Assembly (NCBI GenBank): GCA_944392215.1
Contig: CALXVX010000022.1
Location: 1 to 61,441 of the forward strand
From: an uncultured Alphaproteobacteria bacterium
GTDB lineage: Bacteria > Pseudomonadota > Alphaproteobacteria > RF32 > CAG-239
Direction: 5' to 3'
DNA: 61,441 bases
In this document: positions 1-61,441 of the stretch, one piece after another
Layout: each line of letters starts with the position of its first letter
Position numbering within the stretch: the first letter of the stretch is position 1
Made by a program: the position numbers and the translations under genes
The notes under the pieces: generated by a model
Databases searched by the model: none
Seen by the model: only the letters and a program-made list of their open reading frames with translations
What the model was told of the DNA's origin: nothing

Positions 1-498
1 CCTTTTGTTAAAGAACATATTGAAAACAGTATAAACGCCGAAAATGAATTCCACATCCAACAAATAAAGGAACTGCGACAACAATATGACCGCATTCAGG
101 AAAAATTAACCAAAATCAGAATGCAATTTGCTGATGAAAAAATAGCCGTTGACGATTTTAACGCCATCAGCACCCAATTAAAGTCGGAACAATACAATAT
201 AGAGGAAAAATTAAAAGGTCATACCATGGCCGATGAAAAGTTCTCAATTGCGGTCAGTACAGTACTTTCTTTGGCTGATAACGCCCTCGAATACTTAAAA
301 AGTTCGAAAGTAGAGCAAAAACGTGAAATTTTAAATCTCGTACTTTCGAACTTAGAGTTAAATGACGGAAAACTAAGCTACACGGTCAATTCGCCGTTTA
401 ATTTGCTGTTAGATTCGTCAAATCATAACGTATGGCGTACCCGGAGGGATTCGAACCCACGACCCTCAGCGTCGGAGGCTGATACTCTATCCAACTGA
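1..498 (+). CDS. large serine recombinase, C-terminal fragment (5' end outside window)
   Basis: Frame 1 is open from nt 1 (PFVKEHIENS...). The coiled-coil-like tail and the ending ...KREILNLVLSNLELNDGKLSYTVNSPF... resemble large serine recombinase C-termini from memory. No catalytic domain is visible. The last 22 codons run antisense through tRNA-Arg. Confidence 0.45.
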   Translation, partial: PFVKEHIENSINAENEFHIQQIKELRQQYDRIQEKLTKIRMQFADEKIAVDDFNAISTQLKSEQYNIEEKLKGHTMADEKFSIAVSTVLSLADNALEYLKSSKVEQKREILNLVLSNLELNDGKLSYTVNSPFNLLLDSSNHNVWRTRRDSNPRPSASEADTLSN

Positions 499-509
499 GC
501 TACGGGTAC
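433..509 (-). tRNA. tRNA-Arg (anticodon CCG)
   Basis: The reverse complement folds as a cloverleaf. Acceptor stem GTACCCG/CGGGTAC; anticodon stem TCAGC/GCTGA with loop CTCCGAC (CCG); TTCGAAT T-loop; encoded 3' CCA. Confidence 0.9.
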
Positions 510-593
510 AAAATTCTGCTTAGTTTCATATACCAAATAAAACAAAAATACCAGCAAAAACTTTCAAAATCAGCATTTAAATCGATTTTTCCC

Positions 594-622
594 TTGACTA
601 ATGTCAAAATAATATGTATTAA
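594..622 (+). promoter_or_regulatory. candidate sigma70-type promoter for rpmB
   Basis: TTGACT (594-599), 17-nt spacer, TATTAA (617-622), about 30 nt upstream of the rpmB ATG. Confidence 0.3.
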
Positions 623-654
623 GAGGCAACTACTTTTGATAAAGGATTAAAAAA

Positions 655-942
655 ATGGCAAAAAAATGTGATATTTCGGGCACCGGCGTTCAGAGCGGCA
701 ATAATGTCAGCCACGCCAATAACAAGACCCGTCGTCGTTTCCTGCCTAACTTGCAGGTTGTTTCTCTGTTAAGCGACACTTTGGGCAAAATTTTCAAGTT
801 GAAAGTTTGCTCCAAGACTTTGCGCAGCATTGAGCACAACGGCGGTTTGGATGCTTATCTCGAATCTACATCCAACAACAAGTTGACAGATGAAGCTAAA
901 AAAATCAAAAAATCAATCGCTAAAAAGAAAGCTCCTAAATAA
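655..942 (+). CDS. rpmB: 50S ribosomal protein L28
   Basis: MAKKCDISGTGVQSGNNVSHANNKTRRRFLPNLQ... matches the L28 N-terminal signature. Size is 95 aa. Confidence 0.93.
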   Translation: MAKKCDISGTGVQSGNNVSHANNKTRRRFLPNLQVVSLLSDTLGKIFKLKVCSKTLRSIEHNGGLDAYLESTSNNKLTDEAKKIKKSIAKKKAPK

Positions 943-973
943 TAACAATTAACCATCAAAGGTTAAGGTCTTT

Positions 974-1002
974 AAAAACCCTCGTCATTGGCGAGGGTTT
1001 TT
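974..1002 (+). terminator. intrinsic terminator after rpmB
   Basis: Hairpin CCCTCG-tcattgg-CGAGGG flanked by an A-run and a T-run (aaaaaccctcg...cgagggttttt). Confidence 0.7.
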
Positions 1003-1004
1003 AG

Positions 1005-1031
1005 TTATCCCCATTATCCCCACAATCCACA
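1005..1031 (+). promoter_or_regulatory. three abutting DnaA-box-like 9-mers upstream of dnaB
   Basis: TTATCCCCA TTATCCCCA CAATCCACA in direct tandem. Mismatches to TTATCCACA are 1, 1 and 2. The site lies about 100 nt upstream of the dnaB ATG. Confidence 0.4.
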
Positions 1032-1129
1032 GGGCTGAAAATATCAAACAAGAAATATAGTTGGTGTTTTAAATTTTTGTTGCTATAAACAAAATCAAAT
1101 TAAACAACGCCTATAAAAAGTTTAGAACT

Positions 1130-2605
1130 ATGGAAGCACCAGATATCAGCACACTCCCGCAAAACATTGAAGCCGAACAAGCCTTGCTTGGCGCCATTTT
1201 GGCCAACAACAAAGCATTTGAAAAAGTTTCTGAATTTTTGAAACCCCAACATTTTGCCGATTCCACTCACGCTAAAATATTCGAGGTGATCTCCAAGCTC
1301 ATCACCCGCGGACACGTAGCAGATGTCATTACCTTAAAAAACTACTTTGAGCAAGACGGCACCCTAAACGATGTCGGCGGCACCAAATACCTGGTAAAAC
1401 TGGCCGATTCTGCCACACCGCTGACAAATGCTGAATACTATGCCCAATTTATTTATGATAAATACCTTCGACGTGAGTTGATAGCTACCGGTTTTGATAT
1501 TGTCAACAACGCCAATAAAGAGGACCTTGATTCTGATGCCTCTGAACAAATAGAAGAAGCCGAAAAACGCTTGTTTGAGCTCTCTAACCAAGGAGATATA
1601 AACGGTGGTTTTGTAGATTTTTCTGAAGCTCTGACTTCTTCTCTGACACACATCGAACAAGCCTATCAAAAAGATGGTAAAATCTCCGGCCTTCCGACCG
1701 GGCTTGATGCGCTTGATAACAAAACCGGAGGCCTAAATAACTCTGACTTAATCATCATTGCCGGCCGTCCGGCTATGGGAAAAACGGCTCTTGCCACCAA
1801 CATTGCCTATAATGTTGCCGAGTATATGCTGCACGCCAAAGATCTGGATGAAAAATCCAGAGGTGTTGCTTTCTTCTCACTGGAAATGTCGGCAGACCAA
1901 TTAGCCTCTCGTATCCTTTCCACCGTAACCCAAACCAACGGTCACAAAATGCGTACCGGCGAGTTGGATAACGCTGAATTCACTCGAATTGCAGCAGCGG
2001 TCAGAGAGTTAGAGAAGATTCCGCTCTATATTGATGACACACCGGGCCTAAACATCAACACCATTCGCACCCGCGCCAGAAGATTAAAAAGAAACAAAGG
2101 CTTGGGATGTATTGTTATTGACTATATCCAACTGATTTCAGGTACCGGCTCCAAACGCTCTGAGGGCAACCGTGTTCAAGAACTTTCTGAGATTTCTCGT
2201 GGATTGAAAATTTTAGCCAAAGAATTAAATCTTCCGGTAATTGCCCTGTCTCAGTTAAACCGTGGTGTTGAACAAAGAGATGATAAGCGCCCCGTTATGT
2301 CAGACTTGCGTGAATCAGGTTCCATTGAGCAAGATGCAGATATTGTTATGTTTGTTTATCGTGAAAACTACTACCTCCAAAACGAAGAGCCTCAACAAAA
2401 AGCCTCTGAAACACCGGAACATCTGCAAAAACGTATGGAAGAGTGGGAGGCAAGAAAACGTGCCACCCAAAATGTTGCCGAGGTCATCATTGGCAAACAG
2501 CGCCACGGCCCGACCGGAACAGTCCAACTGTTTTGGAATGGAGATTACGCGCAATTTGGTAATTTGGCAAAAGAAGAATATCTACCAGAGAGAATAGGAG
2601 ATTAG
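1130..2605 (+). CDS. dnaB: replicative DNA helicase DnaB
   Basis: N-terminal PQNIEAEQALLGAIL, Walker A GRPAMGKTALA, and IVIDYIQLI and LSQLNR motifs. 491 aa. Confidence 0.95.
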   Translation: MEAPDISTLPQNIEAEQALLGAILANNKAFEKVSEFLKPQHFADSTHAKIFEVISKLITRGHVADVITLKNYFEQDGTLNDVGGTKYLVKLADSATPLTNAEYYAQFIYDKYLRRELIATGFDIVNNANKEDLDSDASEQIEEAEKRLFELSNQGDINGGFVDFSEALTSSLTHIEQAYQKDGKISGLPTGLDALDNKTGGLNNSDLIIIAGRPAMGKTALATNIAYNVAEYMLHAKDLDEKSRGVAFFSLEMSADQLASRILSTVTQTNGHKMRTGELDNAEFTRIAAAVRELEKIPLYIDDTPGLNINTIRTRARRLKRNKGLGCIVIDYIQLISGTGSKRSEGNRVQELSEISRGLKILAKELNLPVIALSQLNRGVEQRDDKRPVMSDLRESGSIEQDADIVMFVYRENYYLQNEEPQQKASETPEHLQKRMEEWEARKRATQNVAEVIIGKQRHGPTGTVQLFWNGDYAQFGNLAKEEYLPERIGD

Positions 2606-2606
2606 A

Positions 2607-2825
2607 ATGCCTGTTAATTTTATGAGTGTTTTTCTATATGTTTTGGCTACTGCCCTGGGTATTGCCGCAGTTGTTACCCTAATTGCATTGGGTGCCACCA
2701 TTTTTGCAGTTGTGTTCACCTACGTATTCATTCCGCTTTTCCTCATTGCGGGAATTCGTTGGTTATGGTTGAAATACCAACTCTCTAAAAGAGAAAAGAT
2801 AGAATATTTCAGGGATGATGAATAA
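2607..2825 (+). CDS. small two-TM membrane protein (unknown function)
   Basis: The ATG sits 1 nt after the dnaB stop. 72 aa with two hydrophobic helices and a charged tail. No recognisable motif. Confidence 0.45.
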   Translation: MPVNFMSVFLYVLATALGIAAVVTLIALGATIFAVVFTYVFIPLFLIAGIRWLWLKYQLSKREKIEYFRDDE

Positions 2826-2898
2826 AAAGCCATCTTCATTTATCCTTAACAAATAAAATAATATAATGACAAAATAAATAATTCGGATATTTGATGAC

Positions 2899-3339
2899 AT
2901 GGCTCAAAAAACCTTCTGGAAAACAAAAAAACTAAACAAATATACGCCTGAAGAATGGGAATCCATTTGCACCCATTGCGGCAGGTGTTGCCTCATCAAA
3001 CTGCAAGATGAGGATTCGGATGAAGTTTATGAAACCGATGTCATTTGCCGTTACCATGATTGCCAAACACACCTCTGCACAGAATACGCCAACCGCTGCA
3101 AGCTTGTCCCTACCTGTCTAAAACTCACTCCGGAAAATATTGGCAAGATTTCATGGATTCCAGAAACCTGCGCCTACTATATTTTAGCCAGCACCGGAGA
3201 TCTGCCAGCCTGGCATCCGCTAAAAACAAAGAAACCTTTACCTGAAGAACTCAAAGTCTCAAACTCTGTTGTGAGCGAGCTTTTGGTGCCGGAAGAAGAG
3301 CTTGAAGACCACATTATAGAGGATGCAGACGATGACTGA
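2899..3339 (+). CDS. YcgN/UPF0260-family Cys-rich protein, copy 1
   Basis: W..ICTHCGRCCLIKL...C.YHDCQTHLCTEY..R...VPTC..LTPEN...WIPETCAYY....GDLPAWHPL matches the UPF0260 pattern. Confidence 0.75.
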   Translation: MAQKTFWKTKKLNKYTPEEWESICTHCGRCCLIKLQDEDSDEVYETDVICRYHDCQTHLCTEYANRCKLVPTCLKLTPENIGKISWIPETCAYYILASTGDLPAWHPLKTKKPLPEELKVSNSVVSELLVPEEELEDHIIEDADDD

Positions 3340-3832
3340 TGATTGGCTGGATTCGCCCTTTGACCCCGAGCAACGCTATAAACACCTGGAAGATATTGAA
3401 CCAGAATTTTGGAAAAAGAAAAAACTGGAAGAAATGTCCCAAAAAGAATGGGAGCTTTTATGCGACGGCTGTGGAAAGTGCTGCCTAAACAAACTTGAAA
3501 TCCGCGGCCACATCAGGTTCACTCGCACGGTTTGCCGATTTTTAGATTGTCAAACCTGCCTCTGCAAAATATATGAACACCGTTTTAAAAAAGTGCCGGA
3601 TTGCCGCAATATAGACTTAGCCGCAGTGAGAGAAACGCCACGGTGGCTGCCCAAAACCTGCGCCTACTGGCTCTTAGACAACGGCCAAGATTTGCCCGAT
3701 TGGCACCCCTTAAAGACTAAAAAAGCAGCCTCTGTCCATGAGGCTGGAATGTCTCTGCAAAAACGAGACGTAATATCAGAAACCGGAGTAAATGACTATG
3801 AAGATTACATTATTGACTGGCCGGACCTCTGA
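3323..3832 (+). CDS. YcgN/UPF0260-family Cys-rich protein, copy 2
   Basis: Same pattern (LCDGCGKCCLNKL...CRFLDCQTCLCKIYEHRFKKVPDC...WLPKTCAYWLL..GQDLPDWHPL). It overlaps copy 1 by 17 nt. Confidence 0.75.
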   Translation: MQTMTDDWLDSPFDPEQRYKHLEDIEPEFWKKKKLEEMSQKEWELLCDGCGKCCLNKLEIRGHIRFTRTVCRFLDCQTCLCKIYEHRFKKVPDCRNIDLAAVRETPRWLPKTCAYWLLDNGQDLPDWHPLKTKKAASVHEAGMSLQKRDVISETGVNDYEDYIIDWPDL

Positions 3833-4505
3833 TATTGCAGAAGCTTTAGGGATGGAGATAAAGATTATAAAATCTCCCTTAGCTAAACGCCTAACCCTAA
3901 GGATTGACGACAAGAATCACCTTCCGGTACTAACCATTCCCAAGTATTGCACATCTCGCAAAGCTATCAACTTTGTGGAAGAGCATCGCGACTGGATTCG
4001 CAATATGCTGGCCCGTTTACCCACAGCCGAAAAATTTGAAAACGGAGAAAGCATCTCCATAATGGGAGAAAAAGTTATCATCACTCACCACCGCAGCCAA
4101 AGAGGAATTGTTCTCAAAGATGGCTTTTTGGTTGTTGGCGGCGAACCGGAGTTTTTGCATCGTCGTGTAAGCGATTTTTTAAAAAAACTTGCCGCCAAAG
4201 AGCTGTCAAAACTTTCAATTGCCAAAGCAAAACAACTAGGCAAAACCGTTCATCACATAAGCATTAAAGACACCAAATCCCGCTGGGGCAGCTGCTCCAG
4301 CAAAAACAATATCAACTATAATTGGCGGATAATTTTAGCCCCCAAACACGTCATTGACTATCTCGTTTGCCACGAGGTTTCTCACCTCTTACATCAAGAT
4401 CATTCTACAAACTTTTGGAATTGCGTTGCCACTCTTTGTCCTGATTATCAAGATGGACGTCGCTGGTTGAAAATAAAAGGCAAAGAGCTTTACCGCTACA
4501 TTTAA
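3792..4505 (+). CDS. YgjP/DUF45-type metal-dependent hydrolase (M48-like HExxH)
   Basis: SRWGSCSSKNNINYNWRI and HEVSHL motifs. The true start may be ATG 3852 (MEIKIIKSPLAKRLTLRI...). Confidence 0.75.
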   Translation: MTMKITLLTGRTSDIAEALGMEIKIIKSPLAKRLTLRIDDKNHLPVLTIPKYCTSRKAINFVEEHRDWIRNMLARLPTAEKFENGESISIMGEKVIITHHRSQRGIVLKDGFLVVGGEPEFLHRRVSDFLKKLAAKELSKLSIAKAKQLGKTVHHISIKDTKSRWGSCSSKNNINYNWRIILAPKHVIDYLVCHEVSHLLHQDHSTNFWNCVATLCPDYQDGRRWLKIKGKELYRYI

Positions 4506-4578
4506 TTTGCAAGTTGATTTTTCAAACTTCATACCCTATATTTATCTTAGTACAACGTAACATAAAAAGGAAAATTGA

Positions 4579-5307
4579 ATGGAAAACAAATCATATTCAC
4601 AAACAGCAGCCTCCGCCTCTATTAGTGAAGGTCTGCGCCAATATATGATAAAAGTTTATAACTTTATGGCGGCGGGATTGTGCCTCACCGCTTTGAGTGC
4701 CTATATTATCGGCAACACCTCTTTACTGGGACTGTTTTTTAACGTTAATCAGCTCGGCCAAGTTACCGGGATGTCCGGATTCGGCTGGTTGATGTTTATC
4801 GCTCCGTTGGTAATGGTTTTTGCCTTTGGCTGGGTACTAAATAGAGGAACATCTGCTCAGGTTCAGGGCTTGTTTTGGGCCTATGCAGCAGTTATGGGAG
4901 CATCTCTGACTCCGATTCTCTTGGCTTATACCGGTGCCAGTGTTGCTAGGGTTTTCCTAATCACGGCCGGCACTTTTGGTGCCATGAGTCTCTATGGCTA
5001 CACCACTAAAAAAGATTTAAGCGGGATGGGCTCTTTCTTGATGATGGGCTTATTTGGCATTATCATTGCCATGATTGTTAATATCTTCATGAAAAGCCCC
5101 GGCGTTGACTATGCTATTTCCATTTTAGCCGTTGGTATTTTTGTTGGCCTGACTGCTTATGATACTCAAAGAATCCGCGATATGTATTATGAAGGAGATA
5201 GTAGCGATATATCCACCAAAAAAGCTATTTCCGGTGCTTTGTCCTTGTATCTTGACTTCATTAACATGTTCATTTACTTATTGCGTTTCTTCGGAGACCG
5301 CAGATAA
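4579..5307 (+). CDS. BAX inhibitor-1/YccA family membrane protein
   Basis: LRQYMIKVYNFMAAGL start, about 7 TM helices, C-terminal DTQRI...Y......A..GAL.LYLDFIN.F..LLR. Confidence 0.85.
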   Translation: MENKSYSQTAASASISEGLRQYMIKVYNFMAAGLCLTALSAYIIGNTSLLGLFFNVNQLGQVTGMSGFGWLMFIAPLVMVFAFGWVLNRGTSAQVQGLFWAYAAVMGASLTPILLAYTGASVARVFLITAGTFGAMSLYGYTTKKDLSGMGSFLMMGLFGIIIAMIVNIFMKSPGVDYAISILAVGIFVGLTAYDTQRIRDMYYEGDSSDISTKKAISGALSLYLDFINMFIYLLRFFGDRR

Positions 5308-5323
5308 GCAATCATTACAAAAA

Positions 5324-5351
5324 GATCCCGCCGATTTGGCGGGATTTGTTT
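5324..5351. terminator. bidirectional intrinsic terminator
   Basis: GATCCCGCC-gattt-GGCGGGATT hairpin between convergent genes, with T-rich flanks. Confidence 0.6.
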
Positions 5352-6447
5352 ATTTTTGAAATTTCACCAAAGAACTTCCTTGCATCTCCTGAGCTTGCTT
5401 CAAAGCGTCAATTGCTTGTTCTATCAGCTTCTTAGCAGATCTTGCCGGATTTGGAAAAACACTCATCCCTACGCTAACGGTTAAATCGTGGGTCGTAAAA
5501 TTATCGCTCACCCCTTCTTTAAGCAGAGCCATAAGCTTTTTTATCTCCATATCAAGATCATAACCGCTCATTAAATCTGGCATTAAAATCCAAAAATGAT
5601 ATTTCAAGCCCCTTGCTACGGTATAGTTTTTCTTCAAGCTCAAAACAAAAGTATTAGCAAGTTTTTTAATAACAAATTCTTCCAGATGAAGCTTTCTAAA
5701 AGACTCTATATTGTCAATATGAACACCTATCACGGCGATTAAATCTCTCGGAAGTCTTGAATCTTTATAATTCTCACTATTAACGGCCATCTGCACCCTG
5801 TCTTCAAACAAGAAAAAATTAGGCAATCCGGTCAAATCATCATACAACCCGTTAAAAAACGGCTTATTCGCTTTATTTTGATGATTTCCAACTAAAATAA
5901 AAGAAAAATGCTCAGTATCCGGCAAATAGATAGCCTGAAATTCAACAGGAATCTGCCGTCCTTTCAAAGAACGCAGCCTGATTTTTTGCTTTTGCGCAGA
6001 CGTGAGCATCTCCCCAATACTGGAAGTCATAAGATTCCAATCTTGTTTATCAACAAAAGTTAAGAAAGGCACCCCAAAAGCGGATCGCATATCTTTAATA
6101 TCAAGCATCTGCATTGCCGTAAAATTAAAATATATCGCCTTATCATCACAGACCATAATAATCGGCCGTTCTGAGGTGTTCATCACCAAATTAACAATAT
6201 CGTTAAGATTAACATCCAAATCTTGCCAAAAATATTTTTCCTTTTTTACTTTTTTTTGCTGTTTTGGCATTTCAAGCTGAGGAAGCGGAGCGTCAGGATT
6301 CTCCAAATCATCCAACGAAATAGCATAACGTTTTGCATCATTAAGCAGAGACAAGCTAGGCGTTGCAACGGAAGAAGAAAAACCGTTGCCCTCCAAATTC
6401 TCCACATCAATAGAAACATTTTCACTCATTTTATTTCTCATTTCCAT
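5350..6447 (-). CDS. PAS-like + degenerate GGDEF-domain protein
   Basis: YDDLTGLPNFFLF opens a GGDEF fold. The signature position reads ARGLKYHF instead of RxGGDEF, so cyclase activity is probably lost. C-terminal SVGMSVFP...AIDALKQAQ is typical of the fold. Confidence 0.6.
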   Translation of the reverse strand: MEMRNKMSENVSIDVENLEGNGFSSSVATPSLSLLNDAKRYAISLDDLENPDAPLPQLEMPKQQKKVKKEKYFWQDLDVNLNDIVNLVMNTSERPIIMVCDDKAIYFNFTAMQMLDIKDMRSAFGVPFLTFVDKQDWNLMTSSIGEMLTSAQKQKIRLRSLKGRQIPVEFQAIYLPDTEHFSFILVGNHQNKANKPFFNGLYDDLTGLPNFFLFEDRVQMAVNSENYKDSRLPRDLIAVIGVHIDNIESFRKLHLEEFVIKKLANTFVLSLKKNYTVARGLKYHFWILMPDLMSGYDLDMEIKKLMALLKEGVSDNFTTHDLTVSVGMSVFPNPARSAKKLIEQAIDALKQAQEMQGSSLVKFQK

Positions 6448-6556
6448 ATATTTTAGAATCTATTTATTAAAAACACAATGCCAAAAATCTTTGTATTTTT
6501 TTAATAATCTTAGAATATAGTTCTACTATCTCCATCAAACAAGAAAGCAAGAAAAC

Positions 6557-8614
6557 ATGGCAGAAGAAGTTCAAACAGAACAAAACATTAGAGAACCGAT
6601 TGAAGAAGATGCCGTTTCAGCAGGTAGTGTTCCTAGTGTCAATAATAGCAAAGAAAATTCCTTTGACATGACATACTTGGTTAAGGAACGTTTTGAAATA
6701 AACTACAACTCACCTCTTCCGGATTTGGATGTAAACGGAGCAAAAGCCTATGCTGTAAAAGACAAAATAAACCCGCAACGAGAATTGTTTGCCCTTTTAT
6801 GTGACAATAATTTTCCACCCAGGTTATCAATGCTGCCTTACTTAAAATCCATAGAACATCCAAATTTATTAAAATTAATAGAATACAGTGTTGTTGATTA
6901 TATACCAGAAAAAACCATGAATATGGCATTAATTTACAACCGTCCGACAGGTCCAAAAACATCTCAAATACGGATCAAAGAAAAAATCAGTTTTGAAAGA
7001 TTCAAATCCTTGGTTTTATCTCTTATTTCCGGATGTGAAGCTCTTAAAAGCTATAACCTGACACATCGAGCCATCCGCATGGATAACGTTTTCTTTAAGG
7101 ATGAAGACTGCTCTGAACTTGTTTTGGGAGATTGTGCTGCATCTTTTCCGGCACTATATCAACCCAACGTGTATGAAACCTTAGAAAACATTTTGTGCTT
7201 ACCACAAGGCCGCGGCCAAGGAAGCAGTAGCGATGATATTTATGCCGCAGGCGTAACTTTGCTTGGAATTGTTTTAGAACATGAATTACCCTCAAAATAT
7301 TCCGGACCGGAACTACAAAGACTAAAACTAAAAAAAGGCTCCTTATCCGTTTTGCTAAATGGAGAAAAAATTCCCAATCATTTTTTACCCTTGTTTAAAG
7401 GAATGCTGGATGATAATGCAGAAAGTCGTTGGAATAGTTCTCAAATTTATAATTACCTAGAGGGAAAGACTCCAGCCTTTTCAAACGATTCCTCTGACCG
7501 GTCAATGAGAGCGCTGAGTATTGGTGGAGAAAAATACTATACCGCAAAATCTGCAGCTTTAGCCATGCTTGAAAATCCATCTGAAGGCCTATCAATAATT
7601 AAAAATGGAAAACTCTTAGACTGGATAAAAAACGGCCTAGAGAACGAGAAACTACATAACAAAATTGAGCGAGTAATAAATAGCGACAAAGAGCATGAGG
7701 CGAACCGCTTGCTTTTACCGCAAATCTGCATTTACCTTGACTATAGTTTGCCTCTCAAAAGTGATACTATATACATTTTTCCAAGCGGATTACCGAAAGC
7801 AGTTTTTCATTGTTTAAAAACCGGAAGATCCGTTGAGCCTTTTTACCAAATTTTGGCGGGAGACCTGATAAAAATCTGGTATCAAGAACAACCCTATTTA
7901 CACACGCCTGCCAACAGCAATGAGTTCAGAATATATTTGAATCGCAACACCTACGGCTATGGAATTGACAGAATCATCTACGATTTTGATGATGATCTAC
8001 CATGTACCAGTCCGCTAATAGGTAAAGAATTTGTCAACACACCATCAAAGCTTTTAAAAGCACTGGATTCAAATTATTCAGAAAACAAAGAGGAAAAACC
8101 CTACGACAAGAATATCATCGCCTACCTGCGTTGCAAAATGGGCAAAAAAATCGACGGAGTTTTAACAGATATAAATGCAAATCAAGATGCTCTGCAAATA
8201 TCTGCCGTCATGCGTCTTTATGCCAATATTCAAAATAAGAATGGTCCGGTTCAACTTCTAAACTTAACCAAATGGCTGGTAAAAGCAGCCAAACCGATTA
8301 TAATGAGCTACCACAACACAAAGTATCGAAAATTTTTGGAACAAGAAGCCATAAAAATAGCCAAAAGCGGAAAGATTATAGAACTCTACGAAATCCTTGA
8401 AAACGATGAAGCAAAAAAGAAAGATCGAACAGAATACTCCTCCATTCTGAAAAAAGTAAACATTTTAGTCACCGAACGCAACCGAATATTACAAGGAGGA
8501 CCAAAATTAGATGAAGAGTCCAAAGAGCTGGCCATAAAATTTGGCTCAATTCTTTCTATACTAACCATGCTGGGTTCTTTTGTCCTCAGCATAATTTATT
8601 GGGTATTCAAATGA
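6557..8614 (+). CDS. protein-kinase-like (probable pseudokinase) protein with C-terminal TM anchor
   Basis: AYAVKDK (VAIK-like Lys). HRAIRMDN replaces HRDxKxxN, so the catalytic Asp becomes Ala. Also LGDC (DFG-like) and DDIYAAGVTLLGIVL (subdomain IX). About 350 aa of unknown region follows, then a terminal TM helix LSILTMLGSFVLSIIYWVF. Confidence 0.6.
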   Translation: MAEEVQTEQNIREPIEEDAVSAGSVPSVNNSKENSFDMTYLVKERFEINYNSPLPDLDVNGAKAYAVKDKINPQRELFALLCDNNFPPRLSMLPYLKSIEHPNLLKLIEYSVVDYIPEKTMNMALIYNRPTGPKTSQIRIKEKISFERFKSLVLSLISGCEALKSYNLTHRAIRMDNVFFKDEDCSELVLGDCAASFPALYQPNVYETLENILCLPQGRGQGSSSDDIYAAGVTLLGIVLEHELPSKYSGPELQRLKLKKGSLSVLLNGEKIPNHFLPLFKGMLDDNAESRWNSSQIYNYLEGKTPAFSNDSSDRSMRALSIGGEKYYTAKSAALAMLENPSEGLSIIKNGKLLDWIKNGLENEKLHNKIERVINSDKEHEANRLLLPQICIYLDYSLPLKSDTIYIFPSGLPKAVFHCLKTGRSVEPFYQILAGDLIKIWYQEQPYLHTPANSNEFRIYLNRNTYGYGIDRIIYDFDDDLPCTSPLIGKEFVNTPSKLLKALDSNYSENKEEKPYDKNIIAYLRCKMGKKIDGVLTDINANQDALQISAVMRLYANIQNKNGPVQLLNLTKWLVKAAKPIIMSYHNTKYRKFLEQEAIKIAKSGKIIELYEILENDEAKKKDRTEYSSILKKVNILVTERNRILQGGPKLDEESKELAIKFGSILSILTMLGSFVLSIIYWVFK

Positions 8615-9084
8615 TAAAACCACTAAGAACACAACAACACCCCAAAAAGAAACTCAATTTTCTTCAAAAAGCACTACTTTTGCTTGGGTTAATCATTCTT
8701 GTCATCACAGCATTGCCGGCTATTGTTATTATAATTATTGGACTTTTACCAACAATTACGGTTTTGTTAATAGATTCTAAGAACGTAACCAAATTAACAA
8801 TGGTTGGCTGCTTCAATTTAGCAGGTGTTTTTATTTGTTTGATGAACATCTTTAACCAATTCAATCTTAACCATGCCATTACCATATTAGGAAATGTATT
8901 CAATATCATTATCATGCTGGGGGCAGCTGCTTTGGGAATGATTTTATATTATGAACTACCAAACTTATTTCTCCTAATCTCAAAGGCTTTTGCCCAAAGA
9001 CGTCTCCGCAACATAGATAACAAACTCGAAAAAATAGCGGATGAGTGGGGCAGAGAATGCATTGCGGACGTAGAACAGAAATAG
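8611..9084 (+). CDS. four-TM membrane protein, translationally coupled to the pseudokinase gene
   Basis: ATGA start/stop overlap at 8611-8614. Hydrophobic helices throughout. The ORF track also offers a TTG at 8599. Confidence 0.5.
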   Translation: MIKPLRTQQHPKKKLNFLQKALLLLGLIILVITALPAIVIIIIGLLPTITVLLIDSKNVTKLTMVGCFNLAGVFICLMNIFNQFNLNHAITILGNVFNIIIMLGAAALGMILYYELPNLFLLISKAFAQRRLRNIDNKLEKIADEWGRECIADVEQK

Positions 9085-9114
9085 AAGAGGCCGCGTTTAA
9101 AACGCAGCCTTCCG

Positions 9115-9993
9115 TCAAGCCTTCATGCCTTCAATTGTTTTGGCAATTTTTTTAATTGAATTCAATTCTATTTGCCGCACACGCTCTTTAGAAATATTAT
9201 AAAGTTTGCTCAAATCATCAAGTGTCACGGCTTTCTCGAATAATCTGCGCTTAAATAAGATATCTCTTTCGCGTTTATTTAGGCACACAAGAGCCTTATT
9301 AAAAAGTTCACGGCGATATTTCATCGTTTCGGCATAAGCCAAAACCTCTTCTTGATTGGGCTTCGTATCAGCAATAAAATCCATCCACTCACTGCCATTG
9401 TCAGAAGATGAATCAATCAAAATATTAAGTGAGCCATCATGAGATTTCAAGCGCATATTCATATCTGTCACATCTTGCACGCTGACATCCAAAGATTCGG
9501 CAATGCCATTTAGCACCTTTGGAGAAAGCTCTCTATCATCGGTAACATTAAGTTTATTTTTTATTTTTCGCAAATTAAAAAACAATTTTTTTTGTGCAGC
9601 AGTCGTCCCGATTTTAACCAACGACCACGAGTTTAAGATATATTTTTGGATAGAAGCTTTAATCCACCACAAAGCATAAGTTGAAAACCTAAACCCCTTA
9701 TCCGGTTCAAATTTTTCAATAGCATAAAGAAGGCCTATATTTCCCTCAGAAATCATCTCTGCCGCAGATAGACCATAACCTCTGTATTTGGCAACAACTT
9801 TTACTACCAAGCGTAAATGAGAGGTGACCAAAACTTTAGCTATTTCTGGATTTTTTGTTTTCTGATATTGGACGGCCAGATTGTATTCTTCATCCTGAGC
9901 CAAGATGGGATATTGCCTGATTTTTTGCAAATATCTAACCATGTTAAACTCTGGAGAAAAGTCCGCTCCACCAAGATATTGGACATCATCCAT
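9115..9993 (-). CDS. rpoH: RNA polymerase sigma-32 factor
   Basis: RpoH box AQKKLFFNLRK, plus sigma70 regions 2 and 4 (SHLRLVVKVA, ISKERVRQIE). Confidence 0.9.
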   Translation of the reverse strand: MDDVQYLGGADFSPEFNMVRYLQKIRQYPILAQDEEYNLAVQYQKTKNPEIAKVLVTSHLRLVVKVVAKYRGYGLSAAEMISEGNIGLLYAIEKFEPDKGFRFSTYALWWIKASIQKYILNSWSLVKIGTTAAQKKLFFNLRKIKNKLNVTDDRELSPKVLNGIAESLDVSVQDVTDMNMRLKSHDGSLNILIDSSSDNGSEWMDFIADTKPNQEEVLAYAETMKYRRELFNKALVCLNKRERDILFKRRLFEKAVTLDDLSKLYNISKERVRQIELNSIKKIAKTIEGMKA

Positions 9994-10145
9994 GTTCGTT
10001 TCACTCCTGTTTAAGCATTCAGTCGTTCAACGTACGAGTTCCGGTCCTAAAAAAATCGACGCTTATAGGGTCGCGCTAAATTAGCAAAAGCGCAACCTAT
10101 CCTTTAGTATGGTAGGTATTGAGATTTTCTATTTTGAGTTGCTGT

Positions 10146-11117
10146 TCAGATACTATCTAAAACACCCATTAATTGTTTGAAATCTGCTGGAAAATCAGAT
10201 TCAAAAAACATTTGTTTTTGAGTTTTTGGATGAATAAAGCCGAGGCTTTTAGCGTGCAGGGCTTGCCGTGGAAAATTATTAATAAAATCTCTTTTATCCG
10301 AAGGAATGGCCTTATCCGTAATTTTTTTTGCTTTAACATAGAGCTGGTCACCCACAAGATTACACCCGATTCTGCTCATATGCACCCTGATTTGGTGGGT
10401 TCGTCCGGTTTCAAGATTGCATTTAACAAGAGAGGCAACATTCTTGTAATTTTTTATAGTTTGATAGTGCGTCACGGCATGTTTGCCATTTTTTTGCACA
10501 ACGGCCATTTTCTTGCGATCATAAGGACTACGACCTATATCGGCGTCAATTATACCATTAAGCGGGTTTGGCACCCCAAAAACAATGGCAAAATAGGTCC
10601 TTTCAATGGAATGCTCGGCAAACTGAGCGCATAAATGTTGGTGTGCGGCATCATTTTTTGCCACCACCAGAAGGCCTGAGGTGTCCTTATCAATCCGATG
10701 GACAATTCCGGGACGTTTAACCCCGCCGATGCCCGAAAGATCCTTACAGTGATACAACAAGGCATTGACCAAAGTTTTATCTGGAGCACCCGGAGCCGGA
10801 TGCACGGTCATCCCGGCAGGTTTATTCACTACGATAATATCTTCATCTTCATAAACGATATCAAGCGGAAGATCCTGAGGTTGGGGTTCGGCCTCAACCG
10901 CGGGGGGGATAAGAATTTGATAAACATCCCCCTCTTTTACCTTAAAAGAATTGTCACCAATGGTATCTTCGTCACACGTAACATTACCCAAGGCAATAAG
11001 GCGTTGCACTTGGGAACGGGAAACATCGGCAAAACAATCGCTTAAAAACTTATCGATTCTTTTCCCCTTATAATCTTTATTAACCATTGGTGTGGTATAA
11101 ATAAGCGTATCAGACAT
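10146..11117 (-). CDS. rluD: RluA-family 23S rRNA pseudouridine synthase (RluD-like)
   Basis: N-terminal S4 domain (RIDKFLSD...SRSQVQRLI) and catalytic HRIDKDTSGLLVVAK motif. Confidence 0.9.
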   Translation of the reverse strand: MSDTLIYTTPMVNKDYKGKRIDKFLSDCFADVSRSQVQRLIALGNVTCDEDTIGDNSFKVKEGDVYQILIPPAVEAEPQPQDLPLDIVYEDEDIIVVNKPAGMTVHPAPGAPDKTLVNALLYHCKDLSGIGGVKRPGIVHRIDKDTSGLLVVAKNDAAHQHLCAQFAEHSIERTYFAIVFGVPNPLNGIIDADIGRSPYDRKKMAVVQKNGKHAVTHYQTIKNYKNVASLVKCNLETGRTHQIRVHMSRIGCNLVGDQLYVKAKKITDKAIPSDKRDFINNFPRQALHAKSLGFIHPKTQKQMFFESDFPADFKQLMGVLDSI

Positions 11118-11192
11118 TTTTAAGGCCTAAAAAGTTAAAAACTTAAGGCTTATAATAGAGACAAAAAACAAACTTGCAAGCGAGATTTAGGC

Positions 11193-11468
11193 ATGGATAA
11201 ACTCAAACTAATCAAAACCGTCGTTGTTGTTTTAACTTTTTTGCTGGTTTTTGGTATCCTGACAGCATTAGGCAGTGTCTACAAAAAAGTATCAGCCCCG
11301 GCAAAAGAGATTGAAAATGTCAATTTGCAACAACCAACCGGCAGCAGTATAGAAGATTTTAAGGTAGAAAACGGCAAGCTTTATCTTTTGGTCAAATATG
11401 GCGGCGAAAACGACCGTATTTTAGTCATAGAACCAGGCAAAAAAGCGGCAGAAATAAAAATTAATTAA
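11193..11468 (+). CDS. small single-pass membrane protein (DUF6476-like, from memory)
   Basis: N-terminal TM helix and a short beta-rich tail (KLYLLVKYGGENDRILVIEPG). Its position beside rluD/rpoH resembles a small conserved alphaproteobacterial family. Unverified. Confidence 0.4.
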   Translation: MDKLKLIKTVVVVLTFLLVFGILTALGSVYKKVSAPAKEIENVNLQQPTGSSIEDFKVENGKLYLLVKYGGENDRILVIEPGKKAAEIKIN

Positions 11469-11480
11469 AAGGAGGCTGAA

Positions 11481-12329
11481 ATGGCAGAAGCAGATTCTCA
11501 AGACGAATTTGACAGGCTTTTAGACGACTTCATCTCTCAGCAATTGGCTGATGCGGAAGACAATCTCACGGACCTTGCCGAGCTGAAAGAAAGCGGCAAA
11601 CCGGCTCCTCAATACCCCGAAGATGAGGCCGAAATCATTCAAAACCTCTATAAAGAAGAACGCCAGCTATATGACGCCTACCACAATTTTCGCAACGCGA
11701 TAAATGCTATTGCCAAAAATGCCAACATGGAACCGCCGCATTTTGAATTTGGCGCCAGATATATTTACCCTCGTTTTCGCCCCACCAGAACCAAACAACT
11801 CAACCAAGATATTTTCAGTGGTTGGGAGCTATTAGCCATGGCGCAACCGGTCAGACTGTCATCTCTGCCGGCCAACGCCTCGGATGAGCAAATTTTAAAT
11901 TTTGCCGAAAAAACAACCGATGAGAACTTGCAATGCGCTCTAATTTCTTATGTCGAAATCTTAATAGAGCTGGATGGTTGCGAAATTGCCTACAATATGC
12001 GCAAAGCCAAAGCCGAAAAGCGCAAAATAGAAAAAGAGATTTTTGAGGAACACCAACGCCGCAAAGAGCGAATGAAAAAGTATATTGAAGCCATTGAGGC
12101 TCAGCATTTTCCGATAGATGCGGAAAGGCTGGTCAACAACTTTTTCAAAAGCGTGCGTAAAGATCCCGAAGGCGCACAAAAGATATTGGAAACGAATCCT
12201 GCCACCTTTGCGCCCATTCAGGTAGAAAAGATTCCGCCACGCTTTTTTGGGCTTATAAAAACCAAACCGGAAGATGGAATCAGGGTAAATAAAGAAATCG
12301 GAAAGTTTTTGAAGAACTTGAAGGTCTAA
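11481..12329 (+). CDS. hypothetical protein, acidic N-terminus, Lys-rich C-terminus
   Basis: Long uninterrupted ORF with RBS-like aaggagg 9 nt upstream. No recognisable motif. Confidence 0.5.
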   Translation: MAEADSQDEFDRLLDDFISQQLADAEDNLTDLAELKESGKPAPQYPEDEAEIIQNLYKEERQLYDAYHNFRNAINAIAKNANMEPPHFEFGARYIYPRFRPTRTKQLNQDIFSGWELLAMAQPVRLSSLPANASDEQILNFAEKTTDENLQCALISYVEILIELDGCEIAYNMRKAKAEKRKIEKEIFEEHQRRKERMKKYIEAIEAQHFPIDAERLVNNFFKSVRKDPEGAQKILETNPATFAPIQVEKIPPRFFGLIKTKPEDGIRVNKEIGKFLKNLKV

Positions 12330-12407
12330 ATGGTACAAAAATATAGACAAAATTCAAATTTATGATAAGATATAAATAATATACTTTCACAAAGAAGGGA
12401 ATTAACC

Positions 12408-14060
12408 ATGGCAAAAGAATCCACCTCTCCCCGCAAAGAAGCAGAAACAGCCGCCAGAGGCGGAAGAAAAAGCGGAGAAGAAAACACCAGAAGGACAAGA
12501 ACAGAAGCCAATAGAATCTCTGCTTCTACACCAACATCCGGCGCGGGAAGCACGCCTGCCGGCAGTGGAGAAAGCGGCGCAAGCGGCAGTTCCACCCCGC
12601 AGCAAAATGATGGAAATTCTGGGCAAAAACCCGTCACTGTTAATCAAGCAAATCCCCAACCTGAAAAAGAACCGCAAAACAGTGACGACAAAGAAATCAG
12701 CATAGATGAAAACAAGCCTCTCAACGAATTATCCGTTGAAGAACTGAAAGAACGACAGGAAAAAACAACAGACCCAGAAGAAAGACAAAAATATCAAGAA
12801 CTAATTGATCAAAAAAACAAAGCACCTGAAGCCGGAGAAATCAAGAAAACAGATGACCCCGATACTCCAAAAGAAGACGACGATAAATTTGATATTCAAC
12901 AGGGTGATTTTATCGAGTTTTTAATGAAAGACGTTGTTTTAGCCTCCGCCGCCTGGGCCGGCAAAAAAGTTTCCGGCCAAATTGGGCTTTTGACTTATCG
13001 CGGCCTTTCCTGGATGTATCACACCGCAGATGATAAACTATTTACGCCGGCAGGAAAAGAAATCTCAGAAGCCTGGGATAACTTAAAGAAAAACACCAAA
13101 GAAGCCTTTAGAACAGTAGAACAATACCAAGTAAAAGATACCCTAAACGGCAAAGACGATACCACTGATTTTGCTCACGAGGTAATAAAAGAACACAATA
13201 AAGTTATAGATGAGGCCTTAAAAAGCCCCAAAAGGATTGAAGCTTTTGGTCATTTTGCCGAAGCCGTATTCGGCGGAAATTTTGAGGCAGGAAAATACAC
13301 CCAAAATGGTCATCTTGTTTGGTTTGACAAAGAAACCCGCACCACTATTCCGCTTGAAGGAAAGTCCATAGAAAATATAGTCAAAATGGCTCAAGAAACT
13401 TCTAAAGCCATAGATGCTTCAGACAAAACTCCGGAAGAAAAAGCTTCCCTAAAAGAAACAAGAGCAAAAGAATTGGCAATAATTGTCGGAGATTACACCC
13501 TGCTTGAAAGTCAAAAAAACATCTTCATGTCCAACATGGCAACCGCCACACTTTTGCAAATGAAAGCAGAAAATAAAGATTATAAATACTCAAAAGAAGA
13601 TCTTGAGACGATGAAAAACCGCGCCGCCATAACCTTTTTTACCGAACTGAGAAAAATACGGAATGGCCAAAGCCAATTCAAAACTGTTGAAGAATTCTTA
13701 GAAGCCAGCGGCAAAGCTGTCCAAGCTGCATATAAAAATATAGAAAAAGGTCATTATATTGAAAGAGGTAAAATACCTCTTGCCAATGCAGATTTAGTTC
13801 TGCTCAACAACCTCAACACATCGCAATGCCAAGAAAACCCTCAAGATATGATGACAGAAGCTTTGCAATATAGTGAAACCATGAGGAAACTACAAAAAAG
13901 CTATGAAATTGCAACAGATTCCGCAACCGTTGCTGAAGCGACCCAAAAAGCCCACGAGCAAAACACCAATAGGCCAAAAGACAAAGGCAAAACCAGCGAA
14001 GACAGCAGAAAACAGGAGCCCCCTATCAAACCAAAGTTAAATGAGGGAACTTCTCGATGA
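12408..14060 (+). CDS. hypothetical 550-aa protein with disordered N-terminal third
   Basis: Long ORF. Low-complexity S/G/T/P, then a D/E/K-rich N-terminal region, then a helical body and a basic tail (..RPKDKGKTSEDSRKQEPPIKPKLNEGTSR). No recognisable motif. Confidence 0.55.
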   Translation: MAKESTSPRKEAETAARGGRKSGEENTRRTRTEANRISASTPTSGAGSTPAGSGESGASGSSTPQQNDGNSGQKPVTVNQANPQPEKEPQNSDDKEISIDENKPLNELSVEELKERQEKTTDPEERQKYQELIDQKNKAPEAGEIKKTDDPDTPKEDDDKFDIQQGDFIEFLMKDVVLASAAWAGKKVSGQIGLLTYRGLSWMYHTADDKLFTPAGKEISEAWDNLKKNTKEAFRTVEQYQVKDTLNGKDDTTDFAHEVIKEHNKVIDEALKSPKRIEAFGHFAEAVFGGNFEAGKYTQNGHLVWFDKETRTTIPLEGKSIENIVKMAQETSKAIDASDKTPEEKASLKETRAKELAIIVGDYTLLESQKNIFMSNMATATLLQMKAENKDYKYSKEDLETMKNRAAITFFTELRKIRNGQSQFKTVEEFLEASGKAVQAAYKNIEKGHYIERGKIPLANADLVLLNNLNTSQCQENPQDMMTEALQYSETMRKLQKSYEIATDSATVAEATQKAHEQNTNRPKDKGKTSEDSRKQEPPIKPKLNEGTSR

Positions 14061-14545
14061 AAAAAGTCTACAAAATTTTTAGGTTTACCCTCATCGGTTT
14101 TGTTTGGACCTATCTGTTTTTGGTTTTAACCAACCACATAATGTTCCGGTTGTGGAACTTTAACTTTATGTCATTTCGCAGTTGGAACCTGTTTTTTGGT
14201 TTTTTCCATACAGATTGGGCACTGAAAACAAGAGATGATTACATTTTTTTACTAATGCTTTTTGCTCTGCCTTTCTTATGGATTTTAGGCTGGTTAAAAG
14301 TCTTAAAAATAGACTACTTAAGCATTTTTCTTTATCCAATTAATGCTTATAACCACTACATAATCAATAAATATGGCCACGATTCCTCAAGGATTGTTTT
14401 GAAAAACCTAAAGTCCAGCCAAAAAATGATAGAAGAGATAAAAAGCAAAATAGAATCTATAAGACCAGCCAAAACCAAAGAGGTTAGCAACATTCGAGCA
14501 GAAGTGCAAAAACAATTAGAAAAACTAAATCAATCCAAACACTAA
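14057..14545 (+). CDS. two-TM Trp-rich membrane protein (paralogous N-domain, short form)
   Basis: ATGA overlap with the upstream stop. Its N-terminal about 80 aa align without gaps to the N-terminus of the next gene. Confidence 0.55.
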   Translation: MKKVYKIFRFTLIGFVWTYLFLVLTNHIMFRLWNFNFMSFRSWNLFFGFFHTDWALKTRDDYIFLLMLFALPFLWILGWLKVLKIDYLSIFLYPINAYNHYIINKYGHDSSRIVLKNLKSSQKMIEEIKSKIESIRPAKTKEVSNIRAEVQKQLEKLNQSKH

Positions 14546-14604
14546 ACAGTTATTAACCAATTTTGTGCTAAAATGCAAAATAAAAACATTGGAGAGCCAA
14601 GCAT

Positions 14605-15855
14605 TTGAAACCGCTTTTAATTTTAATACGAATAGCCCTTGTTGGTGTTTTCTGGAGCATTTTGTTCTTAGAAGGCGTTCGTGTTATTATGCTCACCAAC
14701 TGGCATTTTGATATTTTACGTCTGGACCACTGGCTGTATGCTTGGAATTTATGGCTTTCCGGTTGGGTTATTGATGACCCTAAAGAATGGGCCTTTATCC
14801 TGATAATCTTGACATTTATTCCTGTTTGGCTAACCGGATGGACTGCCTTAAGTCTTATACATTGGGGAAAAATTTTTGCCAATATTTTGATGATCCCGCT
14901 TAAACTTTTCAATAAAATATTTGAAAAACAAGTAAAAAAAATTGCCTCCACAGCCAGCGTCAAAGTTGTAAAAAAGAAAAAATCATACAAAGAGATCAGG
15001 CCTCGCAGCATCCGCCCTCCCCTAGAGGAAAGTGCGTATACCCTGCCAGCCGACAGAAAAGCAGCATTATCCGGTATTGCCCCTAAAAGCGCACCTATTT
15101 CCAAACCGGCAACCAGCATCACCAAAGAAGTTGATGCCCCGGTTGAATTTAGCCACTCACTATTCAAATTCGATGATGACGACAACAGCGGATTTGATTT
15201 TGATTTATTTGACGATTCTCCTAAAGAAGAAACAAAACAAGAAGCTGTTCCGACAAAAGAAACCAAAAAAACGGATTCTAAATCAGCGCCCAAACAACCG
15301 AAAGATGACAGCCGCAACAAAAATAATTTAAAGAGACCTTCACTCCCCCGTGGCAGTACCAACTCCACTTTTGAAGTTCTCAAACAAAAAGGATATGAAG
15401 TTATCACTGGCGCCACCATAAAAAGTACACTTATAGATTTTATAGGTGTTTCCAGCACCCAAATTTGCCTTTGCTTAAATGATAAGGAGCCGGGAGATTG
15501 GCTGGCTGATGAAGAGCGTTTCAACGATGAGGAGCCTTTGTGGTTTTCTGAAAGTTCACACAGAATTTCTCCTGTCAGAAAAATAGATATTGCTCGCTTA
15601 ATTTTAACCGACAAACTAGCCGAAGCAGAGATGTCCTTCAAAGTAGAAGCCTATGTTATTGAGCAAATTGGCAATATAATCAACGCAGAAGACATGTTTG
15701 ATATTTGGGATGATATGAACATTCATGTCACCAGAATTGACAGAGGAACCCCAAAAGAAATAAAATTATTTAATAAAGCCCTGGAAGAAGCCGAAGGTAA
15801 GATTGATAAGGCCGAATTTGACAAAGTTAGAAAACTAATTCGTAGTATTGCATAA
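14605..15855 (+). CDS. two-TM Trp-rich membrane protein with disordered linker and C-terminal globular domain
   Basis: TTG start with GGAGAG 8 nt upstream. The N-domain is paralogous to 14057-14545. K/D/E-rich linker (FKFDDDDNSGFDFDLFDD), then a C-terminal domain of about 170 aa with no recognised family. Confidence 0.55.
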   Translation: MKPLLILIRIALVGVFWSILFLEGVRVIMLTNWHFDILRLDHWLYAWNLWLSGWVIDDPKEWAFILIILTFIPVWLTGWTALSLIHWGKIFANILMIPLKLFNKIFEKQVKKIASTASVKVVKKKKSYKEIRPRSIRPPLEESAYTLPADRKAALSGIAPKSAPISKPATSITKEVDAPVEFSHSLFKFDDDDNSGFDFDLFDDSPKEETKQEAVPTKETKKTDSKSAPKQPKDDSRNKNNLKRPSLPRGSTNSTFEVLKQKGYEVITGATIKSTLIDFIGVSSTQICLCLNDKEPGDWLADEERFNDEEPLWFSESSHRISPVRKIDIARLILTDKLAEAEMSFKVEAYVIEQIGNIINAEDMFDIWDDMNIHVTRIDRGTPKEIKLFNKALEEAEGKIDKAEFDKVRKLIRSIA

Positions 15856-15867
15856 AAAGAGGAATAG

Positions 15868-18126
15868 ATGGCAGTAGAAAAAAAAGGAGAAGAGTGGGAA
15901 GAATATAACAGTGCCGTTCGCTGGATGGTAATAACTGTTATTATATCCACTCTCATAACCATATTTTTAGCGTTGGTTTCAATGCCTTTAGGATATCTTA
16001 TCGGCACAGGTATTTCAAAAGAAAGCTTAGGGGATGTTTCCCGCTTTTTTGACCTTGTTTTCAATAAGCCAGGCTATCTCTACTCTCGTTACTGGAATTG
16101 GATGAAACAACTTTTTAGCTACCACGGTCCTTTTTCAGTGAGCTTATGGGTTCCTATTTTACCTTTTTTCAGTTTTCCGACAGGTTTAATCATCGGAGCA
16201 GTAACCAATCCCTATAGATTTCAATCAAACATTCATGGCTCTGCCCGCCTGGCGACAGAAAAAGATATCAAAAAAATGGAGCTTTTGGGGTTCGATGGTT
16301 TTTGCCAAGTTGTCGGCAAATTCAACAACAAGCTTTTGCTGTTGAAAGAAACGCTTTCCACGCTTTGTTGCGCACCTCCGGGAACCGGTAAAACTGCGGG
16401 AGTTGTTGTCCCCACAATTTTTCATTCACCGACCTTGAGCATTATCGTAAACGACCCCAAGCCGGAATTGTGTTTTCAAACCTCCGGTGCCAGAGCCAAG
16501 GTTGGTCCGGTTTTTATCATCAACTGGGGTATGGAAGATAATCCAGCCGAAGGCATATATTACCCAAGCTGGAATCCTCTTTCTCCCGGTGCGGTACCGG
16601 CGCCTGGACCTTCCAGAGATATGTATGTAGATTCCATGTGCAAGGTTTTAGTAGAAGACCCCAAAGGAGGAGCAGACCCTCACTGGTCCACCACCGGTCG
16701 TGCGGCCCTAACCGGCTTTATCCACTTTATCGTTTCCAAATGTGAAAAAGCGCGAGCCAATGACTACTTTATCGGCCGAGTTTATGAAGGCAAGTTAGAC
16801 GAAGAAGATAAAAAGGTTCTGGAAGGCTACTATTTGGAAATGAATGATCCTGCAGCCGCCAGAGCTCTTCAAAATTTAAGAAACAACACCCTAAACATAG
16901 ACAACTATTTACCCATTGGTACCTGGGCTTTGTTGCCGGAAAAATGGATTGGGCGAGAAGCCTGCATAGCCATGATTTTGGAGTGGATTACAGAGGCACA
17001 AATTAAACAATCTCAGGATATCAAACGCCGTATGGATGAAGGCGACCAAATGGCGGCCATGGCAGACCCCATGAGAGATTTGTTGGAGGAAGCCATTGAA
17101 GAGGCTCGTAAATTTGGCTACACGCAACGCTGTATCGTTGAGTTGAGCCAGTTAAGCTCCATGCCCGACAAAGAAAGAGGTTCTGTTCTTTCAACCGCTT
17201 TTGCAGGCATCAACATCTTCAAAAACTCCGCCGTAGTGGCCCGCACAAGTTTCAGCGATTTAGCTTTCAAAGATTTACGCGGACTAAAAGACCCCATTAC
17301 CGGAGAATTTAAGCCTATTTCCGTTTATCTTTCGGTAAACCAGGTAGATGCCAGAGCTTTGAGTGTAATTTCAGGAACATTCATTGACCTGATGTCCTCT
17401 TATCTGATAGCAAATCCACCAAAATTTAAGAATCCGACCGACGGCCAGATGGGTCCCTACTCCTGCCTATTTGTACTAGACGAGTTTCCGACCATGCCCA
17501 AACTACGAGCCGTTATCGACGGGCCGGCAGTCGGACGTGGCCAAAAAGTATCATACTTGCTGATTGGCCAAGATTTGGGCCAAATATCCGGTAAATATGG
17601 TAAAGATGATCTCGAAACGGTTATCTCCACAACAGCCTGTAAAGTTATCTTGTCCCAAAACAACGAGCAAACAGCCCAACGTTTCTCTAAGATGATTGGC
17701 AACAAGACTGTTCAAACAACATCTTATTCAAAGAACGAAGGTGGATTCGGTAAAGGCGTAAACCCCTTTGCAAAGAATGTAAGCTACCAATTGCAAGGTG
17801 TTTCGGTTATATCTACAACACAACTCTTAAGCTTGCCAATGCTAAAACAAGTTGTCTTGATGCAAAGTTACATCGACAGACCAATCATGGCAGATTCTCC
17901 TCGTTGGTATTTGGATAAAAAGATGAAAGCCCTGCGCAACCTTCCGCCGGCACCAAATGTTCCTGACTGGATTGTTGCTCAAAGAGAAGATATTAACGAT
18001 GATATGTTAGCCAAGCTGGGCATTGATTATGACCCAAACGAAGATTTTGATGATTCCGAATTTGCAGAAGATGAAGAATACGATGAATCTTCCGAGAACA
18101 AGCCGACAGAACAGACATCTCAATAG
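15868..18126 (+). CDS. type IV secretion coupling protein (VirD4/TraG family ATPase)
   Basis: Two N-terminal TM helices, the HGSARLA motif, Walker A CCAPPGTGKTAGVVVPT followed by IIVNDPKPEL, Walker B-like LFVLDEFP, and an acidic C-terminal tail (DFDDSEFAEDEEYDESSE). Confidence 0.85.
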   Translation: MAVEKKGEEWEEYNSAVRWMVITVIISTLITIFLALVSMPLGYLIGTGISKESLGDVSRFFDLVFNKPGYLYSRYWNWMKQLFSYHGPFSVSLWVPILPFFSFPTGLIIGAVTNPYRFQSNIHGSARLATEKDIKKMELLGFDGFCQVVGKFNNKLLLLKETLSTLCCAPPGTGKTAGVVVPTIFHSPTLSIIVNDPKPELCFQTSGARAKVGPVFIINWGMEDNPAEGIYYPSWNPLSPGAVPAPGPSRDMYVDSMCKVLVEDPKGGADPHWSTTGRAALTGFIHFIVSKCEKARANDYFIGRVYEGKLDEEDKKVLEGYYLEMNDPAAARALQNLRNNTLNIDNYLPIGTWALLPEKWIGREACIAMILEWITEAQIKQSQDIKRRMDEGDQMAAMADPMRDLLEEAIEEARKFGYTQRCIVELSQLSSMPDKERGSVLSTAFAGINIFKNSAVVARTSFSDLAFKDLRGLKDPITGEFKPISVYLSVNQVDARALSVISGTFIDLMSSYLIANPPKFKNPTDGQMGPYSCLFVLDEFPTMPKLRAVIDGPAVGRGQKVSYLLIGQDLGQISGKYGKDDLETVISTTACKVILSQNNEQTAQRFSKMIGNKTVQTTSYSKNEGGFGKGVNPFAKNVSYQLQGVSVISTTQLLSLPMLKQVVLMQSYIDRPIMADSPRWYLDKKMKALRNLPPAPNVPDWIVAQREDINDDMLAKLGIDYDPNEDFDDSEFAEDEEYDESSENKPTEQTSQ

Positions 18127-18136
18127 GAACCAAAAG

Positions 18137-18691
18137 ATGTGGGAATGGTCTAAGTCACGAGAGAAGAATACCGACCAAAAATCCTTAAAAAGCCATTTGG
18201 GGAATCTTCTTTTTTCACCTGAAACACCGTCTTCCGCTCCGAAAATTCCATCTCCTGAACAAATGAAAAATTATCTTGTATCGGAGATAAAAAAAGAGAA
18301 CCTTTCTTGCCTAGAGCTAAAAAAATGCGCTTATCATCCACAAACTTGGGATGAAATGACCAACAGTTCAAAACAGTACCTGAAGATAAGAAAAACCTTT
18401 CTCAAACTAATAGGCTATTCCGCACAAGAAGAATGCAAAAAAATTGGTTTCAACAAAGAAGATATAGAATTATTAAAAAACAAAATCTCGCCGGAAAACT
18501 ACAACACACACATAAAAATCCCGCTTGAGTTTGGCGGAAAGTTAGATATGGATAACCTTTGCCTTATAAAAACTCATCCCCTGCATGATCAAATTCATCA
18601 TCTGATAGAAATTCAAATCAGTTGTGGTTTTTTGCAAAAATATAAATTTATTTACATTCCTTGGTTTGAAGGAAAAATCTACCATGATTAA
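18137..18691 (+). CDS. HNH/His-Me-finger nuclease-like protein (candidate toxin)
   Basis: C-terminal THIKIPLEFGGKLDMDNLCLIKTHPLHDQIHH fits H-x3-P-x3-GG-x5-NL-x5-H-x2-H-x3-HH. The start is taken at ATG 18137, 10 nt after the T4CP stop. Confidence 0.6.
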   Translation: MWEWSKSREKNTDQKSLKSHLGNLLFSPETPSSAPKIPSPEQMKNYLVSEIKKENLSCLELKKCAYHPQTWDEMTNSSKQYLKIRKTFLKLIGYSAQEECKKIGFNKEDIELLKNKISPENYNTHIKIPLEFGGKLDMDNLCLIKTHPLHDQIHHLIEIQISCGFLQKYKFIYIPWFEGKIYHD

Positions 18692-19130
18692 TTCTTTGTT
18701 GTCCAAAGCTCAAAACACAAAACATTTTATCAGTTTTTCACCTATGGGGTCAGATTCCATAGAGCAAACAAACCAAGAGCTCATAAGCTCCGGCAACCCG
18801 CCTCTCCCATCGGATTTTTGCGATTTTTTGAGCTTGTGCGACGGAATTTACTATGATGGATTAGAGCTTTTTGGCACCAAAGAACACCCCCGCCCAACCA
18901 AAGAATATATTTTTACCAATATAACAAAAGCTAACAAGCCTTTTTCGGAATATAGCTTCTTCTCACAGAAACTCATCATTGGAAGCATGTCTGAAAACTT
19001 TATTATATACGATTCCAAAAACAAGTTGTTTGCCATCACAGACAGAATAAACCTATGCTCCCAAATAGAATTTTCTTCTTTTGAGGAGTTGTTATCTTAC
19101 CTTCTGCGCCATTGTGAAATAGGGCTTTAA
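18684..19130 (+). CDS. SMI1/KNR4 (SUKH)-family immunity-like protein
   Basis: [27 protein letters not shown] is the typical SUKH core. The ATG overlaps the upstream stop (ATGATTAA). Confidence 0.65.
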
Positions 19131-19309
19131 TCAGAAGACGAATCCTCTTGATCTTCAAGTTGTTTCAAATCTTCTTCATCAATTTCCGTTGCCTCAAAAC
19201 GGTATTTTTCATTAAACCAATTACCAAGATCTATATCGGCACACCTTTTGCTACAAAACGGACGATATTTCATGTCTGTCACTTCTTTTCTACAAATCGG
19301 GCATTTCAT
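19127..19309 (-). CDS. yacG: DNA gyrase inhibitor YacG (zinc finger)
   Basis: MKCPICRK....[16 protein letters not shown]. 60 aa. Confidence 0.85.
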
Positions 19310-20463
19310 TTTTCAACTCTTCCACACCCTTTACAAGTTGGGCATTCCACACTCAAAACATCAAGCAGCGACGGCCGTCTTCTGGCCCGAGAAACCTCAA
19401 CCAACCCGGCACGGCTTAGCCCATAAACAAACACCCTTGTTGTGTCGTGATGTAAGTTTTCTTCCAAAACATCAATTGCGTTTTTAAGATATTTATATTC
19501 AGAAAATCCTGCAAAATCGACAACAATCTTGCCCGACAAATTACGAAGAATAATCTGTCTGGCAATTTCTTCTGCTGCCTCAATATTTAAGCGACCAAGG
19601 CTTCCCTGCCCGTCATCTTCACCACTGTCAACATCTATTGCCACGCAAGCTCTGGTTTCTTCAATTGTAATTCTACCGCCGCTTTTAAGCTTTATTTCTT
19701 TTTGCAAAGCCTCTAAAATTGCATCCTCCAAGCCATATTCTTCAAAAGGATTGACGCTGTATTTAACCTCAAAATCCTCCCCCAGAATTTTCTCAAGGTT
19801 ATGATCATTTACCACAATGGTTTTAAGGGTTTCAACGTGATGATTAATTGTTTCCATCAAAATATTATTGCGTTCCAACAACAAAGTTGGCGCTTTTGAT
19901 GTCTTTGCTTTCTGGCGAACGGCATCAAACTTATTGCGTAAAACTTCCATTTCTTCGACAATACTATCCTGTTCCGCATAAACGGCCGATGTCCTGACAA
20001 TCCATCCCTCCTGACCAGTTGTATTGTCTTGCACTGTCTTTTTCAGTTCTTCAGCCTTCAGTTTATCACTAATCTTAGAAGAAACCTCAACATTCATTCG
20101 ATAAGGACAGTAGACCAAATTATGTCCGACAAATTGCAAAGAGCGCACCAATCTTGCGCCTTTTTCGGCTCTTTGTTCTTGAGCTACCTGCACCACAACC
20201 TCTTGCCCTTCGTTTGCATTCAAGTCATCTCTACCGTATTCTTCTGCATTAATAAAAGCTTCTCTCGTATCTCCAATATTTACGAAATAGCCTGTTTTAC
20301 CATTTGCAAGCTCTATTTTTTTAGTAATTCTGCCCAAATAGATGTTTCCCTCCAACGCCTTACTAAGATCAACAATTTCAAGCTTTTGCAAATTACCGTC
20401 AGCCAACCCGGCCACCCGAACAAAATTATTTTTGTTTTCATAAACCAGAGTATCTATCATCAT
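19306..20463 (-). CDS. RNase E/G-family ribonuclease (short form)
   Basis: S1-like N-terminus ([12 protein letters not shown]), DVDSG metal site, and conserved maf-rng-yacG alphaproteobacterial context. Confidence 0.8.
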
Positions 20464-20478
20464 ATGTTTTCTCCCAAA

Positions 20479-21048
20479 CTATTTTATACCTGCACCCAAA
20501 AGCAAGTTGCGGGTTTCAAACAAAGGCAGCCCAACAACGCCCGAATAAGAACCTATCATTTTGCGCACCAACGCGGCCAATTTACCCTCTATCTTATAGC
20601 CCGCAGCACCAACCCATTCTTTACTTTTCACATAGTCCTCAATTTCCTGCTCAGACATTTTTTTCATTAATATCCTAGTAGAATTAAGCCGTACAGAAGC
20701 TTTTCCATGAGAACTAATAACACAAACAGCACTCAAAACTTTATGAGCTTTTCCGGAAATAAGCCGCATAACCCTCGTTTGTTCCTCATCACTATGGGCC
20801 TTTTGAATGATTTGAGACCCTGCAACGATAATGGTATCACAAGCCAAAACTACTTTTCCGGGATACTTTTTTGCAACATTTTGAGCTTTTTCCAAAGCCA
20901 TTCTCTTAACATAAGCCGTTGGCTTTTCATTTTTTTTAGGAGTTTCATCAATATCTGCCGGCTCAATCAAAGAAGGCACCATATCTATTTGTTCAAGCAA
21001 CAGCTTCCGTTGCGGCGAACCGGAAGCCAAAATAAAATTCTTAGCCAT
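20479..21048 (-). CDS. maf: Maf-like nucleoside triphosphate pyrophosphatase
   Basis: ILASGSPQRKLLLEQ, DE.P, ACDTIV and GAAGYKIEG motifs. Confidence 0.88.
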   Translation of the reverse strand: MAKNFILASGSPQRKLLLEQIDMVPSLIEPADIDETPKKNEKPTAYVKRMALEKAQNVAKKYPGKVVLACDTIIVAGSQIIQKAHSDEEQTRVMRLISGKAHKVLSAVCVISSHGKASVRLNSTRILMKKMSEQEIEDYVKSKEWVGAAGYKIEGKLAALVRKMIGSYSGVVGLPLFETRNLLLGAGIK

Positions 21049-21072
21049 TCACTAACCTCAATTTTGGAATCT

Positions 21073-21108
21073 TAAAAAGCAAAAAAGCGCTTAAAAGACA
21101 AGCGCTTT
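21073..21108 (-). terminator. intrinsic terminator after dksA
   Basis: On the minus strand: AAAGCGCTT-gtctttt-AAGCGCTTT followed by a T-run. Confidence 0.7.
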
Positions 21109-21113
21109 AATGT

Positions 21114-21542
21114 TTATTTTACATCATCATCGTAGGTTTTTTCCATGCGCTCATGGCGTTCCTGAGCTTCAACCGACAAAGTTGCCACCGGACGAACTTC
21201 CAAACGCTCGATTCCGATAGGATCTCCGGTTTCTTCGCAATAGCCATATACACCATCTTCGATTCTTTTTAAGGCTTCATCAATTTTAGAGATAAGCTTA
21301 CGAGCCCTATCACGAGTACGGAGTTCCAAAGCCTTATCAGCTTCCAGAGAGGCACGATCAATCTGATCAGGCTGATTAAGCCCACCCTCTCTCAGATCAT
21401 TAAGGGTATCGGTAGCCTGCCCTATCAACGATTTTTTCCAATTAAGGAGCTTCTGACGGAAATACTCCAACTGCATTTCATTCATATACTCTTCATCGGC
21501 AGAGGGTTTATAATCCGGGGGAAGAATGACTGTGTTTTCCAT
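21114..21542 (-). CDS. dksA: RNA polymerase-binding transcription factor DksA
   Basis: Coiled-coil with a DxxDxA tip (DQIDRASLEAD) and C-terminal YGYCEETGDPIGIERLEVRPVATL. This is a Cys-poor finger variant. Confidence 0.88.
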   Translation of the reverse strand: MENTVILPPDYKPSADEEYMNEMQLEYFRQKLLNWKKSLIGQATDTLNDLREGGLNQPDQIDRASLEADKALELRTRDRARKLISKIDEALKRIEDGVYGYCEETGDPIGIERLEVRPVATLSVEAQERHERMEKTYDDDVK

Positions 21543-21654
21543 AAATTTAACTCCTTAACATCAGAACATTTTTTAATTGTGATACATATAGCAGGTAAAA
21601 TATAAAATTCCATAAAAAAAGCAAGTAAAATTCACGTTTTATCACCTATTAGAA

Positions 21655-22104
21655 CTAAGATGTGAGTTTGGCTAGTTCCACCTCCACTCTAAGTTCTATT
21701 TCTGCCATAATTTCTTGCAGTTTTGGGTCGCTCGATTCTGCCTGATGTTCCTTAACCATTCTGGCTGTTTCGATCAAATTATCCTTAGACATATATCCAA
21801 GCAGCAAAGCATCTCTGATTTCTTCAAGTTTTTCCAAAAGAGAATAGCCTCTTTTGATGAGTTTTTTTCTGATTTCCCTTTCTTCTTCGCTACCCACCAT
21901 CTGAGTGGCAAATATGGCATCTGTCACTGATATACCTGATGTTGCACCGACTTGCTGAGATTTTTTACTCATAGTTTCATTAAGATAAGTCGAAAAACTC
22001 TCCCCACCGGACGTTTTTTTTATATTTTTTCCGGCATTAATATCATTAGTCTTGCCAATATCATTGACTTTTATCATGCCACACTCCTCTATTGAAAAGT
22101 CCAA
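21655..22104 (-). CDS. fliX: class II flagellar assembly regulator FliX-like protein
   Basis: C-terminal ...DPKLQEIMAEIELRVEVELAKL and the central LLEKLEEIRDALLLG match my recollection of FliX. The position next to dksA also fits, as in Caulobacter. Confidence 0.6.
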   Translation of the reverse strand: MDFSIEECGMIKVNDIGKTNDINAGKNIKKTSGGESFSTYLNETMSKKSQQVGATSGISVTDAIFATQMVGSEEEREIRKKLIKRGYSLLEKLEEIRDALLLGYMSKDNLIETARMVKEHQAESSDPKLQEIMAEIELRVEVELAKLTS

Positions 22105-22664
22105 ACAATAGTATTATCCCCATCGTCTTTACAACTATCCGCCGCTTTTTCAAGAGTGATGGGCAAAGCATCTTCATCTCCAAATTTTACACCATCAATA
22201 GGCAACTTAAATAGCTTATTATTTATTTTTATTTGAAAAAGATCTGTCCCCTGAGTATTGCTCCAAGTCAATTGGCTCAAATTCATACAAGCGCGCAAAG
22301 AAAGCTGTTTGAACGTTATATCAAAAAATTCATCACCTAAAGAAGATGTCTTAATTTCAACTTCCCCATTAAGTCTATGAACAATTTTTCCATTTACCAA
22401 CATTTGAGAAGGAATGAGCAGGTCTTCTTTAAATTTAGCTGGTGTCATCTTAGAAGAAGATAGTTCAGAAAAATCTCCTTCCAGTCTATATCTGGTTACA
22501 ATATTTTTTTGAATTTCCTGCACTTCTTGGGATACCATATTAAGTCGAAATACCTCAAACATATTTCCGACCAAACCGATAATGGAGATTGTTAAAACCG
22601 TCACAACAGATATAGCGGCGATAGCCTCTACCATTGTTACACCCTTTTGATTTGAATTTATCAT
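22089..22664 (-). CDS. type IV prepilin-like protein
   Basis: The class III signal MINSNQKG|VTMVEAIAAISVV has Glu at +5 after the Gly. A hydrophobic alpha-1 helix follows, and there are two C-terminal Cys residues. It overlaps the fliX start by 16 nt. Confidence 0.65.
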   Translation of the reverse strand: MINSNQKGVTMVEAIAAISVVTVLTISIIGLVGNMFEVFRLNMVSQEVQEIQKNIVTRYRLEGDFSELSSSKMTPAKFKEDLLIPSQMLVNGKIVHRLNGEVEIKTSSLGDEFFDITFKQLSLRACMNLSQLTWSNTQGTDLFQIKINNKLFKLPIDGVKFGDEDALPITLEKAADSCKDDGDNTIVWTFQ

Positions 22665-22838
22665 ATAATCTCCTTACATTCGTTAGTAATAACGATAACA
22701 CCAAAAGTTTCAGTAAACAATAATTTTGTAATATTAATTTACTTTCTTTTTTAAAAAAATAGGTTATAGTAGTTGCTGTCATAGATACTTGAAAGCAAGT
22801 ATCTGGAAACAGTTAAACTTTATAAAGGAATTTCTAAT

Positions 22839-23375
22839 ATGAAGAATACTATTGCTTTGATGGCCGCTGCTTCAGCATTTGCTTTTGCTGCCAATGCCAG
22901 CGCCTTGGAATACACCCCTTATGTAGCCGCTGATTATACCTATACAGACGTCCAAAATGCTGCCGAAGTACATGGTGGTAAGGTTTCTGTTGGTACCGAC
23001 TATAACAAATATTTCGGTACAGAAGTTTTCTATCAACGCACTGGTTCTGACCGCGTTCACGCAGCAGATGGCACCAACGAATATTCTCTCCAAAGCTATG
23101 GCTTGGATGTAAATGGCTATCTGCCTTTGGGTTGTGACCAAACCTTTGCTTTGGTTGGAACAGCCGGTATTGCTAATATTGACCTTAAATACACCAACCC
23201 CGGCGAGACCCGCAAAACAGAGAATGGTTTAGGTTATCGTTTGGGTGCCGGTTTTGAATATGACCTCACCAGCAACGTAGCTGTTAGAGCAATGTATCGT
23301 TATACATTCACTGACAAACTTGGTGATTTAGACCACATGAACGAATACTCTTTGGGTGTTAAATACTCTTTCTAA
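22839..23375 (+). CDS. small outer-membrane beta-barrel protein (OmpA-like/8-strand family)
   Basis: Signal peptide ending ANASA, alternating aromatic beta-strand pattern, and C-terminal ...GVKYSF. Confidence 0.7.
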   Translation: MKNTIALMAAASAFAFAANASALEYTPYVAADYTYTDVQNAAEVHGGKVSVGTDYNKYFGTEVFYQRTGSDRVHAADGTNEYSLQSYGLDVNGYLPLGCDQTFALVGTAGIANIDLKYTNPGETRKTENGLGYRLGAGFEYDLTSNVAVRAMYRYTFTDKLGDLDHMNEYSLGVKYSF

Positions 23376-23391
23376 CAAAAAGTATTTGTTT

Positions 23392-23432
23392 ACAAGAAAA
23401 AAGGAAGGAAATTATCCTTCCTTTTTTCTTGT
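23392..23432 (+). terminator. intrinsic terminator
   Basis: Near-perfect 18-bp inverted repeat acaagaaaaaaggaagga/tccttccttttttcttgt. Confidence 0.75.
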
Positions 23433-23503
23433 AAAAAGATGTGGAAAAAAAATTCAAACCATTTATATTATATTTAGAAATATAAATAAAAAGGTATCTC
23501 AAA

Positions 23504-23983
23504 ATGAAAAAATTTTTATATGTTTTCCTTCTGCTGCTAAGCTTGAGCGCCTGCTCCAAAACGGATGAGCAAAATCAAAGCGCCCCTGCCAAACCGGAAG
23601 CTTCAGCTGGGATAGACAGCGAAACGGTATTTTCTTTTGACATAAATACATTAAAGCCCGGTTGTGATAATGAAAGCCAGATTGTTTGTGCTATAAATGC
23701 CAGCATTAAATGTACCATCAATCCATCTTTTGCCGAATGTGCAGAAATGAAAGCCTATATGCCAAATTTCATATTTATGGACGATGAAAGCCTGCAGCGC
23801 CCCACATCCCAGTCATATAAGATAACCAAAATAAAACCTCTCCCTGATGGAACTGTGGAGGTTTACACCCAAAGCACCTGCAATGGTAACTGGTTTGGTC
23901 TGTGCAACGGCAACATTATCTATGTAATGGATTATCAAAACAATCGTTGGGTTGTAAAAGATTTATATGCCGTAGAAATCTAA
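23504..23983 (+). CDS. lipoprotein, unknown function
   Basis: Signal peptide with lipobox LSLSAC. The mature part is Cys-rich. Confidence 0.55.
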   Translation: MKKFLYVFLLLLSLSACSKTDEQNQSAPAKPEASAGIDSETVFSFDINTLKPGCDNESQIVCAINASIKCTINPSFAECAEMKAYMPNFIFMDDESLQRPTSQSYKITKIKPLPDGTVEVYTQSTCNGNWFGLCNGNIIYVMDYQNNRWVVKDLYAVEI

Positions 23984-24441
23984 TTTTCAGCTATAGATTT
24001 ATCAAGAATCCTCATAAAAGCTCGGCTTACCTGAGTTTCAGGGCCGAGCTCTTTCTCTTGTGCTTCAAACAGCTCATTTGAATTCATTTGATCAAGATCT
24101 GCTTTGAGAGAAGAATTAACGGGGATTTCCCCACTACGATTGATATAGCTGATATCGCGATTATAATCATCAAATTTTTTTTGATAATCGGGAACAGTAA
24201 TTTCTGTTTTTTTTCCTATAAATTCCGATTTATCAACAGTAGCAACCATATTTTCCAACTTAGCATTAAATAACTCTTCTTTGGACAAAGGCGGTAACTT
24301 TTCAGGTTGATTAAATTGGACCTCCTTAGGCATAAAAAAATCAGGTTGAAGCTGTTTTCTGATATATCGACCATAAGCTGTGACACTCACCCCGAAAGAA
24401 ACTATCAATAAAATGGCCCAAAGTGTAAATTTTTTATGCAT
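23980..24441 (-). CDS. membrane-anchored hypothetical protein
   Basis: The start is chosen at MHKKFTLWAILLIV because GGAG sits 8 nt upstream. The ORF track start at 24462 has no RBS. Confidence 0.45.
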   Translation of the reverse strand: MHKKFTLWAILLIVSFGVSVTAYGRYIRKQLQPDFFMPKEVQFNQPEKLPPLSKEELFNAKLENMVATVDKSEFIGKKTEITVPDYQKKFDDYNRDISYINRSGEIPVNSSLKADLDQMNSNELFEAQEKELGPETQVSRAFMRILDKSIAEN

Positions 24442-24493
24442 AAAATAAACTCCATCAACCATAATTTAACCAATCAATTCTATAGTAGAATAC

Positions 24494-25147
24494 ATGAAAA
24501 AGATTTTTTTTATATTAATATTCCTGATTTTTCCGACTTTGGCTTTCGGAGCCTGTCCAAAAATCACTTCTGCTCCAAAAATAGAGTTATACACTTCCTA
24601 CGGAAAATTAAGATATGATTTCAGCCAAAACAACAAAGAAATAACAAAATTGGCAGAAAGACAAGGAATTATAGAAAAAGGCCTTTTTGCCTCTGGACTT
24701 TCCACAATCAATGTAAACATGGACATTACCCTAAAAACCGTAGGCGATATAATAGGCAAATATGACTTTTGTGTTTATCCCACAGCCATAAAACTTTCTG
24801 TTTATTTCAGCGATCCCACTATTTATATATCAAAACAACTTATTCCCAACAGTTGCGAATACAATGTTGTCTTGAGGCATGAACAAACCCACCAACAAAT
24901 AAATAAAGCAGCCTTGGACTATTTTCTTCCTTTGTTTGATGAAGCAGCAAAAAAAATTGCACTCTCTATAAAACCGATAAATGTCAAATCTCTCTCAGAG
25001 ATAGACAAGGCATCTGCAGAGTTAACGGAAGAATACAATAAAAAATTCTCACCTTTGCTTGAATTTTTCAAACAAGAATTACTAAAAGAGCAATTAAAAT
25101 TAGATAATCAAGCCAACTATCAGCATGAAAATATTTTATGCAGATAG
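24494..25147 (+). CDS. secreted DUF922-like putative zinc peptidase
   Basis: Signal peptide and an HExxH motif (LRHEQTHQQI). The family assignment is from memory only. Confidence 0.45.
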   Translation: MKKIFFILIFLIFPTLAFGACPKITSAPKIELYTSYGKLRYDFSQNNKEITKLAERQGIIEKGLFASGLSTINVNMDITLKTVGDIIGKYDFCVYPTAIKLSVYFSDPTIYISKQLIPNSCEYNVVLRHEQTHQQINKAALDYFLPLFDEAAKKIALSIKPINVKSLSEIDKASAELTEEYNKKFSPLLEFFKQELLKEQLKLDNQANYQHENILCR

Positions 25148-25816
25148 CTTTTTGGCATCTTTCAAAACAAAATCCAAAAAGCTCATTAAGCCTTTATAGG
25201 CATAATCAATGTAAGTTTTATCTTTGGCAGAATTATTATGATAATAGATTCTAACCGTCGTCATACCGGCTTCTTTAGCGTACTCAAGGTTAGAATAACT
25301 ATCATCAACAAATACGCAATCCCGAGGCTTAACACCAATCTTCTGGCAATAGCGAATATAAACATCGGCGCTTTCGTTTTTCTTATAAACACCAAAGTCC
25401 TCAACGGAATAATAGCGGTCTTTAAAAAATTCCCACAAACCCAAATGTTTGAGAATTTTCTCAGAAGCATATCTGTCGCTGGCAGTAAACACATATTGCT
25501 CAGCGGGAATTTTTTTCAATTTTTCCAAAAGATTTTTATAGGGAACTATTTTTTCAACAGGTTTACGCCTATGATAAGCAATAAACAAGTCTCTGGGATT
25601 AATACCATAGTCTCTAAAGAAGATTTCACCACCATCACGATAAATTTTAAAGGATTCCGTTACTAATTTTTTAGTGGTATCAAAATCAAGCTTAAGCCCC
25701 AAATCTTCTATCAAAGCCTGGGCCATTGTAGTATCCAATAAATCGGCAAATTCTTCGGTTTTATTATAAAGCGTGTCATCTAAATCATAAATAATGACAT
25801 TTTTACCAAAGACCAC
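25136..25816 (-). CDS. HAD-superfamily hydrolase (pyrimidine 5'-nucleotidase-like)
   Basis: Motif I IIYDLDDTLY and a C-terminal FVDDS motif. Confidence 0.75.
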   Translation of the reverse strand: MVFGKNVIIYDLDDTLYNKTEEFADLLDTTMAQALIEDLGLKLDFDTTKKLVTESFKIYRDGGEIFFRDYGINPRDLFIAYHRRKPVEKIVPYKNLLEKLKKIPAEQYVFTASDRYASEKILKHLGLWEFFKDRYYSVEDFGVYKKNESADVYIRYCQKIGVKPRDCVFVDDSYSNLEYAKEAGMTTVRIYYHNNSAKDKTYIDYAYKGLMSFLDFVLKDAKKLSA

Positions 25817-25951
25817 GACAAACTCCTTTTATTCAATGTATCACAACCTTGGTAATATTACCCAAATAGATAAATTCGTCAACAAAATACTTGAATAGAC
25901 GATATTCCTAAATATATCAAAAAAGTCCCAACAACCAACAGAGAGGAAGAA

Positions 25952-26242
25952 ATGATAAAGAATATTTTCACATTAGCACTGGCAACAATATTTTTGGGCT
26001 GTTTTAACGCCGCTGCACAAGATCAAACCCAAGCTGAAATCGGCAATCCCGGCTCCGCTAATATGATGATGGTAGAAGAAGGATATGTTGTGCAAACTGC
26101 CGCACCGCAAGAAAATTCGGGCAATCAAACGTCCCCCAACATGCCAGACGATTCGGCAACTGTTATGGAACAAATTACCGACACAGAAACTCCCGATAGT
26201 CTGGATATAGAAGAAGATGAAACAGTTATTCAGAACGACTAA
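25952..26242 (+). CDS. small secreted acidic protein
   Basis: Signal peptide (ends AAAQ) and a D/E/T-rich mature part. Coding status is uncertain. Confidence 0.4.
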   Translation: MIKNIFTLALATIFLGCFNAAAQDQTQAEIGNPGSANMMMVEEGYVVQTAAPQENSGNQTSPNMPDDSATVMEQITDTETPDSLDIEEDETVIQND

Positions 26243-26264
26243 AAACTGAGTAATAAAGAGGTTG

Positions 26265-26951
26265 TCAGCTATTCCAGACGGCCTCTTTTATTTTACTTTG
26301 CAAAAAAGCGTTATGAGCATTTATTTCATCTTCACTCAAAGCAAAATTTCTGGCCGGCCGCAAAGTTTTTTGTTGTTGAGTTGTCTCCACGCTTTTTTCA
26401 ACTTTTGTTTTTTTAGAATCAAGCAACAAGCTTGGTTCTTTTCCTCCCAAAAGCTCCAAATAAACTTCCGAAAGCAGTTGAGCATCAAGTAGTGCTCCGT
26501 GAAAAGTACGGCTGCTGTTATCAACCTCAAACCTTTTACACAAGGCATCCAAACTGCACCTAGCACCTGGAAACAGCAGTCTGGCAATTTCCAAGGTATC
26601 AACCACCCTGCTCCATTCAAATTCCGGCTTTCCTATTTGTTTTAGCTCATAATTCACAAAATTAATATCAAAAGAGGCATTATGAGCAACTAAAGTAGCG
26701 TCACCGACAAAATCTAGCCAATCATCGGCAATTTTTTCAAAAGTAGGAAAATCTTTCAAAAAATCATAAGTTAATCCGTGAACTTTAACAACTTCTTCAG
26801 GCACATCTCTTTCCGGATTAATATATTGATGAAAAGTTACGCCGGTCGGCATATGATTAATAAGCTCAACCGCGCCAATTTCAACCAATCTGTCGCCTTT
26901 TGCATAATCAAAACCCGTTGTTTCGGTATCAAACACAATTTCTCTTGTCAT
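26265..26951 (-). CDS. dnaQ: DNA polymerase III epsilon subunit (3'-5' exonuclease)
   Basis: Exo motifs VFDTETTG, LVAHNASFD and HGALLDAQLLSEVY. Confidence 0.9.
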   Translation of the reverse strand: MTREIVFDTETTGFDYAKGDRLVEIGAVELINHMPTGVTFHQYINPERDVPEEVVKVHGLTYDFLKDFPTFEKIADDWLDFVGDATLVAHNASFDINFVNYELKQIGKPEFEWSRVVDTLEIARLLFPGARCSLDALCKRFEVDNSSRTFHGALLDAQLLSEVYLELLGGKEPSLLLDSKKTKVEKSVETTQQQKTLRPARNFALSEDEINAHNAFLQSKIKEAVWNS

Positions 26952-27544
26952 AAATTAGCTTCCAATCCTCTAATAATGTTAATAAGCTCAACCTTGAGCA
27001 AATTTTTAGGCCTATCGGTATTAATCACCACATCAGCCAACATTTTTTTATGTTCATTACTCATTTGCACGTTATTTATCTTGTCAAAATCCTCGGCAGA
27101 AATATTATCTCTTTTCATGACACGTTGTTTTTGGATATTATAATCAACATCTGCCACCAAAATCAAATCGCAATATTTATCCCACCCCATTTCAAACAAC
27201 AAAGCCACATCAACAAAAAATATATCCGAATAACAGGCGTTTTCTCTGATAACTTTTTTTAAATTTTCACGCAAAAAAGGATGAATAAGGCTTTCCAAGA
27301 GTTTGAGTTTACCTTTATCATTAAAGACTAAGTTGCGCAAAGCTCTTTTATCAGCCACTCCATTATGAACAGTTCCGGGAAAATGTTTTTCCAGTGTTTT
27401 TAAAAAATCCCGGGAAAAGTAGAGCCTCCTCACCCAACCGTCAATATCAAAAACGGTATACCCCAAAGAATTGGCAATTTTAGCCAAAGTAGTTTTTCCG
27501 CACCCGATAGAACCGGTAATAGCCACAAGCAACATAAAAAACAT
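26948..27544 (-). CDS. coaE: dephospho-CoA kinase
   Basis: P-loop ITGSIGCGKTT. 4-nt overlap with dnaQ. The start may be a few codons downstream. Confidence 0.88.
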   Translation of the reverse strand: MFFMLLVAITGSIGCGKTTLAKIANSLGYTVFDIDGWVRRLYFSRDFLKTLEKHFPGTVHNGVADKRALRNLVFNDKGKLKLLESLIHPFLRENLKKVIRENACYSDIFFVDVALLFEMGWDKYCDLILVADVDYNIQKQRVMKRDNISAEDFDKINNVQMSNEHKKMLADVVINTDRPKNLLKVELINIIRGLEANL

Positions 27545-27693
27545 CCTTTTATCAGAAGGTTAAATAAGTTATAAACAGAAGCATCTTTTTCTGTGCATAA
27601 CTCACCCCTACCCTACCTTTTATAACTTTTTATCACCGTAAAGTAAAATTTAATCTCACAACTTACACACAGGCTTAAATTTGATTCACAATA

Positions 27694-27702
27694 TGTGGAT
27701 AA
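27694..27702 (-). promoter_or_regulatory. perfect DnaA box (TTATCCACA on minus strand)
   Basis: The + strand reads TGTGGATAA. The nearby TGATTCACA (27682-27690), 3 nt upstream, is in the opposite orientation. Confidence 0.6.
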
Positions 27703-27768
27703 CAAAACTTACTAACAACCAACAAAAAATAAGCTTCACAACATTAGTCAATTGAAAAGACTAAGATA

Positions 27769-27783
27769 TTAATAAATTATTAA
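27769..27783. promoter_or_regulatory. CtrA-type box TTAA-N7-TTAA
   Basis: TTAA taaatta TTAA. Confidence 0.4.
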
Positions 27784-27801
27784 CAAATTTCCTCAAATTT
27801 A

Positions 27802-27816
27802 TTAACAAAGAGTTAA
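27802..27816. promoter_or_regulatory. CtrA-type box TTAA-N7-TTAA
   Basis: TTAA caaagag TTAA. Confidence 0.4.
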
Positions 27817-28019
27817 AATCTGAATAACTCAAAGATAAAAAAATAATCAACAACTCTCACAGGGATTCACAAACAACAAAAACATTTTAAAAATATATTA
27901 TTGGCCCTGCGGGGCTGTTCATAAAAGTGCCTTATAATATTAATTGACAGAAGGTAAAAAAACTCTTATAAAAAAATCACAAATATCCCTCCTATTTAAT
28001 CATTTCCAAAAAGGTTTCC

Positions 28020-29273
28020 ATGAATTTAAAAGATTTAAAACAAAAGTCTCCGACTGAGTTATTAACTCAGGCAGAGGATCTGGGCATAGAAGATGCTTCT
28101 TCCATGCGTGTACAAGACTTAATGTTTGCTATTTTGAAAAAAGTAGCAGGCGAAGATCAAACCATCAGCGGCGAAGGAACCATAGAGGTTATGCAAGATG
28201 GCTTTGGTTTTTTGCGTTCAGCTCAATCAAATTACCTAGCCGGCCCGGATGATATATATGTCTCTCCCGCCCAAGTAAAAAAATTCGGTTTAAGAACCGG
28301 AGACACGGTAGAAGGAGAGATAAGAGCGCCGAAAGACAATGAGCGTTACTTTGCTCTGGTAAAGGTAAATAAGATTAATTTTGAAGACCCCGAAAAATCA
28401 AAATTGAGAGTAAATTTCGATAACTTAACACCTTTGTACCCTACAGAAAAACTCAATTTTGATATCATATGCGGAGAGAAAGATTATACCACAAGAGTCA
28501 TAGACTTGATTGCTCCGCAGGGAAAAGGCCAGCGAGGCTTGATTGTGGCCCCTCCTCGCACCGGTAAAACTGTAATGTTGCAAAACATTGCCCATGCCAT
28601 AGCCACCAATCATCCTGAATGCTATTTAATGGTGTTGCTGATAGATGAGCGCCCGGAAGAAGTAACGGATATGACCCGCTCTGTTAAAGGAGAGGTTATA
28701 TCATCAACATTCGATGAGCCGGCCAGCCGCCACGTTCAGGTTGCAGAAATGGTGATAGAAAAAGCCAAACGTTTGGTAGAAACCAAAAAAGATGTTGTTA
28801 TTTTGTTGGATTCTATTACTCGTTTAGGCAGAGCCTATAATACTGTTATACCTTCATCAGGTAAGGTTTTAACCGGCGGTGTAGATGCCAACGCTCTTCA
28901 AAGACCAAAACGCCTGCTTGGTGCTGCCAGAAATGTTGAAGAAGGCGGTTCCCTGACCATCATTGCCACGGCGTTGATAGACACCGGTTCTCGCATGGAT
29001 GAGGTTATTTTTGAAGAATTTAAGGGAACGGGTAACTCAGAAATTATTCTTGACAGAAAACTAACTGATAAACGTTTATTCCCGACCATAGATATCACGC
29101 GTTCAGGCACCAGAAAAGAAGAACTTTTGGTAGATAAAGAACGCTTAACCAAGATGTGGGTTTTGCGCCGTGTTTTGATGCAAATGGGCATGACGGACGG
29201 CATGGAGTTCTTGCTTGATAAATTGAGGGTGAGTAAGGATAATAATGACTTCTTCGCCAATATGAATTCTTAA
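28020..29273 (+). CDS. rho: transcription termination factor Rho
   Basis: N-terminal LK.K...EL, an RNA-binding domain (GFGFLR), P-loop APPRTGKT and a RecA-type core. Confidence 0.95.
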
Positions 29274-29276
29274 AAT

Positions 29277-29306
29277 AAAAAGCTTCCTTTAACAAGGAAG
29301 CTTTTT
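29277..29306. terminator. bidirectional intrinsic terminator
   Basis: aaaaagcttcctt-taac-aaggaagcttttt between convergent genes. Confidence 0.8.
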
Positions 29307-29309
29307 ATT

Positions 29310-29990
29310 TTAAGAGACCAGATTTTCAATAAAACTTTTCACATCAGACATTTTATCAAAAATATTATTTATACCCATATTTTTAATGCGAGAGGTATAA
29401 TCAGCTTTGTCGTACAAGTCACTGCCGATAAAAGCAACGGGGATCATTTTGGCTTTTTGAGCCGCGGTGAGGCCGGCAATAGAATCTTCAACCACAATAC
29501 AATTTTGCGGTTCAAACCCCATAGATTCGGCAGCTAGCAAAAACAAATCGGGTTCTGGTTTGCCGTAAGCAACCATATCAGCAGTAAACACCTTTTGTGG
29601 CGGAAAATAATTTTCAATTCCGACCATTTTAATTTTTTGCTCAGTTTTAGAAGCTATTCCGCCGGTAGCTATGCACTGCTCAATATAAGAGAGGTCAAAA
29701 ATATCTTTAATTCCTTCGGTCAAAGCAAAGCCTTTTAGCATTTTTTCCATATCAAGGCGCAAAGCTTCTTTCCAAAATTCCTCATCTGTTTCAATACCGA
29801 GTTTAAGAAGAACATCTTGTTTGGTTTTATCGCTCATACCTCCCAAAAAATTATTGACGGTATTTATGTCCCAGTTAAGACCATAAACTTTGTTTAGGAG
29901 TTCCATTCTGGTTTGCAGCCACAATTTTTCGGTATCGGCAATAACGCCGTCAAAATCCCAAATAATAAGAAAATTAGATTTTTTACTCAT
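29310..29990 (-). CDS. HAD-superfamily hydrolase (beta-phosphoglucomutase-like)
   Basis: Motif I IIWDFDGVIADTE, YGKPEPD and VVEDSIAGL. Confidence 0.8.
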   Translation of the reverse strand: MSKKSNFLIIWDFDGVIADTEKLWLQTRMELLNKVYGLNWDINTVNNFLGGMSDKTKQDVLLKLGIETDEEFWKEALRLDMEKMLKGFALTEGIKDIFDLSYIEQCIATGGIASKTEQKIKMVGIENYFPPQKVFTADMVAYGKPEPDLFLLAAESMGFEPQNCIVVEDSIAGLTAAQKAKMIPVAFIGSDLYDKADYTSRIKNMGINNIFDKMSDVKSFIENLVS

Positions 29991-30168
29991 ATATCAACTT
30001 TCGGTTTAAAAAAAGAGAGTCCGTTAAAAGCCTACAGAAAAGAATTTCAATAAGTCTATGATGAATTTATTAAGAAAGATTGAAAAACCTCTCCAGAGTC
30101 AAAAAAACGGCTTTTTGCTCTTGTCAGGGAGAAATAATGATTTTATAAACACAAAAGAGAGGTAATTT

Positions 30169-31512
30169 ATGGATAATCAAACAATATATGCCCTATCAAC
30201 AGTTTTTGGTAAATCCGGTGTGGCGGTGATACGCATATCCGGAGATAAGGCTCTAGAAGCCGTTAAGGCGATGACCAATTTGGATGTTGAAAACATAAAA
30301 CCAAGATATGCTTATTTTGCATCTTTGCATCATGCAAAAGATAAGAGGGAGTTAGATAAAGCCCTTTTGTTGTATTTTAAGGCACCAAATTCTTTTAGCG
30401 GTGAAGATATAATCGAATTTCAAACTCACGGTTCCAGAGCCGTTATATCGTCAATCATGGATAGTTTATCTTATATAGATGGTTTTAGGTTAGCAGAGCC
30501 CGGAGAATTTTCCAAGAGAGCTTTCTATAACGGCAAAATGGATTTAACAGAGGCTGAAGGACTGGCAGATTTGATAGATGCCGAAACCTCCGAGCAGCAA
30601 AAATACGCTATTAGACAGATGGAAGGCGGCTTAAAGAATTTATATGAAGGTTGGCGAGAGGGATTGTTAAAAATCCTTGCCCATTTAGAAGCTTATATAG
30701 ATTTTCCTGAAGAAGAAATTCCTCAAAATATAATTTCTGATATGGAAAACACTGTATTTAAACTAAAACAAAACATCAAAACACACTTGTCTGACAATTC
30801 AGCAGGGGAGAGGCTTAGAGAAGGCTTCAGGGTAGTTATTGTAGGCCCGCCAAACGCAGGAAAATCAAGCTTAATTAATACAATAGTCAAAAGAGAGGCT
30901 GTTATCGTATCAGATATTGCCGGCACCACCAGAGATGCCATAGATATTTATCTGGATTTAGGTGGATATCCTGTTATTTTCACAGATACCGCCGGTTTGA
31001 GAGAAACGGAGGAAATAATAGAGAAAAAAGGCATAGAAATAGCTCAAAGCAAAATAGCAGAAGCAGATTTGGTAATATGTTTGTTTGATGGATGTAAAGA
31101 CTCTGTTCAACTGTTTGATAATATTAAAAAATCATTTAAAGACAAAATGTTATTTATAGCAAATAAAAGTGATAAGTTAACATCTGAACAATGTTCAAAA
31201 CTTAAAAAAGAAGGATGTTTGGTTATCTCTGCCAAAGATTATGAAAGTGTCAGAACACTTCTTAGAGCCATAGAGGAGCGTATAAAATCTGTTTTCAGCT
31301 CAAGTTCCGGAGCCCTGATAACGCGTCGACGCTATAGAGAGGCCTTGCAAAAAACAGTAGAAAATTTGGAGCAGTTTAGTTTTGACAAAGAAATAGAACT
31401 AACAGCGGAAGATATTCGTCTGGCAGCCAGAGAACTTGGCAAAATAACCGGCAGAATAGAAGTAGAAGAAATATTAGATAAGATATTTGGCTCATTTTGC
31501 ATCGGAAAATAA
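30169..31512 (+). CDS. mnmE: tRNA modification GTPase MnmE
   Basis: TIYALST..G.GGVAVIRISG, G-domain GPPNAGKSSL / DTAGLR, and C-terminal FCIGK. Confidence 0.93.
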   Translation: MDNQTIYALSTVFGKSGVAVIRISGDKALEAVKAMTNLDVENIKPRYAYFASLHHAKDKRELDKALLLYFKAPNSFSGEDIIEFQTHGSRAVISSIMDSLSYIDGFRLAEPGEFSKRAFYNGKMDLTEAEGLADLIDAETSEQQKYAIRQMEGGLKNLYEGWREGLLKILAHLEAYIDFPEEEIPQNIISDMENTVFKLKQNIKTHLSDNSAGERLREGFRVVIVGPPNAGKSSLINTIVKREAVIVSDIAGTTRDAIDIYLDLGGYPVIFTDTAGLRETEEIIEKKGIEIAQSKIAEADLVICLFDGCKDSVQLFDNIKKSFKDKMLFIANKSDKLTSEQCSKLKKEGCLVISAKDYESVRTLLRAIEERIKSVFSSSSGALITRRRYREALQKTVENLEQFSFDKEIELTAEDIRLAARELGKITGRIEVEEILDKIFGSFCIGK

Positions 31513-31563
31513 TTTGACATTTAAGTGTTATCTGATTAGCCTTAATCAAAATACTTAAATATT

Positions 31564-31938
31564 ATGCCTATGAAAAATGAATTATTAGAACAATTTCTTG
31601 CTGGCCAACCGCAATATAATGTGGCAGAGCTTCAAAAGCAATTGAACCGCTTTTATCATAACAAAAAGATAGAAGTGTCTAATCTAAAAAAAGTTCTAAA
31701 CCTCTTGGCCTCAGATCATAATGACAAAGGGTATATCATGAAGGTATATGATATAACCGGGAACTTTGAGCGCCAGGCTTATTTATTAGATAAAGAGCGT
31801 CATGAAGGTAGATGGAGCTTTGAGCATATTGTTGTTTTTAACATTCTTGCCCATTGTGCACGCATAGAGCCAAGATTGGTAATTGAAAAAGTATCTTATT
31901 TCAACAAAATACTTGAATATCTGATAGGCGGGAAATAG
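31564..31938 (+). CDS. hypothetical protein (124 aa)
   Basis: Clean ORF followed by a terminator. No recognisable motif. Confidence 0.45.
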   Translation: MPMKNELLEQFLAGQPQYNVAELQKQLNRFYHNKKIEVSNLKKVLNLLASDHNDKGYIMKVYDITGNFERQAYLLDKERHEGRWSFEHIVVFNILAHCARIEPRLVIEKVSYFNKILEYLIGGK

Positions 31939-31948
31939 CAAAAGAAAG

Positions 31949-31982
31949 TCCGTTTCTCAAAAAAAGAGAAGCGGATTTTTTT
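31949..31982 (+). terminator. intrinsic terminator
   Basis: TCCGTTTCTC-aaaaaaa-GAGAAGCGGA hairpin followed by T7. Confidence 0.75.
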
Positions 31983-32040
31983 ATTGCAAAAAAGGAAAGG
32001 CTGTATTATAGCTTAGGCAATTGAAAAGAGGCAAAATTCT

Positions 32041-33891
32041 ATGACTAAAACAGAATATGACGTAATTGTTGTCGGCGGCGGCCACGCCGGATGCGAGGCC
32101 TGCGCAGCTGCGGCTCGTATGGGGGCTGATACAGCTTTGGTAACTCACAAGATTTCAACCATTGGAGAGATGTCTTGTAACCCGGCCATAGGGGGTCTGG
32201 GCAAAGGGCATTTAGTAAGAGAGATTGATGCGCTAGATGGATTAATGGGACGAGTTATAGATAAAGCCGGCATACAATTTAGAATGCTCAATGCCTCAAA
32301 GGGTCCGGCAGTAAGAGGTCCCAGAGCTCAAGCAGACAGAGAGCTTTATAAAAAATATATGCTAGAGGCGCTAAGGGAGCAAAAAAAATTAGAGTTAGTA
32401 GAAGCCTCAGCAGAAGGTTTTATTGTTGAGAAAGGAAAAGTTTGCGGCGTAAAACTTGCAGACGGAAGAGAATTGAGGGCCAAAGCAGTAGTGTTAACCT
32501 CCGGTACTTTTTTGAACGGGATAATGTTTATTGGTCACCAAACATATGTTGGGGGCAGGGTAAATGATATTAGCTGTACAGGCATAACACCGTATTTAAA
32601 GGATATGGGGCTAAAAGTAGGACGCCTGAAGACAGGAACCCCTGCGAGGTTGAATGGCAAAACAATTAACTGGGATATTTTGGAAGCTCAAGAGGGAGAT
32701 AAAAATCCGCAACCTTTTTCTTTTTTAACCAAGAAATTGGAAAATCCGCAGGTAAAATGCTACGTCACCCACACAAATGAGAGAACACATAAGATAATAA
32801 GAGACAATTTTTCAAAATGCGCACTGTTTTCCGGGCTTATAACCGGCATCGGGCCAAGATATTGTCCTAGCATAGAAGATAAGCTGGTCAAATTTGCAGA
32901 CCGCACCAGTCACCAAATATTTTTGGAACCGGAAGGGTTAAATACGGATGTTGTTTACCCAAACGGAATATCAACATCACTGCCGGCGGATGTTCAAGAT
33001 CAGTTTATCCATACCATGGAGGGGCTGGAGAATGTGGAGATTTTGCGCCCGGCCTATGCCATAGAATATGACTATGTAGACCCGCAAGAGTTAGACAGTA
33101 GATTAGCTGTAAAAAAAGTTCCTGGGTTGTTTTTGGCTGGACAGATTAATGGAACAACGGGCTACGAGGAGGCCGCGGCACAAGGTCTTTTGGCTGGAGT
33201 GAATGCCGCTTTATCAGCTTTGGAAAGAGATGATATTTTCACTGTAGACAGAGCAGAGGGATATATGGGTGTGATGGTTGATGACTTAATCACCAAAGGG
33301 GTTGATGAGCCATATAGAATGTTCACTTCTCGTTCTGAATATAGATTGTTTTTGAGAGCCGATAACGCAGATCAGCGTTTGACAGAGAAGGGCTATAAAA
33401 TAGGCTGCGTCGGGGAGTATAGATACAGTGTATTTAAAGCTAAAGAAAAGGCTATAAATGACTTTAGAAAAGCAGCTGAGGCGGAAAATATTCTTCCTGT
33501 TGAGTTAGAAAAAAGGGGAATAAACATCAAACAAGACGGCGTCAGAAGAAGTGCTTTTAATGTTATGTCTTATCACGATGTTTCACGTGAAACCATCAAT
33601 AATATCTGGCCACATTTCAAAAATGTTGCGGATGATATTTATGAGCAGGTGGAGATAGAGGCGCGTTATTCTGGCTATATCAAACGTCAAATGGCGGATA
33701 TAGAAGTTTTCAAAAAAGATGAAAACCTGCGCTTAAAAGAAGATATAGATTATAGCAAGATAGGAGGTTTGTCGCGCGAGATGGTGACAAAACTTTCTAA
33801 GGTGCACCCGTCAACTATAGGAGAGGCCTCAAGAATACCAGGGGTAACACCTGCCGCAATCACAGCCATTTTGGGGTATGTAAAAAAATGA
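32041..33891 (+). CDS. mnmG: tRNA uridine 5-carboxymethylaminomethyl modification enzyme MnmG (GidA)
   Basis: FAD motif [23 protein letters not shown] and [11 protein letters not shown]. Confidence 0.95.
33579..33594. promoter_or_regulatory. parS site (15/16 match) inside mnmG
   Basis: TGTTTCACGTGAAACC versus consensus TGTTNCACGTGAAACA. Confidence 0.7.
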
Positions 33892-34502
33892 TACCTTCTC
33901 TGCAAAAAGCCAAACAGCTATGGCAAGAGGGAATAGATTTTAGATTAAATCAGCCTTATGCTTGGCCAACACACAAGGAATACATTTTTCATACCACTGG
34001 TGTAGCAGAGTCAGCTCAAAAAATAGCAAAAAAAACACCGTATTTAAACCCTGAAAAAGCTTATATTATTGGCTTGTTGCATGACTATGGCAAAAAATAC
34101 GACGAAAAATTGACTGGCAAATTTCACGGCCAAACAGGCTATGAAGAATTGCTAAAATTAGGCTATGATGAATGCGCGCGTATCTGTCTGACTCATAGCT
34201 TTCCAAATAAAAATTTTAACAATAAATATTATGCCTCATATCGACCGGAGTGGTTAAGCTGGGCTCATCAAAAGTTGAATGAAATAGAAGAATATAATGA
34301 TTATGATCGCTTAATCCAGCTTTGTGATATGTTTTTTGAAGGGATGTCAAAAGTCGGTTTTGAAGAGCGCTTTGCCGGCATAAGAAAACGCTATGGTTTG
34401 ACTAAAGAACAAACTGCAGAGCAAGAGGAATATGCAAAGAAAAATAAAAAATATTTTGACACTCTTTGCGGGATGGATGTTTACAAGATATTAAATATAT
34501 AG
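33888..34502 (+). CDS. HD-domain phosphohydrolase, copy 1
   Basis: H..GV...A.....LLHDYGK...FHGQTGY...CLTHSF. ATGA overlap with the mnmG stop. Confidence 0.7.
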
Positions 34503-34535
34503 ATGCTAGAATGGCTCCCAAAAAGGGAGCCATAG

Positions 34536-35147
34536 ATGTTACCGGATAAAAAGACAGTCAAAAATCTTTTTGATTTTATTTGTGAAAAAACAAAAGAGCC
34601 AAATATTGCAAGAGGGCTTACACCAGACGAGTCTGTTTACCACTATTTAGATGTTTCTCAGTGTGCAGAAAAGATAGCCTCACATTGTGGTTTAGATAGC
34701 CATAAGGCCAAAATTTTAGGGCTTTTTCATGACTATGGTGAATATATAGAAAGAACTGTTCCCGGCACCTTTCATGGCACAGCCGGTTATGATGAGATGA
34801 TGAAGCTTGGTTATGATGAAATCGCCAGAGTGTGCCTAACTCACAGTTTCTGGGAAGGAGTGTACGACCCAGAGCATTTTTCTTATGATAAAAAAGAAGT
34901 TGCGCGAGCAGGGATGCTAATATCAAAAATGGAGCTGGATGACTATGACTATTTAATCCAACTAAGTGACATGCTTTGTTGCCACAGAACGTTTGTAAAA
35001 CTGGAAGAAAGAATTGCTTACATTGTCAACAAATATAAAAGAAGCTCCAAAGAGGCAGAGAATATGAAAAAAGCGGCAGAAAAGTTAAAAGAACGATTTG
35101 ATAAGCTTTGCAAGCAAGATATTTATGAGTTGTTGGAGATAAAGTAA
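34536..35147 (+). CDS. HD-domain phosphohydrolase, copy 2 (paralog)
   Basis: LGLFHDYGE...FHGTAGYDEMMKLGYDEIARVCLTHSF is colinear with copy 1. GGGAG RBS upstream. Confidence 0.7.
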   Translation: MLPDKKTVKNLFDFICEKTKEPNIARGLTPDESVYHYLDVSQCAEKIASHCGLDSHKAKILGLFHDYGEYIERTVPGTFHGTAGYDEMMKLGYDEIARVCLTHSFWEGVYDPEHFSYDKKEVARAGMLISKMELDDYDYLIQLSDMLCCHRTFVKLEERIAYIVNKYKRSSKEAENMKKAAEKLKERFDKLCKQDIYELLEIK

Positions 35148-35953
35148 TGCAAGATTTTACCTATCACTCACATAATTCCAGCCAAGGAATAGCAGATGGT
35201 CACAATACTTGTGATGAGATGTTGTCAAGGGCTGAGGAAATAGGTTTTTCAGAGATTGGTGTTAGCAACCATTTCATATATCACCCAAATATAAAAATAG
35301 AGCACTCTCAAGATTTCAACAACTTTAGCAAGGCTTTAGATTATGCCAAAAATGATATTGAGCAGACAAGAGAAGCCACCAGCCGCCACAAGATAAAAGT
35401 TTATGCAGGGTTTGAGGTTGACTTTTTTCCATCAAAAATATGGAGAGATGCTTTTGAAAAGATGTTAAAAGAGGTAAAACCGGATTATGTTATCGGTTCT
35501 AATCACAACGCCTTTAGCAAAGATGAGCAAAATATTTACAATATTTGGCGGCTAGGTGGAAAGCCGATAAAAGACGAAAGCACGAAAGAATATCTTAGAA
35601 ACCATTGGCAAAACATCATAGATTGCATAACTAGCGGCTATTTTACTTTTATAGCTCATTTTGACTTAGCATCAAATTTAGGTCTCTGCACAGAATCGGA
35701 GTGGGATGAGTGGAAGTGGAAAGTAATAGAGGCCTTCAAGCAAACAAAAACCCCATTTGAAATAAATACCAACGGCATCAGACGCTGTGGAATTCCAAGC
35801 CCAGATTGGTGGATTGTAAAAGAGTTAGTGAGTGCAGGTGTTCCGACTCTCATCAGTGACGATGCACACAATACTAATTGTTTGGGACAATATTTTGCCG
35901 AGGCAGAATCCAAACTTGCAGAACTTGGCTGTAAAAAGAGATTTAAATTTTGA
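35147..35953 (+). CDS. PHP-family (histidinol-phosphatase-like) metal-dependent phosphoesterase
   Basis: N-terminal YHSHNS...GH, then GVSNH, E.DF, SNH and a C-terminal ISDDAH motif. The start overlaps the upstream stop by 1 nt (TAATG). Confidence 0.7.
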   Translation: MQDFTYHSHNSSQGIADGHNTCDEMLSRAEEIGFSEIGVSNHFIYHPNIKIEHSQDFNNFSKALDYAKNDIEQTREATSRHKIKVYAGFEVDFFPSKIWRDAFEKMLKEVKPDYVIGSNHNAFSKDEQNIYNIWRLGGKPIKDESTKEYLRNHWQNIIDCITSGYFTFIAHFDLASNLGLCTESEWDEWKWKVIEAFKQTKTPFEINTNGIRRCGIPSPDWWIVKELVSAGVPTLISDDAHNTNCLGQYFAEAESKLAELGCKKRFKF

Positions 35954-36080
35954 TAATTTGATTCAAAAAACGGTGTCTAAGTGGTTGAAATAAGAGTCTA
36001 TTTTATAAATACCAGAATAATGTGTTTATAACTTGATTTTTTGTGTTTTAAATTTTTCATAAAAATTATAAAAATATCTT

Positions 36081-36707
36081 ATGAAAAATTTCTGCGAAAA
36101 ATACAATGTTTCACGTGAAACATTTGACAAGTTAAAAAACTACCAAGAGCTTCTTTTGTCTTGGCAGCAAAAATTTAATTTGGTCGGTTCGGCCACACTG
36201 GAAGATGCTTGGAGCCGTCATTTTTTGGACTCTGTTCAGCTTTTTTCTTTGATTCCTGAAGGTGCCAAAGTTTTGTATGATTTTGGCTCTGGAGCTGGGT
36301 TTCCCGGGATGGTATTAGCAATTGTGGCCAATGAAAAATTGCCGGATTTAGAAGTTAATTTGGTTGAAAGTACAGGAAAGAAAACACTGTATTTAAACGA
36401 GGTTAAGGTGCAGACCAACACAAAAGTAAATATCATGAATGAGAGAATCGAAAAAATTCCCGCCCAAAAGGCTGACGTCATTACCTCAAGAGCCATGGCC
36501 TCGTTAAACGATTTGTTGGGTTATGCTCTTCGCTTTTGTAAAGAAGAAACAATTTGTATTTTTCCTAAAGGTAAAAAATATGCCGAGGAATTGGCAGAAG
36601 CTCACCGCCACTGGAAATTTAAGTGCCAAATTTTGCCCAGTGAGCAAAGCCAAGAGGGAAGAATTTTAGTTATAACCAAGTTAAGCAAAATTAAAGGAGA
36701 AAAGTAG
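36081..36707 (+). CDS. rsmG: 16S rRNA (guanine527-N7)-methyltransferase RsmG (GidB)
   Basis: VSRET N-terminus, HFLDS, and the SAM motif DFGSGAGFPG. Confidence 0.92.
   Translation: MKNFCEKYNVSRETFDKLKNYQELLLSWQQKFNLVGSATLEDAWSRHFLDSVQLFSLIPEGAKVLYDFGSGAGFPGMVLAIVANEKLPDLEVNLVESTGKKTLYLNEVKVQTNTKVNIMNERIEKIPAQKADVITSRAMASLNDLLGYALRFCKEETICIFPKGKKYAEELAEAHRHWKFKCQILPSEQSQEGRILVITKLSKIKGEK
36107..36122. promoter_or_regulatory. parS site (16/16 match) inside rsmG
   Basis: TGTTTCACGTGAAACA, a perfect palindrome. It encodes the VSRET motif of RsmG. Confidence 0.8.
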
Positions 36708-37487
36708 ATGCCGAGAATTTTAGCTGTTGCCAACCGCAAGGGAGGAGTCGGAAAAACAACGACAACGGTTAATGTTGCCACAGCCATGGCCGCTGCCGGT
36801 AAAAAAGTTTTGGTGGTAGATTTGGATCCTCAAGGCAACGCTTCAACTTCAATGGGAATAAACAAAAAAGGTCGTATGGCCTCAAGTTATGAAGTATTGT
36901 TGGGCGAAAAAAGATTAACGGATGCTGTTGTCTGGACAGAGATTCCCAAATTTTCGCTGGTTCCTTCTTCTCCTGACTTGGCCGGCGCGGAGGTTGAGCT
37001 TGTTGATATGGAAAAAAGAGAGTTTGCCCTCAAAAAAGCTTTGAAAAGAGATGCGGTTAACTACGACTATATTTTGATAGATTGTCCCCCCTCATTGAGC
37101 TTGGTGACAATTAATGCACTTGTTGCCGCAGATGCTGTTATCGTGCCGCTACAATGTGAGTTTTTGGCCTTAGAGGGCGTGACGGACTTAATTCGCAACA
37201 TAAATCAAATAAAGAAGAAGTTTAACCCGTCTTTGGCTTTACATGGCGTTGTGCTGACAATGTATGACAAGCGCAACAATCTAAGCCAGATGGTAGAAGA
37301 TGATGTACGTCATTTCTTTGGTAAAAAGGTTTACAATACGGTTATTCCTCGGAATGTCAGAATTTCTGAAGCTCCCTCACACGGCAAGCCGGTATTGTTG
37401 TATGATTTCAAATGTCCGGGTTCTCAGGCCTATATCAGCCTCACCGGAGAAGTATTGAAGAGAGAAAAGGAATTAATTGCATGTTAG
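36708..37487 (+). CDS. parA: chromosome partitioning ATPase ParA
   Basis: Deviant Walker A NRKGGVGKTTT. Confidence 0.95.
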   Translation: MPRILAVANRKGGVGKTTTTVNVATAMAAAGKKVLVVDLDPQGNASTSMGINKKGRMASSYEVLLGEKRLTDAVVWTEIPKFSLVPSSPDLAGAEVELVDMEKREFALKKALKRDAVNYDYILIDCPPSLSLVTINALVAADAVIVPLQCEFLALEGVTDLIRNINQIKKKFNPSLALHGVVLTMYDKRNNLSQMVEDDVRHFFGKKVYNTVIPRNVRISEAPSHGKPVLLYDFKCPGSQAYISLTGEVLKREKELIAC

Positions 37488-38476
37488 ATAATGATTTAGA
37501 TGAGCTGTTGAACGATGATTCTGTTCACTCCAACCAAGCCTCTCACAAAAGAAAAAGTTTGGGAAGAGGGTTGGGAGCTCTACTGGGCGATGATTTGGAA
37601 ACCGAAATCAACACAGAAATAAAACCAACTGACAGCATAAGTGTTGATGATATTATTCCCGGAAAATATCAGCCACGCACGGAGTTTGATAAAGAAGCTC
37701 TGCAGTCTCTGGCAGATTCAATCAAAGAAAAGGGTGTCCTACAACCCCTTTTGGTACGCCACCAAGGAGATAAATATGAACTGATAGCTGGAGAACGCCG
37801 TTGGCGGGCGGCAAAAATAGCCGGATTACGAGAAGTTCCGGTTGTCATCAAAGATTTGAATGATCAAGAGGTTTTAGAGGCAGCTCTGGTTGAAAACATC
37901 TTGCGCGAGAATTTATCAGCCATAGAAGAGGCAGAAGGTTACCAGCGGCTCATAAATGAGTTTGCCCATACCCAAGAGGCTTTGTCTCAGATTGTAGGCA
38001 AATCTCGCAGCCACATAGCTAATACTTTGCGCCTGTTGTCTTTACCGGCAGATGTTCAAGAGCTTGTAAAAGAAGGTAAACTCTCCGCCGGCCATGCCAG
38101 AGCTCTGGTTGGGTTGGAAAACGCAAGTTCTTTAGCCAAACAGATAATTGCCAAAGACCTCAATGTTCGTCAGGTAGAAGATTTGGTTTCGCGCCAAAAA
38201 GCTCCTAAACCGGCTAAAGAAAAAACAGAAAGAAATTCTGATGTTGCCGACATAGAAAGACAACTTGTAAAAAGCCTAGGCCTAAGAATTAAGATTAGCC
38301 CCAACAAACAAGGCGGCGGCAAAGTTGTTCTGCAGTATTCATCGGTAGCAGAGTTAGATATGATTATAGAAACATTGGAGCAAAAACGCCGTGGGGAAAC
38401 TTCTCAGAACACTGTATTTAAAGCTGAGGAGCCCATGTCGTCAAAGGATAAGTTTTCAATAAAAATTGTAGACTAA
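37481..38476 (+). CDS. parB: chromosome partitioning protein ParB
   Basis: LGRGLGALLG, the GERRWRAAK box, and HTH ALSQIVGKSRSHIANTLRLL. Start taken at ATG 37481 (MLDNDLDELL), overlapping the parA stop by 7 nt. Confidence 0.93.
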   Translation: MLDNDLDELLNDDSVHSNQASHKRKSLGRGLGALLGDDLETEINTEIKPTDSISVDDIIPGKYQPRTEFDKEALQSLADSIKEKGVLQPLLVRHQGDKYELIAGERRWRAAKIAGLREVPVVIKDLNDQEVLEAALVENILRENLSAIEEAEGYQRLINEFAHTQEALSQIVGKSRSHIANTLRLLSLPADVQELVKEGKLSAGHARALVGLENASSLAKQIIAKDLNVRQVEDLVSRQKAPKPAKEKTERNSDVADIERQLVKSLGLRIKISPNKQGGGKVVLQYSSVAELDMIIETLEQKRRGETSQNTVFKAEEPMSSKDKFSIKIVD

Positions 38477-38488
38477 GGACAAACTAAA

Positions 38489-38725
38489 ATGACTATACTA
38501 GATAAGATGTTGGAAAACTGTGAAAAAGCAGGCTATGCCACAACTAAAAACGTAAAGAAAATTGCCAATGCCAAACAGATGATGTTTGGTGAGGCTGAAT
38601 GGCAGCGCTGTCCATGTGACGGCAACAATCCGGCACGTTACTGCATATCAGAAACTTGCCGCCAGGATATAGAAAGAGACGGTGAGTGCCATTGCCACTG
38701 CTATTGCAAAAAAGACATTGCTTAA
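38489..38725 (+). CDS. ferredoxin-thioredoxin-reductase catalytic-subunit-like small Cys-rich protein
   Basis: CPCDG.....YC....C......DGECHCHCY resembles the CPC...C.C...G.CHC pattern of FTR-beta-like proteins (from memory). Confidence 0.55.
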   Translation: MTILDKMLENCEKAGYATTKNVKKIANAKQMMFGEAEWQRCPCDGNNPARYCISETCRQDIERDGECHCHCYCKKDIA

Positions 38726-38732
38726 GCGAAAG

Positions 38733-38761
38733 AAAGCCCCGGTTCACGGGGTTTCTTTTTA
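38733..38761 (+). terminator. intrinsic terminator
   Basis: AAAGCCCCG-gttca-CGGGGTTT hairpin followed by cttttt. Confidence 0.8.
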
Positions 38762-38866
38762 AGAGAATATTTACTAAAAGGGATTATTGTAACAAGGAAA
38801 GATTTGATTAAATAAGCATATATGCGCTTATTTTATAACAGCTAAAACAACCAATAGAGGTCTGCC

Positions 38867-39886
38867 ATGGTTTTCTTGAAGAGAGTATTGTTGGGTCTGG
38901 GAGCTTTGTTCTTGATTTTTTTAGGTGGAGCGGGAACCAGAAGCAGCAGTGTTTTGATGCAGGGAGGCGGTTTTTTGGGGCTTATCATCGGGCTGGTTGT
39001 TCTATACATTTTTGCCAAGATGGCCTGGCGAGCCATGGGATGCTTACCTTCATTACTTTTAATTGCGGCAATTATTCTTTTTATTCTTTACGCCATAGGG
39101 GCTTTTAGAGACGGTCTTGGGGGTGTTGGTAAAAATGTCAAAAGTTTTTTGGGGCAAAGCAATATATCATCTCAAAGCAACATTGCCTCAGCCAAAGTAG
39201 ATTTGCTTGATGAAGAAGATTTTGACGTTCCTATTTCTGAGGGTTTTTCTCCGGCAGCAGAAGATATGACAAGAGAGGAACAAATAGCTCAACCACAACA
39301 AAATCGACAACCTCAGCAAGTTCAGGAAGAAAGTTTTTTTGACAAATTATTTGGTGGAAGTTCTCAAAAGGACAGGCGGGCAGCTTTTAATCCACAAGAA
39401 TATCCTGCAATTTATTCCACAGCGCGAGTTATCAGTGGAGATACTCTGATTGTAGGAGGACGCTATCTGAGGCTTTTTGGTATAGATGCCCCCGAAAGCA
39501 ACCAAACTTGTGCGGATGGAAACGGCCGTCCATACCACTGTGGCCAGCAGGCAGCAGCATGGCTAAAGAGTTGGTTGCAAGACAACGAGTTAGAATGCAG
39601 GATTATCCAGCAAGACAAGAATGGCAACATGGTAGGCGTTTGCTCACTAGGGGCTTATGACATAGGCGCGGCATTGGTAAATGCCGGATGGGCCGTTGTT
39701 TACAGCAAACATACAGATATCTATATGCCTTACCAGACACAAGCCCAAAATAATGGCAGAGGTTTGTGGCAGGGAGAATTTTATATGCCCTGGGATTGGC
39801 GCAAAATTCAAGCTCGCAAACCCAAAATAAAAGTAATCAATCAAAAGCCAAAACGCAAAAGAACACTGATGAATCCCTTAGGTTAA
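38867..39886 (+). CDS. membrane-anchored staphylococcal-nuclease (SNase/thermonuclease) homolog
   Basis: Three N-terminal TM helices, a Q-rich linker, then VISGDTLIV....LRLFGIDAPE ... GRGLWQG. Confidence 0.75.
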   Translation: MVFLKRVLLGLGALFLIFLGGAGTRSSSVLMQGGGFLGLIIGLVVLYIFAKMAWRAMGCLPSLLLIAAIILFILYAIGAFRDGLGGVGKNVKSFLGQSNISSQSNIASAKVDLLDEEDFDVPISEGFSPAAEDMTREEQIAQPQQNRQPQQVQEESFFDKLFGGSSQKDRRAAFNPQEYPAIYSTARVISGDTLIVGGRYLRLFGIDAPESNQTCADGNGRPYHCGQQAAAWLKSWLQDNELECRIIQQDKNGNMVGVCSLGAYDIGAALVNAGWAVVYSKHTDIYMPYQTQAQNNGRGLWQGEFYMPWDWRKIQARKPKIKVINQKPKRKRTLMNPLG

Positions 39887-39887
39887 A

Positions 39888-40361
39888 ATGAACAACAAAA
39901 TAGAAATAAATCTGGCGACGGAAGAAGACACCAAAAGGGTGGGAAGAAAGCTTGCGCGTCTCGCCCGCAAGGGAGACGTATTTGCGCTATACGGAACACT
40001 TGGTGTGGGCAAAAGTGTATTGGCCAGAGCCTTTGTGCAGGAGTTGTGCGGATTAGGAGAAGTTCCGAGCCCGACTTTTACTCTGCTACAGACCTATGAG
40101 GCGCCAGAATTTGAAATCTATCATTTTGATTTATACCGCCTAAAATCAGCCGAAGAGATTTTTGAGATTGGGGTCGAGGAGGCTTTGTATTCGGGTGTGA
40201 GCCTGATAGAATGGCCCGAAAGAATGGCCTCTTACTTGCCGCGAGATATCTTCAAGCTGGAAATCTCTCCGTTAGGGGAAGGGCGCAAGTTAACCATAGA
40301 AACACGTTCAGACGAAAAACATTCGCGCTTATCCGCGTTGGAGACAAAAAATGAGAGCTAA
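39888..40361 (+). CDS. tsaE: tRNA t6A37 biosynthesis ATPase TsaE
   Basis: LYGTLGVGKSVLAR, SPTFTLLQ.Y, HFDLYRL and IEW. Confidence 0.85.
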   Translation: MNNKIEINLATEEDTKRVGRKLARLARKGDVFALYGTLGVGKSVLARAFVQELCGLGEVPSPTFTLLQTYEAPEFEIYHFDLYRLKSAEEIFEIGVEEALYSGVSLIEWPERMASYLPRDIFKLEISPLGEGRKLTIETRSDEKHSRLSALETKNES

Positions 40362-40767
40362 CGTGCACGCTTCTTGTGTGGAGTATAACAAAAAAGGCGT
40401 TTTAATCTACGGCCCTTCAGGGAGCGGCAAATCAGATCTTGCTCTGCGGTTAATTATGGAAAATGGCGCCAAGCTTGTAGCAGATGATAGGGTGAATTTA
40501 CAAGAGCTAAAAGGCAAGATAAAGGCAACAGCACCGACAATTCTAAAAGGGCTTTTGGAGGTAAGAGGGGTCGGTATAGTGAAACTTTCCTCCGTTAATG
40601 CAGATTTGTTCTTAGCAATCAGGCTGGTTGAAAAAAGAGAGTTGGTTGAGCGTCTTCCAGAAAGCGATACCTATGAATTTAGCGGGGTAAAAATTCCGCA
40701 ACTCAATCTTTATGCTTTTGATGCCTCAACCCCGGCAAAAATTTTAGCAGCCTTGATAATGCTGTGA
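40351..40767 (+). CDS. hprK: HPr kinase/phosphorylase, C-terminal-domain-only form
   Basis: P-loop GPSGSGKSDLALRLI, LVADD and LEVRGVGIV. The short form is typical of alphaproteobacteria. Confidence 0.75.
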   Translation: MRANVHASCVEYNKKGVLIYGPSGSGKSDLALRLIMENGAKLVADDRVNLQELKGKIKATAPTILKGLLEVRGVGIVKLSSVNADLFLAIRLVEKRELVERLPESDTYEFSGVKIPQLNLYAFDASTPAKILAALIML

Positions 40768-40848
40768 GGAACAAATTCTTAGCGGTTGATTCTTTATAAT
40801 CTTGGTTCTAAAATAAAGCAAATTTAATTCTGTTTAGAGAGAAACAAT

Positions 40849-41640
40849 ATGTGTCTGAAGTCAATTGAGAATTTTTTGCGGCGGCAGGGCCAGCCGCTGG
40901 TTAAGTTTTTCTCCAGCTTGGGAGAATTTTCACTTTTTGTTGCCCAGGCAGTTTATAACTGCTTTACGCCGCCGGTATATTGGCGTAATTTGTGGCGCCA
41001 GATTGTGGATATGGGCTTTTATTCGCTGCCGGTTGTGGGGTTGACCACAATCTTTGCCGGAATGGTCATTGCTCTGCAGAGCTATTCAGGTTTTATGCGT
41101 TTTGGCGCTGAGGGTGCTGTTGCTTCTGTTGTTCTGATTTCCGTAACCAGAGAGTTGGCGCCGGTTTTGTCAGCCTTAATGGTTGCCGGTCGTATAGGCG
41201 CGGCCATGGCGGCAGAAATTGGCACCATGCGTGTGACTGAACAAATAGATGCTCTAGTCACCTTGTCAACCAATCCTTTTAAGTATTTGGTTACACCAAG
41301 AATTTGGGCGGGGCTGATTGTTATGCCTCTGTTAGTTTTGTTGGGTGATGTAATCGGTATTTTTGGCGGCTATGTTGTTGGTGTTTACAAGCTTGGTTTC
41401 AACCCGGCCAACTACGTCAACTCAACTTTGCAGAATTTGCAGGCCATAGATATCACCACCGGTTTGGTAAAAGCGGCGGTGTTTGGATTTATTATTTCCA
41501 TTATGGGCTGCTACAACGGCTATAAATCAAAAGGCGGCGCCCAGGGTGTTGGTACGGCCACCACCAATGCGGTTGTTTCCGCTTCCATTTTGATTTTGAT
41601 TTTCAACTATGTTATTACCGAGCTGTTTTTCTCAAAATAG
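40849..41640 (+). CDS. mlaE: Mla-type ABC transporter permease
   Basis: SLPVVGLT..F.GMV.ALQ and RELAPVL.ALMVAGR.G.AM.AEIGTMRVTEQIDAL. Confidence 0.88.
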   Translation: MCLKSIENFLRRQGQPLVKFFSSLGEFSLFVAQAVYNCFTPPVYWRNLWRQIVDMGFYSLPVVGLTTIFAGMVIALQSYSGFMRFGAEGAVASVVLISVTRELAPVLSALMVAGRIGAAMAAEIGTMRVTEQIDALVTLSTNPFKYLVTPRIWAGLIVMPLLVLLGDVIGIFGGYVVGVYKLGFNPANYVNSTLQNLQAIDITTGLVKAAVFGFIISIMGCYNGYKSKGGAQGVGTATTNAVVSASILILIFNYVITELFFSK

Positions 41641-41658
41641 TTTTATGGAGAATAAGAG

Positions 41659-42423
41659 ATGAGTGAAACTAAAATAAAAATAACCAATCTTCATAAAGCT
41701 TTTGGCAAAAAAATCGTTCTTTCGGGAGTAGACTTAGAGATAGCCAAGGGAGAATCTCTGGTTGTAATCGGCGGTTCCGGTACCGGAAAATCGGTTTTGA
41801 TTAAGTGTATACAAGGACTTTTGGTGCCTGATGAAGGATCAATCTTGGTAGATGACCAAGAGGTTGTCGGGATAGACGAGGAAGAAAAAGAGGCTCTGCA
41901 CTCCAAAATGGGCATGCTTTTTCAGGGCGGCGCATTATTTGACAGCTTGAGCGTGTGGGAAAACGTAGCGTTTGACTTGCTTGAAAATCGGGGCATGAAC
42001 AAAAAAGATGCCAAGAACGAGGCTATAAGGGTTTTGCGCTCTGTCGGCTTGGCACCGGATGTTGCAGACCTGTCGCCCTCGGAATTATCTGGCGGTATGC
42101 AAAAACGCGTAGGCCTGGCCAGGGCTATAGCCTCCAAGCCGGAGATAATCTTTTTTGATGAACCCACCACGGGGCTGGACCCGATAATGTCAGACGTTAT
42201 TAATGACCTGATTATTGAGTCGGTAAAAGGCTTGGGAGCAACAGCCTTGACGATTACGCACGATATGACCTCGGCTCGTAAAATTGCTGACAGAATAGCC
42301 ATGCTGTACCAGGGCAAGATAGTATGGCAAGGCACAGTCAAAGAGATGGATAAGACTGATAATCCATATGTGCGCCAGTTTATCAACGGCAGATCGCAAG
42401 GCCCGATAAAAGTGGAGGTTTAG
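41659..42423 (+). CDS. mlaF: Mla-type ABC transporter ATP-binding protein
   Basis: Walker A GGSGTGKS, signature LSGGMQKRVGLARA, Walker B IIFFDEPT. Confidence 0.9.
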   Translation: MSETKIKITNLHKAFGKKIVLSGVDLEIAKGESLVVIGGSGTGKSVLIKCIQGLLVPDEGSILVDDQEVVGIDEEEKEALHSKMGMLFQGGALFDSLSVWENVAFDLLENRGMNKKDAKNEAIRVLRSVGLAPDVADLSPSELSGGMQKRVGLARAIASKPEIIFFDEPTTGLDPIMSDVINDLIIESVKGLGATALTITHDMTSARKIADRIAMLYQGKIVWQGTVKEMDKTDNPYVRQFINGRSQGPIKVEV

Positions 42424-42426
42424 GCT

Positions 42427-43800
42427 TTGGCAAAAAAAGACAATAAGCAATATGTTTGCCAGAACTGTGGTGCGGTTTATCCGAAATGGCAGGGCAAATG
42501 CGATGCGTGTGGGGAGTGGAACTGTATAGAAGAGGAGCTTCTTGGCGGAGAAGGTTTTTCAAACTTTAATTCGAAGAAATCAAAAGGGCGTATGTTAGAA
42601 TTTGTGCCCCTAAGCGGTGCGCAAGAGCATTTGAGCCGACTCAGCACCGGAATTAAGGAATTAGACCGTGTCTCCGGCGGTGGCTTAGTGGCAGGCTCGG
42701 TCATCTTGGTTGGCGGCGACCCCGGCATTGGTAAATCCACGCTCTTATTGCAGGCTTGTGCCAAGATAGCGGATTCTCCGAGCGGAAAAGAGGTTTACTA
42801 CATATCCGGAGAAGAGGCAATAGATCAGGTTAGACTGAGAGCCAAAAGATTGGGCTTGGAACAATCACCGGTTAAGTTGGCCAGCTCCACCGAGATAAAA
42901 GACATTGTCACCACGCTTGAGAAATCAAATGCCGCGGTGGTGGTGATAGATTCGATTCAAACCATGTATTTGGACGAGGTTGAATCAACCCCCGGCAGTG
43001 TTACCCAAGTCAGGGCCTGCAGTTATGAGCTGATAAAACTTGCCAAAAGAAAAGGCTTTACACTGTTTTTGGTGGGCCACGTTACCAAACAGGGAGCCAT
43101 AGCCGGCCCCAGAGTGCTTGAGCATATGGTTGATACGGTTTTGTATTTTGAAGGCGAGAGAGGGCACCATTTCAGAATTCTGCGGGCGGTAAAGAACCGC
43201 TACGGCGCCACAGATGAGATTGGCGTTTTTGAGATGCAGGATCAAGGCTTGGTAGAGGTTGAAAACCCCTCGGCTTTGTTTCTGGCAGAGCGCCAAGGGA
43301 ACATATCGGGGTCTTGTGTTTTTGCCGGGGTAGAAGGATCAAGGCCGGTGTTGGTGGAGATTCAGGCGCTAGTCAGTCCCACCAGTTATGCCAGCCCCAA
43401 AAGAGCCGTTGTTGGTTGGGATTCCAACCGCTTATCCATGGTTTTAGCGGTGTTAGAGGCTCGTTGCGGCATGAACTTAAGCTCGCAAGATATATACTTG
43501 AACATTGCGGGAGGCTTAAAGATATCGGAGCCAGCGGCAGATTTGGCGGTAGCGATGGCGGTGATATCATCACTCACCAACAAACCCCTGCCGGCAGACA
43601 TGGTTGTCTTTGGCGAGATAGGGCTTTCCGGAGAGATAAGAGCGGTTTCACAGCCAACGCTGAGGCTGAAGGAGGCGCATAAATTGGGCTTTACCAGCGC
43701 CATCACCCCGCCGACTCACGCTAAAGAAAAGAAGAACCGGGTAGAAATGAATATTTATGAAATCGGCAATGTTCAGCGACTGATAAACTGGTTTAATTAG
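42427..43800 (+). CDS. radA: DNA repair protein RadA
   Basis: TTG start. Zinc finger CQNCG...CDACGEW, Walker A GDPGIGKST, KNRYG motif and a Lon-like C-terminus. Confidence 0.95.
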   Translation: MAKKDNKQYVCQNCGAVYPKWQGKCDACGEWNCIEEELLGGEGFSNFNSKKSKGRMLEFVPLSGAQEHLSRLSTGIKELDRVSGGGLVAGSVILVGGDPGIGKSTLLLQACAKIADSPSGKEVYYISGEEAIDQVRLRAKRLGLEQSPVKLASSTEIKDIVTTLEKSNAAVVVIDSIQTMYLDEVESTPGSVTQVRACSYELIKLAKRKGFTLFLVGHVTKQGAIAGPRVLEHMVDTVLYFEGERGHHFRILRAVKNRYGATDEIGVFEMQDQGLVEVENPSALFLAERQGNISGSCVFAGVEGSRPVLVEIQALVSPTSYASPKRAVVGWDSNRLSMVLAVLEARCGMNLSSQDIYLNIAGGLKISEPAADLAVAMAVISSLTNKPLPADMVVFGEIGLSGEIRAVSQPTLRLKEAHKLGFTSAITPPTHAKEKKNRVEMNIYEIGNVQRLINWFN

Positions 43801-43813
43801 AAGGGAAAAAAGA

Positions 43814-44542
43814 ATGTCTTCATTAAATAATCTGGACATTATCATATTGATTGTTGTGGCCATTTCGGCGCTGATAGCCTTATCCAGAGGATTGGTAAAA
43901 GAGGTTTTATCCATCATCGGATGGGTTTTGGCCACTTTTGCCATCATATACATTTTGCCGGTAGTAATGCCCTTTGCCAAAAACTATATTTCCAACGGTT
44001 ATATTGCCGGAGCGGTATCGGCTTTATGCATATTGATATTGTTTTTCATTATTTGGATATATGCAACAGCCGGGGTTGTTGGCAAGATTCGCTCAAGCAA
44101 GTTGAATGGTATGGACAGGATGTTAGGGTTGTTTTTTGGAGTTGCCAGAGCGTGCTTGCTGGTCATATTGTTTTATATTTTGGTAAGCTGGATGATTCCG
44201 CCTGAGAAACAATCAGAAACCCTGACAGAATCAAGGTATTTTCAGTTGGCCGGTAAATTTGCGGCACCCTTAGAGGAGATGATCCCTGAAGAAACCTTAA
44301 AGCTGATAAAAGAGAAGACTCAAGGTATGAGTGATGAAGAAACGGTTGAAGAAGAACCGGAAGCTGTTGAGGAAGAGGCAAGCGATTCAGATACCGAAGA
44401 GTTGTTTGAAAAATTAGCGCAACCGCAAATCAAAAAAGCCCTAAAGAAGAAAAAGAATTTGGTGGGCATAAAAGAAGGATTTGAAGGCTACAAGGAATCA
44501 GAAAGAGATAACCTTGATAGGCTGATTGAGAATGTGGAATAA
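43814..44542 (+). CDS. cvpA: CvpA-family membrane protein
   Basis: LD.II..V..IS.....RGL.KE..S. N-terminus, four TM helices, and an acidic tail. Conserved radA-cvpA context. Confidence 0.8.
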   Translation: MSSLNNLDIIILIVVAISALIALSRGLVKEVLSIIGWVLATFAIIYILPVVMPFAKNYISNGYIAGAVSALCILILFFIIWIYATAGVVGKIRSSKLNGMDRMLGLFFGVARACLLVILFYILVSWMIPPEKQSETLTESRYFQLAGKFAAPLEEMIPEETLKLIKEKTQGMSDEETVEEEPEAVEEEASDSDTEELFEKLAQPQIKKALKKKKNLVGIKEGFEGYKESERDNLDRLIENVE

Positions 44543-44597
44543 GCCAAGCGCCGAATAATTTTAATTGTAATTTAAGCAAAATGTTTTAATATTTGCT

Positions 44598-44757
44598 CTG
44601 CAGGTGCGAGTTGCGCCTGCGGAGTGTCACAGCTCCTCTCAAGAAAAAGAACAACTCCTTTTATGGGGAGCCGGGGGAATAAGGCTATGCTCGAAGAACC
44701 CGGACTGTTCTTGAGCAGTTGTGAACTCCCCGCCTTTTTTACTAAAAAGGCGGTTTT
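44598..44757 (+). ncRNA. candidate structured small RNA with intrinsic terminator (class unknown)
   Basis: 5' hairpin 44598-44622. A three-segment long-range helix pairs 44621-25/44725-29, 44627-31/44720-24 and 44638-45/44708-15, and encloses two hairpins. Terminator CCGCCTTTTT..AAAAAGGCGG plus T-run at 44730-44757. The segment is GC-rich relative to other intergenic DNA. Confidence 0.4.
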
Positions 44758-44788
44758 GTTTTAAGTAACAAAATAAAGGAGTTTCAAA

Positions 44789-45022
44789 ATGAGAAATAAG
44801 GAAATAAAAGAGTTAATACGCTTGCAGGGCAGTCTTGCCCAGCAGCTTCACCAGATACGCAGCTCCAAGCAGCTGAGCATGGAAAGGGTCTGTGCCGAAA
44901 CCGGCGTTCCGATGTATATTTTAGATAATTTGGAGCTGGGCCGAGGCGGCATAAATATGGGCGCAGTCTATGCCCTGGCCAAATACTATGGCAAAAAAGT
45001 CTGGATTTTGTTGCAGGATTAA
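44789..45022 (+). CDS. XRE-family helix-turn-helix protein (77 aa)
   Basis: LHQIRSSKQLSMERVCAETGVPMYILDNLELGR is an HTH_XRE pattern. Confidence 0.7.
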   Translation: MRNKEIKELIRLQGSLAQQLHQIRSSKQLSMERVCAETGVPMYILDNLELGRGGINMGAVYALAKYYGKKVWILLQD

Positions 45023-45029
45023 GAAGAAT

Positions 45030-45063
45030 TTCCGAACCCTGAGAAATTTATCAGGGTTCGGAA
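45030..45063. terminator. 13-bp hairpin between convergent genes
   Basis: TTCCGAACCCTGA-gaaattta-TCAGGGTTCGGAA. The T-runs are weak. Confidence 0.6.
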
Positions 45064-45657
45064 TTACAAAGCTTTTCTAGAGTTAAGCGCCAGTTGCAGG
45101 GTGCCTTCATCCATATAGTCCAGCTCGGCTCCCATGGGAATTCCTTGCGCAAGGGTTGTTATCTTAACATTAAAGTCCTTGAGGCGAGAAGAAAGGTAGT
45201 GAGCGGTAATTTGCCCATCCACCGTTGCCGGCAGGGCCAAAATAACCTCTTGCACGCCCTCAGAGGCGATTCTCTTGAGCAGTGGCTCAATATTCAAGTC
45301 CTCGGGCACAACCCCCTCCAGAGCCGATAAAACCCCTCCCAACACATGATATTTGCCCTTAAATTGGGAGACGCGTTCCATTGCCCACAAATCAGCCACA
45401 TCTTGTACCACGCAAAGGATTTTAGAATCTCTGGTTGTAGATGTACAAACCGAGCAGGGCGAAACTGTATCAAAATTACCACAAATTTCACAGGTTTGAA
45501 TATTTGTTGCCACCTCGTTTAAGGCCTCAATCAACGGCAAAAGAGATGTCTCTTTTTTCTTAAGCAAATGTAAGACGATTCTTCTGGCCGAGCGGGTGCC
45601 CAGAGAGGGCAGTTTGGCAATTTGCTTAACCAGTTTTTCAATTTCGTTTCCGGCCAT
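45064..45657 (-). CDS. recR: recombination protein RecR
   Basis: LPSLGTRSARR, zinc finger C.IC....SPCSVC, and a Toprim domain. Confidence 0.93.
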   Translation of the reverse strand: MAGNEIEKLVKQIAKLPSLGTRSARRIVLHLLKKKETSLLPLIEALNEVATNIQTCEICGNFDTVSPCSVCTSTTRDSKILCVVQDVADLWAMERVSQFKGKYHVLGGVLSALEGVVPEDLNIEPLLKRIASEGVQEVILALPATVDGQITAHYLSSRLKDFNVKITTLAQGIPMGAELDYMDEGTLQLALNSRKAL

Positions 45658-45689
45658 TGTTTTTCTCTTTTTTCACCAGAAATAAAGCA

Positions 45690-46010
45690 CTAGAACGGAA
45701 GTTTCAAACCACCGAGGTTAAGCCCGCCGCTCAAGGCATTCATGCTGTCTTGCATTTTGGCATCAACCTTGTTTTTGGCATCATTATAGGCAGCCACAAT
45801 CAAATCTTCCAAAACCTCCACATCCTGAGGATCAACAAGACTGTTGTCAATAGAGAGCTTTTTCATCTCAAATTTGCCGTTTAAGGTAACCTTAACCATG
45901 CCGCCGCCGGAAGATCCTTCAACCTCTTCCTGTGCGAGCTTGGCTTGCTCTTCTTCCATTTTCTTTTGCATCATTTGTGCTTGCTTCATAATGCCTTGAA
46001 TATTCATCAT
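45690..46010 (-). CDS. ybaB: YbaB/EbfC nucleoid-associated protein
   Basis: MKQAQMMQKKMEE...GGGMVKVT.NG...L.ID. 106 aa. dnaX-ybaB-recR context. Confidence 0.9.
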   Translation of the reverse strand: MMNIQGIMKQAQMMQKKMEEEQAKLAQEEVEGSSGGGMVKVTLNGKFEMKKLSIDNSLVDPQDVEVLEDLIVAAYNDAKNKVDAKMQDSMNALSGGLNLGGLKLPF

Positions 46011-46012
46011 CT

Positions 46013-47749
46013 TTATGCATCCTCATCAAAATAGTTATCATTGTCTTCATAGCTGTTAAACGAGCTTGTTGTCTCTTCAGGCTCTTCTTCATCGGTTGAG
46101 CTGATTTTGCGTGTCAGAGTTTCAATCTTAGCGCCCTTAAACTCAGCCAAAATAGCCTTGACCAGCGGCAGGTCAGAAACACTTTTTTTGTTGGCGTTGT
46201 CGGCGGCTTCTTCTTTGTTAGCAATTGTTTCGCCTAAATGCCCTCGCAAAACCTCAATATCCCATTTGCTTCCGGTTGCCTCAATAAGAATATTTTGTAA
46301 ATTTAGCAAAAAATCGTTGTTGATTTTATCAGACGCGGTAATTTTCATTTTGCCCGGAGCAAATTCACTAAAAGAGATATCGTGCTTAAAGGTATATGCC
46401 ATCAAAACTTTTTTAGAGCTTTCCAAATAAGCGGCAAGTTCCTCTGGTGAATTAAAAACCAAACCTTTTCCTTCAGGAGCAACCTCCGCCTGTTTAGCAG
46501 AAGGTGCTGCGGCAGGCTGAACCTGTACTGGCTTAGGCGCCACACCGATAGTTGGGGCTAATTCAGATTTTTTTTTTACGTCGTTGAGAATCTCAAGCGG
46601 CGTTGGCAAGCTGGCGGAATATGCAATCCTGATGAGTATCATCTCAAGCGCGTCTATCTGGACCGGCGCCAAAGAAAGTTCGGACAAACCCTTAATCATC
46701 ATCTGCCAGATTTTAGAAAGAATGGCAATCGGAGCATTTGGCGCCACTTTGGCACAAAACTCTTTTTCGCTTTCCGAGAGGCTGTCATCATTGGCAAAGG
46801 CCGGAATAATCTTAACCTTGGCCAATAAATGGGTAATGTTAATCAGATCCTGCAAAACAGTTAAAGGAGTGGCACCGTTTTTATACATTTCCGCCAAGCT
46901 CTGCACCACGGCATCAACCTTACCGGCCAAAAGCTTTTCAAACAAATCAAAAGTTTGAGTACGATCAGCAAGACCGATCATGTTTTTGACGACATCGGTC
47001 TTAACTACGCCGCCGCCCAAAGATATGGCCTGGTCCAAAAGAGACAAGCCATCACGGCAAGAGCCGTCGGCAGCTTTGGCAATCAGGCGCAAAGCCTCAT
47101 CTTCGGCGCTCAAGCCTTCTTTGGCGATAATATTTTTGAAATGGTTAAACAAGGTATCAATAGTCAACCGCTGCAAGTCAAATCTTTGGCACCGAGATAA
47201 AACAGTAACGGGCACTTTGCGAATTTCGGTTGTGGCAAAGATAAATATAACATGAGAAGGAGGTTCTTCCAAAGTCTTAAGCAAGGCATTAAATGCACTT
47301 TTTGAAAGCATATGCACTTCGTCGATGATGTATATTTTGTAGCGGGCATTAGTTGGTTTATAGCGCACACCGTCTAAGATTTCGCGCATATCGTCAACAC
47401 CGGTTCTGGACGCGGCATCAAGCTCCAAAACATCAATATGTCTGGACTCAGAGATAGCGCGGCAGTTTTCGCAAATACCGCAGGGATTGATTGTCGGTCC
47501 GCCATATCCGTCTTTGCCTGTGCAGTTAAGCGCCTTGGCAATGATTCTGGCGGTGGTGGTCTTGCCCACACCGCGGATTCCGGTCAGGATATATGCATGG
47601 TGAAGCCGATTGTTTTTAATGGCGTTAGTGAGGGTTTGCACCAGAGCATCTTGCCCCAGAAGCTCGTTAAAATTCTGCGGGCGATATTTGCGAGCCAAAA
47701 CCACATAATCTTGTTTATTTTGAGTATCTTCAGCCATAAAAAACATCAA
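46013..47749 (-). CDS. dnaX: DNA polymerase III subunit tau/gamma
   Basis: LARKYRPQNF, GIRGVGKTT, a Zn module CGICENC, and IIDEVHMLS. The start may be the 5th codon (MAEDT). Confidence 0.93.
   Translation of the reverse strand: MMFFMAEDTQNKQDYVVLARKYRPQNFNELLGQDALVQTLTNAIKNNRLHHAYILTGIRGVGKTTTARIIAKALNCTGKDGYGGPTINPCGICENCRAISESRHIDVLELDAASRTGVDDMREILDGVRYKPTNARYKIYIIDEVHMLSKSAFNALLKTLEEPPSHVIFIFATTEIRKVPVTVLSRCQRFDLQRLTIDTLFNHFKNIIAKEGLSAEDEALRLIAKAADGSCRDGLSLLDQAISLGGGVVKTDVVKNMIGLADRTQTFDLFEKLLAGKVDAVVQSLAEMYKNGATPLTVLQDLINITHLLAKVKIIPAFANDDSLSESEKEFCAKVAPNAPIAILSKIWQMMIKGLSELSLAPVQIDALEMILIRIAYSASLPTPLEILNDVKKKSELAPTIGVAPKPVQVQPAAAPSAKQAEVAPEGKGLVFNSPEELAAYLESSKKVLMAYTFKHDISFSEFAPGKMKITASDKINNDFLLNLQNILIEATGSKWDIEVLRGHLGETIANKEEAADNANKKSVSDLPLVKAILAEFKGAKIETLTRKISSTDEEEPEETTSSFNSYEDNDNYFDEDA
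46563..46580 (-). other. A10 slippery run in dnaX with immediate off-frame stops (candidate gamma recoding site)
   Basis: The mRNA reads GTA AAA AAA AAA TCT GAA TTA G. The -1 frame gives ATC TGA and the +1 frame gives AAT CTG AAT TAG. It lies at codons 391-395 of 578. Confidence 0.5.
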
Positions 47750-47767
47750 TCAAGAAAGAGTTCAAAA

Positions 47768-47862
47768 AGTGGAGAGCAAGCGACCTCAACCGGATTCGTT
47801 ACGGCTGCTTCCTTCCGGACCTGACCGGGTTGGCGAAAGGTCAACCCGCCGCTCTCCTTTGG
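47768..47862 (-). ncRNA. ffs: signal recognition particle RNA (4.5S-type)
   Basis: The minus strand contains GGTCAGGTCCGGAAGGAAGCAGCC (domain IV motif). The closing helix is GGAGAGC/GCTCTCC, followed by a T-run. It sits directly upstream of dnaX. Confidence 0.85.
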
Positions 47863-47905
47863 TATAGTTAGCAGATTGGCGTTAATTTTCAAGTAAAATT
47901 TAGCT

Positions 47906-49324
47906 TTATTCTCCGCTTAAAACACCATTTTCTTGCGGCAACAAAGAGCCATAGATGGCAATCTGAGCGGCCTGAGGATCTTTGCCGAAAATCTTGGGCG
48001 CGCTGAAGTTGTAAGAGACATCGACGGGATCCAAATGCTGCGAAGATCCATCATCGTCAAAGCGTCTTGGTCCGGCATCAACCACCACATCGCCGTCAGA
48101 GCGAATTTCCACAATATCAAGACTGTGTTGATTGGTTCCATCCTCAAAAAATCTAAAAGCTCCGTTAATTCCGCTGTAGCCATCAGCGTTGGTGATTACC
48201 TGGTTGATGTTTTCGGAGCCTTTGCGAGAGATTTCATTGGCCAAAGCAACAGCATCATAAGCAAAGGAATAAAGACTGCTGGGACGCTCGTTGAAGATTT
48301 GGTAATACTTGCCGGCAAAATAGTTTGAATGAGCTCTTGAAATAGCCGGATACCAACTTTTTTGCATTACGCTTTCTTTGTTAAAGCGTCCGTTTTCCCA
48401 AACAGAAGTACCAAGGAATTGGACATCTGGATAAGCTGCATCATAGTAAGCAAACATAGAAATGGCAGAAGTTAGCTTAGCTCCGCTTTCAGGAATCAAG
48501 AGCGTGTCAAACCCAAGATCTCCGATACCCTCTTTGGTTTTTAGGGTTGCAAGCTCGCGGGCTGCTTGAGCATCACCGGCATCAGCTCTTGCCTTGAGGT
48601 TTGCCTTAAGGCGCACTACCTGAGCATGTCTTCCGCCGTAATTTGTCATTTCTTTAGCAATAGAGGAAAAATCGGAATTTTGTGGTTGATAGTATCCGAT
48701 AACGGTAACAGTCATACCGTTTTTCTGGGCAGACTTAACCGCGGCCTTGGCCACCGCATTTCCGGTTGAGTTATCAGGGACAAGCAGAGCAAGGCGTTTG
48801 CGTCCCTGTGTGGCGGCATAAGAGACCACCCGATTAACCTGTTCTTCAATCAGCAAACCCATGGTATAAACGGTTGGCTGCAAAACCTCTTGGGCGGTAG
48901 AAAAAGCAATAACCGGGATTCCCTGGTAAATTGTCTCACCGGCAATAGCTTGTACCTCAGAGCTCATCAAGGGGCCGATAATCAAATTCGAGCGTTGGCG
49001 GATGGCGTTTTCGGCAGCAATTCTGGCGCCGCTCGGTGTACTTTGGGTATCATAATATTGCAAGATAAGGTTGGGGTTGTTGATATCTTCCAAAGCGATC
49101 ATAGAGGCGTTTTTAAGCCCTTGCCCATGTGTGGCGGCTTTTCCGCTCAAAGGCAGCAACACACCGACCCTAAAACTTGCGGCATCGGTAATGTTTATCT
49201 CAGAAATATCGGTATTAAAATCATCGATTCCGCTGCGCTCCAAGACCGGGGCTTTAGGAGTGGTAGAGCAGGCAACCAGACCTAAGCAGAACAGAATTAA
49301 ATTAAGTTTTTTTAGCACTTGCAA
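47906..49324 (-). CDS. LpoA-like penicillin-binding-protein activator lipoprotein (type 1 periplasmic binding fold)
   Basis: Lipobox LGLVACS. It is divergent from rsmI-yraN as in the conserved lpoA/rsmI locus, and has a Leu/Ile/Val-binding-protein-like fold pattern. Confidence 0.65.
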   Translation of the reverse strand: MQVLKKLNLILFCLGLVACSTTPKAPVLERSGIDDFNTDISEINITDAASFRVGVLLPLSGKAATHGQGLKNASMIALEDINNPNLILQYYDTQSTPSGARIAAENAIRQRSNLIIGPLMSSEVQAIAGETIYQGIPVIAFSTAQEVLQPTVYTMGLLIEEQVNRVVSYAATQGRKRLALLVPDNSTGNAVAKAAVKSAQKNGMTVTVIGYYQPQNSDFSSIAKEMTNYGGRHAQVVRLKANLKARADAGDAQAARELATLKTKEGIGDLGFDTLLIPESGAKLTSAISMFAYYDAAYPDVQFLGTSVWENGRFNKESVMQKSWYPAISRAHSNYFAGKYYQIFNERPSSLYSFAYDAVALANEISRKGSENINQVITNADGYSGINGAFRFFEDGTNQHSLDIVEIRSDGDVVVDAGPRRFDDDGSSQHLDPVDVSYNFSAPKIFGKDPQAAQIAIYGSLLPQENGVLSGE

Positions 49325-49395
49325 TTTACCCCAAAATATAAAACAATCTCTATCAAGTTGTAACGGATATTTTACTTAATGTAAAGAGAGGTCTT

Positions 49396-50232
49396 TTGAA
49401 AAACGGCATATACATTGTTGCCACTCCCATAGGCAATCTCAAAGATATCTCCGAGCGCGCCAAAGAGGTGTTGAGAGCGGCAGATATCATTGCCTGTGAA
49501 GATACAAGAGTGGCAAGAAAATTGTTTTCACTTTTAGGGTTACCGGCTCACAAAGAGTTTATCCGACTAGAGGATCACAATGAGGCCGAGCAAACCGAGA
49601 TGTTAATATCAGAGGTGCAAAAAGGCAAGATTATTGCTCAAATCAGCGATGCTGGCAGCCCGCTGATTTCAGATCCCGGCTACAAACTTGTCCGCCGTTG
49701 CCGAGAGACAGGGGTAGATGTTTTTGCGATTCCCGGAGCTTGCGCGCTAATCTGTGCTTTGCAATTATCCGGCCTGCCCACTAATAGTTTTATGTTTGCC
49801 GGTTTTATTCCCAACAAAGAAAAAGCTCGCAAAGATTTGTTTAAGAAGCTGAAAGACATAAACACCACGCTTATTTTTTACGAGACCGCCAACCGCATAG
49901 TCAAAAGTTTAGAGATGGCGGCAGAGGTTTTTGGTGACAGAGAATTAGCGGTGGCAAGAGAGATTACCAAGGTTTATGAGGAATGCGTTAACGGTACCGC
50001 TCAAGAGTTGCTTGCTCACTTTGCAGCCAAAGAGCCCAAAGGAGAGATGGTGCTGATGGTTTCTCCTCCGCCGGAAGATATAAAAACAGCGGGTTTGGAT
50101 ATTGAAAAGTTGCTGAAAGAACAAATGAAAAAAGAAACCCTGAAAACCGCGGTAAAGAACATTGTCGAGGCTTATGGATTAAATAAGAATGAAGTTTACA
50201 ACCTTGCGCTGAAATTGAAAAATAATGAATAA
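49396..50232 (+). CDS. rsmI: 16S rRNA (cytidine1402-2'-O)-methyltransferase RsmI
   Basis: TTG start. LYIVATPIGNL.DIS.RA...L...D.I.CEDTR and ISDAG.P.ISDPG. Confidence 0.9.
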   Translation: MKNGIYIVATPIGNLKDISERAKEVLRAADIIACEDTRVARKLFSLLGLPAHKEFIRLEDHNEAEQTEMLISEVQKGKIIAQISDAGSPLISDPGYKLVRRCRETGVDVFAIPGACALICALQLSGLPTNSFMFAGFIPNKEKARKDLFKKLKDINTTLIFYETANRIVKSLEMAAEVFGDRELAVAREITKVYEECVNGTAQELLAHFAAKEPKGEMVLMVSPPPEDIKTAGLDIEKLLKEQMKKETLKTAVKNIVEAYGLNKNEVYNLALKLKNNE

Positions 50233-50575
50233 CTACTATTTCGGACATTTTGCGGAAGACGTTACGTTATGGTACTTGCGCCTAAAAGGCTACCATAAGG
50301 TTGCCAAAAACTATGTTACCGGCCGCGGCACAGGCGCCGGAGAGGTGGATTTGATTGTAAAAAAGGGCAAAACCCTTGTTTTTGTAGAGGTCAAAAAAAG
50401 AACCTCAATAGAAAATGCCGCCTATGCTATTGAAGCGCGCCAACAAAAGCGGATTCGCCAGGCCGCAAAAGCTTTTTTGGCGGCTAATGAAAAATACAGA
50501 GGATATGATATCCGCTTTGATGCGGTTTTAGTCACATGGCCATTTTCTGTTTGCCATCTTGAAAACGCGTTTTAG
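50225..50575 (+). CDS. yraN: YraN-family (UPF0102) endonuclease-like protein
   Basis: G...E......L...GY........R....GE.DLI......LVFVEVK.R pattern. Confidence 0.85.
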   Translation: MNNYYFGHFAEDVTLWYLRLKGYHKVAKNYVTGRGTGAGEVDLIVKKGKTLVFVEVKKRTSIENAAYAIEARQQKRIRQAAKAFLAANEKYRGYDIRFDAVLVTWPFSVCHLENAF

Positions 50576-50578
50576 TTT

Positions 50579-51640
50579 TTAAGATTTTTTTGATTTAAGC
50601 TGTCCGCAGGCGGCCAAAATATCTTGCCCTCTGGCCACGCGGATAGGAGCTTCATAGCCGGCATCTTCAAGAATTTTAGAAAAAGCCTTAACCTTGTTTC
50701 CGGAGCTTGGTTGAAAGTCACAACCCGGCCATGGATTAAAGGGAATGAGATTAAATTTGGCACCGAGCTTAAATTTTTTCATGAGCGCGATTAAGGCTCT
50801 GGCATCTTCAGGTGAGTCATTAAAATCTTTAAGCATCAGGTATTCAAACGTCACATAGCGCCCGGGGCTCATGAGGCGTTGATATTCGACACAGCCGGCC
50901 AAAACCTCTTCAATTGGGTAGCGGTCGTTAATCGGCATAATCTGTGAGCGTTTCTCGTTGTTTGGCGCATGGAGGCTGATGGCCAATTTGCAGCCGAGTT
51001 CGGTTGCTACCAACGGAATTTTGGGAGCAATTCCGGACGTTGAAAGGGTGATTTTACGTTTAGAGATGGCGATTCCGTCTCCATCGGAAAGAATTTTTAA
51101 GGCCTTAAAAACATTTTCCGGATTATGCAAAGGCTCTCCCATTCCCATCACCACGATATTTGAGAGATAACGAGTTTCATTAACCGGAGAAGGCCATTCG
51201 CCATAGGCATCACGCGCCACCATAAATTGGGAGACAATTTCCCCGGCGGTTAGGTTTCGGGTAATTTTTTGGCTTCCGGTATGGCAAAATTTGCAACCAA
51301 CAGCGCAGCCAACTTGAGTGGATATACAAACGGCACCACGGTCATCTTCGGGAATATAAACAGTCTCGATTCTCTGCCCGTCGGCAAATTCCAACAGCCA
51401 TTTGTGTGTTTTGTCTTTAGAAATTTGTTCGGTAACGATTTTAGGACGAGAAATGGAAAAGCAAGAGGCAAGCTTCTGGCGCAAATCCTTAGAAAGATTG
51501 GTCATCTTTTCAAAGTCGGTTTCGCCGCGGAAATAAATCCATTGCCAAAGCTGCTTAGCGCGGAAAGGTTTTTCCCCGATTTTGGCAATTTGCTCGGCCA
51601 ATTCTTCTTTAGAAAGGCCGACAAGCTCAATTTTTTCCAT
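50579..51640 (-). CDS. rlmN: 23S rRNA/tRNA m2A methyltransferase RlmN (radical SAM)
   Basis: FRAKQLWQWIY, CxxxCxxC (GCAVGCKFCHTG), and the C-terminal ACGQL. Confidence 0.93.
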   Translation of the reverse strand: MEKIELVGLSKEELAEQIAKIGEKPFRAKQLWQWIYFRGETDFEKMTNLSKDLRQKLASCFSISRPKIVTEQISKDKTHKWLLEFADGQRIETVYIPEDDRGAVCISTQVGCAVGCKFCHTGSQKITRNLTAGEIVSQFMVARDAYGEWPSPVNETRYLSNIVVMGMGEPLHNPENVFKALKILSDGDGIAISKRKITLSTSGIAPKIPLVATELGCKLAISLHAPNNEKRSQIMPINDRYPIEEVLAGCVEYQRLMSPGRYVTFEYLMLKDFNDSPEDARALIALMKKFKLGAKFNLIPFNPWPGCDFQPSSGNKVKAFSKILEDAGYEAPIRVARGQDILAACGQLKSKKS

Positions 51641-51642
51641 GT

Positions 51643-52155
51643 CTACTTAACCTTGCATTTATTAGAGATTGCTCGGTAGGCGCTGGAGAAACCGGAAAGA
51701 GAGTATGTATCTTTTGTTTTTGTCCCCCTGGAAGATGTTCCATGCACAACCATGCGGCTGCCTCTCTTCATAGCGGCCACAATCTCTTTGTCTGTTTTTT
51801 CGCTGGTGGCCCAAGCTTTATCTCCGCTGGTGAAAAGGTTTTCAAATGTTTTCGCGCCGATTTTCACAATAACTTTTGTGCCGCTTTTGTAGGTATATCC
51901 GGCATTAAAGTTAACCACGTCAAAGCTTTTCTCGTTGGGGCGGTGGGTAACCACGGCATAGATATCGCCACGTTTGGTATATTTGCCTTCATCTTTTTTG
52001 GGTGTTGAGGCCATATAGCAAACAGGCCCGGCACTATCGCGGTAGTAATAAGCGACCCAATCACCATACTCTCCCAAGACTTGCGGAGCTGCAGCCTGAG
52101 CAGAAGAAATATTAAGAACAAGAGCTAATGCAATAAAAAATAAAAACTTTTTCAT
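51643..52155 (-). CDS. invasion-associated locus B (IalB)-family periplasmic protein
   Basis: Signal peptide, then GDW..YY......VCYM and a C-terminal F..AY..I...C. Confidence 0.7.
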   Translation of the reverse strand: MKKFLFFIALALVLNISSAQAAAPQVLGEYGDWVAYYYRDSAGPVCYMASTPKKDEGKYTKRGDIYAVVTHRPNEKSFDVVNFNAGYTYKSGTKVIVKIGAKTFENLFTSGDKAWATSEKTDKEIVAAMKRGSRMVVHGTSSRGTKTKDTYSLSGFSSAYRAISNKCKVK

Positions 52156-52250
52156 CCTAAACTACCCACAATTTTCGTTAAAATTAACATAATAATAATT
52201 GAAAAATATATAAAAACTGTTAATTTCAAGAAAAATTTTAGGAAAGATGC

Positions 52251-53477
52251 ATGATACGCGATAATTACCTTGATATAAATAAACTTGTAAAAAACAAAAA
52301 AATCTTCCGGTTGTTTAAGGTTGTTGAAAAACACGGAGGCGTTGTCCGCTTTGTTGGCGGTGCCGTGCGCGATGCTCTAAAGGGGATAGAAGGTTCAGAC
52401 TTGGATTTTGCCACCAACCTTTCGCCCGATGAGTTGGTAGAGGCCTGTACAGAAGAAGGACTAAAGACCGTTGCCATCGGAATAAAATACGGAACCGTTG
52501 GGGTGATGATAGACGATTCTCTGGTTGAGGTGACATCGCTGCGCAAGGATATAAAAACAGATGGTCGTCATGCAGAAGTTGAGTTTACGGATAATTGGGA
52601 GGAAGACGCCTCTCGCCGTGACTTGACCATAAACGCCGTTTACGCCGATGAAAAAGGAAATGTTTTTGACTACTACAACGGCATAGATGATTTGGAAAAA
52701 GGGGTGGTGCGTTTTATCGGCTCAGCCACTCAAAGAGTAAAAGAAGACTATTTACGTATTTTGCGTTTTTTCCGATTCTATTCGATGTTTGGTGTTGGCG
52801 AGCCCGATAAAAAGGCGGTTGAGGCTTGCGCGGAAAACGCCGAAAACTTAAAAAATCTGCCTATGGAGCGGATAAAAGATGAGATGTTGAAAATCTTGCT
52901 GACCAAGAATGCGGTAAAAACCATAGAGATAATGCAAGAAAACAACATCATGAGTTATATCATGCCGCAGGCCAAATACTTAGACAGTCTTGATTTTATA
53001 AAAAAACTTGTAAACGGAAGAGCCTTAGCCAACAAAGCTTTGCTTTACTTGTTCACGATGTACCAGCCTGATGTTTCGTTTGCGGAGAATTTGGCACAAA
53101 GGCTGAAGTTTAGTAAGAAAGAACGCCAAAAATTTGTAAGCTGGGCAGAAGAAGATGTCGCTCTAAATCAGCTTTTGGATGATAAAAGCAGACTGCATTT
53201 GGCTTATGAATATGGCAAAGAGTTTTGCTTGGAGAAGCTACTTTTAATAACGGCGCGCAACAAAGAGCCTCTGCCTAATTTTTGGGGGCTGTATGACGCA
53301 ATAGAGCATATGGAGGTTCCCACTTTTCCTCTGCGAGGCCAAGATTTGGTGGATAGGGGCGTAGAAACAGCTCAAATCGGCCGAATTTTAAAAGAAAGAG
53401 AGCAGGCGTGGATAAACAGTGGCTTCAGATTAAGCAGAGAAGAGCTTCTGGAACCAAAATACAATAAGGTTTCTTAA
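52251..53477 (+). CDS. CCA-adding enzyme / poly(A) polymerase-family tRNA nucleotidyltransferase
   Basis: RFVGGAVRD.L.G....DLDFAT, RRDLTINA and ED.LR.LR..RF. Confidence 0.85.
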   Translation: MIRDNYLDINKLVKNKKIFRLFKVVEKHGGVVRFVGGAVRDALKGIEGSDLDFATNLSPDELVEACTEEGLKTVAIGIKYGTVGVMIDDSLVEVTSLRKDIKTDGRHAEVEFTDNWEEDASRRDLTINAVYADEKGNVFDYYNGIDDLEKGVVRFIGSATQRVKEDYLRILRFFRFYSMFGVGEPDKKAVEACAENAENLKNLPMERIKDEMLKILLTKNAVKTIEIMQENNIMSYIMPQAKYLDSLDFIKKLVNGRALANKALLYLFTMYQPDVSFAENLAQRLKFSKKERQKFVSWAEEDVALNQLLDDKSRLHLAYEYGKEFCLEKLLLITARNKEPLPNFWGLYDAIEHMEVPTFPLRGQDLVDRGVETAQIGRILKEREQAWINSGFRLSREELLEPKYNKVS

Positions 53478-53489
53478 GAAAAAGAAAAA

Positions 53490-53514
53490 CCGCTCTTTGG
53501 TGAGCGGCTTTTTT
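53490..53514. terminator. bidirectional intrinsic terminator
   Basis: CCGCTC-tttggt-GAGCGG flanked by an A-run and a T-run, between convergent genes. Confidence 0.75.
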
Positions 53515-53528
53515 GTATGCAAAACAGA

Positions 53529-54302
53529 TTAGAAAATGTACTTTTTGCAAATTTCATAATCTTCCGGCGTATTGATGTCCGCCGGAGCGTTTTTGTTGAG
53601 ACGGATATCTCCAACCAATTTCGCTCTGATTTCCATACCGTTTTCAAGAGCGCGCAGTTGCTCCAAGGATTCGCGTTGTTCCAACACACTTGGCGGCAAA
53701 GCAACCATTTTGTGCAAAGACGCAGCCTTAAAGACATAAATTCCGATATGGTGATAAAGATCTTGGTTAGGACATTTTTCCGGGTTGCGAGTGAAGGGGG
53801 CCGTTGCCCTGGTAAAGTAAAGACAACGAGCCTCATCCTCACCGGGCTTTAAGCCCATGATGATTTTAACTACGGCAGGATTAGTTTTGTCCTCTTCATT
53901 TTTAATAACCATACCACAGGTGGCAATATCACAGCCCGTACGTTCAACCATTTCGATTAAAGGTAGGTTGACCTTGGGGTCAACATTGAGATTGTCGCCC
54001 TGAAAGTCGACCACGATATCATATTTGCTGCCATCAGGGTCAAGAACTTTAAGCGCGGCGGCGATTCTGTCGGTGCCGGAAGGCAGGTTGGGGTCTGTCA
54101 AAACCGCAGTTACACCGATTTTTTTGCATTCATCAACAATAGCCTGGTCGCCGGCGGCAACAGCAATGTCTGTATCAATGGTAGCCTTAACGTTTTCGCA
54201 AACACGTTGAATAATAGATTTTCCGTTTACATCCAAAAGGGGCTTGTTAGGCAAACGAGTGGCCGCCATACGCACCGGCATCAAGGTAATTACTCTACTC
54301 AT
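53529..54302 (-). CDS. kdsB: 3-deoxy-manno-octulosonate cytidylyltransferase (CMP-Kdo synthetase)
   Basis: PVRMAATRLPNKPL, VDFQGD.P, and C-terminal LEQLRALENG. Confidence 0.9.
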   Translation of the reverse strand: MSRVITLMPVRMAATRLPNKPLLDVNGKSIIQRVCENVKATIDTDIAVAAGDQAIVDECKKIGVTAVLTDPNLPSGTDRIAAALKVLDPDGSKYDIVVDFQGDNLNVDPKVNLPLIEMVERTGCDIATCGMVIKNEEDKTNPAVVKIIMGLKPGEDEARCLYFTRATAPFTRNPEKCPNQDLYHHIGIYVFKAASLHKMVALPPSVLEQRESLEQLRALENGMEIRAKLVGDIRLNKNAPADINTPEDYEICKKYIF

Positions 54303-54315
54303 GTTTTTTCATCCT

Positions 54316-54750
54316 TTATTGGTTAAATTCAGGTTTGTTTTTGTTTTGTAAAAAAGCGTTTTTGATTTTTAAGATGACATCTTCTTTCTGCTGAGGAGAA
54401 TAGGGTTTTGAGGCATTGTTCCAAACAGTTCCGGGCCAGTCTGGGTCGCCTTCTTTGCGGCATAAAACATGGACATGGAGCTGCGGCGTCATATTGCCGA
54501 TCATAGCCACATTGGTTTGTTCAGGAGAAAAAAGGTCATTCATAATTTTTTCCGCCAAAGCAATTTCTCTCATCAATTGCAAACGCTCATCCATGGTAAG
54601 GTTTAGCATGTTTTTAACATTTGCCCTGCGGGGAACAAGGAATATCCAGGGATAATATTGATTATCCTCAAACAAGACCGAGCAAAGCTTGAGGTTAAGG
54701 ATAAAATCCTTTTGCGCCAAAGCCGGAACCAATTTAAATTCATCACTCAT
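54316..54750 (-). CDS. HIT-family nucleotide hydrolase
   Basis: Histidine triad QLHVHVL. Start taken at MSDEFKL, 5 nt after the upstream stop. The longer ORF-track start is rejected. Confidence 0.8.
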   Translation of the reverse strand: MSDEFKLVPALAQKDFILNLKLCSVLFEDNQYYPWIFLVPRRANVKNMLNLTMDERLQLMREIALAEKIMNDLFSPEQTNVAMIGNMTPQLHVHVLCRKEGDPDWPGTVWNNASKPYSPQQKEDVILKIKNAFLQNKNKPEFNQ

Positions 54751-54754
54751 CAAA

Positions 54755-55441
54755 TTATCCTTGTGTTGTATTTTCAAGCAGCCAATCTTTGACCTGCGGA
54801 ACAGTTTTAACTTCCGGAATCCAAGAAAGCTCCGGCGGCAAATCAGTGGTAAACGGGCAACGCATCCGCAAAGGGTGAGCCCCGACATTAATAGCTGCAT
54901 ATTGATTATAAATGCGGTCATCTACGAGCAGAGTTTCTTCTGCCGCAAGACCGTATTTTTCAAAACATTTTTTTAGCATATCCTCTTTCGCGGTGTCATG
55001 CATAAATTTTCCGTGCCGCACACATTCAATAGTCAGAAAATCGGTTACTTCGGCAAGCAGAGTGTTCAAGAGTTTTTTCTTTGTTTCCACATCAAAAGTA
55101 GCAGACATGGTAAATTGGCGATATCCTAAACGGTTGAGTTCTTTTAAGGTATCAACCACGCCGTCATAAAGCGGCCGATTGCTAAAAAAGCTAAAGTCCT
55201 CACAAAAATCTTTATCCATCTGCACACCTAGAGTTGGGTGGGTTTTGAGTTCTAAAGCCCCATATTTAGGGTCGATAGGCAAAACTTTAGGAAGATCCTC
55301 CCATTTGAGGCCTTTGTAAGATTCTGCATATTTCGGGTGCTTGGTCAGAAAGTTAAAATAGGCAAAATTGAGATTGGCTAAAACACCGTCCACATCCCAA
55401 AAAATATTTTTTATTATCAGCTTAGTCATCAAAATCTCCAA
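54755..55441 (-). CDS. HAD-superfamily hydrolase (5'-nucleotidase-like)
   Basis: Motif I IFWDVDGVLA and a C-terminal VDDR motif. Confidence 0.55.
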   Translation of the reverse strand: MEILMTKLIIKNIFWDVDGVLANLNFAYFNFLTKHPKYAESYKGLKWEDLPKVLPIDPKYGALELKTHPTLGVQMDKDFCEDFSFFSNRPLYDGVVDTLKELNRLGYRQFTMSATFDVETKKKLLNTLLAEVTDFLTIECVRHGKFMHDTAKEDMLKKCFEKYGLAAEETLLVDDRIYNQYAAINVGAHPLRMRCPFTTDLPPELSWIPEVKTVPQVKDWLLENTTQG

Positions 55442-55505
55442 GTGCTCTCAGGGTGTCACAAAAACAAATTAATGTCAATCACGGAAGAAGATAGGAGAAC
55501 AATAA

Positions 55506-55532
55506 AAAATCCGCCCATCATGGGCGGATTTT
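55506..55532 (-). terminator. intrinsic terminator
   Basis: AAAATCCGCCCA-tga-TGGGCGGATTTT followed by a T-run on the minus strand. Confidence 0.8.
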
Positions 55533-55548
55533 GTAAAAGGCAGAGAAT

Positions 55549-56481
55549 TTATTTGAAAACCCAGCCGAGTTCGCAACCTTGAGCAACACATTCTTGGCAG
55601 TTTTCAGCTTCTCCGAAGTTATAGGTAATTTCGAGTAAAGAATTTCCCCAGTTTTGCTCAGAAAGATATTTACAGGCATCTAAAGGCACGTCAGAATAAA
55701 CAATCATAAACATTTTTGCATACCCCATAACACCGACAACACCTCCAAAAGGATTAACGATTTGCGCCTCTGCGAGCATGTCATCGGGAACAGCATCGGC
55801 TTCCACAACAAACGCAGCAGAAAGCCCATCATAAGAAGCTGAATTTTTAAAAAGTTCGTGAATATTTGCTTGCAACATAGCAATTTGGTCGACAGTCTTG
55901 TTGGCTTTATATTTTTCCATAGCCTTAGAATAGCCAGAAATAAGGGCAATACTCAAGATTGAAGCAACTATAATGCCAAAATATGCAATAAGGAACCATT
56001 TTCCTTGTTTTACATAAGTGGGATCTTCGCTTACAGGCTCTCCAAACTTCGTGTCATCGCTGCTTTTTTTACAAGTAAGATAAAGAAGATAAAAAGAATA
56101 AATTACAGTAGTCATAACGGCAAGGATATAAAGAACAGAGAGCAAAACAACATCTTTTCCGGCATAACCACTCATAGCCGCACAAACAAAAGAAAGAACA
56201 ATAAGGAGAATTGCCCCCCAAAACCACCAAAAACTTCTGCCCACATCATGCAGTCTGCGAGAGGTCAGGGCAAGAGAAGGAAATATAGTTGCCAAACCAT
56301 ACAAGCCGCTCAAGATGGATATTGGGCTCCATAGTGCGGCAAAAATTGATAAGACAAAAGTAACAGCCAAATCAATAAGCTTAAAACCCCAGAAATCATA
56401 ACGCGTTGCACGGCCGGAGAATTTAAAATAATTTTTAAAAGCGCCACCATAAGCGCGCAAGATAGTTTTTGAATTTTCCAT
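55549..56481 (-). CDS. DUF805 membrane domain fused to a type IV pilin-like globular domain
   Basis: N-terminus has GRATRYDFWGF and RRLHDVGRSFWW (DUF805). After the last TM helix, IIVASILSIALISGYSKAMEKYKANKTVDQI resembles a pilin alpha-1 helix. The C-terminal FMIVYSDVPLDACKYLSEQNWGN parallels FDITFKQLSLRACMNLSQLTWSN of ORF 22089-22664. Confidence 0.65.
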   Translation of the reverse strand: MENSKTILRAYGGAFKNYFKFSGRATRYDFWGFKLIDLAVTFVLSIFAALWSPISILSGLYGLATIFPSLALTSRRLHDVGRSFWWFWGAILLIVLSFVCAAMSGYAGKDVVLLSVLYILAVMTTVIYSFYLLYLTCKKSSDDTKFGEPVSEDPTYVKQGKWFLIAYFGIIVASILSIALISGYSKAMEKYKANKTVDQIAMLQANIHELFKNSASYDGLSAAFVVEADAVPDDMLAEAQIVNPFGGVVGVMGYAKMFMIVYSDVPLDACKYLSEQNWGNSLLEITYNFGEAENCQECVAQGCELGWVFK

Positions 56482-56554
56482 GAAACACCCCTCGTAAAAG
56501 TTGTTGAGATAGCGATAGGGTAAAATAAAAGTTTGCTAATGTAAAGAGAATAAA

Positions 56555-56800
56555 CAAAAAAACCGCGTCCTGAAAACAGGCTGCGGTCTTGTTGTTTAAT
56601 TGGTGGAGGCTGGAGGAAGAAAAACAACCGTTGCTCCGGTTGTTTTTCAACGACAGGCGACAGTTTGTTAGCGAGCCAAGCAAGCGTGAGCGCCTCTTGG
56701 CAAGCGTTACAAACCGAGTGACCGACGCGCACTTAGCGAACCGAAGGAAGCTTAGTAAGCTAGACGAACCTTGGTTCGAACCCGACATTACCTAAACCAA
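56555..56800 (-). ncRNA. candidate GC-rich structured RNA ending in two tandem terminator hairpins (class unknown)
   Basis: This segment is GC-rich within AT-rich intergenic DNA. It has a perfect 12-bp hairpin at 56619-56648 and a terminator, ACCGCAGCCTG-tttt-CAGGACGCGGT plus T7, at 56555-56587. Several local palindromes are present (CGAACCAAGGTTCG, AGCTTACTAAGCT). No convincing ORF. Confidence 0.35.
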
Positions 56801-56801
56801 T

Positions 56802-56828
56802 AAAAAAAAGGCCTCCATAAAGGAGACC
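56802..56828 (-). terminator. intrinsic terminator of tRNA-Lys
   Basis: The minus strand reads GGTCTCC-tttat-GGAGGCC followed by T8. The G-U pair works only in this orientation. Confidence 0.85.
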
Positions 56829-56837
56829 CTTCTTTAT

Positions 56838-56913
56838 TGGTAGGCGCGTGGGGGTTCGAACCCCAGACCCACTGATTAAGAGTCAGTTGCTCTACCAACT
56901 GAGCTACGCACCC
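56838..56913 (-). tRNA. tRNA-Lys (anticodon CTT)
   Basis: The reverse complement begins GGGTGCGTAGCTCAGTTGGTAGAGC... Anticodon stem ACTGA/TCAGT with loop CTCTTAA, T-arm GGTTCGAACCCC, and encoded CCA. Confidence 0.9.
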
Positions 56914-57045
56914 ATAACCTTGACAGTGGGGAATATAGACTCTATTTTTTTTAATTGCAACAACTTTTTTACTAAAAAAATAACCTTGCCAAAGTATATA
57001 AATGATATAAACTCGTAAACAGTATTAACCAAAGGAGAAATAAGT

Positions 57046-57816
57046 ATGAAAAAACGTATTTTCTTAAGCCTGTTGGCAATAATCGTCATTGCCGTGGCAA
57101 TTACTTGGATGTCTTTAGAGTCTATTGTTAAAGGTGTTGTTAATAAATTTGGTTCACAAGTTACCGGCACTGAAGTCAAACTCGAGGGCTTTAATCTCTC
57201 TCCCTTTGACGGCACCGCATCAATCAAAGGCTTGACGGTTGCAAACCCCGAAAACTACAAAAATCCATACTTGCTTTCTCTGAATGGCATCTCGGTCAAA
57301 TTAGATGTTAAAAGCCTGATGAGTGACACAATCGTCATTGAAGATATCACCGTAGATAAACCGGTTATCACCTATGAAATGTTGTCTATCAGCCAAAACA
57401 ACATCAAACAGCTCCAAAGCAACATCAGCAAAAACACCGCCTCAGCAGAAAAAGCTCAAACTGCCAAGGATGAAAAAGGAGAAAAAGACAACTCAGCTTC
57501 AGCCAAAAAAGTCATCATTAAAAAACTCACGGTTAAGGCCGGGGAGTTAAAAGCCGCAGCTAATGTCGGTGGAGAAGAAAACTCTATAGACGTTGTCTTG
57601 CCAGAAATTGTCCTCACCGACATTGGTGGACAAGACAAGGGTGAAAGCATTGTCGCCTCCATCTCCAAAGTATTAAACAAAATACTCTCAACCGCTTCTC
57701 AAACAGTTGTCAAAAGCGGCCTAAGTGACCTGAAAAACGTCGCCAAGAAGAACCTCGATAATGTTGTCGGTGGCGTCAAAGACAAAGTAAAAAGCTTTGG
57801 AATTTTCGGAAACTAA
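57046..57816 (+). CDS. membrane-anchored AsmA-like/DUF748-like protein
   Basis: N-terminal TM helix, then repetitive beta-rich segments (VKLEGFNLSPFDGTASIKGLTVANP..., ISVKLDVKSL). The family call is tentative. Confidence 0.45.
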   Translation: MKKRIFLSLLAIIVIAVAITWMSLESIVKGVVNKFGSQVTGTEVKLEGFNLSPFDGTASIKGLTVANPENYKNPYLLSLNGISVKLDVKSLMSDTIVIEDITVDKPVITYEMLSISQNNIKQLQSNISKNTASAEKAQTAKDEKGEKDNSASAKKVIIKKLTVKAGELKAAANVGGEENSIDVVLPEIVLTDIGGQDKGESIVASISKVLNKILSTASQTVVKSGLSDLKNVAKKNLDNVVGGVKDKVKSFGIFGN

Positions 57817-57832
57817 AGATACTTACCAAGTT

Positions 57833-57865
57833 AAAGCCCCGTTTTTTAGAAAGCGGGGCTTTTTT
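57833..57865. terminator. bidirectional intrinsic terminator
   Basis: AAAGCCCCG...CGGGGCTTT followed by a T-run, between convergent genes. Confidence 0.8.
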
Positions 57866-59461
57866 CTATCTCAAATATTTTTGAGTGATTCCCGGCGTTA
57901 AAATCTGCGGCAATATCTTATAGTCGGAACTTTTGCCATCATAGTAAACATAAAGCGGAATAGAGTTGCGCCCATAACTTTCCAAGGCCTTGGCAATCAT
58001 CTGATCATTATTGGTCCAATCAGCCCTAAACAAGACAATTCCTTTTTCTGAGGCCAGAGCGGCAAAATCAGATGTTTCCAGTGTTGAACGCTTATTCATC
58101 AAACACGTAAGGCACCACTTGGCAGTAAAATCAATAAACACAGGCTTTTGGTTTTCAACCAGAGAAGATACTTCAGCGGCATTATAGGGACGCCAATTCA
58201 CCTCTGAGATTTGTTCGGGCTTTATTTGGTGATAAAGTATCCAAGAAAGCCACAAAGCGGTCAAAAACACAGGAATGGCAAAGATTTTTTTCAAAATATC
58301 CATCCATTTTCCGGGTTTGGGTAAAATTTTATGAATAGCCTTCGGAAACAACCCGGCCAAGGCAAAGGGCAGAGCATATCCCAAACCAAGAGCCAAAAAG
58401 ATTGGATAATAGGCGTAAACGGGGGCGCTCAAAGTATAACCAATGGCGATTCCCATAAAGGGAGCAGTGCAGGGGCTGGCTATCAACACAGCCAAAAAGC
58501 CGGTCATAAAAGAGTTTATCAGATGATTCCTAAAAGACATTCTGCCCGCCTTGTTAGCCAAAGGATTGGGAATGGAAACAAGGTCAAAAAGCATCAATCC
58601 GATAATCAAAAACAAGACAGCCATTGCCGCCACAAACCAAGGTGACTGGAGCTGAAATCCCCAGCCGATATTTTCACCGTTTTGCCTCAACAACAGCAAA
58701 ATAGTCGCGGCAATCAGAAAAGAAACAACCACGCCGAGCGTGTAGAACAAAGCCTCCATTCTATTTTTCTTTTTATTATAAGAAGTCTGAGAAAGAGAGA
58801 TAACCTTAATTGCCAAAATCGGAAATATGCAAGGCATGGCATTCATGATAACTCCGCCGGCAAAAGCCGTCAAGAGAACCAGCCATAGACTTGGCTGGGG
58901 TAGAGTCTCAACTTCAGGCAAAAACCAACTTTCAGCTTCCTTAAGCGTTATATTCCAATCAGATGTTGGCAACTGCTCCATGGCAGAAACCGGGAGCTTC
59001 AAAACAAAGGTTCTCTGCTCGGGCACACATTCGTCACAGCAGGCAAGCCATTTGATTTTCACTTCCAATTCTGCGCGTTCCAAAGTTGTTGTATCCGGGT
59101 GAATAATCGCCTGATAATAGGCCGTGTCACCATAACCTCTTTGGATGATGTCATCACTTTTGAACTCCTCATCACGGCTCCAACCAAGCTCGCTGACTTC
59201 ATAGCCCAGTGGTAGTTTCCACTCCACCTTGGTCGGCATACCGATTTCGCCGGGATTTTGGCTAAAGATATGCCACCCCGGCGCCATTTTGAATTTGAGC
59301 AACACGCCAAGATTTTGGTTTGGATGAACAGCATCATATTGGGTATGAAAACTGACTTTTACCTTGTCTGTAAGCTGCTCTTGCACCAAGGCAAAAGAAT
59401 TTGGGACAGCAAAAAGAACAGAAAAGATAAATAACAGTGCCGCAAGCTTAAATTTTGGCAT
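57866..59461 (-). CDS. dsbD: thiol:disulfide interchange protein DsbD/ScsB-type
   Basis: N-terminal periplasmic domain, a CcdA-like TM core (MPCIFPIL, SPCTAPF), and a C-terminal thioredoxin WCLTC. Confidence 0.85.
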   Translation of the reverse strand: MPKFKLAALLFIFSVLFAVPNSFALVQEQLTDKVKVSFHTQYDAVHPNQNLGVLLKFKMAPGWHIFSQNPGEIGMPTKVEWKLPLGYEVSELGWSRDEEFKSDDIIQRGYGDTAYYQAIIHPDTTTLERAELEVKIKWLACCDECVPEQRTFVLKLPVSAMEQLPTSDWNITLKEAESWFLPEVETLPQPSLWLVLLTAFAGGVIMNAMPCIFPILAIKVISLSQTSYNKKKNRMEALFYTLGVVVSFLIAATILLLLRQNGENIGWGFQLQSPWFVAAMAVLFLIIGLMLFDLVSIPNPLANKAGRMSFRNHLINSFMTGFLAVLIASPCTAPFMGIAIGYTLSAPVYAYYPIFLALGLGYALPFALAGLFPKAIHKILPKPGKWMDILKKIFAIPVFLTALWLSWILYHQIKPEQISEVNWRPYNAAEVSSLVENQKPVFIDFTAKWCLTCLMNKRSTLETSDFAALASEKGIVLFRADWTNNDQMIAKALESYGRNSIPLYVYYDGKSSDYKILPQILTPGITQKYLR

Positions 59462-60138
59462 TACCTGGAACCTTTTTTAGCAATAACAAAGGCATAATAA
59501 GCCGTAGAGATAACAACCAAAGATTTAACAATGCACCAACACCCCAAAATAAGAGCAATCGGTACAAACCAGACCGGCACCAGACATAAGATAACCAAAG
59601 CGGCCAGTGTTTCGGCACCCTGAGCCAAACCGCCCAAATAGAAGGGAGATTCTTGCAACATCTCATCAGAGTTTTTGCCTTTCCCGTAGGCTACAACGGC
59701 ATAAGCAAGCATAGCCGCAGCCGAGGCCGTAAAACCAAACAACAAAAAAGCGGCCGAGGTTGCATTTTGCGGCTGCGCCAAAGCAAAGCCGAAAATAACC
59801 GCGGCATAGAAGATATAATCAAGACAAGCATCCAGAAACACGCCAAATTCTGTTTTGCCGTTGATTTTTGCAACAGCGCCGTCCAAAGCATCGCACCAAC
59901 GGTTGAGAAGAATGCATACAAGCGCCCAGAAATACATGTTGAGAGCCAAGAAATTAACGGCAAACATACCTATGATAAAACCGGCAATGCTGATAACATT
60001 GGCAGATACACCGGCTTTGGCCAGTTTTCTGCCGCTGTCAGCCACAAAAGATCTAAAGCAAGCCACACCTGAACAGAGATGTGTTTTATTATATTGTGAG
60101 CGAAGACGATTAACGATTGATTCGAATTTGTTTTGCAT
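59461..60138 (-). CDS. CDP-alcohol phosphatidyltransferase-family protein
   Basis: DALDGAVAK-x7-FG-x2-LDACLD fits D-x2-DG-x2-A(R/K)...G-x3-D-x3-D. Multi-TM. Confidence 0.8.
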   Translation of the reverse strand: MQNKFESIVNRLRSQYNKTHLCSGVACFRSFVADSGRKLAKAGVSANVISIAGFIIGMFAVNFLALNMYFWALVCILLNRWCDALDGAVAKINGKTEFGVFLDACLDYIFYAAVIFGFALAQPQNATSAAFLLFGFTASAAAMLAYAVVAYGKGKNSDEMLQESPFYLGGLAQGAETLAALVILCLVPVWFVPIALILGCWCIVKSLVVISTAYYAFVIAKKGSR

Positions 60139-60227
60139 ATTATAATCCCTCTTATGATTGACTTTATACGTATCATAACGTATTTTTCATCAGATGTAAG
60201 AACTAACTTCAACTTATAAAGAAGAAT

Positions 60228-61259
60228 ATGCGTATTTTAAAATATATTTCAATAATCTTTCTGTTGGTGGCACTGGCCGTATTTCTGCGCAGCACCTTTT
60301 CAGACTACCAGGAATTCGGCGGCAAAGCTTTTAATACCTATTACAAAATAAAGATTCGCACTTCCGTTGCAGACAAAAGCCTGCCGGAGCAAGTTGCAAA
60401 GATACTGCAAGATGTTGATGCCAAGATGTCTGTTTTTAGAGAGGATTCGGAAATAAGCAGACTAAACAGAGCCAGCGCCGGAGAAGATTTTGCACTCTCT
60501 GATGATTTATCAAAAGTTCTAAAAACAGCAAAAAGAATAAATAAAGAAAGCAATGGTGCTTTTGACCCCGCCGTTGCTCCGTTGATTGACTTGTGGGGAT
60601 TTGGCCCAGGACATGAATTTAGAGCTCCGAGCAAACAAGAATTATCCGCCGTTAAAGCCTACAGTGATTTCAGAAAGCTTAACTTTTCAAAAGACTATAA
60701 AAACGTTATTAAAAAAGACGGCAGAACTTCGCTAAATTTATCTGCCATAGCCAAAGGCTACGCGGTAGATAAGGTTGCAGAAAGCCTGGATAATCTTGGC
60801 TTTAGGGACTATATTGTAGAAATCGGCGGAGAGCTACGCTTATCAGGCAAGAGAGATGAGGAGGGCAACCTCTGGAATATCGGCATTGGCGTTCCTCTAA
60901 GACACTATAAAGGCAATGCCTTGGTCATGGAGATTTCAGACTACGCGGTTGCCACCTCAGGAGATTATCGAAATTTTATAGAAGAAGACGGAAAAGTATT
61001 CTCGCACACAATCTCGCCGCAAACCGGACAACCGGTAAAAAACGATTTAGCCTCAGTCACGGTTTTTGCCCCCACTTGCATGGAGGCAGATGCCTATGCC
61101 ACGGCAATTATGGCCATGGGAAAGCAAAAAGGCTTAGAGCTGGCAAACAAAATAAAACTACCGATAATTTTGTTTACGCATAACCCCAAAAGAGGTTTTG
61201 ATATGGAAAGCTCCAAGCAGGCCCAACAACTGATAGGATTAGGACATGGAAACGATTAA
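60228..61259 (+). CDS. apbE: FAD:protein FMN transferase ApbE
   Basis: FDPAV.PL..LWGFGP, IAKGYAVD, VEIGGE, ATSGDY and SH...P.TG. Confidence 0.9.
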   Translation: MRILKYISIIFLLVALAVFLRSTFSDYQEFGGKAFNTYYKIKIRTSVADKSLPEQVAKILQDVDAKMSVFREDSEISRLNRASAGEDFALSDDLSKVLKTAKRINKESNGAFDPAVAPLIDLWGFGPGHEFRAPSKQELSAVKAYSDFRKLNFSKDYKNVIKKDGRTSLNLSAIAKGYAVDKVAESLDNLGFRDYIVEIGGELRLSGKRDEEGNLWNIGIGVPLRHYKGNALVMEISDYAVATSGDYRNFIEEDGKVFSHTISPQTGQPVKNDLASVTVFAPTCMEADAYATAIMAMGKQKGLELANKIKLPIILFTHNPKRGFDMESSKQAQQLIGLGHGND

Positions 61260-61441
61260 GCACGAAGGAGAAGTCGTTTTTCAAAAAGGCAACATCATCG
61301 GCGTCAAGATATCCAGACAGTCGGCTTGCAGCCAATGTGTGGCCAAAGATAGCTGCGGGCTTATAAATAGTCAAGCCAAAGTCATAGAAATCAGCGATGA
61401 TGCTAATCGGCAGTTCACGCCGGGAGAAATTGTCACCGTCA
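61246..61441 (+). CDS. RseC/MucC-family protein, N-terminal fragment (3' end outside window)
   Basis: METIKHEGEVVFQKGNIIGVKISRQSACSQCVAKDSCG resembles the RseC/SoxR-reducing-system N-terminus. It overlaps the apbE stop. Confidence 0.5.
   Translation, partial: METIKHEGEVVFQKGNIIGVKISRQSACSQCVAKDSCGLINSQAKVIEISDDANRQFTPGEIVTV

Follow-up and report, generated by a model that had tools for sequence, protein, structure and literature searches.

The described systems closest to this locus are the P-type VirB/VirD4 T4SSs and the rvh system of Rickettsiales, of which duplicated VirB components are a hallmark, together with the X-T4SS of Xanthomonadales, Dot/Icm, MOBC modules and SUKH-type polymorphic toxin systems. 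Substrates of VirB/D4 systems carry positively charged C-terminal signals. MOBC relaxases, of which CloDF13 MobC and pAD1 TraX are examples, reportedly belong to the PD-(D/E)xK superfamily. Set beside these, what is new in the present locus is a channel-detached coupling protein (T4CP) in a core operon with previously undescribed partner proteins.

Gene order and constraint of the locus

The locus lies in a 61-kb window, by which we mean the whole stretch of DNA analysed, and which comes from an uncultured gut alphaproteobacterium. Seven + strand open reading frames, g1 to g7, are spaced by 78, -4, 59, 12, 10 and -8 nt; coordinates and gaps were re-derived and are identical to those in a preliminary description of this DNA. 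Another gene, g0, ends 12 nt before the start of g1 and is co-conserved, and we therefore count the block as eight co-directional genes:

g0: 11193..11468, + strand, 91 aa, single-TM, DUF6476-like
g1: 11481..12329, + strand, 282 aa, soluble, acidic, all-helical
g2: 12408..14060, + strand, 550 aa, hypervariable
g3: 14057..14545, + strand, 162 aa, membrane protein; g2/g3 overlap 4 nt
g4: 14605..15855, + strand, 416 aa, TTG start, two-TM anchor and predicted NERD-like domain
T4CP: 15868..18126, + strand, 752 aa, VirD4/TraG family by sequence
g6: 18137..18691, + strand, 184 aa, pyocin/colicin-type HNH motif
g7: 18684..19130, + strand, 148 aa, SUKH/YrhA-family by sequence; g6/g7 overlap 8 nt

To the left lie rpoH and rluD and to the right yacG-rng-maf-dksA; all these flanking genes are on the minus strand, as reported before. 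The cumulative GC skew minimum falls at ~27-28 kb of the window, so the block is head-on to replication, which fits the orientation proposed earlier. The 30 other window ORFs searched with Pfam were all housekeeping, and no oriT-like inverted repeat was found in or around the block. The window also holds two type IVb-pilin-like genes; neither is a conjugative pilin, in agreement with the preliminary description.

By its sequence, the 752-aa protein is a genuine T4CP of the VirD4/TraG family, as first proposed. Three Pfam domains match above gathering cut-offs (T4SS-DNA_transf, 9e-55; TraG-D_C, 2e-22; TrwB_AAD_bind, 7e-17), and the sequence contains the motifs quoted earlier (HGSARLA at residue 123, CCAPPGTGKTAGVVVPT at 167 and LFVLDEFP at 534). 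Hydrophobic segments at 15-50 and 91-113 correspond to the two TM helices; besides Walker A and B, the protein has an all-alpha domain and an acidic tail. The protein scores far under every NCBIfam VirD4/TraG equivalog cut-off, and a sequence search of the PDB gave no match below E 0.18.

Alphaproteobacteria of the gut or rumen carry the T4CP in at least 181 species genomes. Its identity across 80 species is 75-98% (median 83%), with a dN/dS of 0.023-0.027; in 60 of 68 loci the identity is higher than for RpoH. Because this housekeeping-level constraint extends over at least 181 species, we take the T4CP to be a functioning machine component rather than a remnant. The order rpoH/rluD, then g0-g1-g2-g3-g4-T4CP, is kept in every sufficiently long locus among the 80 species loci, and this co-conservation of g0 to T4CP far exceeds chance. 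The gene directly upstream of the T4CP is g4 in all loci fetched with the T4CP query and the g4 query (160 loci, 80 each), and in a further locus, L085. The locus is thus a vertically inherited core-genome module, not a mobile element. The seven genes first drawn up are not conserved as a single unit: g1 to T4CP, like g0, are universal, and g6 and g7 are optional (27 and 26 of the 80 species loci, about a third). As about two thirds of the fetched species loci are without g6 and g7, the conserved role of the block cannot consist in toxin delivery alone. The dS of g2-g4 and g6 is 2-5 times that of the flanking genes.

Partner proteins and the toxin/immunity tail

Upstream, g0 matches Pfam DUF6476 below the cut-off (E 1.9e-4), and an AAGGAGG site lies where its stop precedes g1. 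A tblastn match to g0 was found in 71 of the 72 loci reaching upstream of g1, the ORF listing missing it in 7; g0 may be either an operon member or an ancestral rluD neighbour. The AF2 model of g1 is all-helical (pLDDT 89) and has no fold match in the PDB (best E 0.95). With a median identity of 50% across 72 loci and a dN/dS of 0.06, g1 is proposed as a candidate cytosolic adaptor. The g2 slot is always filled by an ORF of 437-755 aa across the loci, with a mean column identity of 16% in which D167 is invariant and I169 nearly so. A disordered N-terminal region precedes one conserved amphipathic motif (~160-190), and the C-terminal tail is polar and basic and ends in G(G)R. The median charge of this tail is +3, and R or K occurs within the last three residues in 59 of 63 orthologues. 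The dN/dS of g2 (0.17-0.20) is the highest of the block, and we propose g2 as candidate cargo.

The two membrane proteins are related. Residues 1-103 of g4 align with g3 (BLASTP E 2e-10), which has hydrophobic segments at 6-30 and 60-85; from this similarity we identify g3 as a truncated g4-anchor paralogue with a short C-terminal helix, and in relatives a full-length g4 paralogue occupies the g3 slot. In g4, the two-TM anchor leads into a disordered, acidic/aromatic linker of ~130 aa, beyond which lies a C-terminal domain of NERD-like PD-(D/E)xK fold whose predicted location is the cytoplasm. The AF2 model shows an alpha-beta-beta-beta-alpha-beta core at 255-355, for which the top Foldseek matches were the nickase N.BspD6I, the RLE domain of R2, Card1, and viral proteins labelled 'restriction endonuclease' or DUF2726 (E from 3e-3 to 1e-2; probability at most 0.99). 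Pfam NERD matches 23 of 46 g4 orthologues, below threshold, and conservation of the catalytic D...(D/E)xK triad is imperfect, L085 having R in place of K294. Going by the model, g4 is a membrane-anchored protein with a NERD-like, restriction-endonuclease-fold domain; it is also the constant T4CP partner. The preliminary description had counted g1 to g4 as four unrecognisable partners and suggested structure searches; these have placed g4, and BLASTP has placed g3. The label is thus too strong; g1 had no match in the PDB, Pfam, NCBIfam or PADLOC.

The toxin/immunity tail noted earlier is real. In alignment, g6 has an invariant N-terminal MWEWS and invariant residues P119-E120-N121, H125, K127, P129, F132, G134, N140, L143, P148, H150 and H154, giving a motif, H..P..FGG..N..H..H, of beta-beta-alpha-Me type. 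The earlier term 'HNH-like' stands only at motif level: a profile search of the PDB matched nothing but the HNH motif of pyocin AP41 DNase (E 0.24), and Pfam gave no match. We regard g6 as a putative DNase toxin. It occurs in L085, L099, L104 and L108 besides the 27 species loci, and g7 is always found with it. The 'SUKH-like' call for g7 is borne out by NCBIfam NF038335 (YrhA family; E 2.4e-19, score 69.7 bits where the cut-off is 55) and a weak match to Pfam SMI1_KNR4, which mark it as a SUKH/YrhA-family immunity protein by sequence. Among the 14 g6 proteins of relatives that were examined, all outside the window's 75-98% clade, 10 end in a conserved ...SVYAGFLESTFE.I.QRS..GR-COOH and 2 more have a variant tail likewise ending GR; g6 of the window's clade has no GR tail.

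Channel genes and related loci

No VirB gene was found in the window, either in tblastn searches with VirB2-B11 of four plasmids and the VirB8/B9 of L108 or by Pfam on the 30 other ORFs. In 159 of the 160 fetched loci there is likewise none up to 10 kb from the T4CP, nor is there any in 11 loci of more distant relatives. The preliminary term 'orphan' for the T4CP is therefore apt on the scale of the window and the 10-kb flanks.

The closest annotated T4CPs (33-35% identity, E 1e-78 to 1e-103) are on alphaproteobacterial megaplasmids, and all sit last in virB2-B4-B8-B9-B10-B11 operons. As its nearest annotated relatives terminate virB operons, the T4CP descends from a VirB/D4 machine. Close relatives with the T4CP inside a virB operon were to count against a separate module; such operons appear only at ~35% identity, which shows common descent and is no refutation.

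A g4-T4CP-g6-g7 core recurs in relatives whose T4CPs are 56-63% identical. At L108 (T4CP 63% identical) the order is g4-paralogue, g4, T4CP, g6, g7, and 4.5-9 kb upstream are two VirB8 genes (Pfam 3e-21 and 2e-10), a VirB7-sized ORF and VirB9/CagX (2e-12). A DEAD-box helicase and an esterase lie between these and the module; no VirB4, VirB10 (by Pfam) or VirB11 was seen near the VirB8/VirB9 genes. In L085 and L099, the gene before g4 encodes an RHH protein, of a kind typical among relaxosome accessory factors. A second, separate chromosomal T4CP clade, amid housekeeping genes, is translationally coupled to pentapeptide-repeat proteins, which in Qnr and MfpA are DNA mimics. With this clade, T4CPs seem to have been repeatedly recruited into chromosomal two-gene modules.

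Possible functions and comparison with known systems

The reading we prefer, and give about an even chance, is that the block is the substrate-receptor (coupling) module of a scattered chromosomal VirB/D4-type T4SS delivering toxins. Substrate recruitment or toxin delivery for a T4SS encoded elsewhere was one of two readings offered before, and is favoured by VirB8/VirB9 at L108 and by the plasmid T4CPs in virB operons. Channel genes would lie elsewhere in the genome, scattered as in rvh. A T4CP hexamer would share its inner-membrane anchoring with g4 and g3, and a docking/adaptor platform would be formed by soluble g1 and, from g4, the acidic linker and the NERD-like cytoplasmic domain. The cargo would be g2, plus g6 where present, which g7 would keep inactive inside the producer cell. 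Unstructured basic C-terminal tails ending G(G)R would be recognised and the cargo handed to the channel, the output being contact-dependent antagonism against neighbouring gut bacteria. The toxin/immunity pair stays beside T4CPs diverged to 56% identity, the basic tails of g2 and of relatives' g6 resemble VirB/D4 substrate signals, and the fast evolution of g2 and raised dS in g2-g4 and g6 are expected of proteins facing competitors. Against this, a DNA-centred role would account just as well for the nuclease character of both g4 and g6; conservation beyond RpoH is unusual for an effector-coupling protein; and channel genes are absent from the window, from 10 kb around the T4CP in 159 of 160 loci, and from the 11 distant-relative loci. 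The optional nature of g6 and g7, the missing GR on g6 of the window's clade, and at L108 the helicase and esterase between VirB genes and module and the lack of VirB4, VirB10 (by Pfam) and VirB11 among the genes seen also count against it.

That absence would be expected of a stand-alone, T4SS-independent inner-membrane machine, a possible though unlikely alternative. A domesticated T4CP motor and membrane-tethered, NERD nuclease-like g4/g3 would process or translocate DNA or protein, possibly in DNA uptake/export or handling of incoming DNA, with g1 and g2 as accessory factors. The nuclease fold of the always-adjacent g4, the optional HNH nuclease g6, the pentapeptide-coupled T4CP clade and the housekeeping-level constraint are consistent with it. 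However, we know of no precedent for T4SS-independent T4CP function, VirB8 and VirB9 lie near the module in L108, the g4 triad is imperfectly kept, and a toxin neutralised by a SUKH protein implies delivery to other cells. The restriction-endonuclease-like g4 immediately upstream of the T4CP, and the RHH proteins, also recall a domesticated MOB module, in which g4 would be a MOBC-like relaxase with its own T4CP, like CloDF13 MobB, and would pass chromosomal DNA to a T4SS provided in cis or in trans. We consider this improbable: g4 is membrane-anchored, which known relaxases are not, and has no relaxase-family similarity in Pfam or NCBIfam; the locus is core and syntenic, off mobile elements, with no oriT-like repeat; and g2, g6 and g7 are left unexplained.

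Very improbable is anti-phage or anti-plasmid defence, with a membrane-bound FtsK/HerA-type motor sensing or reeling in DNA for destruction by NERD and HNH nucleases, SUKH as safety catch and g2 as fast-evolving sensor. Two nuclease-type proteins do stand beside a DNA-translocase-type ATPase, g2 evolves fast, dS is raised in g2-g4 and g6, and some NERD proteins reportedly occur in defence contexts; yet no PADLOC model matches g0-g7, the universal, syntenic locus under very strong purifying selection is unlike defence islands, and the T4CP is clearly of VirB/D4 descent. The lack of nearby channel or relaxase genes might also suggest no functional unit at all, the T4CP being what is left of a decaying integrated conjugative element, with unrelated lineage-specific genes next to it. 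This is scarcely credible given ORFs intact in at least 80 species and a fixed order of overlapping or tightly spaced genes, and is effectively refuted by the T4CP's dN/dS and its identity above RpoH.

Among known systems, SUKH-type polymorphic toxins share g7 (over the YrhA cut-off), the beta-beta-alpha-Me motif of g6 and the 8-nt overlap, whereas g6 is short, conserved and not polymorphic, fixed beside a T4CP and without N-terminal trafficking domains (T5SS, T6SS, T7SS or Rhs). MOBC modules (CloDF13 MobC and MobB) likewise place a restriction-endonuclease-fold protein beside a dedicated T4CP, a pair that works with a channel encoded elsewhere; they differ in being plasmid-borne, and the block has a membrane-anchored g4, no oriT-like repeat and no detectable sequence similarity to them. 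In Dot/Icm (DotL-DotM-DotN-IcmSW-LvgA), too, the T4CP directly follows a protein with N-terminal TM and cytoplasmic domains (DotM, compared with g4), and there are small soluble adaptors. In contrast, the g4 model has no DotM match (Foldseek against the PDB), its domain being NERD/restriction-endonuclease-like, and the T4CP is of the VirD4/TraG branch without the long DotL C-terminal extension. In the X-T4SS (X-Tfe/X-Tfi), a VirD4-type T4CP is similarly linked to toxin and immunity genes, and here too the toxin has a proposed recognition element at its C-terminus, but g6 and g2 have no XVIPCD (no Pfam match), and the block has a small HNH toxin, SUKH immunity, a T4CP apart from channel genes and the extra partners g1-g4. 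Compared with VirB/VirD4, the T4CP is away from virB8-virB11 in its own operon with g0-g4, far under the equivalog cut-offs and without a PDB sequence match below E 0.18. With VirB/VirD4 and RvhD4 it nevertheless shares the T4CP family, the three Pfam domains, N-terminal TM helices, Walker A/B and the acidic tail, and with rvh, moreover, an alphaproteobacterial, chromosomal and vertically inherited setting and, at L108, duplicated VirB8.

The gene block and its chromosomal setting

The preliminary description had listed seven consecutive plus-strand genes, and we found the corresponding open reading frames, of 282, 550, 162, 416, 752, 184 and 148 aa (g1–g4, the VirD4/TraG-type coupling ATPase, hereafter T4CP, then g6 and g7), where they had been placed, with the same spacings of 78, −4, 59, 12, 10 and −8 nt. 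That list left out a further gene, g0, immediately before g1.

11193–11468, + strand: g0, 91 aa, single transmembrane segment, DUF6476-like (sub-threshold), AAGGAGG site, stop 12 nt before g1
15868–18126, + strand: T4CP, 752 aa

In nearly all loci reaching far enough, g0 is conserved along with the block, and it is part of the same conserved gene string as g1–T4CP. The flanks are those described earlier: rpoH and rluD lie to the left of the block, yacG, rng, maf and dksA to its right, and all of them are on the minus strand. Because the cumulative GC skew reaches its minimum at ∼27–28 kb, the block runs head-on to replication, in agreement with the earlier account; rho, mnmE and parB lie to the right of this minimum.

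Among 80 species loci retrieved with the T4CP query, the order rpoH(−), rluD(−), g0, g1, g2, g3, g4, T4CP is kept in every locus of sufficient length, and the genes downstream of the block differ between loci and are of housekeeping type. This fixed synteny, together with the housekeeping flanks, argues that the locus is vertically inherited and belongs to the core genome, and on these grounds a mobile-element reading was rejected. The following neighbouring genes and locus features were also recorded, of which the kinase-like and multi-transmembrane pair (6557–9084) sits directly upstream of rpoH.

6557–8614, + strand: 685-aa protein-kinase-like protein (Pkinase, 4e-6; weak PADLOC match to MkoA, 5e-10)
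8599–9084, + strand: 161-aa multi-transmembrane protein without a known family, its start overlapped by the kinase-like gene
38867–39886, + strand: SNase-domain protein, 339 aa, directly downstream of parB
Relative's locus L095, 20987–21910, − strand: a similar SNase gene, near the T4CP gene
Relative's locus L008, 2772–8224: tandem duplication of g1–g2 (282 and 533 aa, each twice), either genuine or produced by the assembly

The coupling ATPase and its partner proteins

The assignment of T4CP was borne out by three Pfam families, all above their gathering scores: T4SS-DNA_transf (186.7 bits against a cut-off of 20.1, E = 9e-55), TraG-D_C (80.0 against 22, E = 2e-22) and TrwB_AAD_bind (61.9 against 20.5, E = 7e-17). 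The protein has N-terminal hydrophobic segments at residues 15–50 and 91–113, a Walker A motif from residue 167 (GTGKT at 172–176), a Walker B motif, LFVLDEF, at 534, and an acidic C-terminal tail. It scores below all curated NCBIfam VirD4/TraG equivalog cut-offs, the best values being 129 against 250 (CD1115), 123 against 728 (VirD4, PRK13897) and 107 against 674 (IncP TraG), and its closest PDB sequence match is TrwB (E = 0.18). Judged by its domains, T4CP is a divergent member of the family that lies outside the curated equivalogs.

Homologues at 82–97% identity come from sources including ‘Azospirillum sp. CAG:260’, ‘Azospirillum sp. 47_25’ and ‘MAG: Alphaproteobacteria bacterium’. A scan with one genome per species found T4CP relatives in at least 181 species; in the best 80 of these the protein is 75–98% identical, and all 80 are gut or rumen MAGs (‘Ca. 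Scatocola faecigallinarum’ and ‘Proteobacteria bacterium CAG:495’ among them), which we take to belong to the GTDB order RF32. Identities to the 80 species loci and dN/dS values are listed below, and T4CP is under housekeeping-grade constraint. The dS of g2, g3, g4 and g6 is 0.8–1.9 compared with 0.23–0.57 in flanking genes, a 2–5-fold excess (window against the loci L001 and L002 of very close relatives), which suggests that these segments have exchanged alleles by recombination or retain old balanced alleles.

Table. Median identity of window proteins to the 80 species loci, and dN/dS against the closest relatives
Protein; median identity; dN/dS
DksA; 88.7%; –
T4CP; 82.6%; 0.023–0.027
RpoH; 78.8%; 0.04
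RluD; 66.4%; –
g4; 60%; 0.075
g1; 50.5%; 0.06
g0; 46.7%; –
g6; 41%; –
g7; 39.5%; –
g3; 34%; 0.09–0.10
g2; ∼16–35% (separate alignment); 0.17–0.20

A fold search with predicted structures of the orphan partners, proposed in the preliminary description, was informative for g4 and gave no PDB match for g1. The AF2 model of g4 (pLDDT 69 overall, 75–93 in ordered parts) comprises a helical N-terminal membrane domain (two strongly hydrophobic segments), a basic stretch from which a cytoplasmic C-terminus is predicted, a disordered linker of ∼130 aa with conserved acidic/aromatic motifs, and a C-terminal domain with most of the region at pLDDT 75–93. The core of this domain is α-β-β-β-α-β (helix 255–261, strands 265–272, 275–282 and 286–293, helix 323–340 and strand 346–355). 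The top Foldseek matches overall are restriction-endonuclease-type nucleases, with E-values of only 3e-3 to 1e-2; the best in the PDB are the N.BspD6I nickase, the R2 restriction-like endonuclease domain and Card1 (E ∼1e-2, probability 0.93–0.96), and among the leading viral matches are proteins annotated as restriction endonuclease, DUF2726 and PD-(D/E)XK. Pfam NERD was detected below threshold in 23 of 46 g4 orthologues (best E = 0.0022), none of the 46 reaching the gathering score and the window protein itself giving no match. Residues D278, D293 and E295 are invariant and K294 is replaced by arginine in L085, a relative's locus; the spacing is D-K-E, not (D/E)-x-K. From these three weak but concordant lines (PDB folds, viral folds and Pfam NERD), we name the domain NERD-like, with a PD-(D/E)xK-type fold, and regard g4 as nuclease-like.

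The shorter g3 is paralogous to the g4 membrane domain (BLASTP 2e-10) and is a truncation, since the g3 slot of relatives holds a full-length g4 paralogue. The AF2 model of g1 is confident and all-helical (pLDDT 89), and Pfam returned only weak coiled-coil-type matches on its orthologues, 14 of 51 of which matched the N-terminal domain of H-NS (best E = 0.01). The g2 protein is always present and hypervariable, its conservation limited to one amphipathic motif (D167 invariant, I169 nearly so) and a polar, basic C-terminal tail usually ending in G(G)R; Pfam found nothing on any g2 orthologue. Sequence searches of the PDB with g1, g2 and g4, as single sequences and as profiles, gave noise only.

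Channel genes, distant relatives and the putative toxin–immunity pair

Searches of the window with tblastn, using as queries VirB2–B11 of four plasmids and the VirB8/B9 of a closer relative, found no T4SS channel gene, in agreement with the earlier account, and Pfam assigned 30 other window ORFs to housekeeping functions, with no channel gene among them. Across 160 loci (80 retrieved with T4CP and 80 with g4), no mating-pair-formation genes (VirB4 and others) were found within 10 kb of T4CP in 159, and the only locus with VirB8 and VirB9 close to the module is L108, a 131-kb contig of 53% GC with a T4CP 63% identical to that of the window. The module there, ordered g4-paralogue, g4, T4CP, g6, g7, is 4.5–9 kb from two copies of VirB8, a 71-aa ORF and VirB9 (CagX with a C-terminal SPOR domain). 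The next gene, in the expected place of VirB10, runs off the locus and encodes at least 699 aa of a transmembrane protein that carries beta-flower/DUF3659 repeats.

L108, 2–5282, − strand: VirB region, with duplicated VirB8 and VirB9 carrying the peptidoglycan-binding SPOR domain
L087, L090, L091, L092, L093, L094 and L095, ∼9000–12200 in each: pentapeptide–T4CP loci with housekeeping flanks

The nearest plasmid T4CPs, from Sphingosinicella, Erythrobacter, Microvirga and Thalassospira, are 33–35% identical and all form the end of canonical virB operons; no g1–g4 homologues were found in these plasmid loci. Sequence relationships thus place the origin of T4CP in VirB/D4 machines. An exhaustive search of representatives uncovered a continuum of T4CPs at 36–56% identity in chromosomal contexts, including L085 (56%; RHH, g4-like, T4CP, g6-like, g7-like) and the lone T4CPs of L086 and L088 (50–52%) amid housekeeping genes. 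In the seven pentapeptide–T4CP loci the T4CPs, 36–43% identical and chromosomal, form a separate clade in a rough NJ tree, and each is immediately preceded by a pentapeptide-repeat protein of 330–441 aa, often with overlapping stop and start; we found no description of this two-gene module in the literature searched. A metagenome scan with a g4 alignment gave 80 loci, with g4 directly before T4CP in all 67 of those that continue beyond g4. T4CP is permanently paired with this transmembrane NERD-like (TM-NERD) protein.

Two type IVb-pilin-like genes occur in the window, one encoding PilS_N with a G|VTMVE prepilin motif and the other DUF805 fused to PilS_N/Bundlin, and pilin-like or prepilin-peptidase genes adjoin several distant T4CPs. 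This proximity may be coincidental, or it may mean that T4CPs are tied functionally to a type IV filament.

22089–22664 and 55549–56481, both − strand: type IVb-pilin-like genes in the window
L085, 13437–13880; L086, 9503–9958; L091, 10630–11334: pilin-like or prepilin-peptidase genes

Of the terminal genes, g6 is present in 27 and g7 in 26 of the 80 species loci. The g6 protein begins with an invariant MWEWS and carries the motif PEN..H.K.P..FGG.....N..L....P.H...H. In a profile of 18 orthologues, residues 132–171 align to the HNH motif of the pyocin AP41 DNase, the sole PDB profile match, weakly (E = 0.24) and with the motif residues invariant among the orthologues; Pfam detected no HNH/Tox-HNH or other family at E ≤1 in the window protein and 10 orthologues. 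For g7, the SUKH-like call held, with NCBIfam NF038335 (YrhA) matching residues 17–144 of 148 at 69.7 bits (cut-off 55, E = 2.4e-19). T4CP is repeatedly linked to this putative HNH/SUKH toxin–immunity pair. Of the 14 relatives' g6 proteins examined, all outside the window's 75–98% clade, 10 are longer and end in a conserved ...SVYAGFLESTFE.I.QRS..GR-COOH, and two more have a variant tail likewise closing with GR. The g2-like proteins of these loci also have G/R-rich ends, and the GR tail is a candidate C-terminal signal.

Function and comparison with known systems

The descent of T4CP from VirB/D4 machines, its constraint, the TM-NERD pairing, the HNH/SUKH linkage and the VirB genes near the module of one relative together point to a coupling complex. 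In this most economical reading, which we hold to be evenly poised between right and wrong, the operon would encode the coupling (substrate-receptor) complex of a chromosomal T4SS with its channel genes scattered elsewhere in the genome, the cargo would be g2, plus g6 where present, and the system would be used in interbacterial antagonism. The main rival, a real though minor possibility, is a T4CP–NERD machine working independently of a T4SS, as would agree with the 159 of 160 loci that have no channel gene within 10 kb. It is unlikely that the clade lacks any type IV channel and that T4CP was domesticated as a stand-alone, housekeeping-grade inner-membrane motor, moving or processing DNA or protein with a membrane-tethered NERD nuclease-like partner (a pentapeptide-repeat DNA mimic in the sister clade).

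Other explanations fit worse than either the coupling complex or the T4SS-independent machine. A MOBC-like mobilisation module, with a MOBC relaxase accompanying T4CP, is quite improbable, given that the 80 species show core synteny rather than a mobile-element context and that a search for oriT-like inverted repeats of at least 12 nt yielded only an A/T palindrome inside g4. A defence system, for which PADLOC found no match among g0–g7, is very improbable, and a decaying remnant is barely credible.

Coupling proteins are usually studied on plasmids and in pathogens, beside their channels. Here, T4CP is a core-genome component of widespread uncultured alphaproteobacteria of human and animal guts, as tightly conserved as a sigma factor, and is accompanied by partner families (g1, g2 and TM-NERD g3/g4) absent from described coupling complexes. 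The literature searched contained no paper tying RF32-type gut alphaproteobacteria to T4SSs, or pentapeptide proteins or NERD domains to T4CPs, and no description of g1, g2, the TM-NERD pair, the core-genome status or the candidate GR tail. Were the operon to feed a scattered VirB system, it would represent T4SS-based killing in a gut commensal outside the Xanthomonadales, with a new kind of receptor architecture and, in the G(G)R tail, a candidate for a new C-terminal signal; were there no channel, it would be the first case of a T4CP machine, or of a coupling-protein function, independent of a T4SS. Either way, g4–T4CP is a defined two-protein core, and the fixed link of T4CP to the HNH/SUKH pair offers a handle on cargo recognition.

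Among known systems, identifying g4 and T4CP with the type IVB proteins DotM and DotL was rejected, as the fold matches of g4 are restriction-endonuclease-type nucleases, with no DotM entry among the 50 PDB matches listed by Foldseek, and T4CP has no DotL-type extension. The XVIPCD of the X-Tfe effectors of the X-T4SS was not detected in g6 or g2, in which Pfam found no family (we assume that Pfam holds an XVIPCD model). Although g4 is without the DotM fold, the operon would in its way of working be most like the coupling-complex type of Dot/Icm DotL–DotM, and its toxin-delivery logic would most resemble that of the X-T4SS.

Follow-up and report, generated by a model that had tools for sequence, protein, structure and literature searches.

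A toxin-related HNH/SUKH gene pair beside a VirD4-like coupling protein gene in uncultured Alphaproteobacteria from gut and rumen: a probable case of a tamed weapon

Kinship with toxin and immunity families

HNH/SUKH cassettes are normally mobile polymorphic weapons carried on T5, T6 or T7 delivery domains. Among the described systems, the E. coli YhhZ/YrhA and the Hcp-ET1/ETi1 pairs of type VI secretion (T6SS; His-Me finger group 32) combine an HNH toxin domain of about 125 aa with a SUKH/YrhA partner; in YhhZ, an N-terminal Hcp domain serves delivery by T6SS, and the HH dyad is canonical. The LXG (T7SS) and PAAR-like (T6SS) polymorphic toxins, 570-700 aa long and found in T6SS or T7SS contexts, bear an HNH domain of the same family, also with HH, behind a delivery module. 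The X-Tfe/X-Tfi pairs of Xanthomonadales include TfdA and LtdD, which are T4SS-delivered HNH-superfamily DNases; the X-Tfe, bacteria-killing effectors of large size and patchy distribution, combine an N-terminal GHH/HNH domain with a VirD4-binding C-terminal XVIPCD and work with a complete VirB/VirD4 machine. The DNases of colicins E9 and E7 and of pyocins AP41 and S8 have the spacing H...P-x3-GG...N...H-x3-H. In ColE9 the second His of the HH dyad is the general base, while the other His bind metal, and the Im immunity proteins of the colicins are four-helix rather than SUKH proteins.

The pair analysed here lies on the forward strand of a 61,441-nt stretch of DNA (the window) from a lineage that occurs in many human-gut and rumen metagenome assemblies and, to our knowledge, has never been cultured. 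ORF-A (18137-18691, 184 aa) starts 10 nt after the end of the gene for a VirD4/TraG-type type IV coupling protein (T4CP), and the ATG of ORF-B (18684-19130, 148 aa, in the immunity position) falls inside ATGATTAA, which also contains the ORF-A stop, so that the genes overlap, as do those of YhhZ and YrhA (by 4 nt in E. coli). A sequence-only reading of the window had given these positions and this overlap correctly, and both peptides that it quoted are present, THIKIPLEFGGKLDMDNLCLIKTHPLHDQIHH as residues 124-155 of ORF-A and a 27-residue SUKH core as residues 38-64 of ORF-B. The arrangement indicates that ORF-B is translationally coupled to ORF-A; promoter and terminator scans of the T4CP/ORF-A junction gave nothing distinctive.

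The same reading had proposed an HNH/His-Me finger ancestry for ORF-A, and profile comparisons bear this out. Full-length orthologues number 37, and a search with the orthologue profile retrieves 471 representative proteins at E<=1e-3, many of them matching through the C-termini of LXG, PAAR-like, PT-HINT or PT-TG toxins; LXG and PAAR toxins match at about 1e-11 (hmmsearch). By hhalign, residues 257-381 of E. coli YhhZ align to residues 56-182 of ORF-A with 97.3% probability and an E-value of 2.5e-11. These alignments show that residues ~56-182 of ORF-A share ancestry with the HNH toxin domain found in YhhZ/Hcp-ET1 and in LXG, PAAR-like and PT-HINT toxins. The toxins sharing this profile homology match Pfam PF01844. 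A Pfam search, suggested earlier as a check, went against the proposal, with the standard HNH models matching neither ORF-A nor any of 29 orthologues, and scans of Pfam, NCBIfam and PADLOC gave no match to ORF-A. The closest solved structure by sequence in a PDB search is the pyocin AP41 DNase (4uhp), at a borderline E-value of 0.09-0.47.

The AF2 model of ORF-A has a pLDDT >90 for residues 40-184 and places strands at 122-126 and 141-145 and a helix at 146-162 (pLDDT >90), and it thus predicts the beta-beta-alpha metal finger of the HNH/His-Me finger superfamily (residues 118-162; 18488-18622). HNH domains predominate among the top Foldseek matches of the model in PDB and BFVD, none of which is significant (best HNH-domain E 0.12-0.17), so that the fold of the protein as a whole is unmatched by any solved structure. 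The absence of a Pfam match and the Foldseek E-values, each above 0.1, could be taken to mean that the ORFs are not real genes or that the motif likeness arose by chance. This is virtually certain to be wrong, as it is refuted by dozens of full-length ORF-A orthologues evolving under purifying selection, and by profile homology, the hhalign result included, at E 1e-11 or better; in addition, the AF2 models of both ORFs are confident.

ORF-B belongs, by HMM and by predicted fold, to the YrhA family of the SUKH (SMI1/KNR4) superfamily, as had been proposed for the superfamily. With NCBIfam NF038335 it scores 69.7 bits (2.4e-19), above the curated cutoff of 55, E. coli YrhA aligns to it by hhalign with 91.6% probability (E 8e-7), and its AF2 model (pLDDT 91.6), with the alpha/beta fold of SUKH proteins, has 3d5p, 2prv (YobK), 2icg and 2pag as top Foldseek matches (TM 0.60-0.70, probability 1.0). 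The Pfam SMI1_KNR4 model, the other suggested check, succeeded in part: ORF-B itself scores 17.4, below the gathering score of 25.4, but 10 of 15 orthologues match (best 2.3e-5). The genes downstream of an LXG toxin and of a PAAR-like toxin also match the ORF-B profile, and they and the gene downstream of YhhZ are of the same family as ORF-B. This indicates that the cassette moved as a unit, and the supposed descent of the pair from a polymorphic-toxin/immunity cassette stands. Searches of the literature on YrhA, on T4CP together with HNH and SUKH, and on RF32 secretion systems found nothing relevant.

Catalytic residues and the N-terminal peptide

ORF-A keeps the residue spacing of the colicin and pyocin DNases and their three metal-binding His. 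In the alignment to the AP41 DNase, H125 (18509-18511), N140, H150 and H154 correspond to the first His of HH and to the N, H and H that follow, and these four, namely three His as metal ligands plus the structural Asn, do not vary among orthologues. In contrast to YhhZ and the colicins, however, the dyad reads H-I in ORF-A, where I126 (18512-18514), at the end of strand beta-1 and aligned with the second His of the AP41 dyad, takes the position of the general-base His. The nuclease motif quoted in the sequence-only reading is thus present, but in the form in which it was written it hides the H-I dyad, and it does not end the protein, as had been stated, since 29 further residues of the same domain lead to the C-terminus. 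Across the 65 locus orthologues, the position after H125 is always occupied by L, I, M or R, and in all representatives of the T4CP-linked clade the second dyad position is L, I, M, V, Q or R and never His. HH is present in 100 of 148 representative domains and absent from 48, including all of the closest relatives of ORF-A. The nearest HH-bearing relatives (P0083 and P0084) lie on short contigs with an uninformative genomic context.

As the general-base His is missing across the T4CP-linked clade, canonical DNase activity, the core of the earlier proposal, appears doubtful. A comparable state is found in Smad MH1 and the nuclease-like domain of Enpp, His-Me domains that have lost the catalytic His, retain the fold and the metal- or ligand-binding residues, and are inactive binders, although these are eukaryotic and unrelated in sequence, and any DNA binding by ORF-A is putative. 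The loss of the general base is no proof of inactivity: in PacI a Tyr serves in place of the general-base His, and in another His-Me enzyme the general base was replaced experimentally. With the three metal-binding His and the Asn kept and the general base lost, the finger most likely binds metal without canonical cutting, and it probably binds nucleic acid.

A possible, though doubtful, alternative is that ORF-A is an active DNase effector with a non-canonical base: the VirD4-like T4CP would recognise it, a T4SS would carry it into competing bacteria, and ORF-B would provide immunity. Homology to proven toxin/immunity cassettes and the precedent of TfdA and LtdD lend it weight, and the universal retention of the translationally coupled SUKH partner, most simply explained if ORF-A still harms its producer, fits a live toxin. 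The absence of the general-base His throughout the T4CP-linked clade argues in the other direction, and as the replacing residue varies, the position holds no conserved substitute for the base.

The part of ORF-A that precedes the toxin fold is smaller than had been supposed. An unrecognised N-terminal recruitment module of about 130 aa had been postulated, but the fold common to LXG, PAAR and Hcp toxins begins at about residue 50, and only residues 1-~50 are lineage-specific. They consist of an MWEWS motif (18137-18151), a candidate docking or recognition peptide, and a disordered linker (residues ~6-40; 18152-18256) of variable length and sequence; no trafficking domain was found in this stretch with Pfam or NCBIfam. 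All of 29 orthologues share M1, E3, W4 and S5, and the motif takes the form MW[ED]W[ST] in relatives. In the window, as in the relatives' loci scanned for it, its DNA pattern is confined to the starts of ORF-A genes. Residues 1-32 have a pLDDT <50, and the linker falls in variable, gap-rich alignment columns and has the lowest nucleotide identity to close relatives. Across members the linker ranges from 20 to 250 aa, and MW[ED]W is retained even in divergent members with linkers of 100-250 aa. That a peptide so placed, ahead of a flexible linker, is conserved suggests that it docks to a partner which is itself conserved.

ORF-A differs from YhhZ in having this peptide and linker only, in place of an Hcp domain, and in being linked to a T4CP rather than to T6SS. 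If ORF-A is an active effector, the lineage-specific motif that replaces the delivery domain could be its T4CP signal. Against such a role, neither an XVIPCD nor another C-terminal signal is seen. The HNH domain reaches as far as the C-terminus, with no space left for an XVIPCD, and Pfam gave no XVIPCD match in ORF-A at E<=1, in a library whose inclusion of that model is unconfirmed.

Inheritance, linkage and possible roles of the pair

The physical linkage to the T4CP noted in the sequence-only reading recurs well beyond the window. Among 65 loci retrieved through ORF-A, ORF-A adjoins the T4CP at the same position in 57, and ORF-B follows ORF-A in 63. The pair is orthologous and syntenic across 54 species representatives, and its dN/dS of ~0.07-0.10 is similar to that of flanking housekeeping genes. 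It has thus been passed on vertically among Alphaproteobacteria of gut and rumen, with purifying selection acting on it, and neither cassette polymorphism nor a patchy distribution was seen among these loci, which is at odds with the earlier view of a polymorphic toxin/immunity system. Parsimony over 106 T4CPs places the pair at the T4CP 3' end at the root, and it has been lost from or moved away from the T4CP at least six times; being ancestral yet repeatedly lost or moved, it behaves as a dispensable client.

Since the key catalytic His is lost and inheritance is vertical, ORF-A is probably a tamed relative of a weapon rather than a standard one. The reading that we favour, at a probability of about one half, is that ORF-A/ORF-B is a domesticated polymorphic-toxin cassette that serves the T4CP as cargo or adaptor, a dispensable client and not a standard DNase weapon. 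A YhhZ/Hcp-ET1-type HNH toxin domain with its cognate YrhA-type SUKH protein would have been acquired by a VirD4-like T4CP operon of the chromosome, at its 3' end, in an ancestor shared by one group of uncultured Alphaproteobacteria from gut and rumen, and would have descended vertically since. The usual delivery domain (Hcp, PAAR or LXG) would have been replaced by the short MW[ED]W peptide, which may tether or present ORF-A to the T4CP module through its flexible linker. The HNH finger, minus the general base, may bind metal and probably nucleic acid without canonical DNA cutting, and the co-translated ORF-B may bind ORF-A as its partner or keeper, the two acting together as the T4CP client.

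Several of these observations also bear on the delivery of an active DNase. The T4CP directly adjoins the pair, and the dispensability and repeated loss of the pair are cargo-like. As in X-Tfe/X-Tfi, an HNH-superfamily domain is accompanied by an adjacent protective-type gene and by an association with VirD4, here in the form of genomic linkage to the T4CP. Unlike the X-Tfe, however, ORF-A is small and inherited vertically, order-wide, at a dN/dS of ~0.1, and VirB genes are absent from the 61-kb window and from the 10-kb flanks of relatives.

It is quite unlikely that the pair works apart from the T4CP, say as a chromosomal HNH/SUKH heterodimer of a toxin-antitoxin-like or regulatory kind whose position after the T4CP is a historical accident of insertion. 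A six-species clade does keep the pair intact and under purifying selection (omega 0.04-0.16) with no T4CP within 10 kb, and many T4CP loci are without the pair. Moreover, the acidic C-terminal tail of the T4CP (charge -17) shows no clear difference in charge between loci with and without the pair, and thus no covariation with it. Yet the pair lies immediately 3' of the T4CP, ~10-30 nt away or overlapping, in the deepest and in most lineages, over a T4CP divergence that reaches down to 57% identity. The conserved N-terminal peptide on its flexible linker points to docking to a conserved partner, and the unlinked six-species clade still carries the MW[ED]W motif.

An HNH/SUKH cassette has here become attached to a type IV coupling protein operon and been kept for very long under purifying selection, having lost its catalytic base and retained its partner. 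If ORF-A is still a toxin, antibacterial effectors linked to a T4SS or T4CP would no longer be confined to Xanthomonadales, and a new N-terminal recognition motif would stand in for XVIPCD. Should ORF-A instead be dead, the pair would be a clear example, in bacteria, of a toxin and its immunity protein domesticated into a binding module. In both cases, the locus is a conserved VirD4-like operon in which the partners p416, p162, p550 and p282 match no known family.

The coupling protein operon

The T4CP (15868-18126, forward strand, 752 aa) matches Pfam T4SS-DNA_transf (9e-55), TraG-D_C and TrwB_AAD_bind, and the NCBIfam VirD4/TraG models below cutoff. Its Walker A and B motifs are intact, with G172-T176 and D538-E539 invariant, and its nearest plasmid relatives, 34-35% identical, lie within virB8-11/virD4 operons. 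The search for T4CP homologues was dominated by near-identical orthologues. The T4CP scores as VirD4/TraG and not as DotL, and a resemblance of ORF-A or ORF-B to the Dot/Icm T4CP adaptors (DotN, IcmS/W) was dropped, there being no such PDB matches.

Upstream on the same strand lie the gene for p416 (14605-15855), a membrane-anchored protein with a highly conserved C-terminal domain, and the genes for p282, p550 and p162 (11481-14545), which are syntenic in relatives. p416 has no match in Pfam, NCBIfam, PDB, PADLOC or plasmids, the other three have no family match, and comparison of the T4CP and p416 sequences with the PDB gave nothing useful. Elevated dS in ORF-A, p162, p416 and p550, considered as a sign of allele exchange, maps to poorly aligned disordered linkers and was left uninterpreted.

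In all 65 metagenome loci with enough upstream sequence, p416 precedes the T4CP. An unlikely reading is that p416, the T4CP, ORF-A and ORF-B form a self-contained, previously undescribed translocation module of gut Alphaproteobacteria, in which p416 would replace the VirB channel as the membrane partner of the ATPase, and the client would be a nuclease-dead HNH DNA-binding protein, docked through MW[ED]W and chaperoned by its SUKH partner. In that case, a toxin-immunity pair would have been exapted as substrate or adaptor of a T4SS-independent coupling protein. Within the operon, p162 has a membrane domain that is paralogous to the N-terminus of p416 (BLASTP E 2e-10).

The gene pair and its coupling protein operon

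ORF-A (18137-18691, + strand, 184 aa) and ORF-B (18684-19130, + strand, 148 aa) lie directly 3' of the gene for a 752-aa protein (15868-18126, + strand) whose matches to Pfam T4SS-DNA_transf (9e-55), TraG-D_C and TrwB_AAD_bind identify it as a VirD4/TraG-type type IV coupling protein (T4CP). Only 10 nt separate the T4CP stop from the ORF-A start, and the two following frames overlap in ATGATTAA, the arrangement that the sequence-only reading had described; the peptides it quoted from the two products are also present. Both start codons are fixed by the orthologues, which begin with MWEWS (ORF-A) and MI..LL (ORF-B). Chance resemblance and non-gene ORFs are excluded as explanations of the pair. 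The ORF-B stop overlaps that of the convergent yacG (19127-19309, - strand) by 4 nt (19127-19130), and the short interval between the two genes holds no terminator-like site.

The best-supported reading, to which we give a probability of about one half, is that the pair represents a domesticated HNH-toxin/SUKH-immunity cassette residing on a chromosomal VirD4-like operon. The gene content of the window is that of a core chromosome (dnaB, rpoH, rluD, yacG, rng, maf, dksA, fliX, rho, mnmE/G, parAB, dnaX and others), and the 61,441 nt contain no T4SS gene besides the T4CP. The closest plasmid relatives of the latter (34-35% identity) are found in canonical virB8-virB9-virB10-virB11-virD4 operons of alphaproteobacterial megaplasmids, and none of them is followed by an HNH/SUKH pair. 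Two proteins with a PilS/Bundlin-type (type IVb pilin) domain are encoded in the window, one adjoining fliX (22089-22664, - strand), the T4CP operon being only 3 kb away and synteny being kept in relatives, the other fused to DUF805 (55549-56481, - strand). A 685-aa protein (6557-8614, + strand) has a weak, sub-threshold Pfam Pkinase match (26.8 bits, gathering score 31.7); a 161-aa ORF follows its gene with an overlap, and in relatives the two keep this synteny upstream of rpoH.

The T4CP is preceded by p416 (14605-15855, + strand), a protein in which a low-complexity linker joins an N-terminal membrane domain to a C-terminal domain of ~150 aa. The latter is very strongly conserved, for instance in GDWLADEERFNDEEPLWFSESSHRISPVRK, which hardly varies even at 39% overall identity, and a pattern IDF...LxDKE loosely resembles the PD-(D/E)xK nuclease motif. 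No match to p416 was found in Pfam, NCBIfam, PDB, PADLOC or plasmids; p416 and ORF-B both lack a tblastn match among 72,556 plasmids, and no operon gene matches a PADLOC defence model. The upstream p162 (14057-14545, + strand) carries an N-terminal membrane domain paralogous to that of p416 (14605-14910, + strand; 24% identity over 103 aa, E 2e-10), which suggests that a membrane anchor was duplicated within the operon.

Relationship to toxin/immunity cassettes

The HNH ancestry proposed for ORF-A held up in profile comparisons, although neither ORF-A nor any of 29 orthologues is matched by a Pfam (including HNH) or NCBIfam model. Its sole PDB sequence match is the pyocin AP41 DNase (E 0.09-0.47). 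The AF2 model is confident over residues 40-184, in which a helical subdomain precedes a beta-beta-alpha unit (E122-126, E141-145, H146-162); Foldseek returned no significant match in PDB or the viral list, the non-significant top rows of both being mostly HNH domains. Decisive for its origin from an HNH toxin domain is the ORF-A profile search, with 471 matches at E<=1e-3 among 1.84 billion representative proteins. In many of these the domain is C-terminal in long proteins with LXG, Tox-PAAR-like, PT-HINT, PT-TG or Mu-portal N-termini, and such multi-module proteins show a weak Pfam HNH match. One match is situated within a ClpV-VgrG-DUF2169 T6SS locus; for a second, an LXG toxin, the next gene encodes a SUKH_5/SMI1_KNR4 protein. 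Four representatives (P0098, P0119, P0153 and P0155) have two tandem copies of the domain, the first without the second His and the second with HH, an order reversed in P0155; this could be an intramolecular form of a dead-plus-live pairing.

ORF-B is a SUKH protein on both profile and model evidence, as had been proposed. It matches NCBIfam NF038335 ("YrhA family") at 69.7 bits (curated cutoff 55, E 2.4e-19). Its own Pfam SMI1_KNR4 match is under the gathering score, and among 15 orthologues SMI1_KNR4 is matched by 10 (best 2.3e-5), SUKH_5 by six and SUKH_6 by five. The AF2 model (pLDDT 91.6) matches the SMI1/KNR4-family structures 3d5p, YobK 2prv, 2icg and 2pag (TM 0.60-0.70, probability 1.0) and the Knr4 core.

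The same pairing occurs in E. coli K-12, where YhhZ, annotated as "putative endonuclease", aligns over residues 257-381 with ORF-A 56-182 (97.3% probability, E 2.5e-11) and its overlapping neighbour YrhA matches ORF-B (E 8e-7). YhhZ has been classed as an Hcp1 polymorphic toxin of His-Me finger group 32 (PMC5714182), and a review presents the related Hcp-ET1 effectors as T6SS toxins that act against bacteria and are predicted to be HNH DNases (PMC6099711). Genes 3' of a T6SS toxin, an LXG toxin and YhhZ also match the ORF-B profile. Together, these homologies indicate that ORF-A and ORF-B descend as a unit from one toxin/immunity cassette.

Catalytic residues and N-terminus of ORF-A

The sequence-only reading took ORF-A for a contact-dependent or T4SS-delivered DNase toxin and ORF-B for its immunity protein. 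The cassette ancestry is retained here, and the universally kept immunity gene speaks for an active, T4SS-delivered DNase, but the active site does not. Bona fide toxins carry VHHK[LI]P[LI]D[DG]GG...N...PYH where ORF-A has NTHIKIPLEFGG...N...HPLHDQIH, and in ungapped alignments, both within the family and to the pyocin AP41 DNase, the two His of HH correspond to H125 and I126, in that order. The general base of ColE9-type enzymes is the second His (His103), supported by Asn118, while His102, His127 and, with Zn2+, His131 are metal ligands. HH is present in 100 of 148 representative domains, and all closest relatives of ORF-A are among the remaining 48; in all 65 orthologues from the fetched loci the residue after the His is L, I, M or R. 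H125, N140, H150 and H154 are invariant, a pattern which indicates that the general base was lost and the metal site retained. His-Me fingers without this His (Smad MH1, Enpp) are inactive binding domains. In PacI another residue can assume the role of general base, but the ORF-A family has no conserved substitute, loop position 132 being F or Y and position 126 variable.

The roughly 130 N-terminal residues had been suggested as a possible recruitment module. As toxin homology starts at about residue 50, most of this part belongs to the toxin-domain fold, and only residues 1 to ~50 are lineage-specific, with an invariant MW[ED]W[ST] at the very start and then a disordered linker (pLDDT <50). 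The motif is kept in distant members with linkers of 100-250 aa, and in the window and the loci fetched by then matches to its DNA pattern are confined to ORF-A starts, with one further, internal match in L008 as the exception. In polymorphic toxins the export route is determined by the N-terminal module; by analogy, the leading candidate for docking or recognition in ORF-A would be this peptide.

The pairing of HNH with SUKH is classic among polymorphic toxins, and the known cassettes have a delivery or recognition domain where ORF-A has MW[ED]W. T4SS-delivered HNH-superfamily DNases are already known from Xanthomonadales (TfdA and LtdD); these carry a C-terminal XVIPCD, which ORF-A lacks. 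New are the MW[ED]W motif in that N-terminal position, the coupling of such a pair to a T4CP operon whose partner proteins are of no known family, the loss of the general base across a whole clade, and the long vertical persistence of the cassette. If domesticated, the HNH finger would bind metal and probably no longer cut DNA; held on a flexible tether ending in the docking peptide and accompanied by its SUKH partner ORF-B, it would form with the latter a dispensable client of the T4CP, as cargo or adaptor.

Distribution, linkage and selection

Searching with ORF-A yielded 54 loci among GTDB species representatives, almost all of them titled uncultured Alphaproteobacteria or proteobacteria and mostly from gut or rumen samples (e.g. 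CAG:495, Ca. Scatocola); L021, a short contig, comes from a bin labelled Lactobacillus sp. ORF-B follows ORF-A in 63/65 loci, the two others being a truncated contig and L061, which has a 155-aa ORF in its place with no tblastn match. The T4CP is directly upstream of ORF-A in 57/65 loci, and p416, p162, p550 and p282 are syntenic upstream within the crown group. In the deepest lineages the block is minimal (p416-like, T4CP, ORF-A, ORF-B); other housekeeping genes flank it, and no VirB genes occur in the fetched flanks. Relative to close relatives, dN/dS is 0.07-0.10 for ORF-A, 0.08-0.09 for ORF-B, 0.02-0.04 for the T4CP and 0.04-0.11 for flanking housekeeping genes.

Retrieval by T4CP, which removes the ascertainment bias of the ORF-A-based set, found p416 upstream in all 65 loci with enough upstream sequence and the pair downstream in only 20 of 57; in L081 and L115, for example, the T4CP runs directly into the yacG/rng/maf/dksA neighbourhood. 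When presence of the pair is mapped by parsimony onto a neighbour-joining tree built from 106 T4CPs, the pair is placed at the root, with at least six losses or relocations. A six-species clade (L027, L035, L038, L043, L045 and L047) has an intact pair with MWDWS kept, no T4CP within 10 kb, and purifying selection (omega 0.04-0.16). The pair is thus ancient and under selection, without being an obligatory part of the T4CP module. Such cargo-like losses would also suit a delivered, active DNase, but the vertical, non-polymorphic evolution of the pair, the absence of nearby VirB genes and of an XVIPCD, and the missing general base make that model, the main rival, less probable than domestication. 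A role independent of the T4CP is more unlikely still.

Within the unlinked clade, the position of ORF-A is 2954 in L047 and 10001 in the other loci, and in L027 the pair is flanked by an ABC-F gene on one side and a CxxCxxCC/S11-peptidase/MipZ neighbourhood on the other. DNA intervenes between the T4CP and the pair in L031 (~3 kb), L037 (~0.5 kb) and L083. A deep-branching lineage has an extra ORF of 126-130 aa directly 3' of ORF-B (L053, 11169-11549; L061, 10989-11381; both + strand), with a faint PADLOC "2TM effector" match only (E 0.004), and its ORF-A extends ~40 aa past the HNH domain at the C-terminus.
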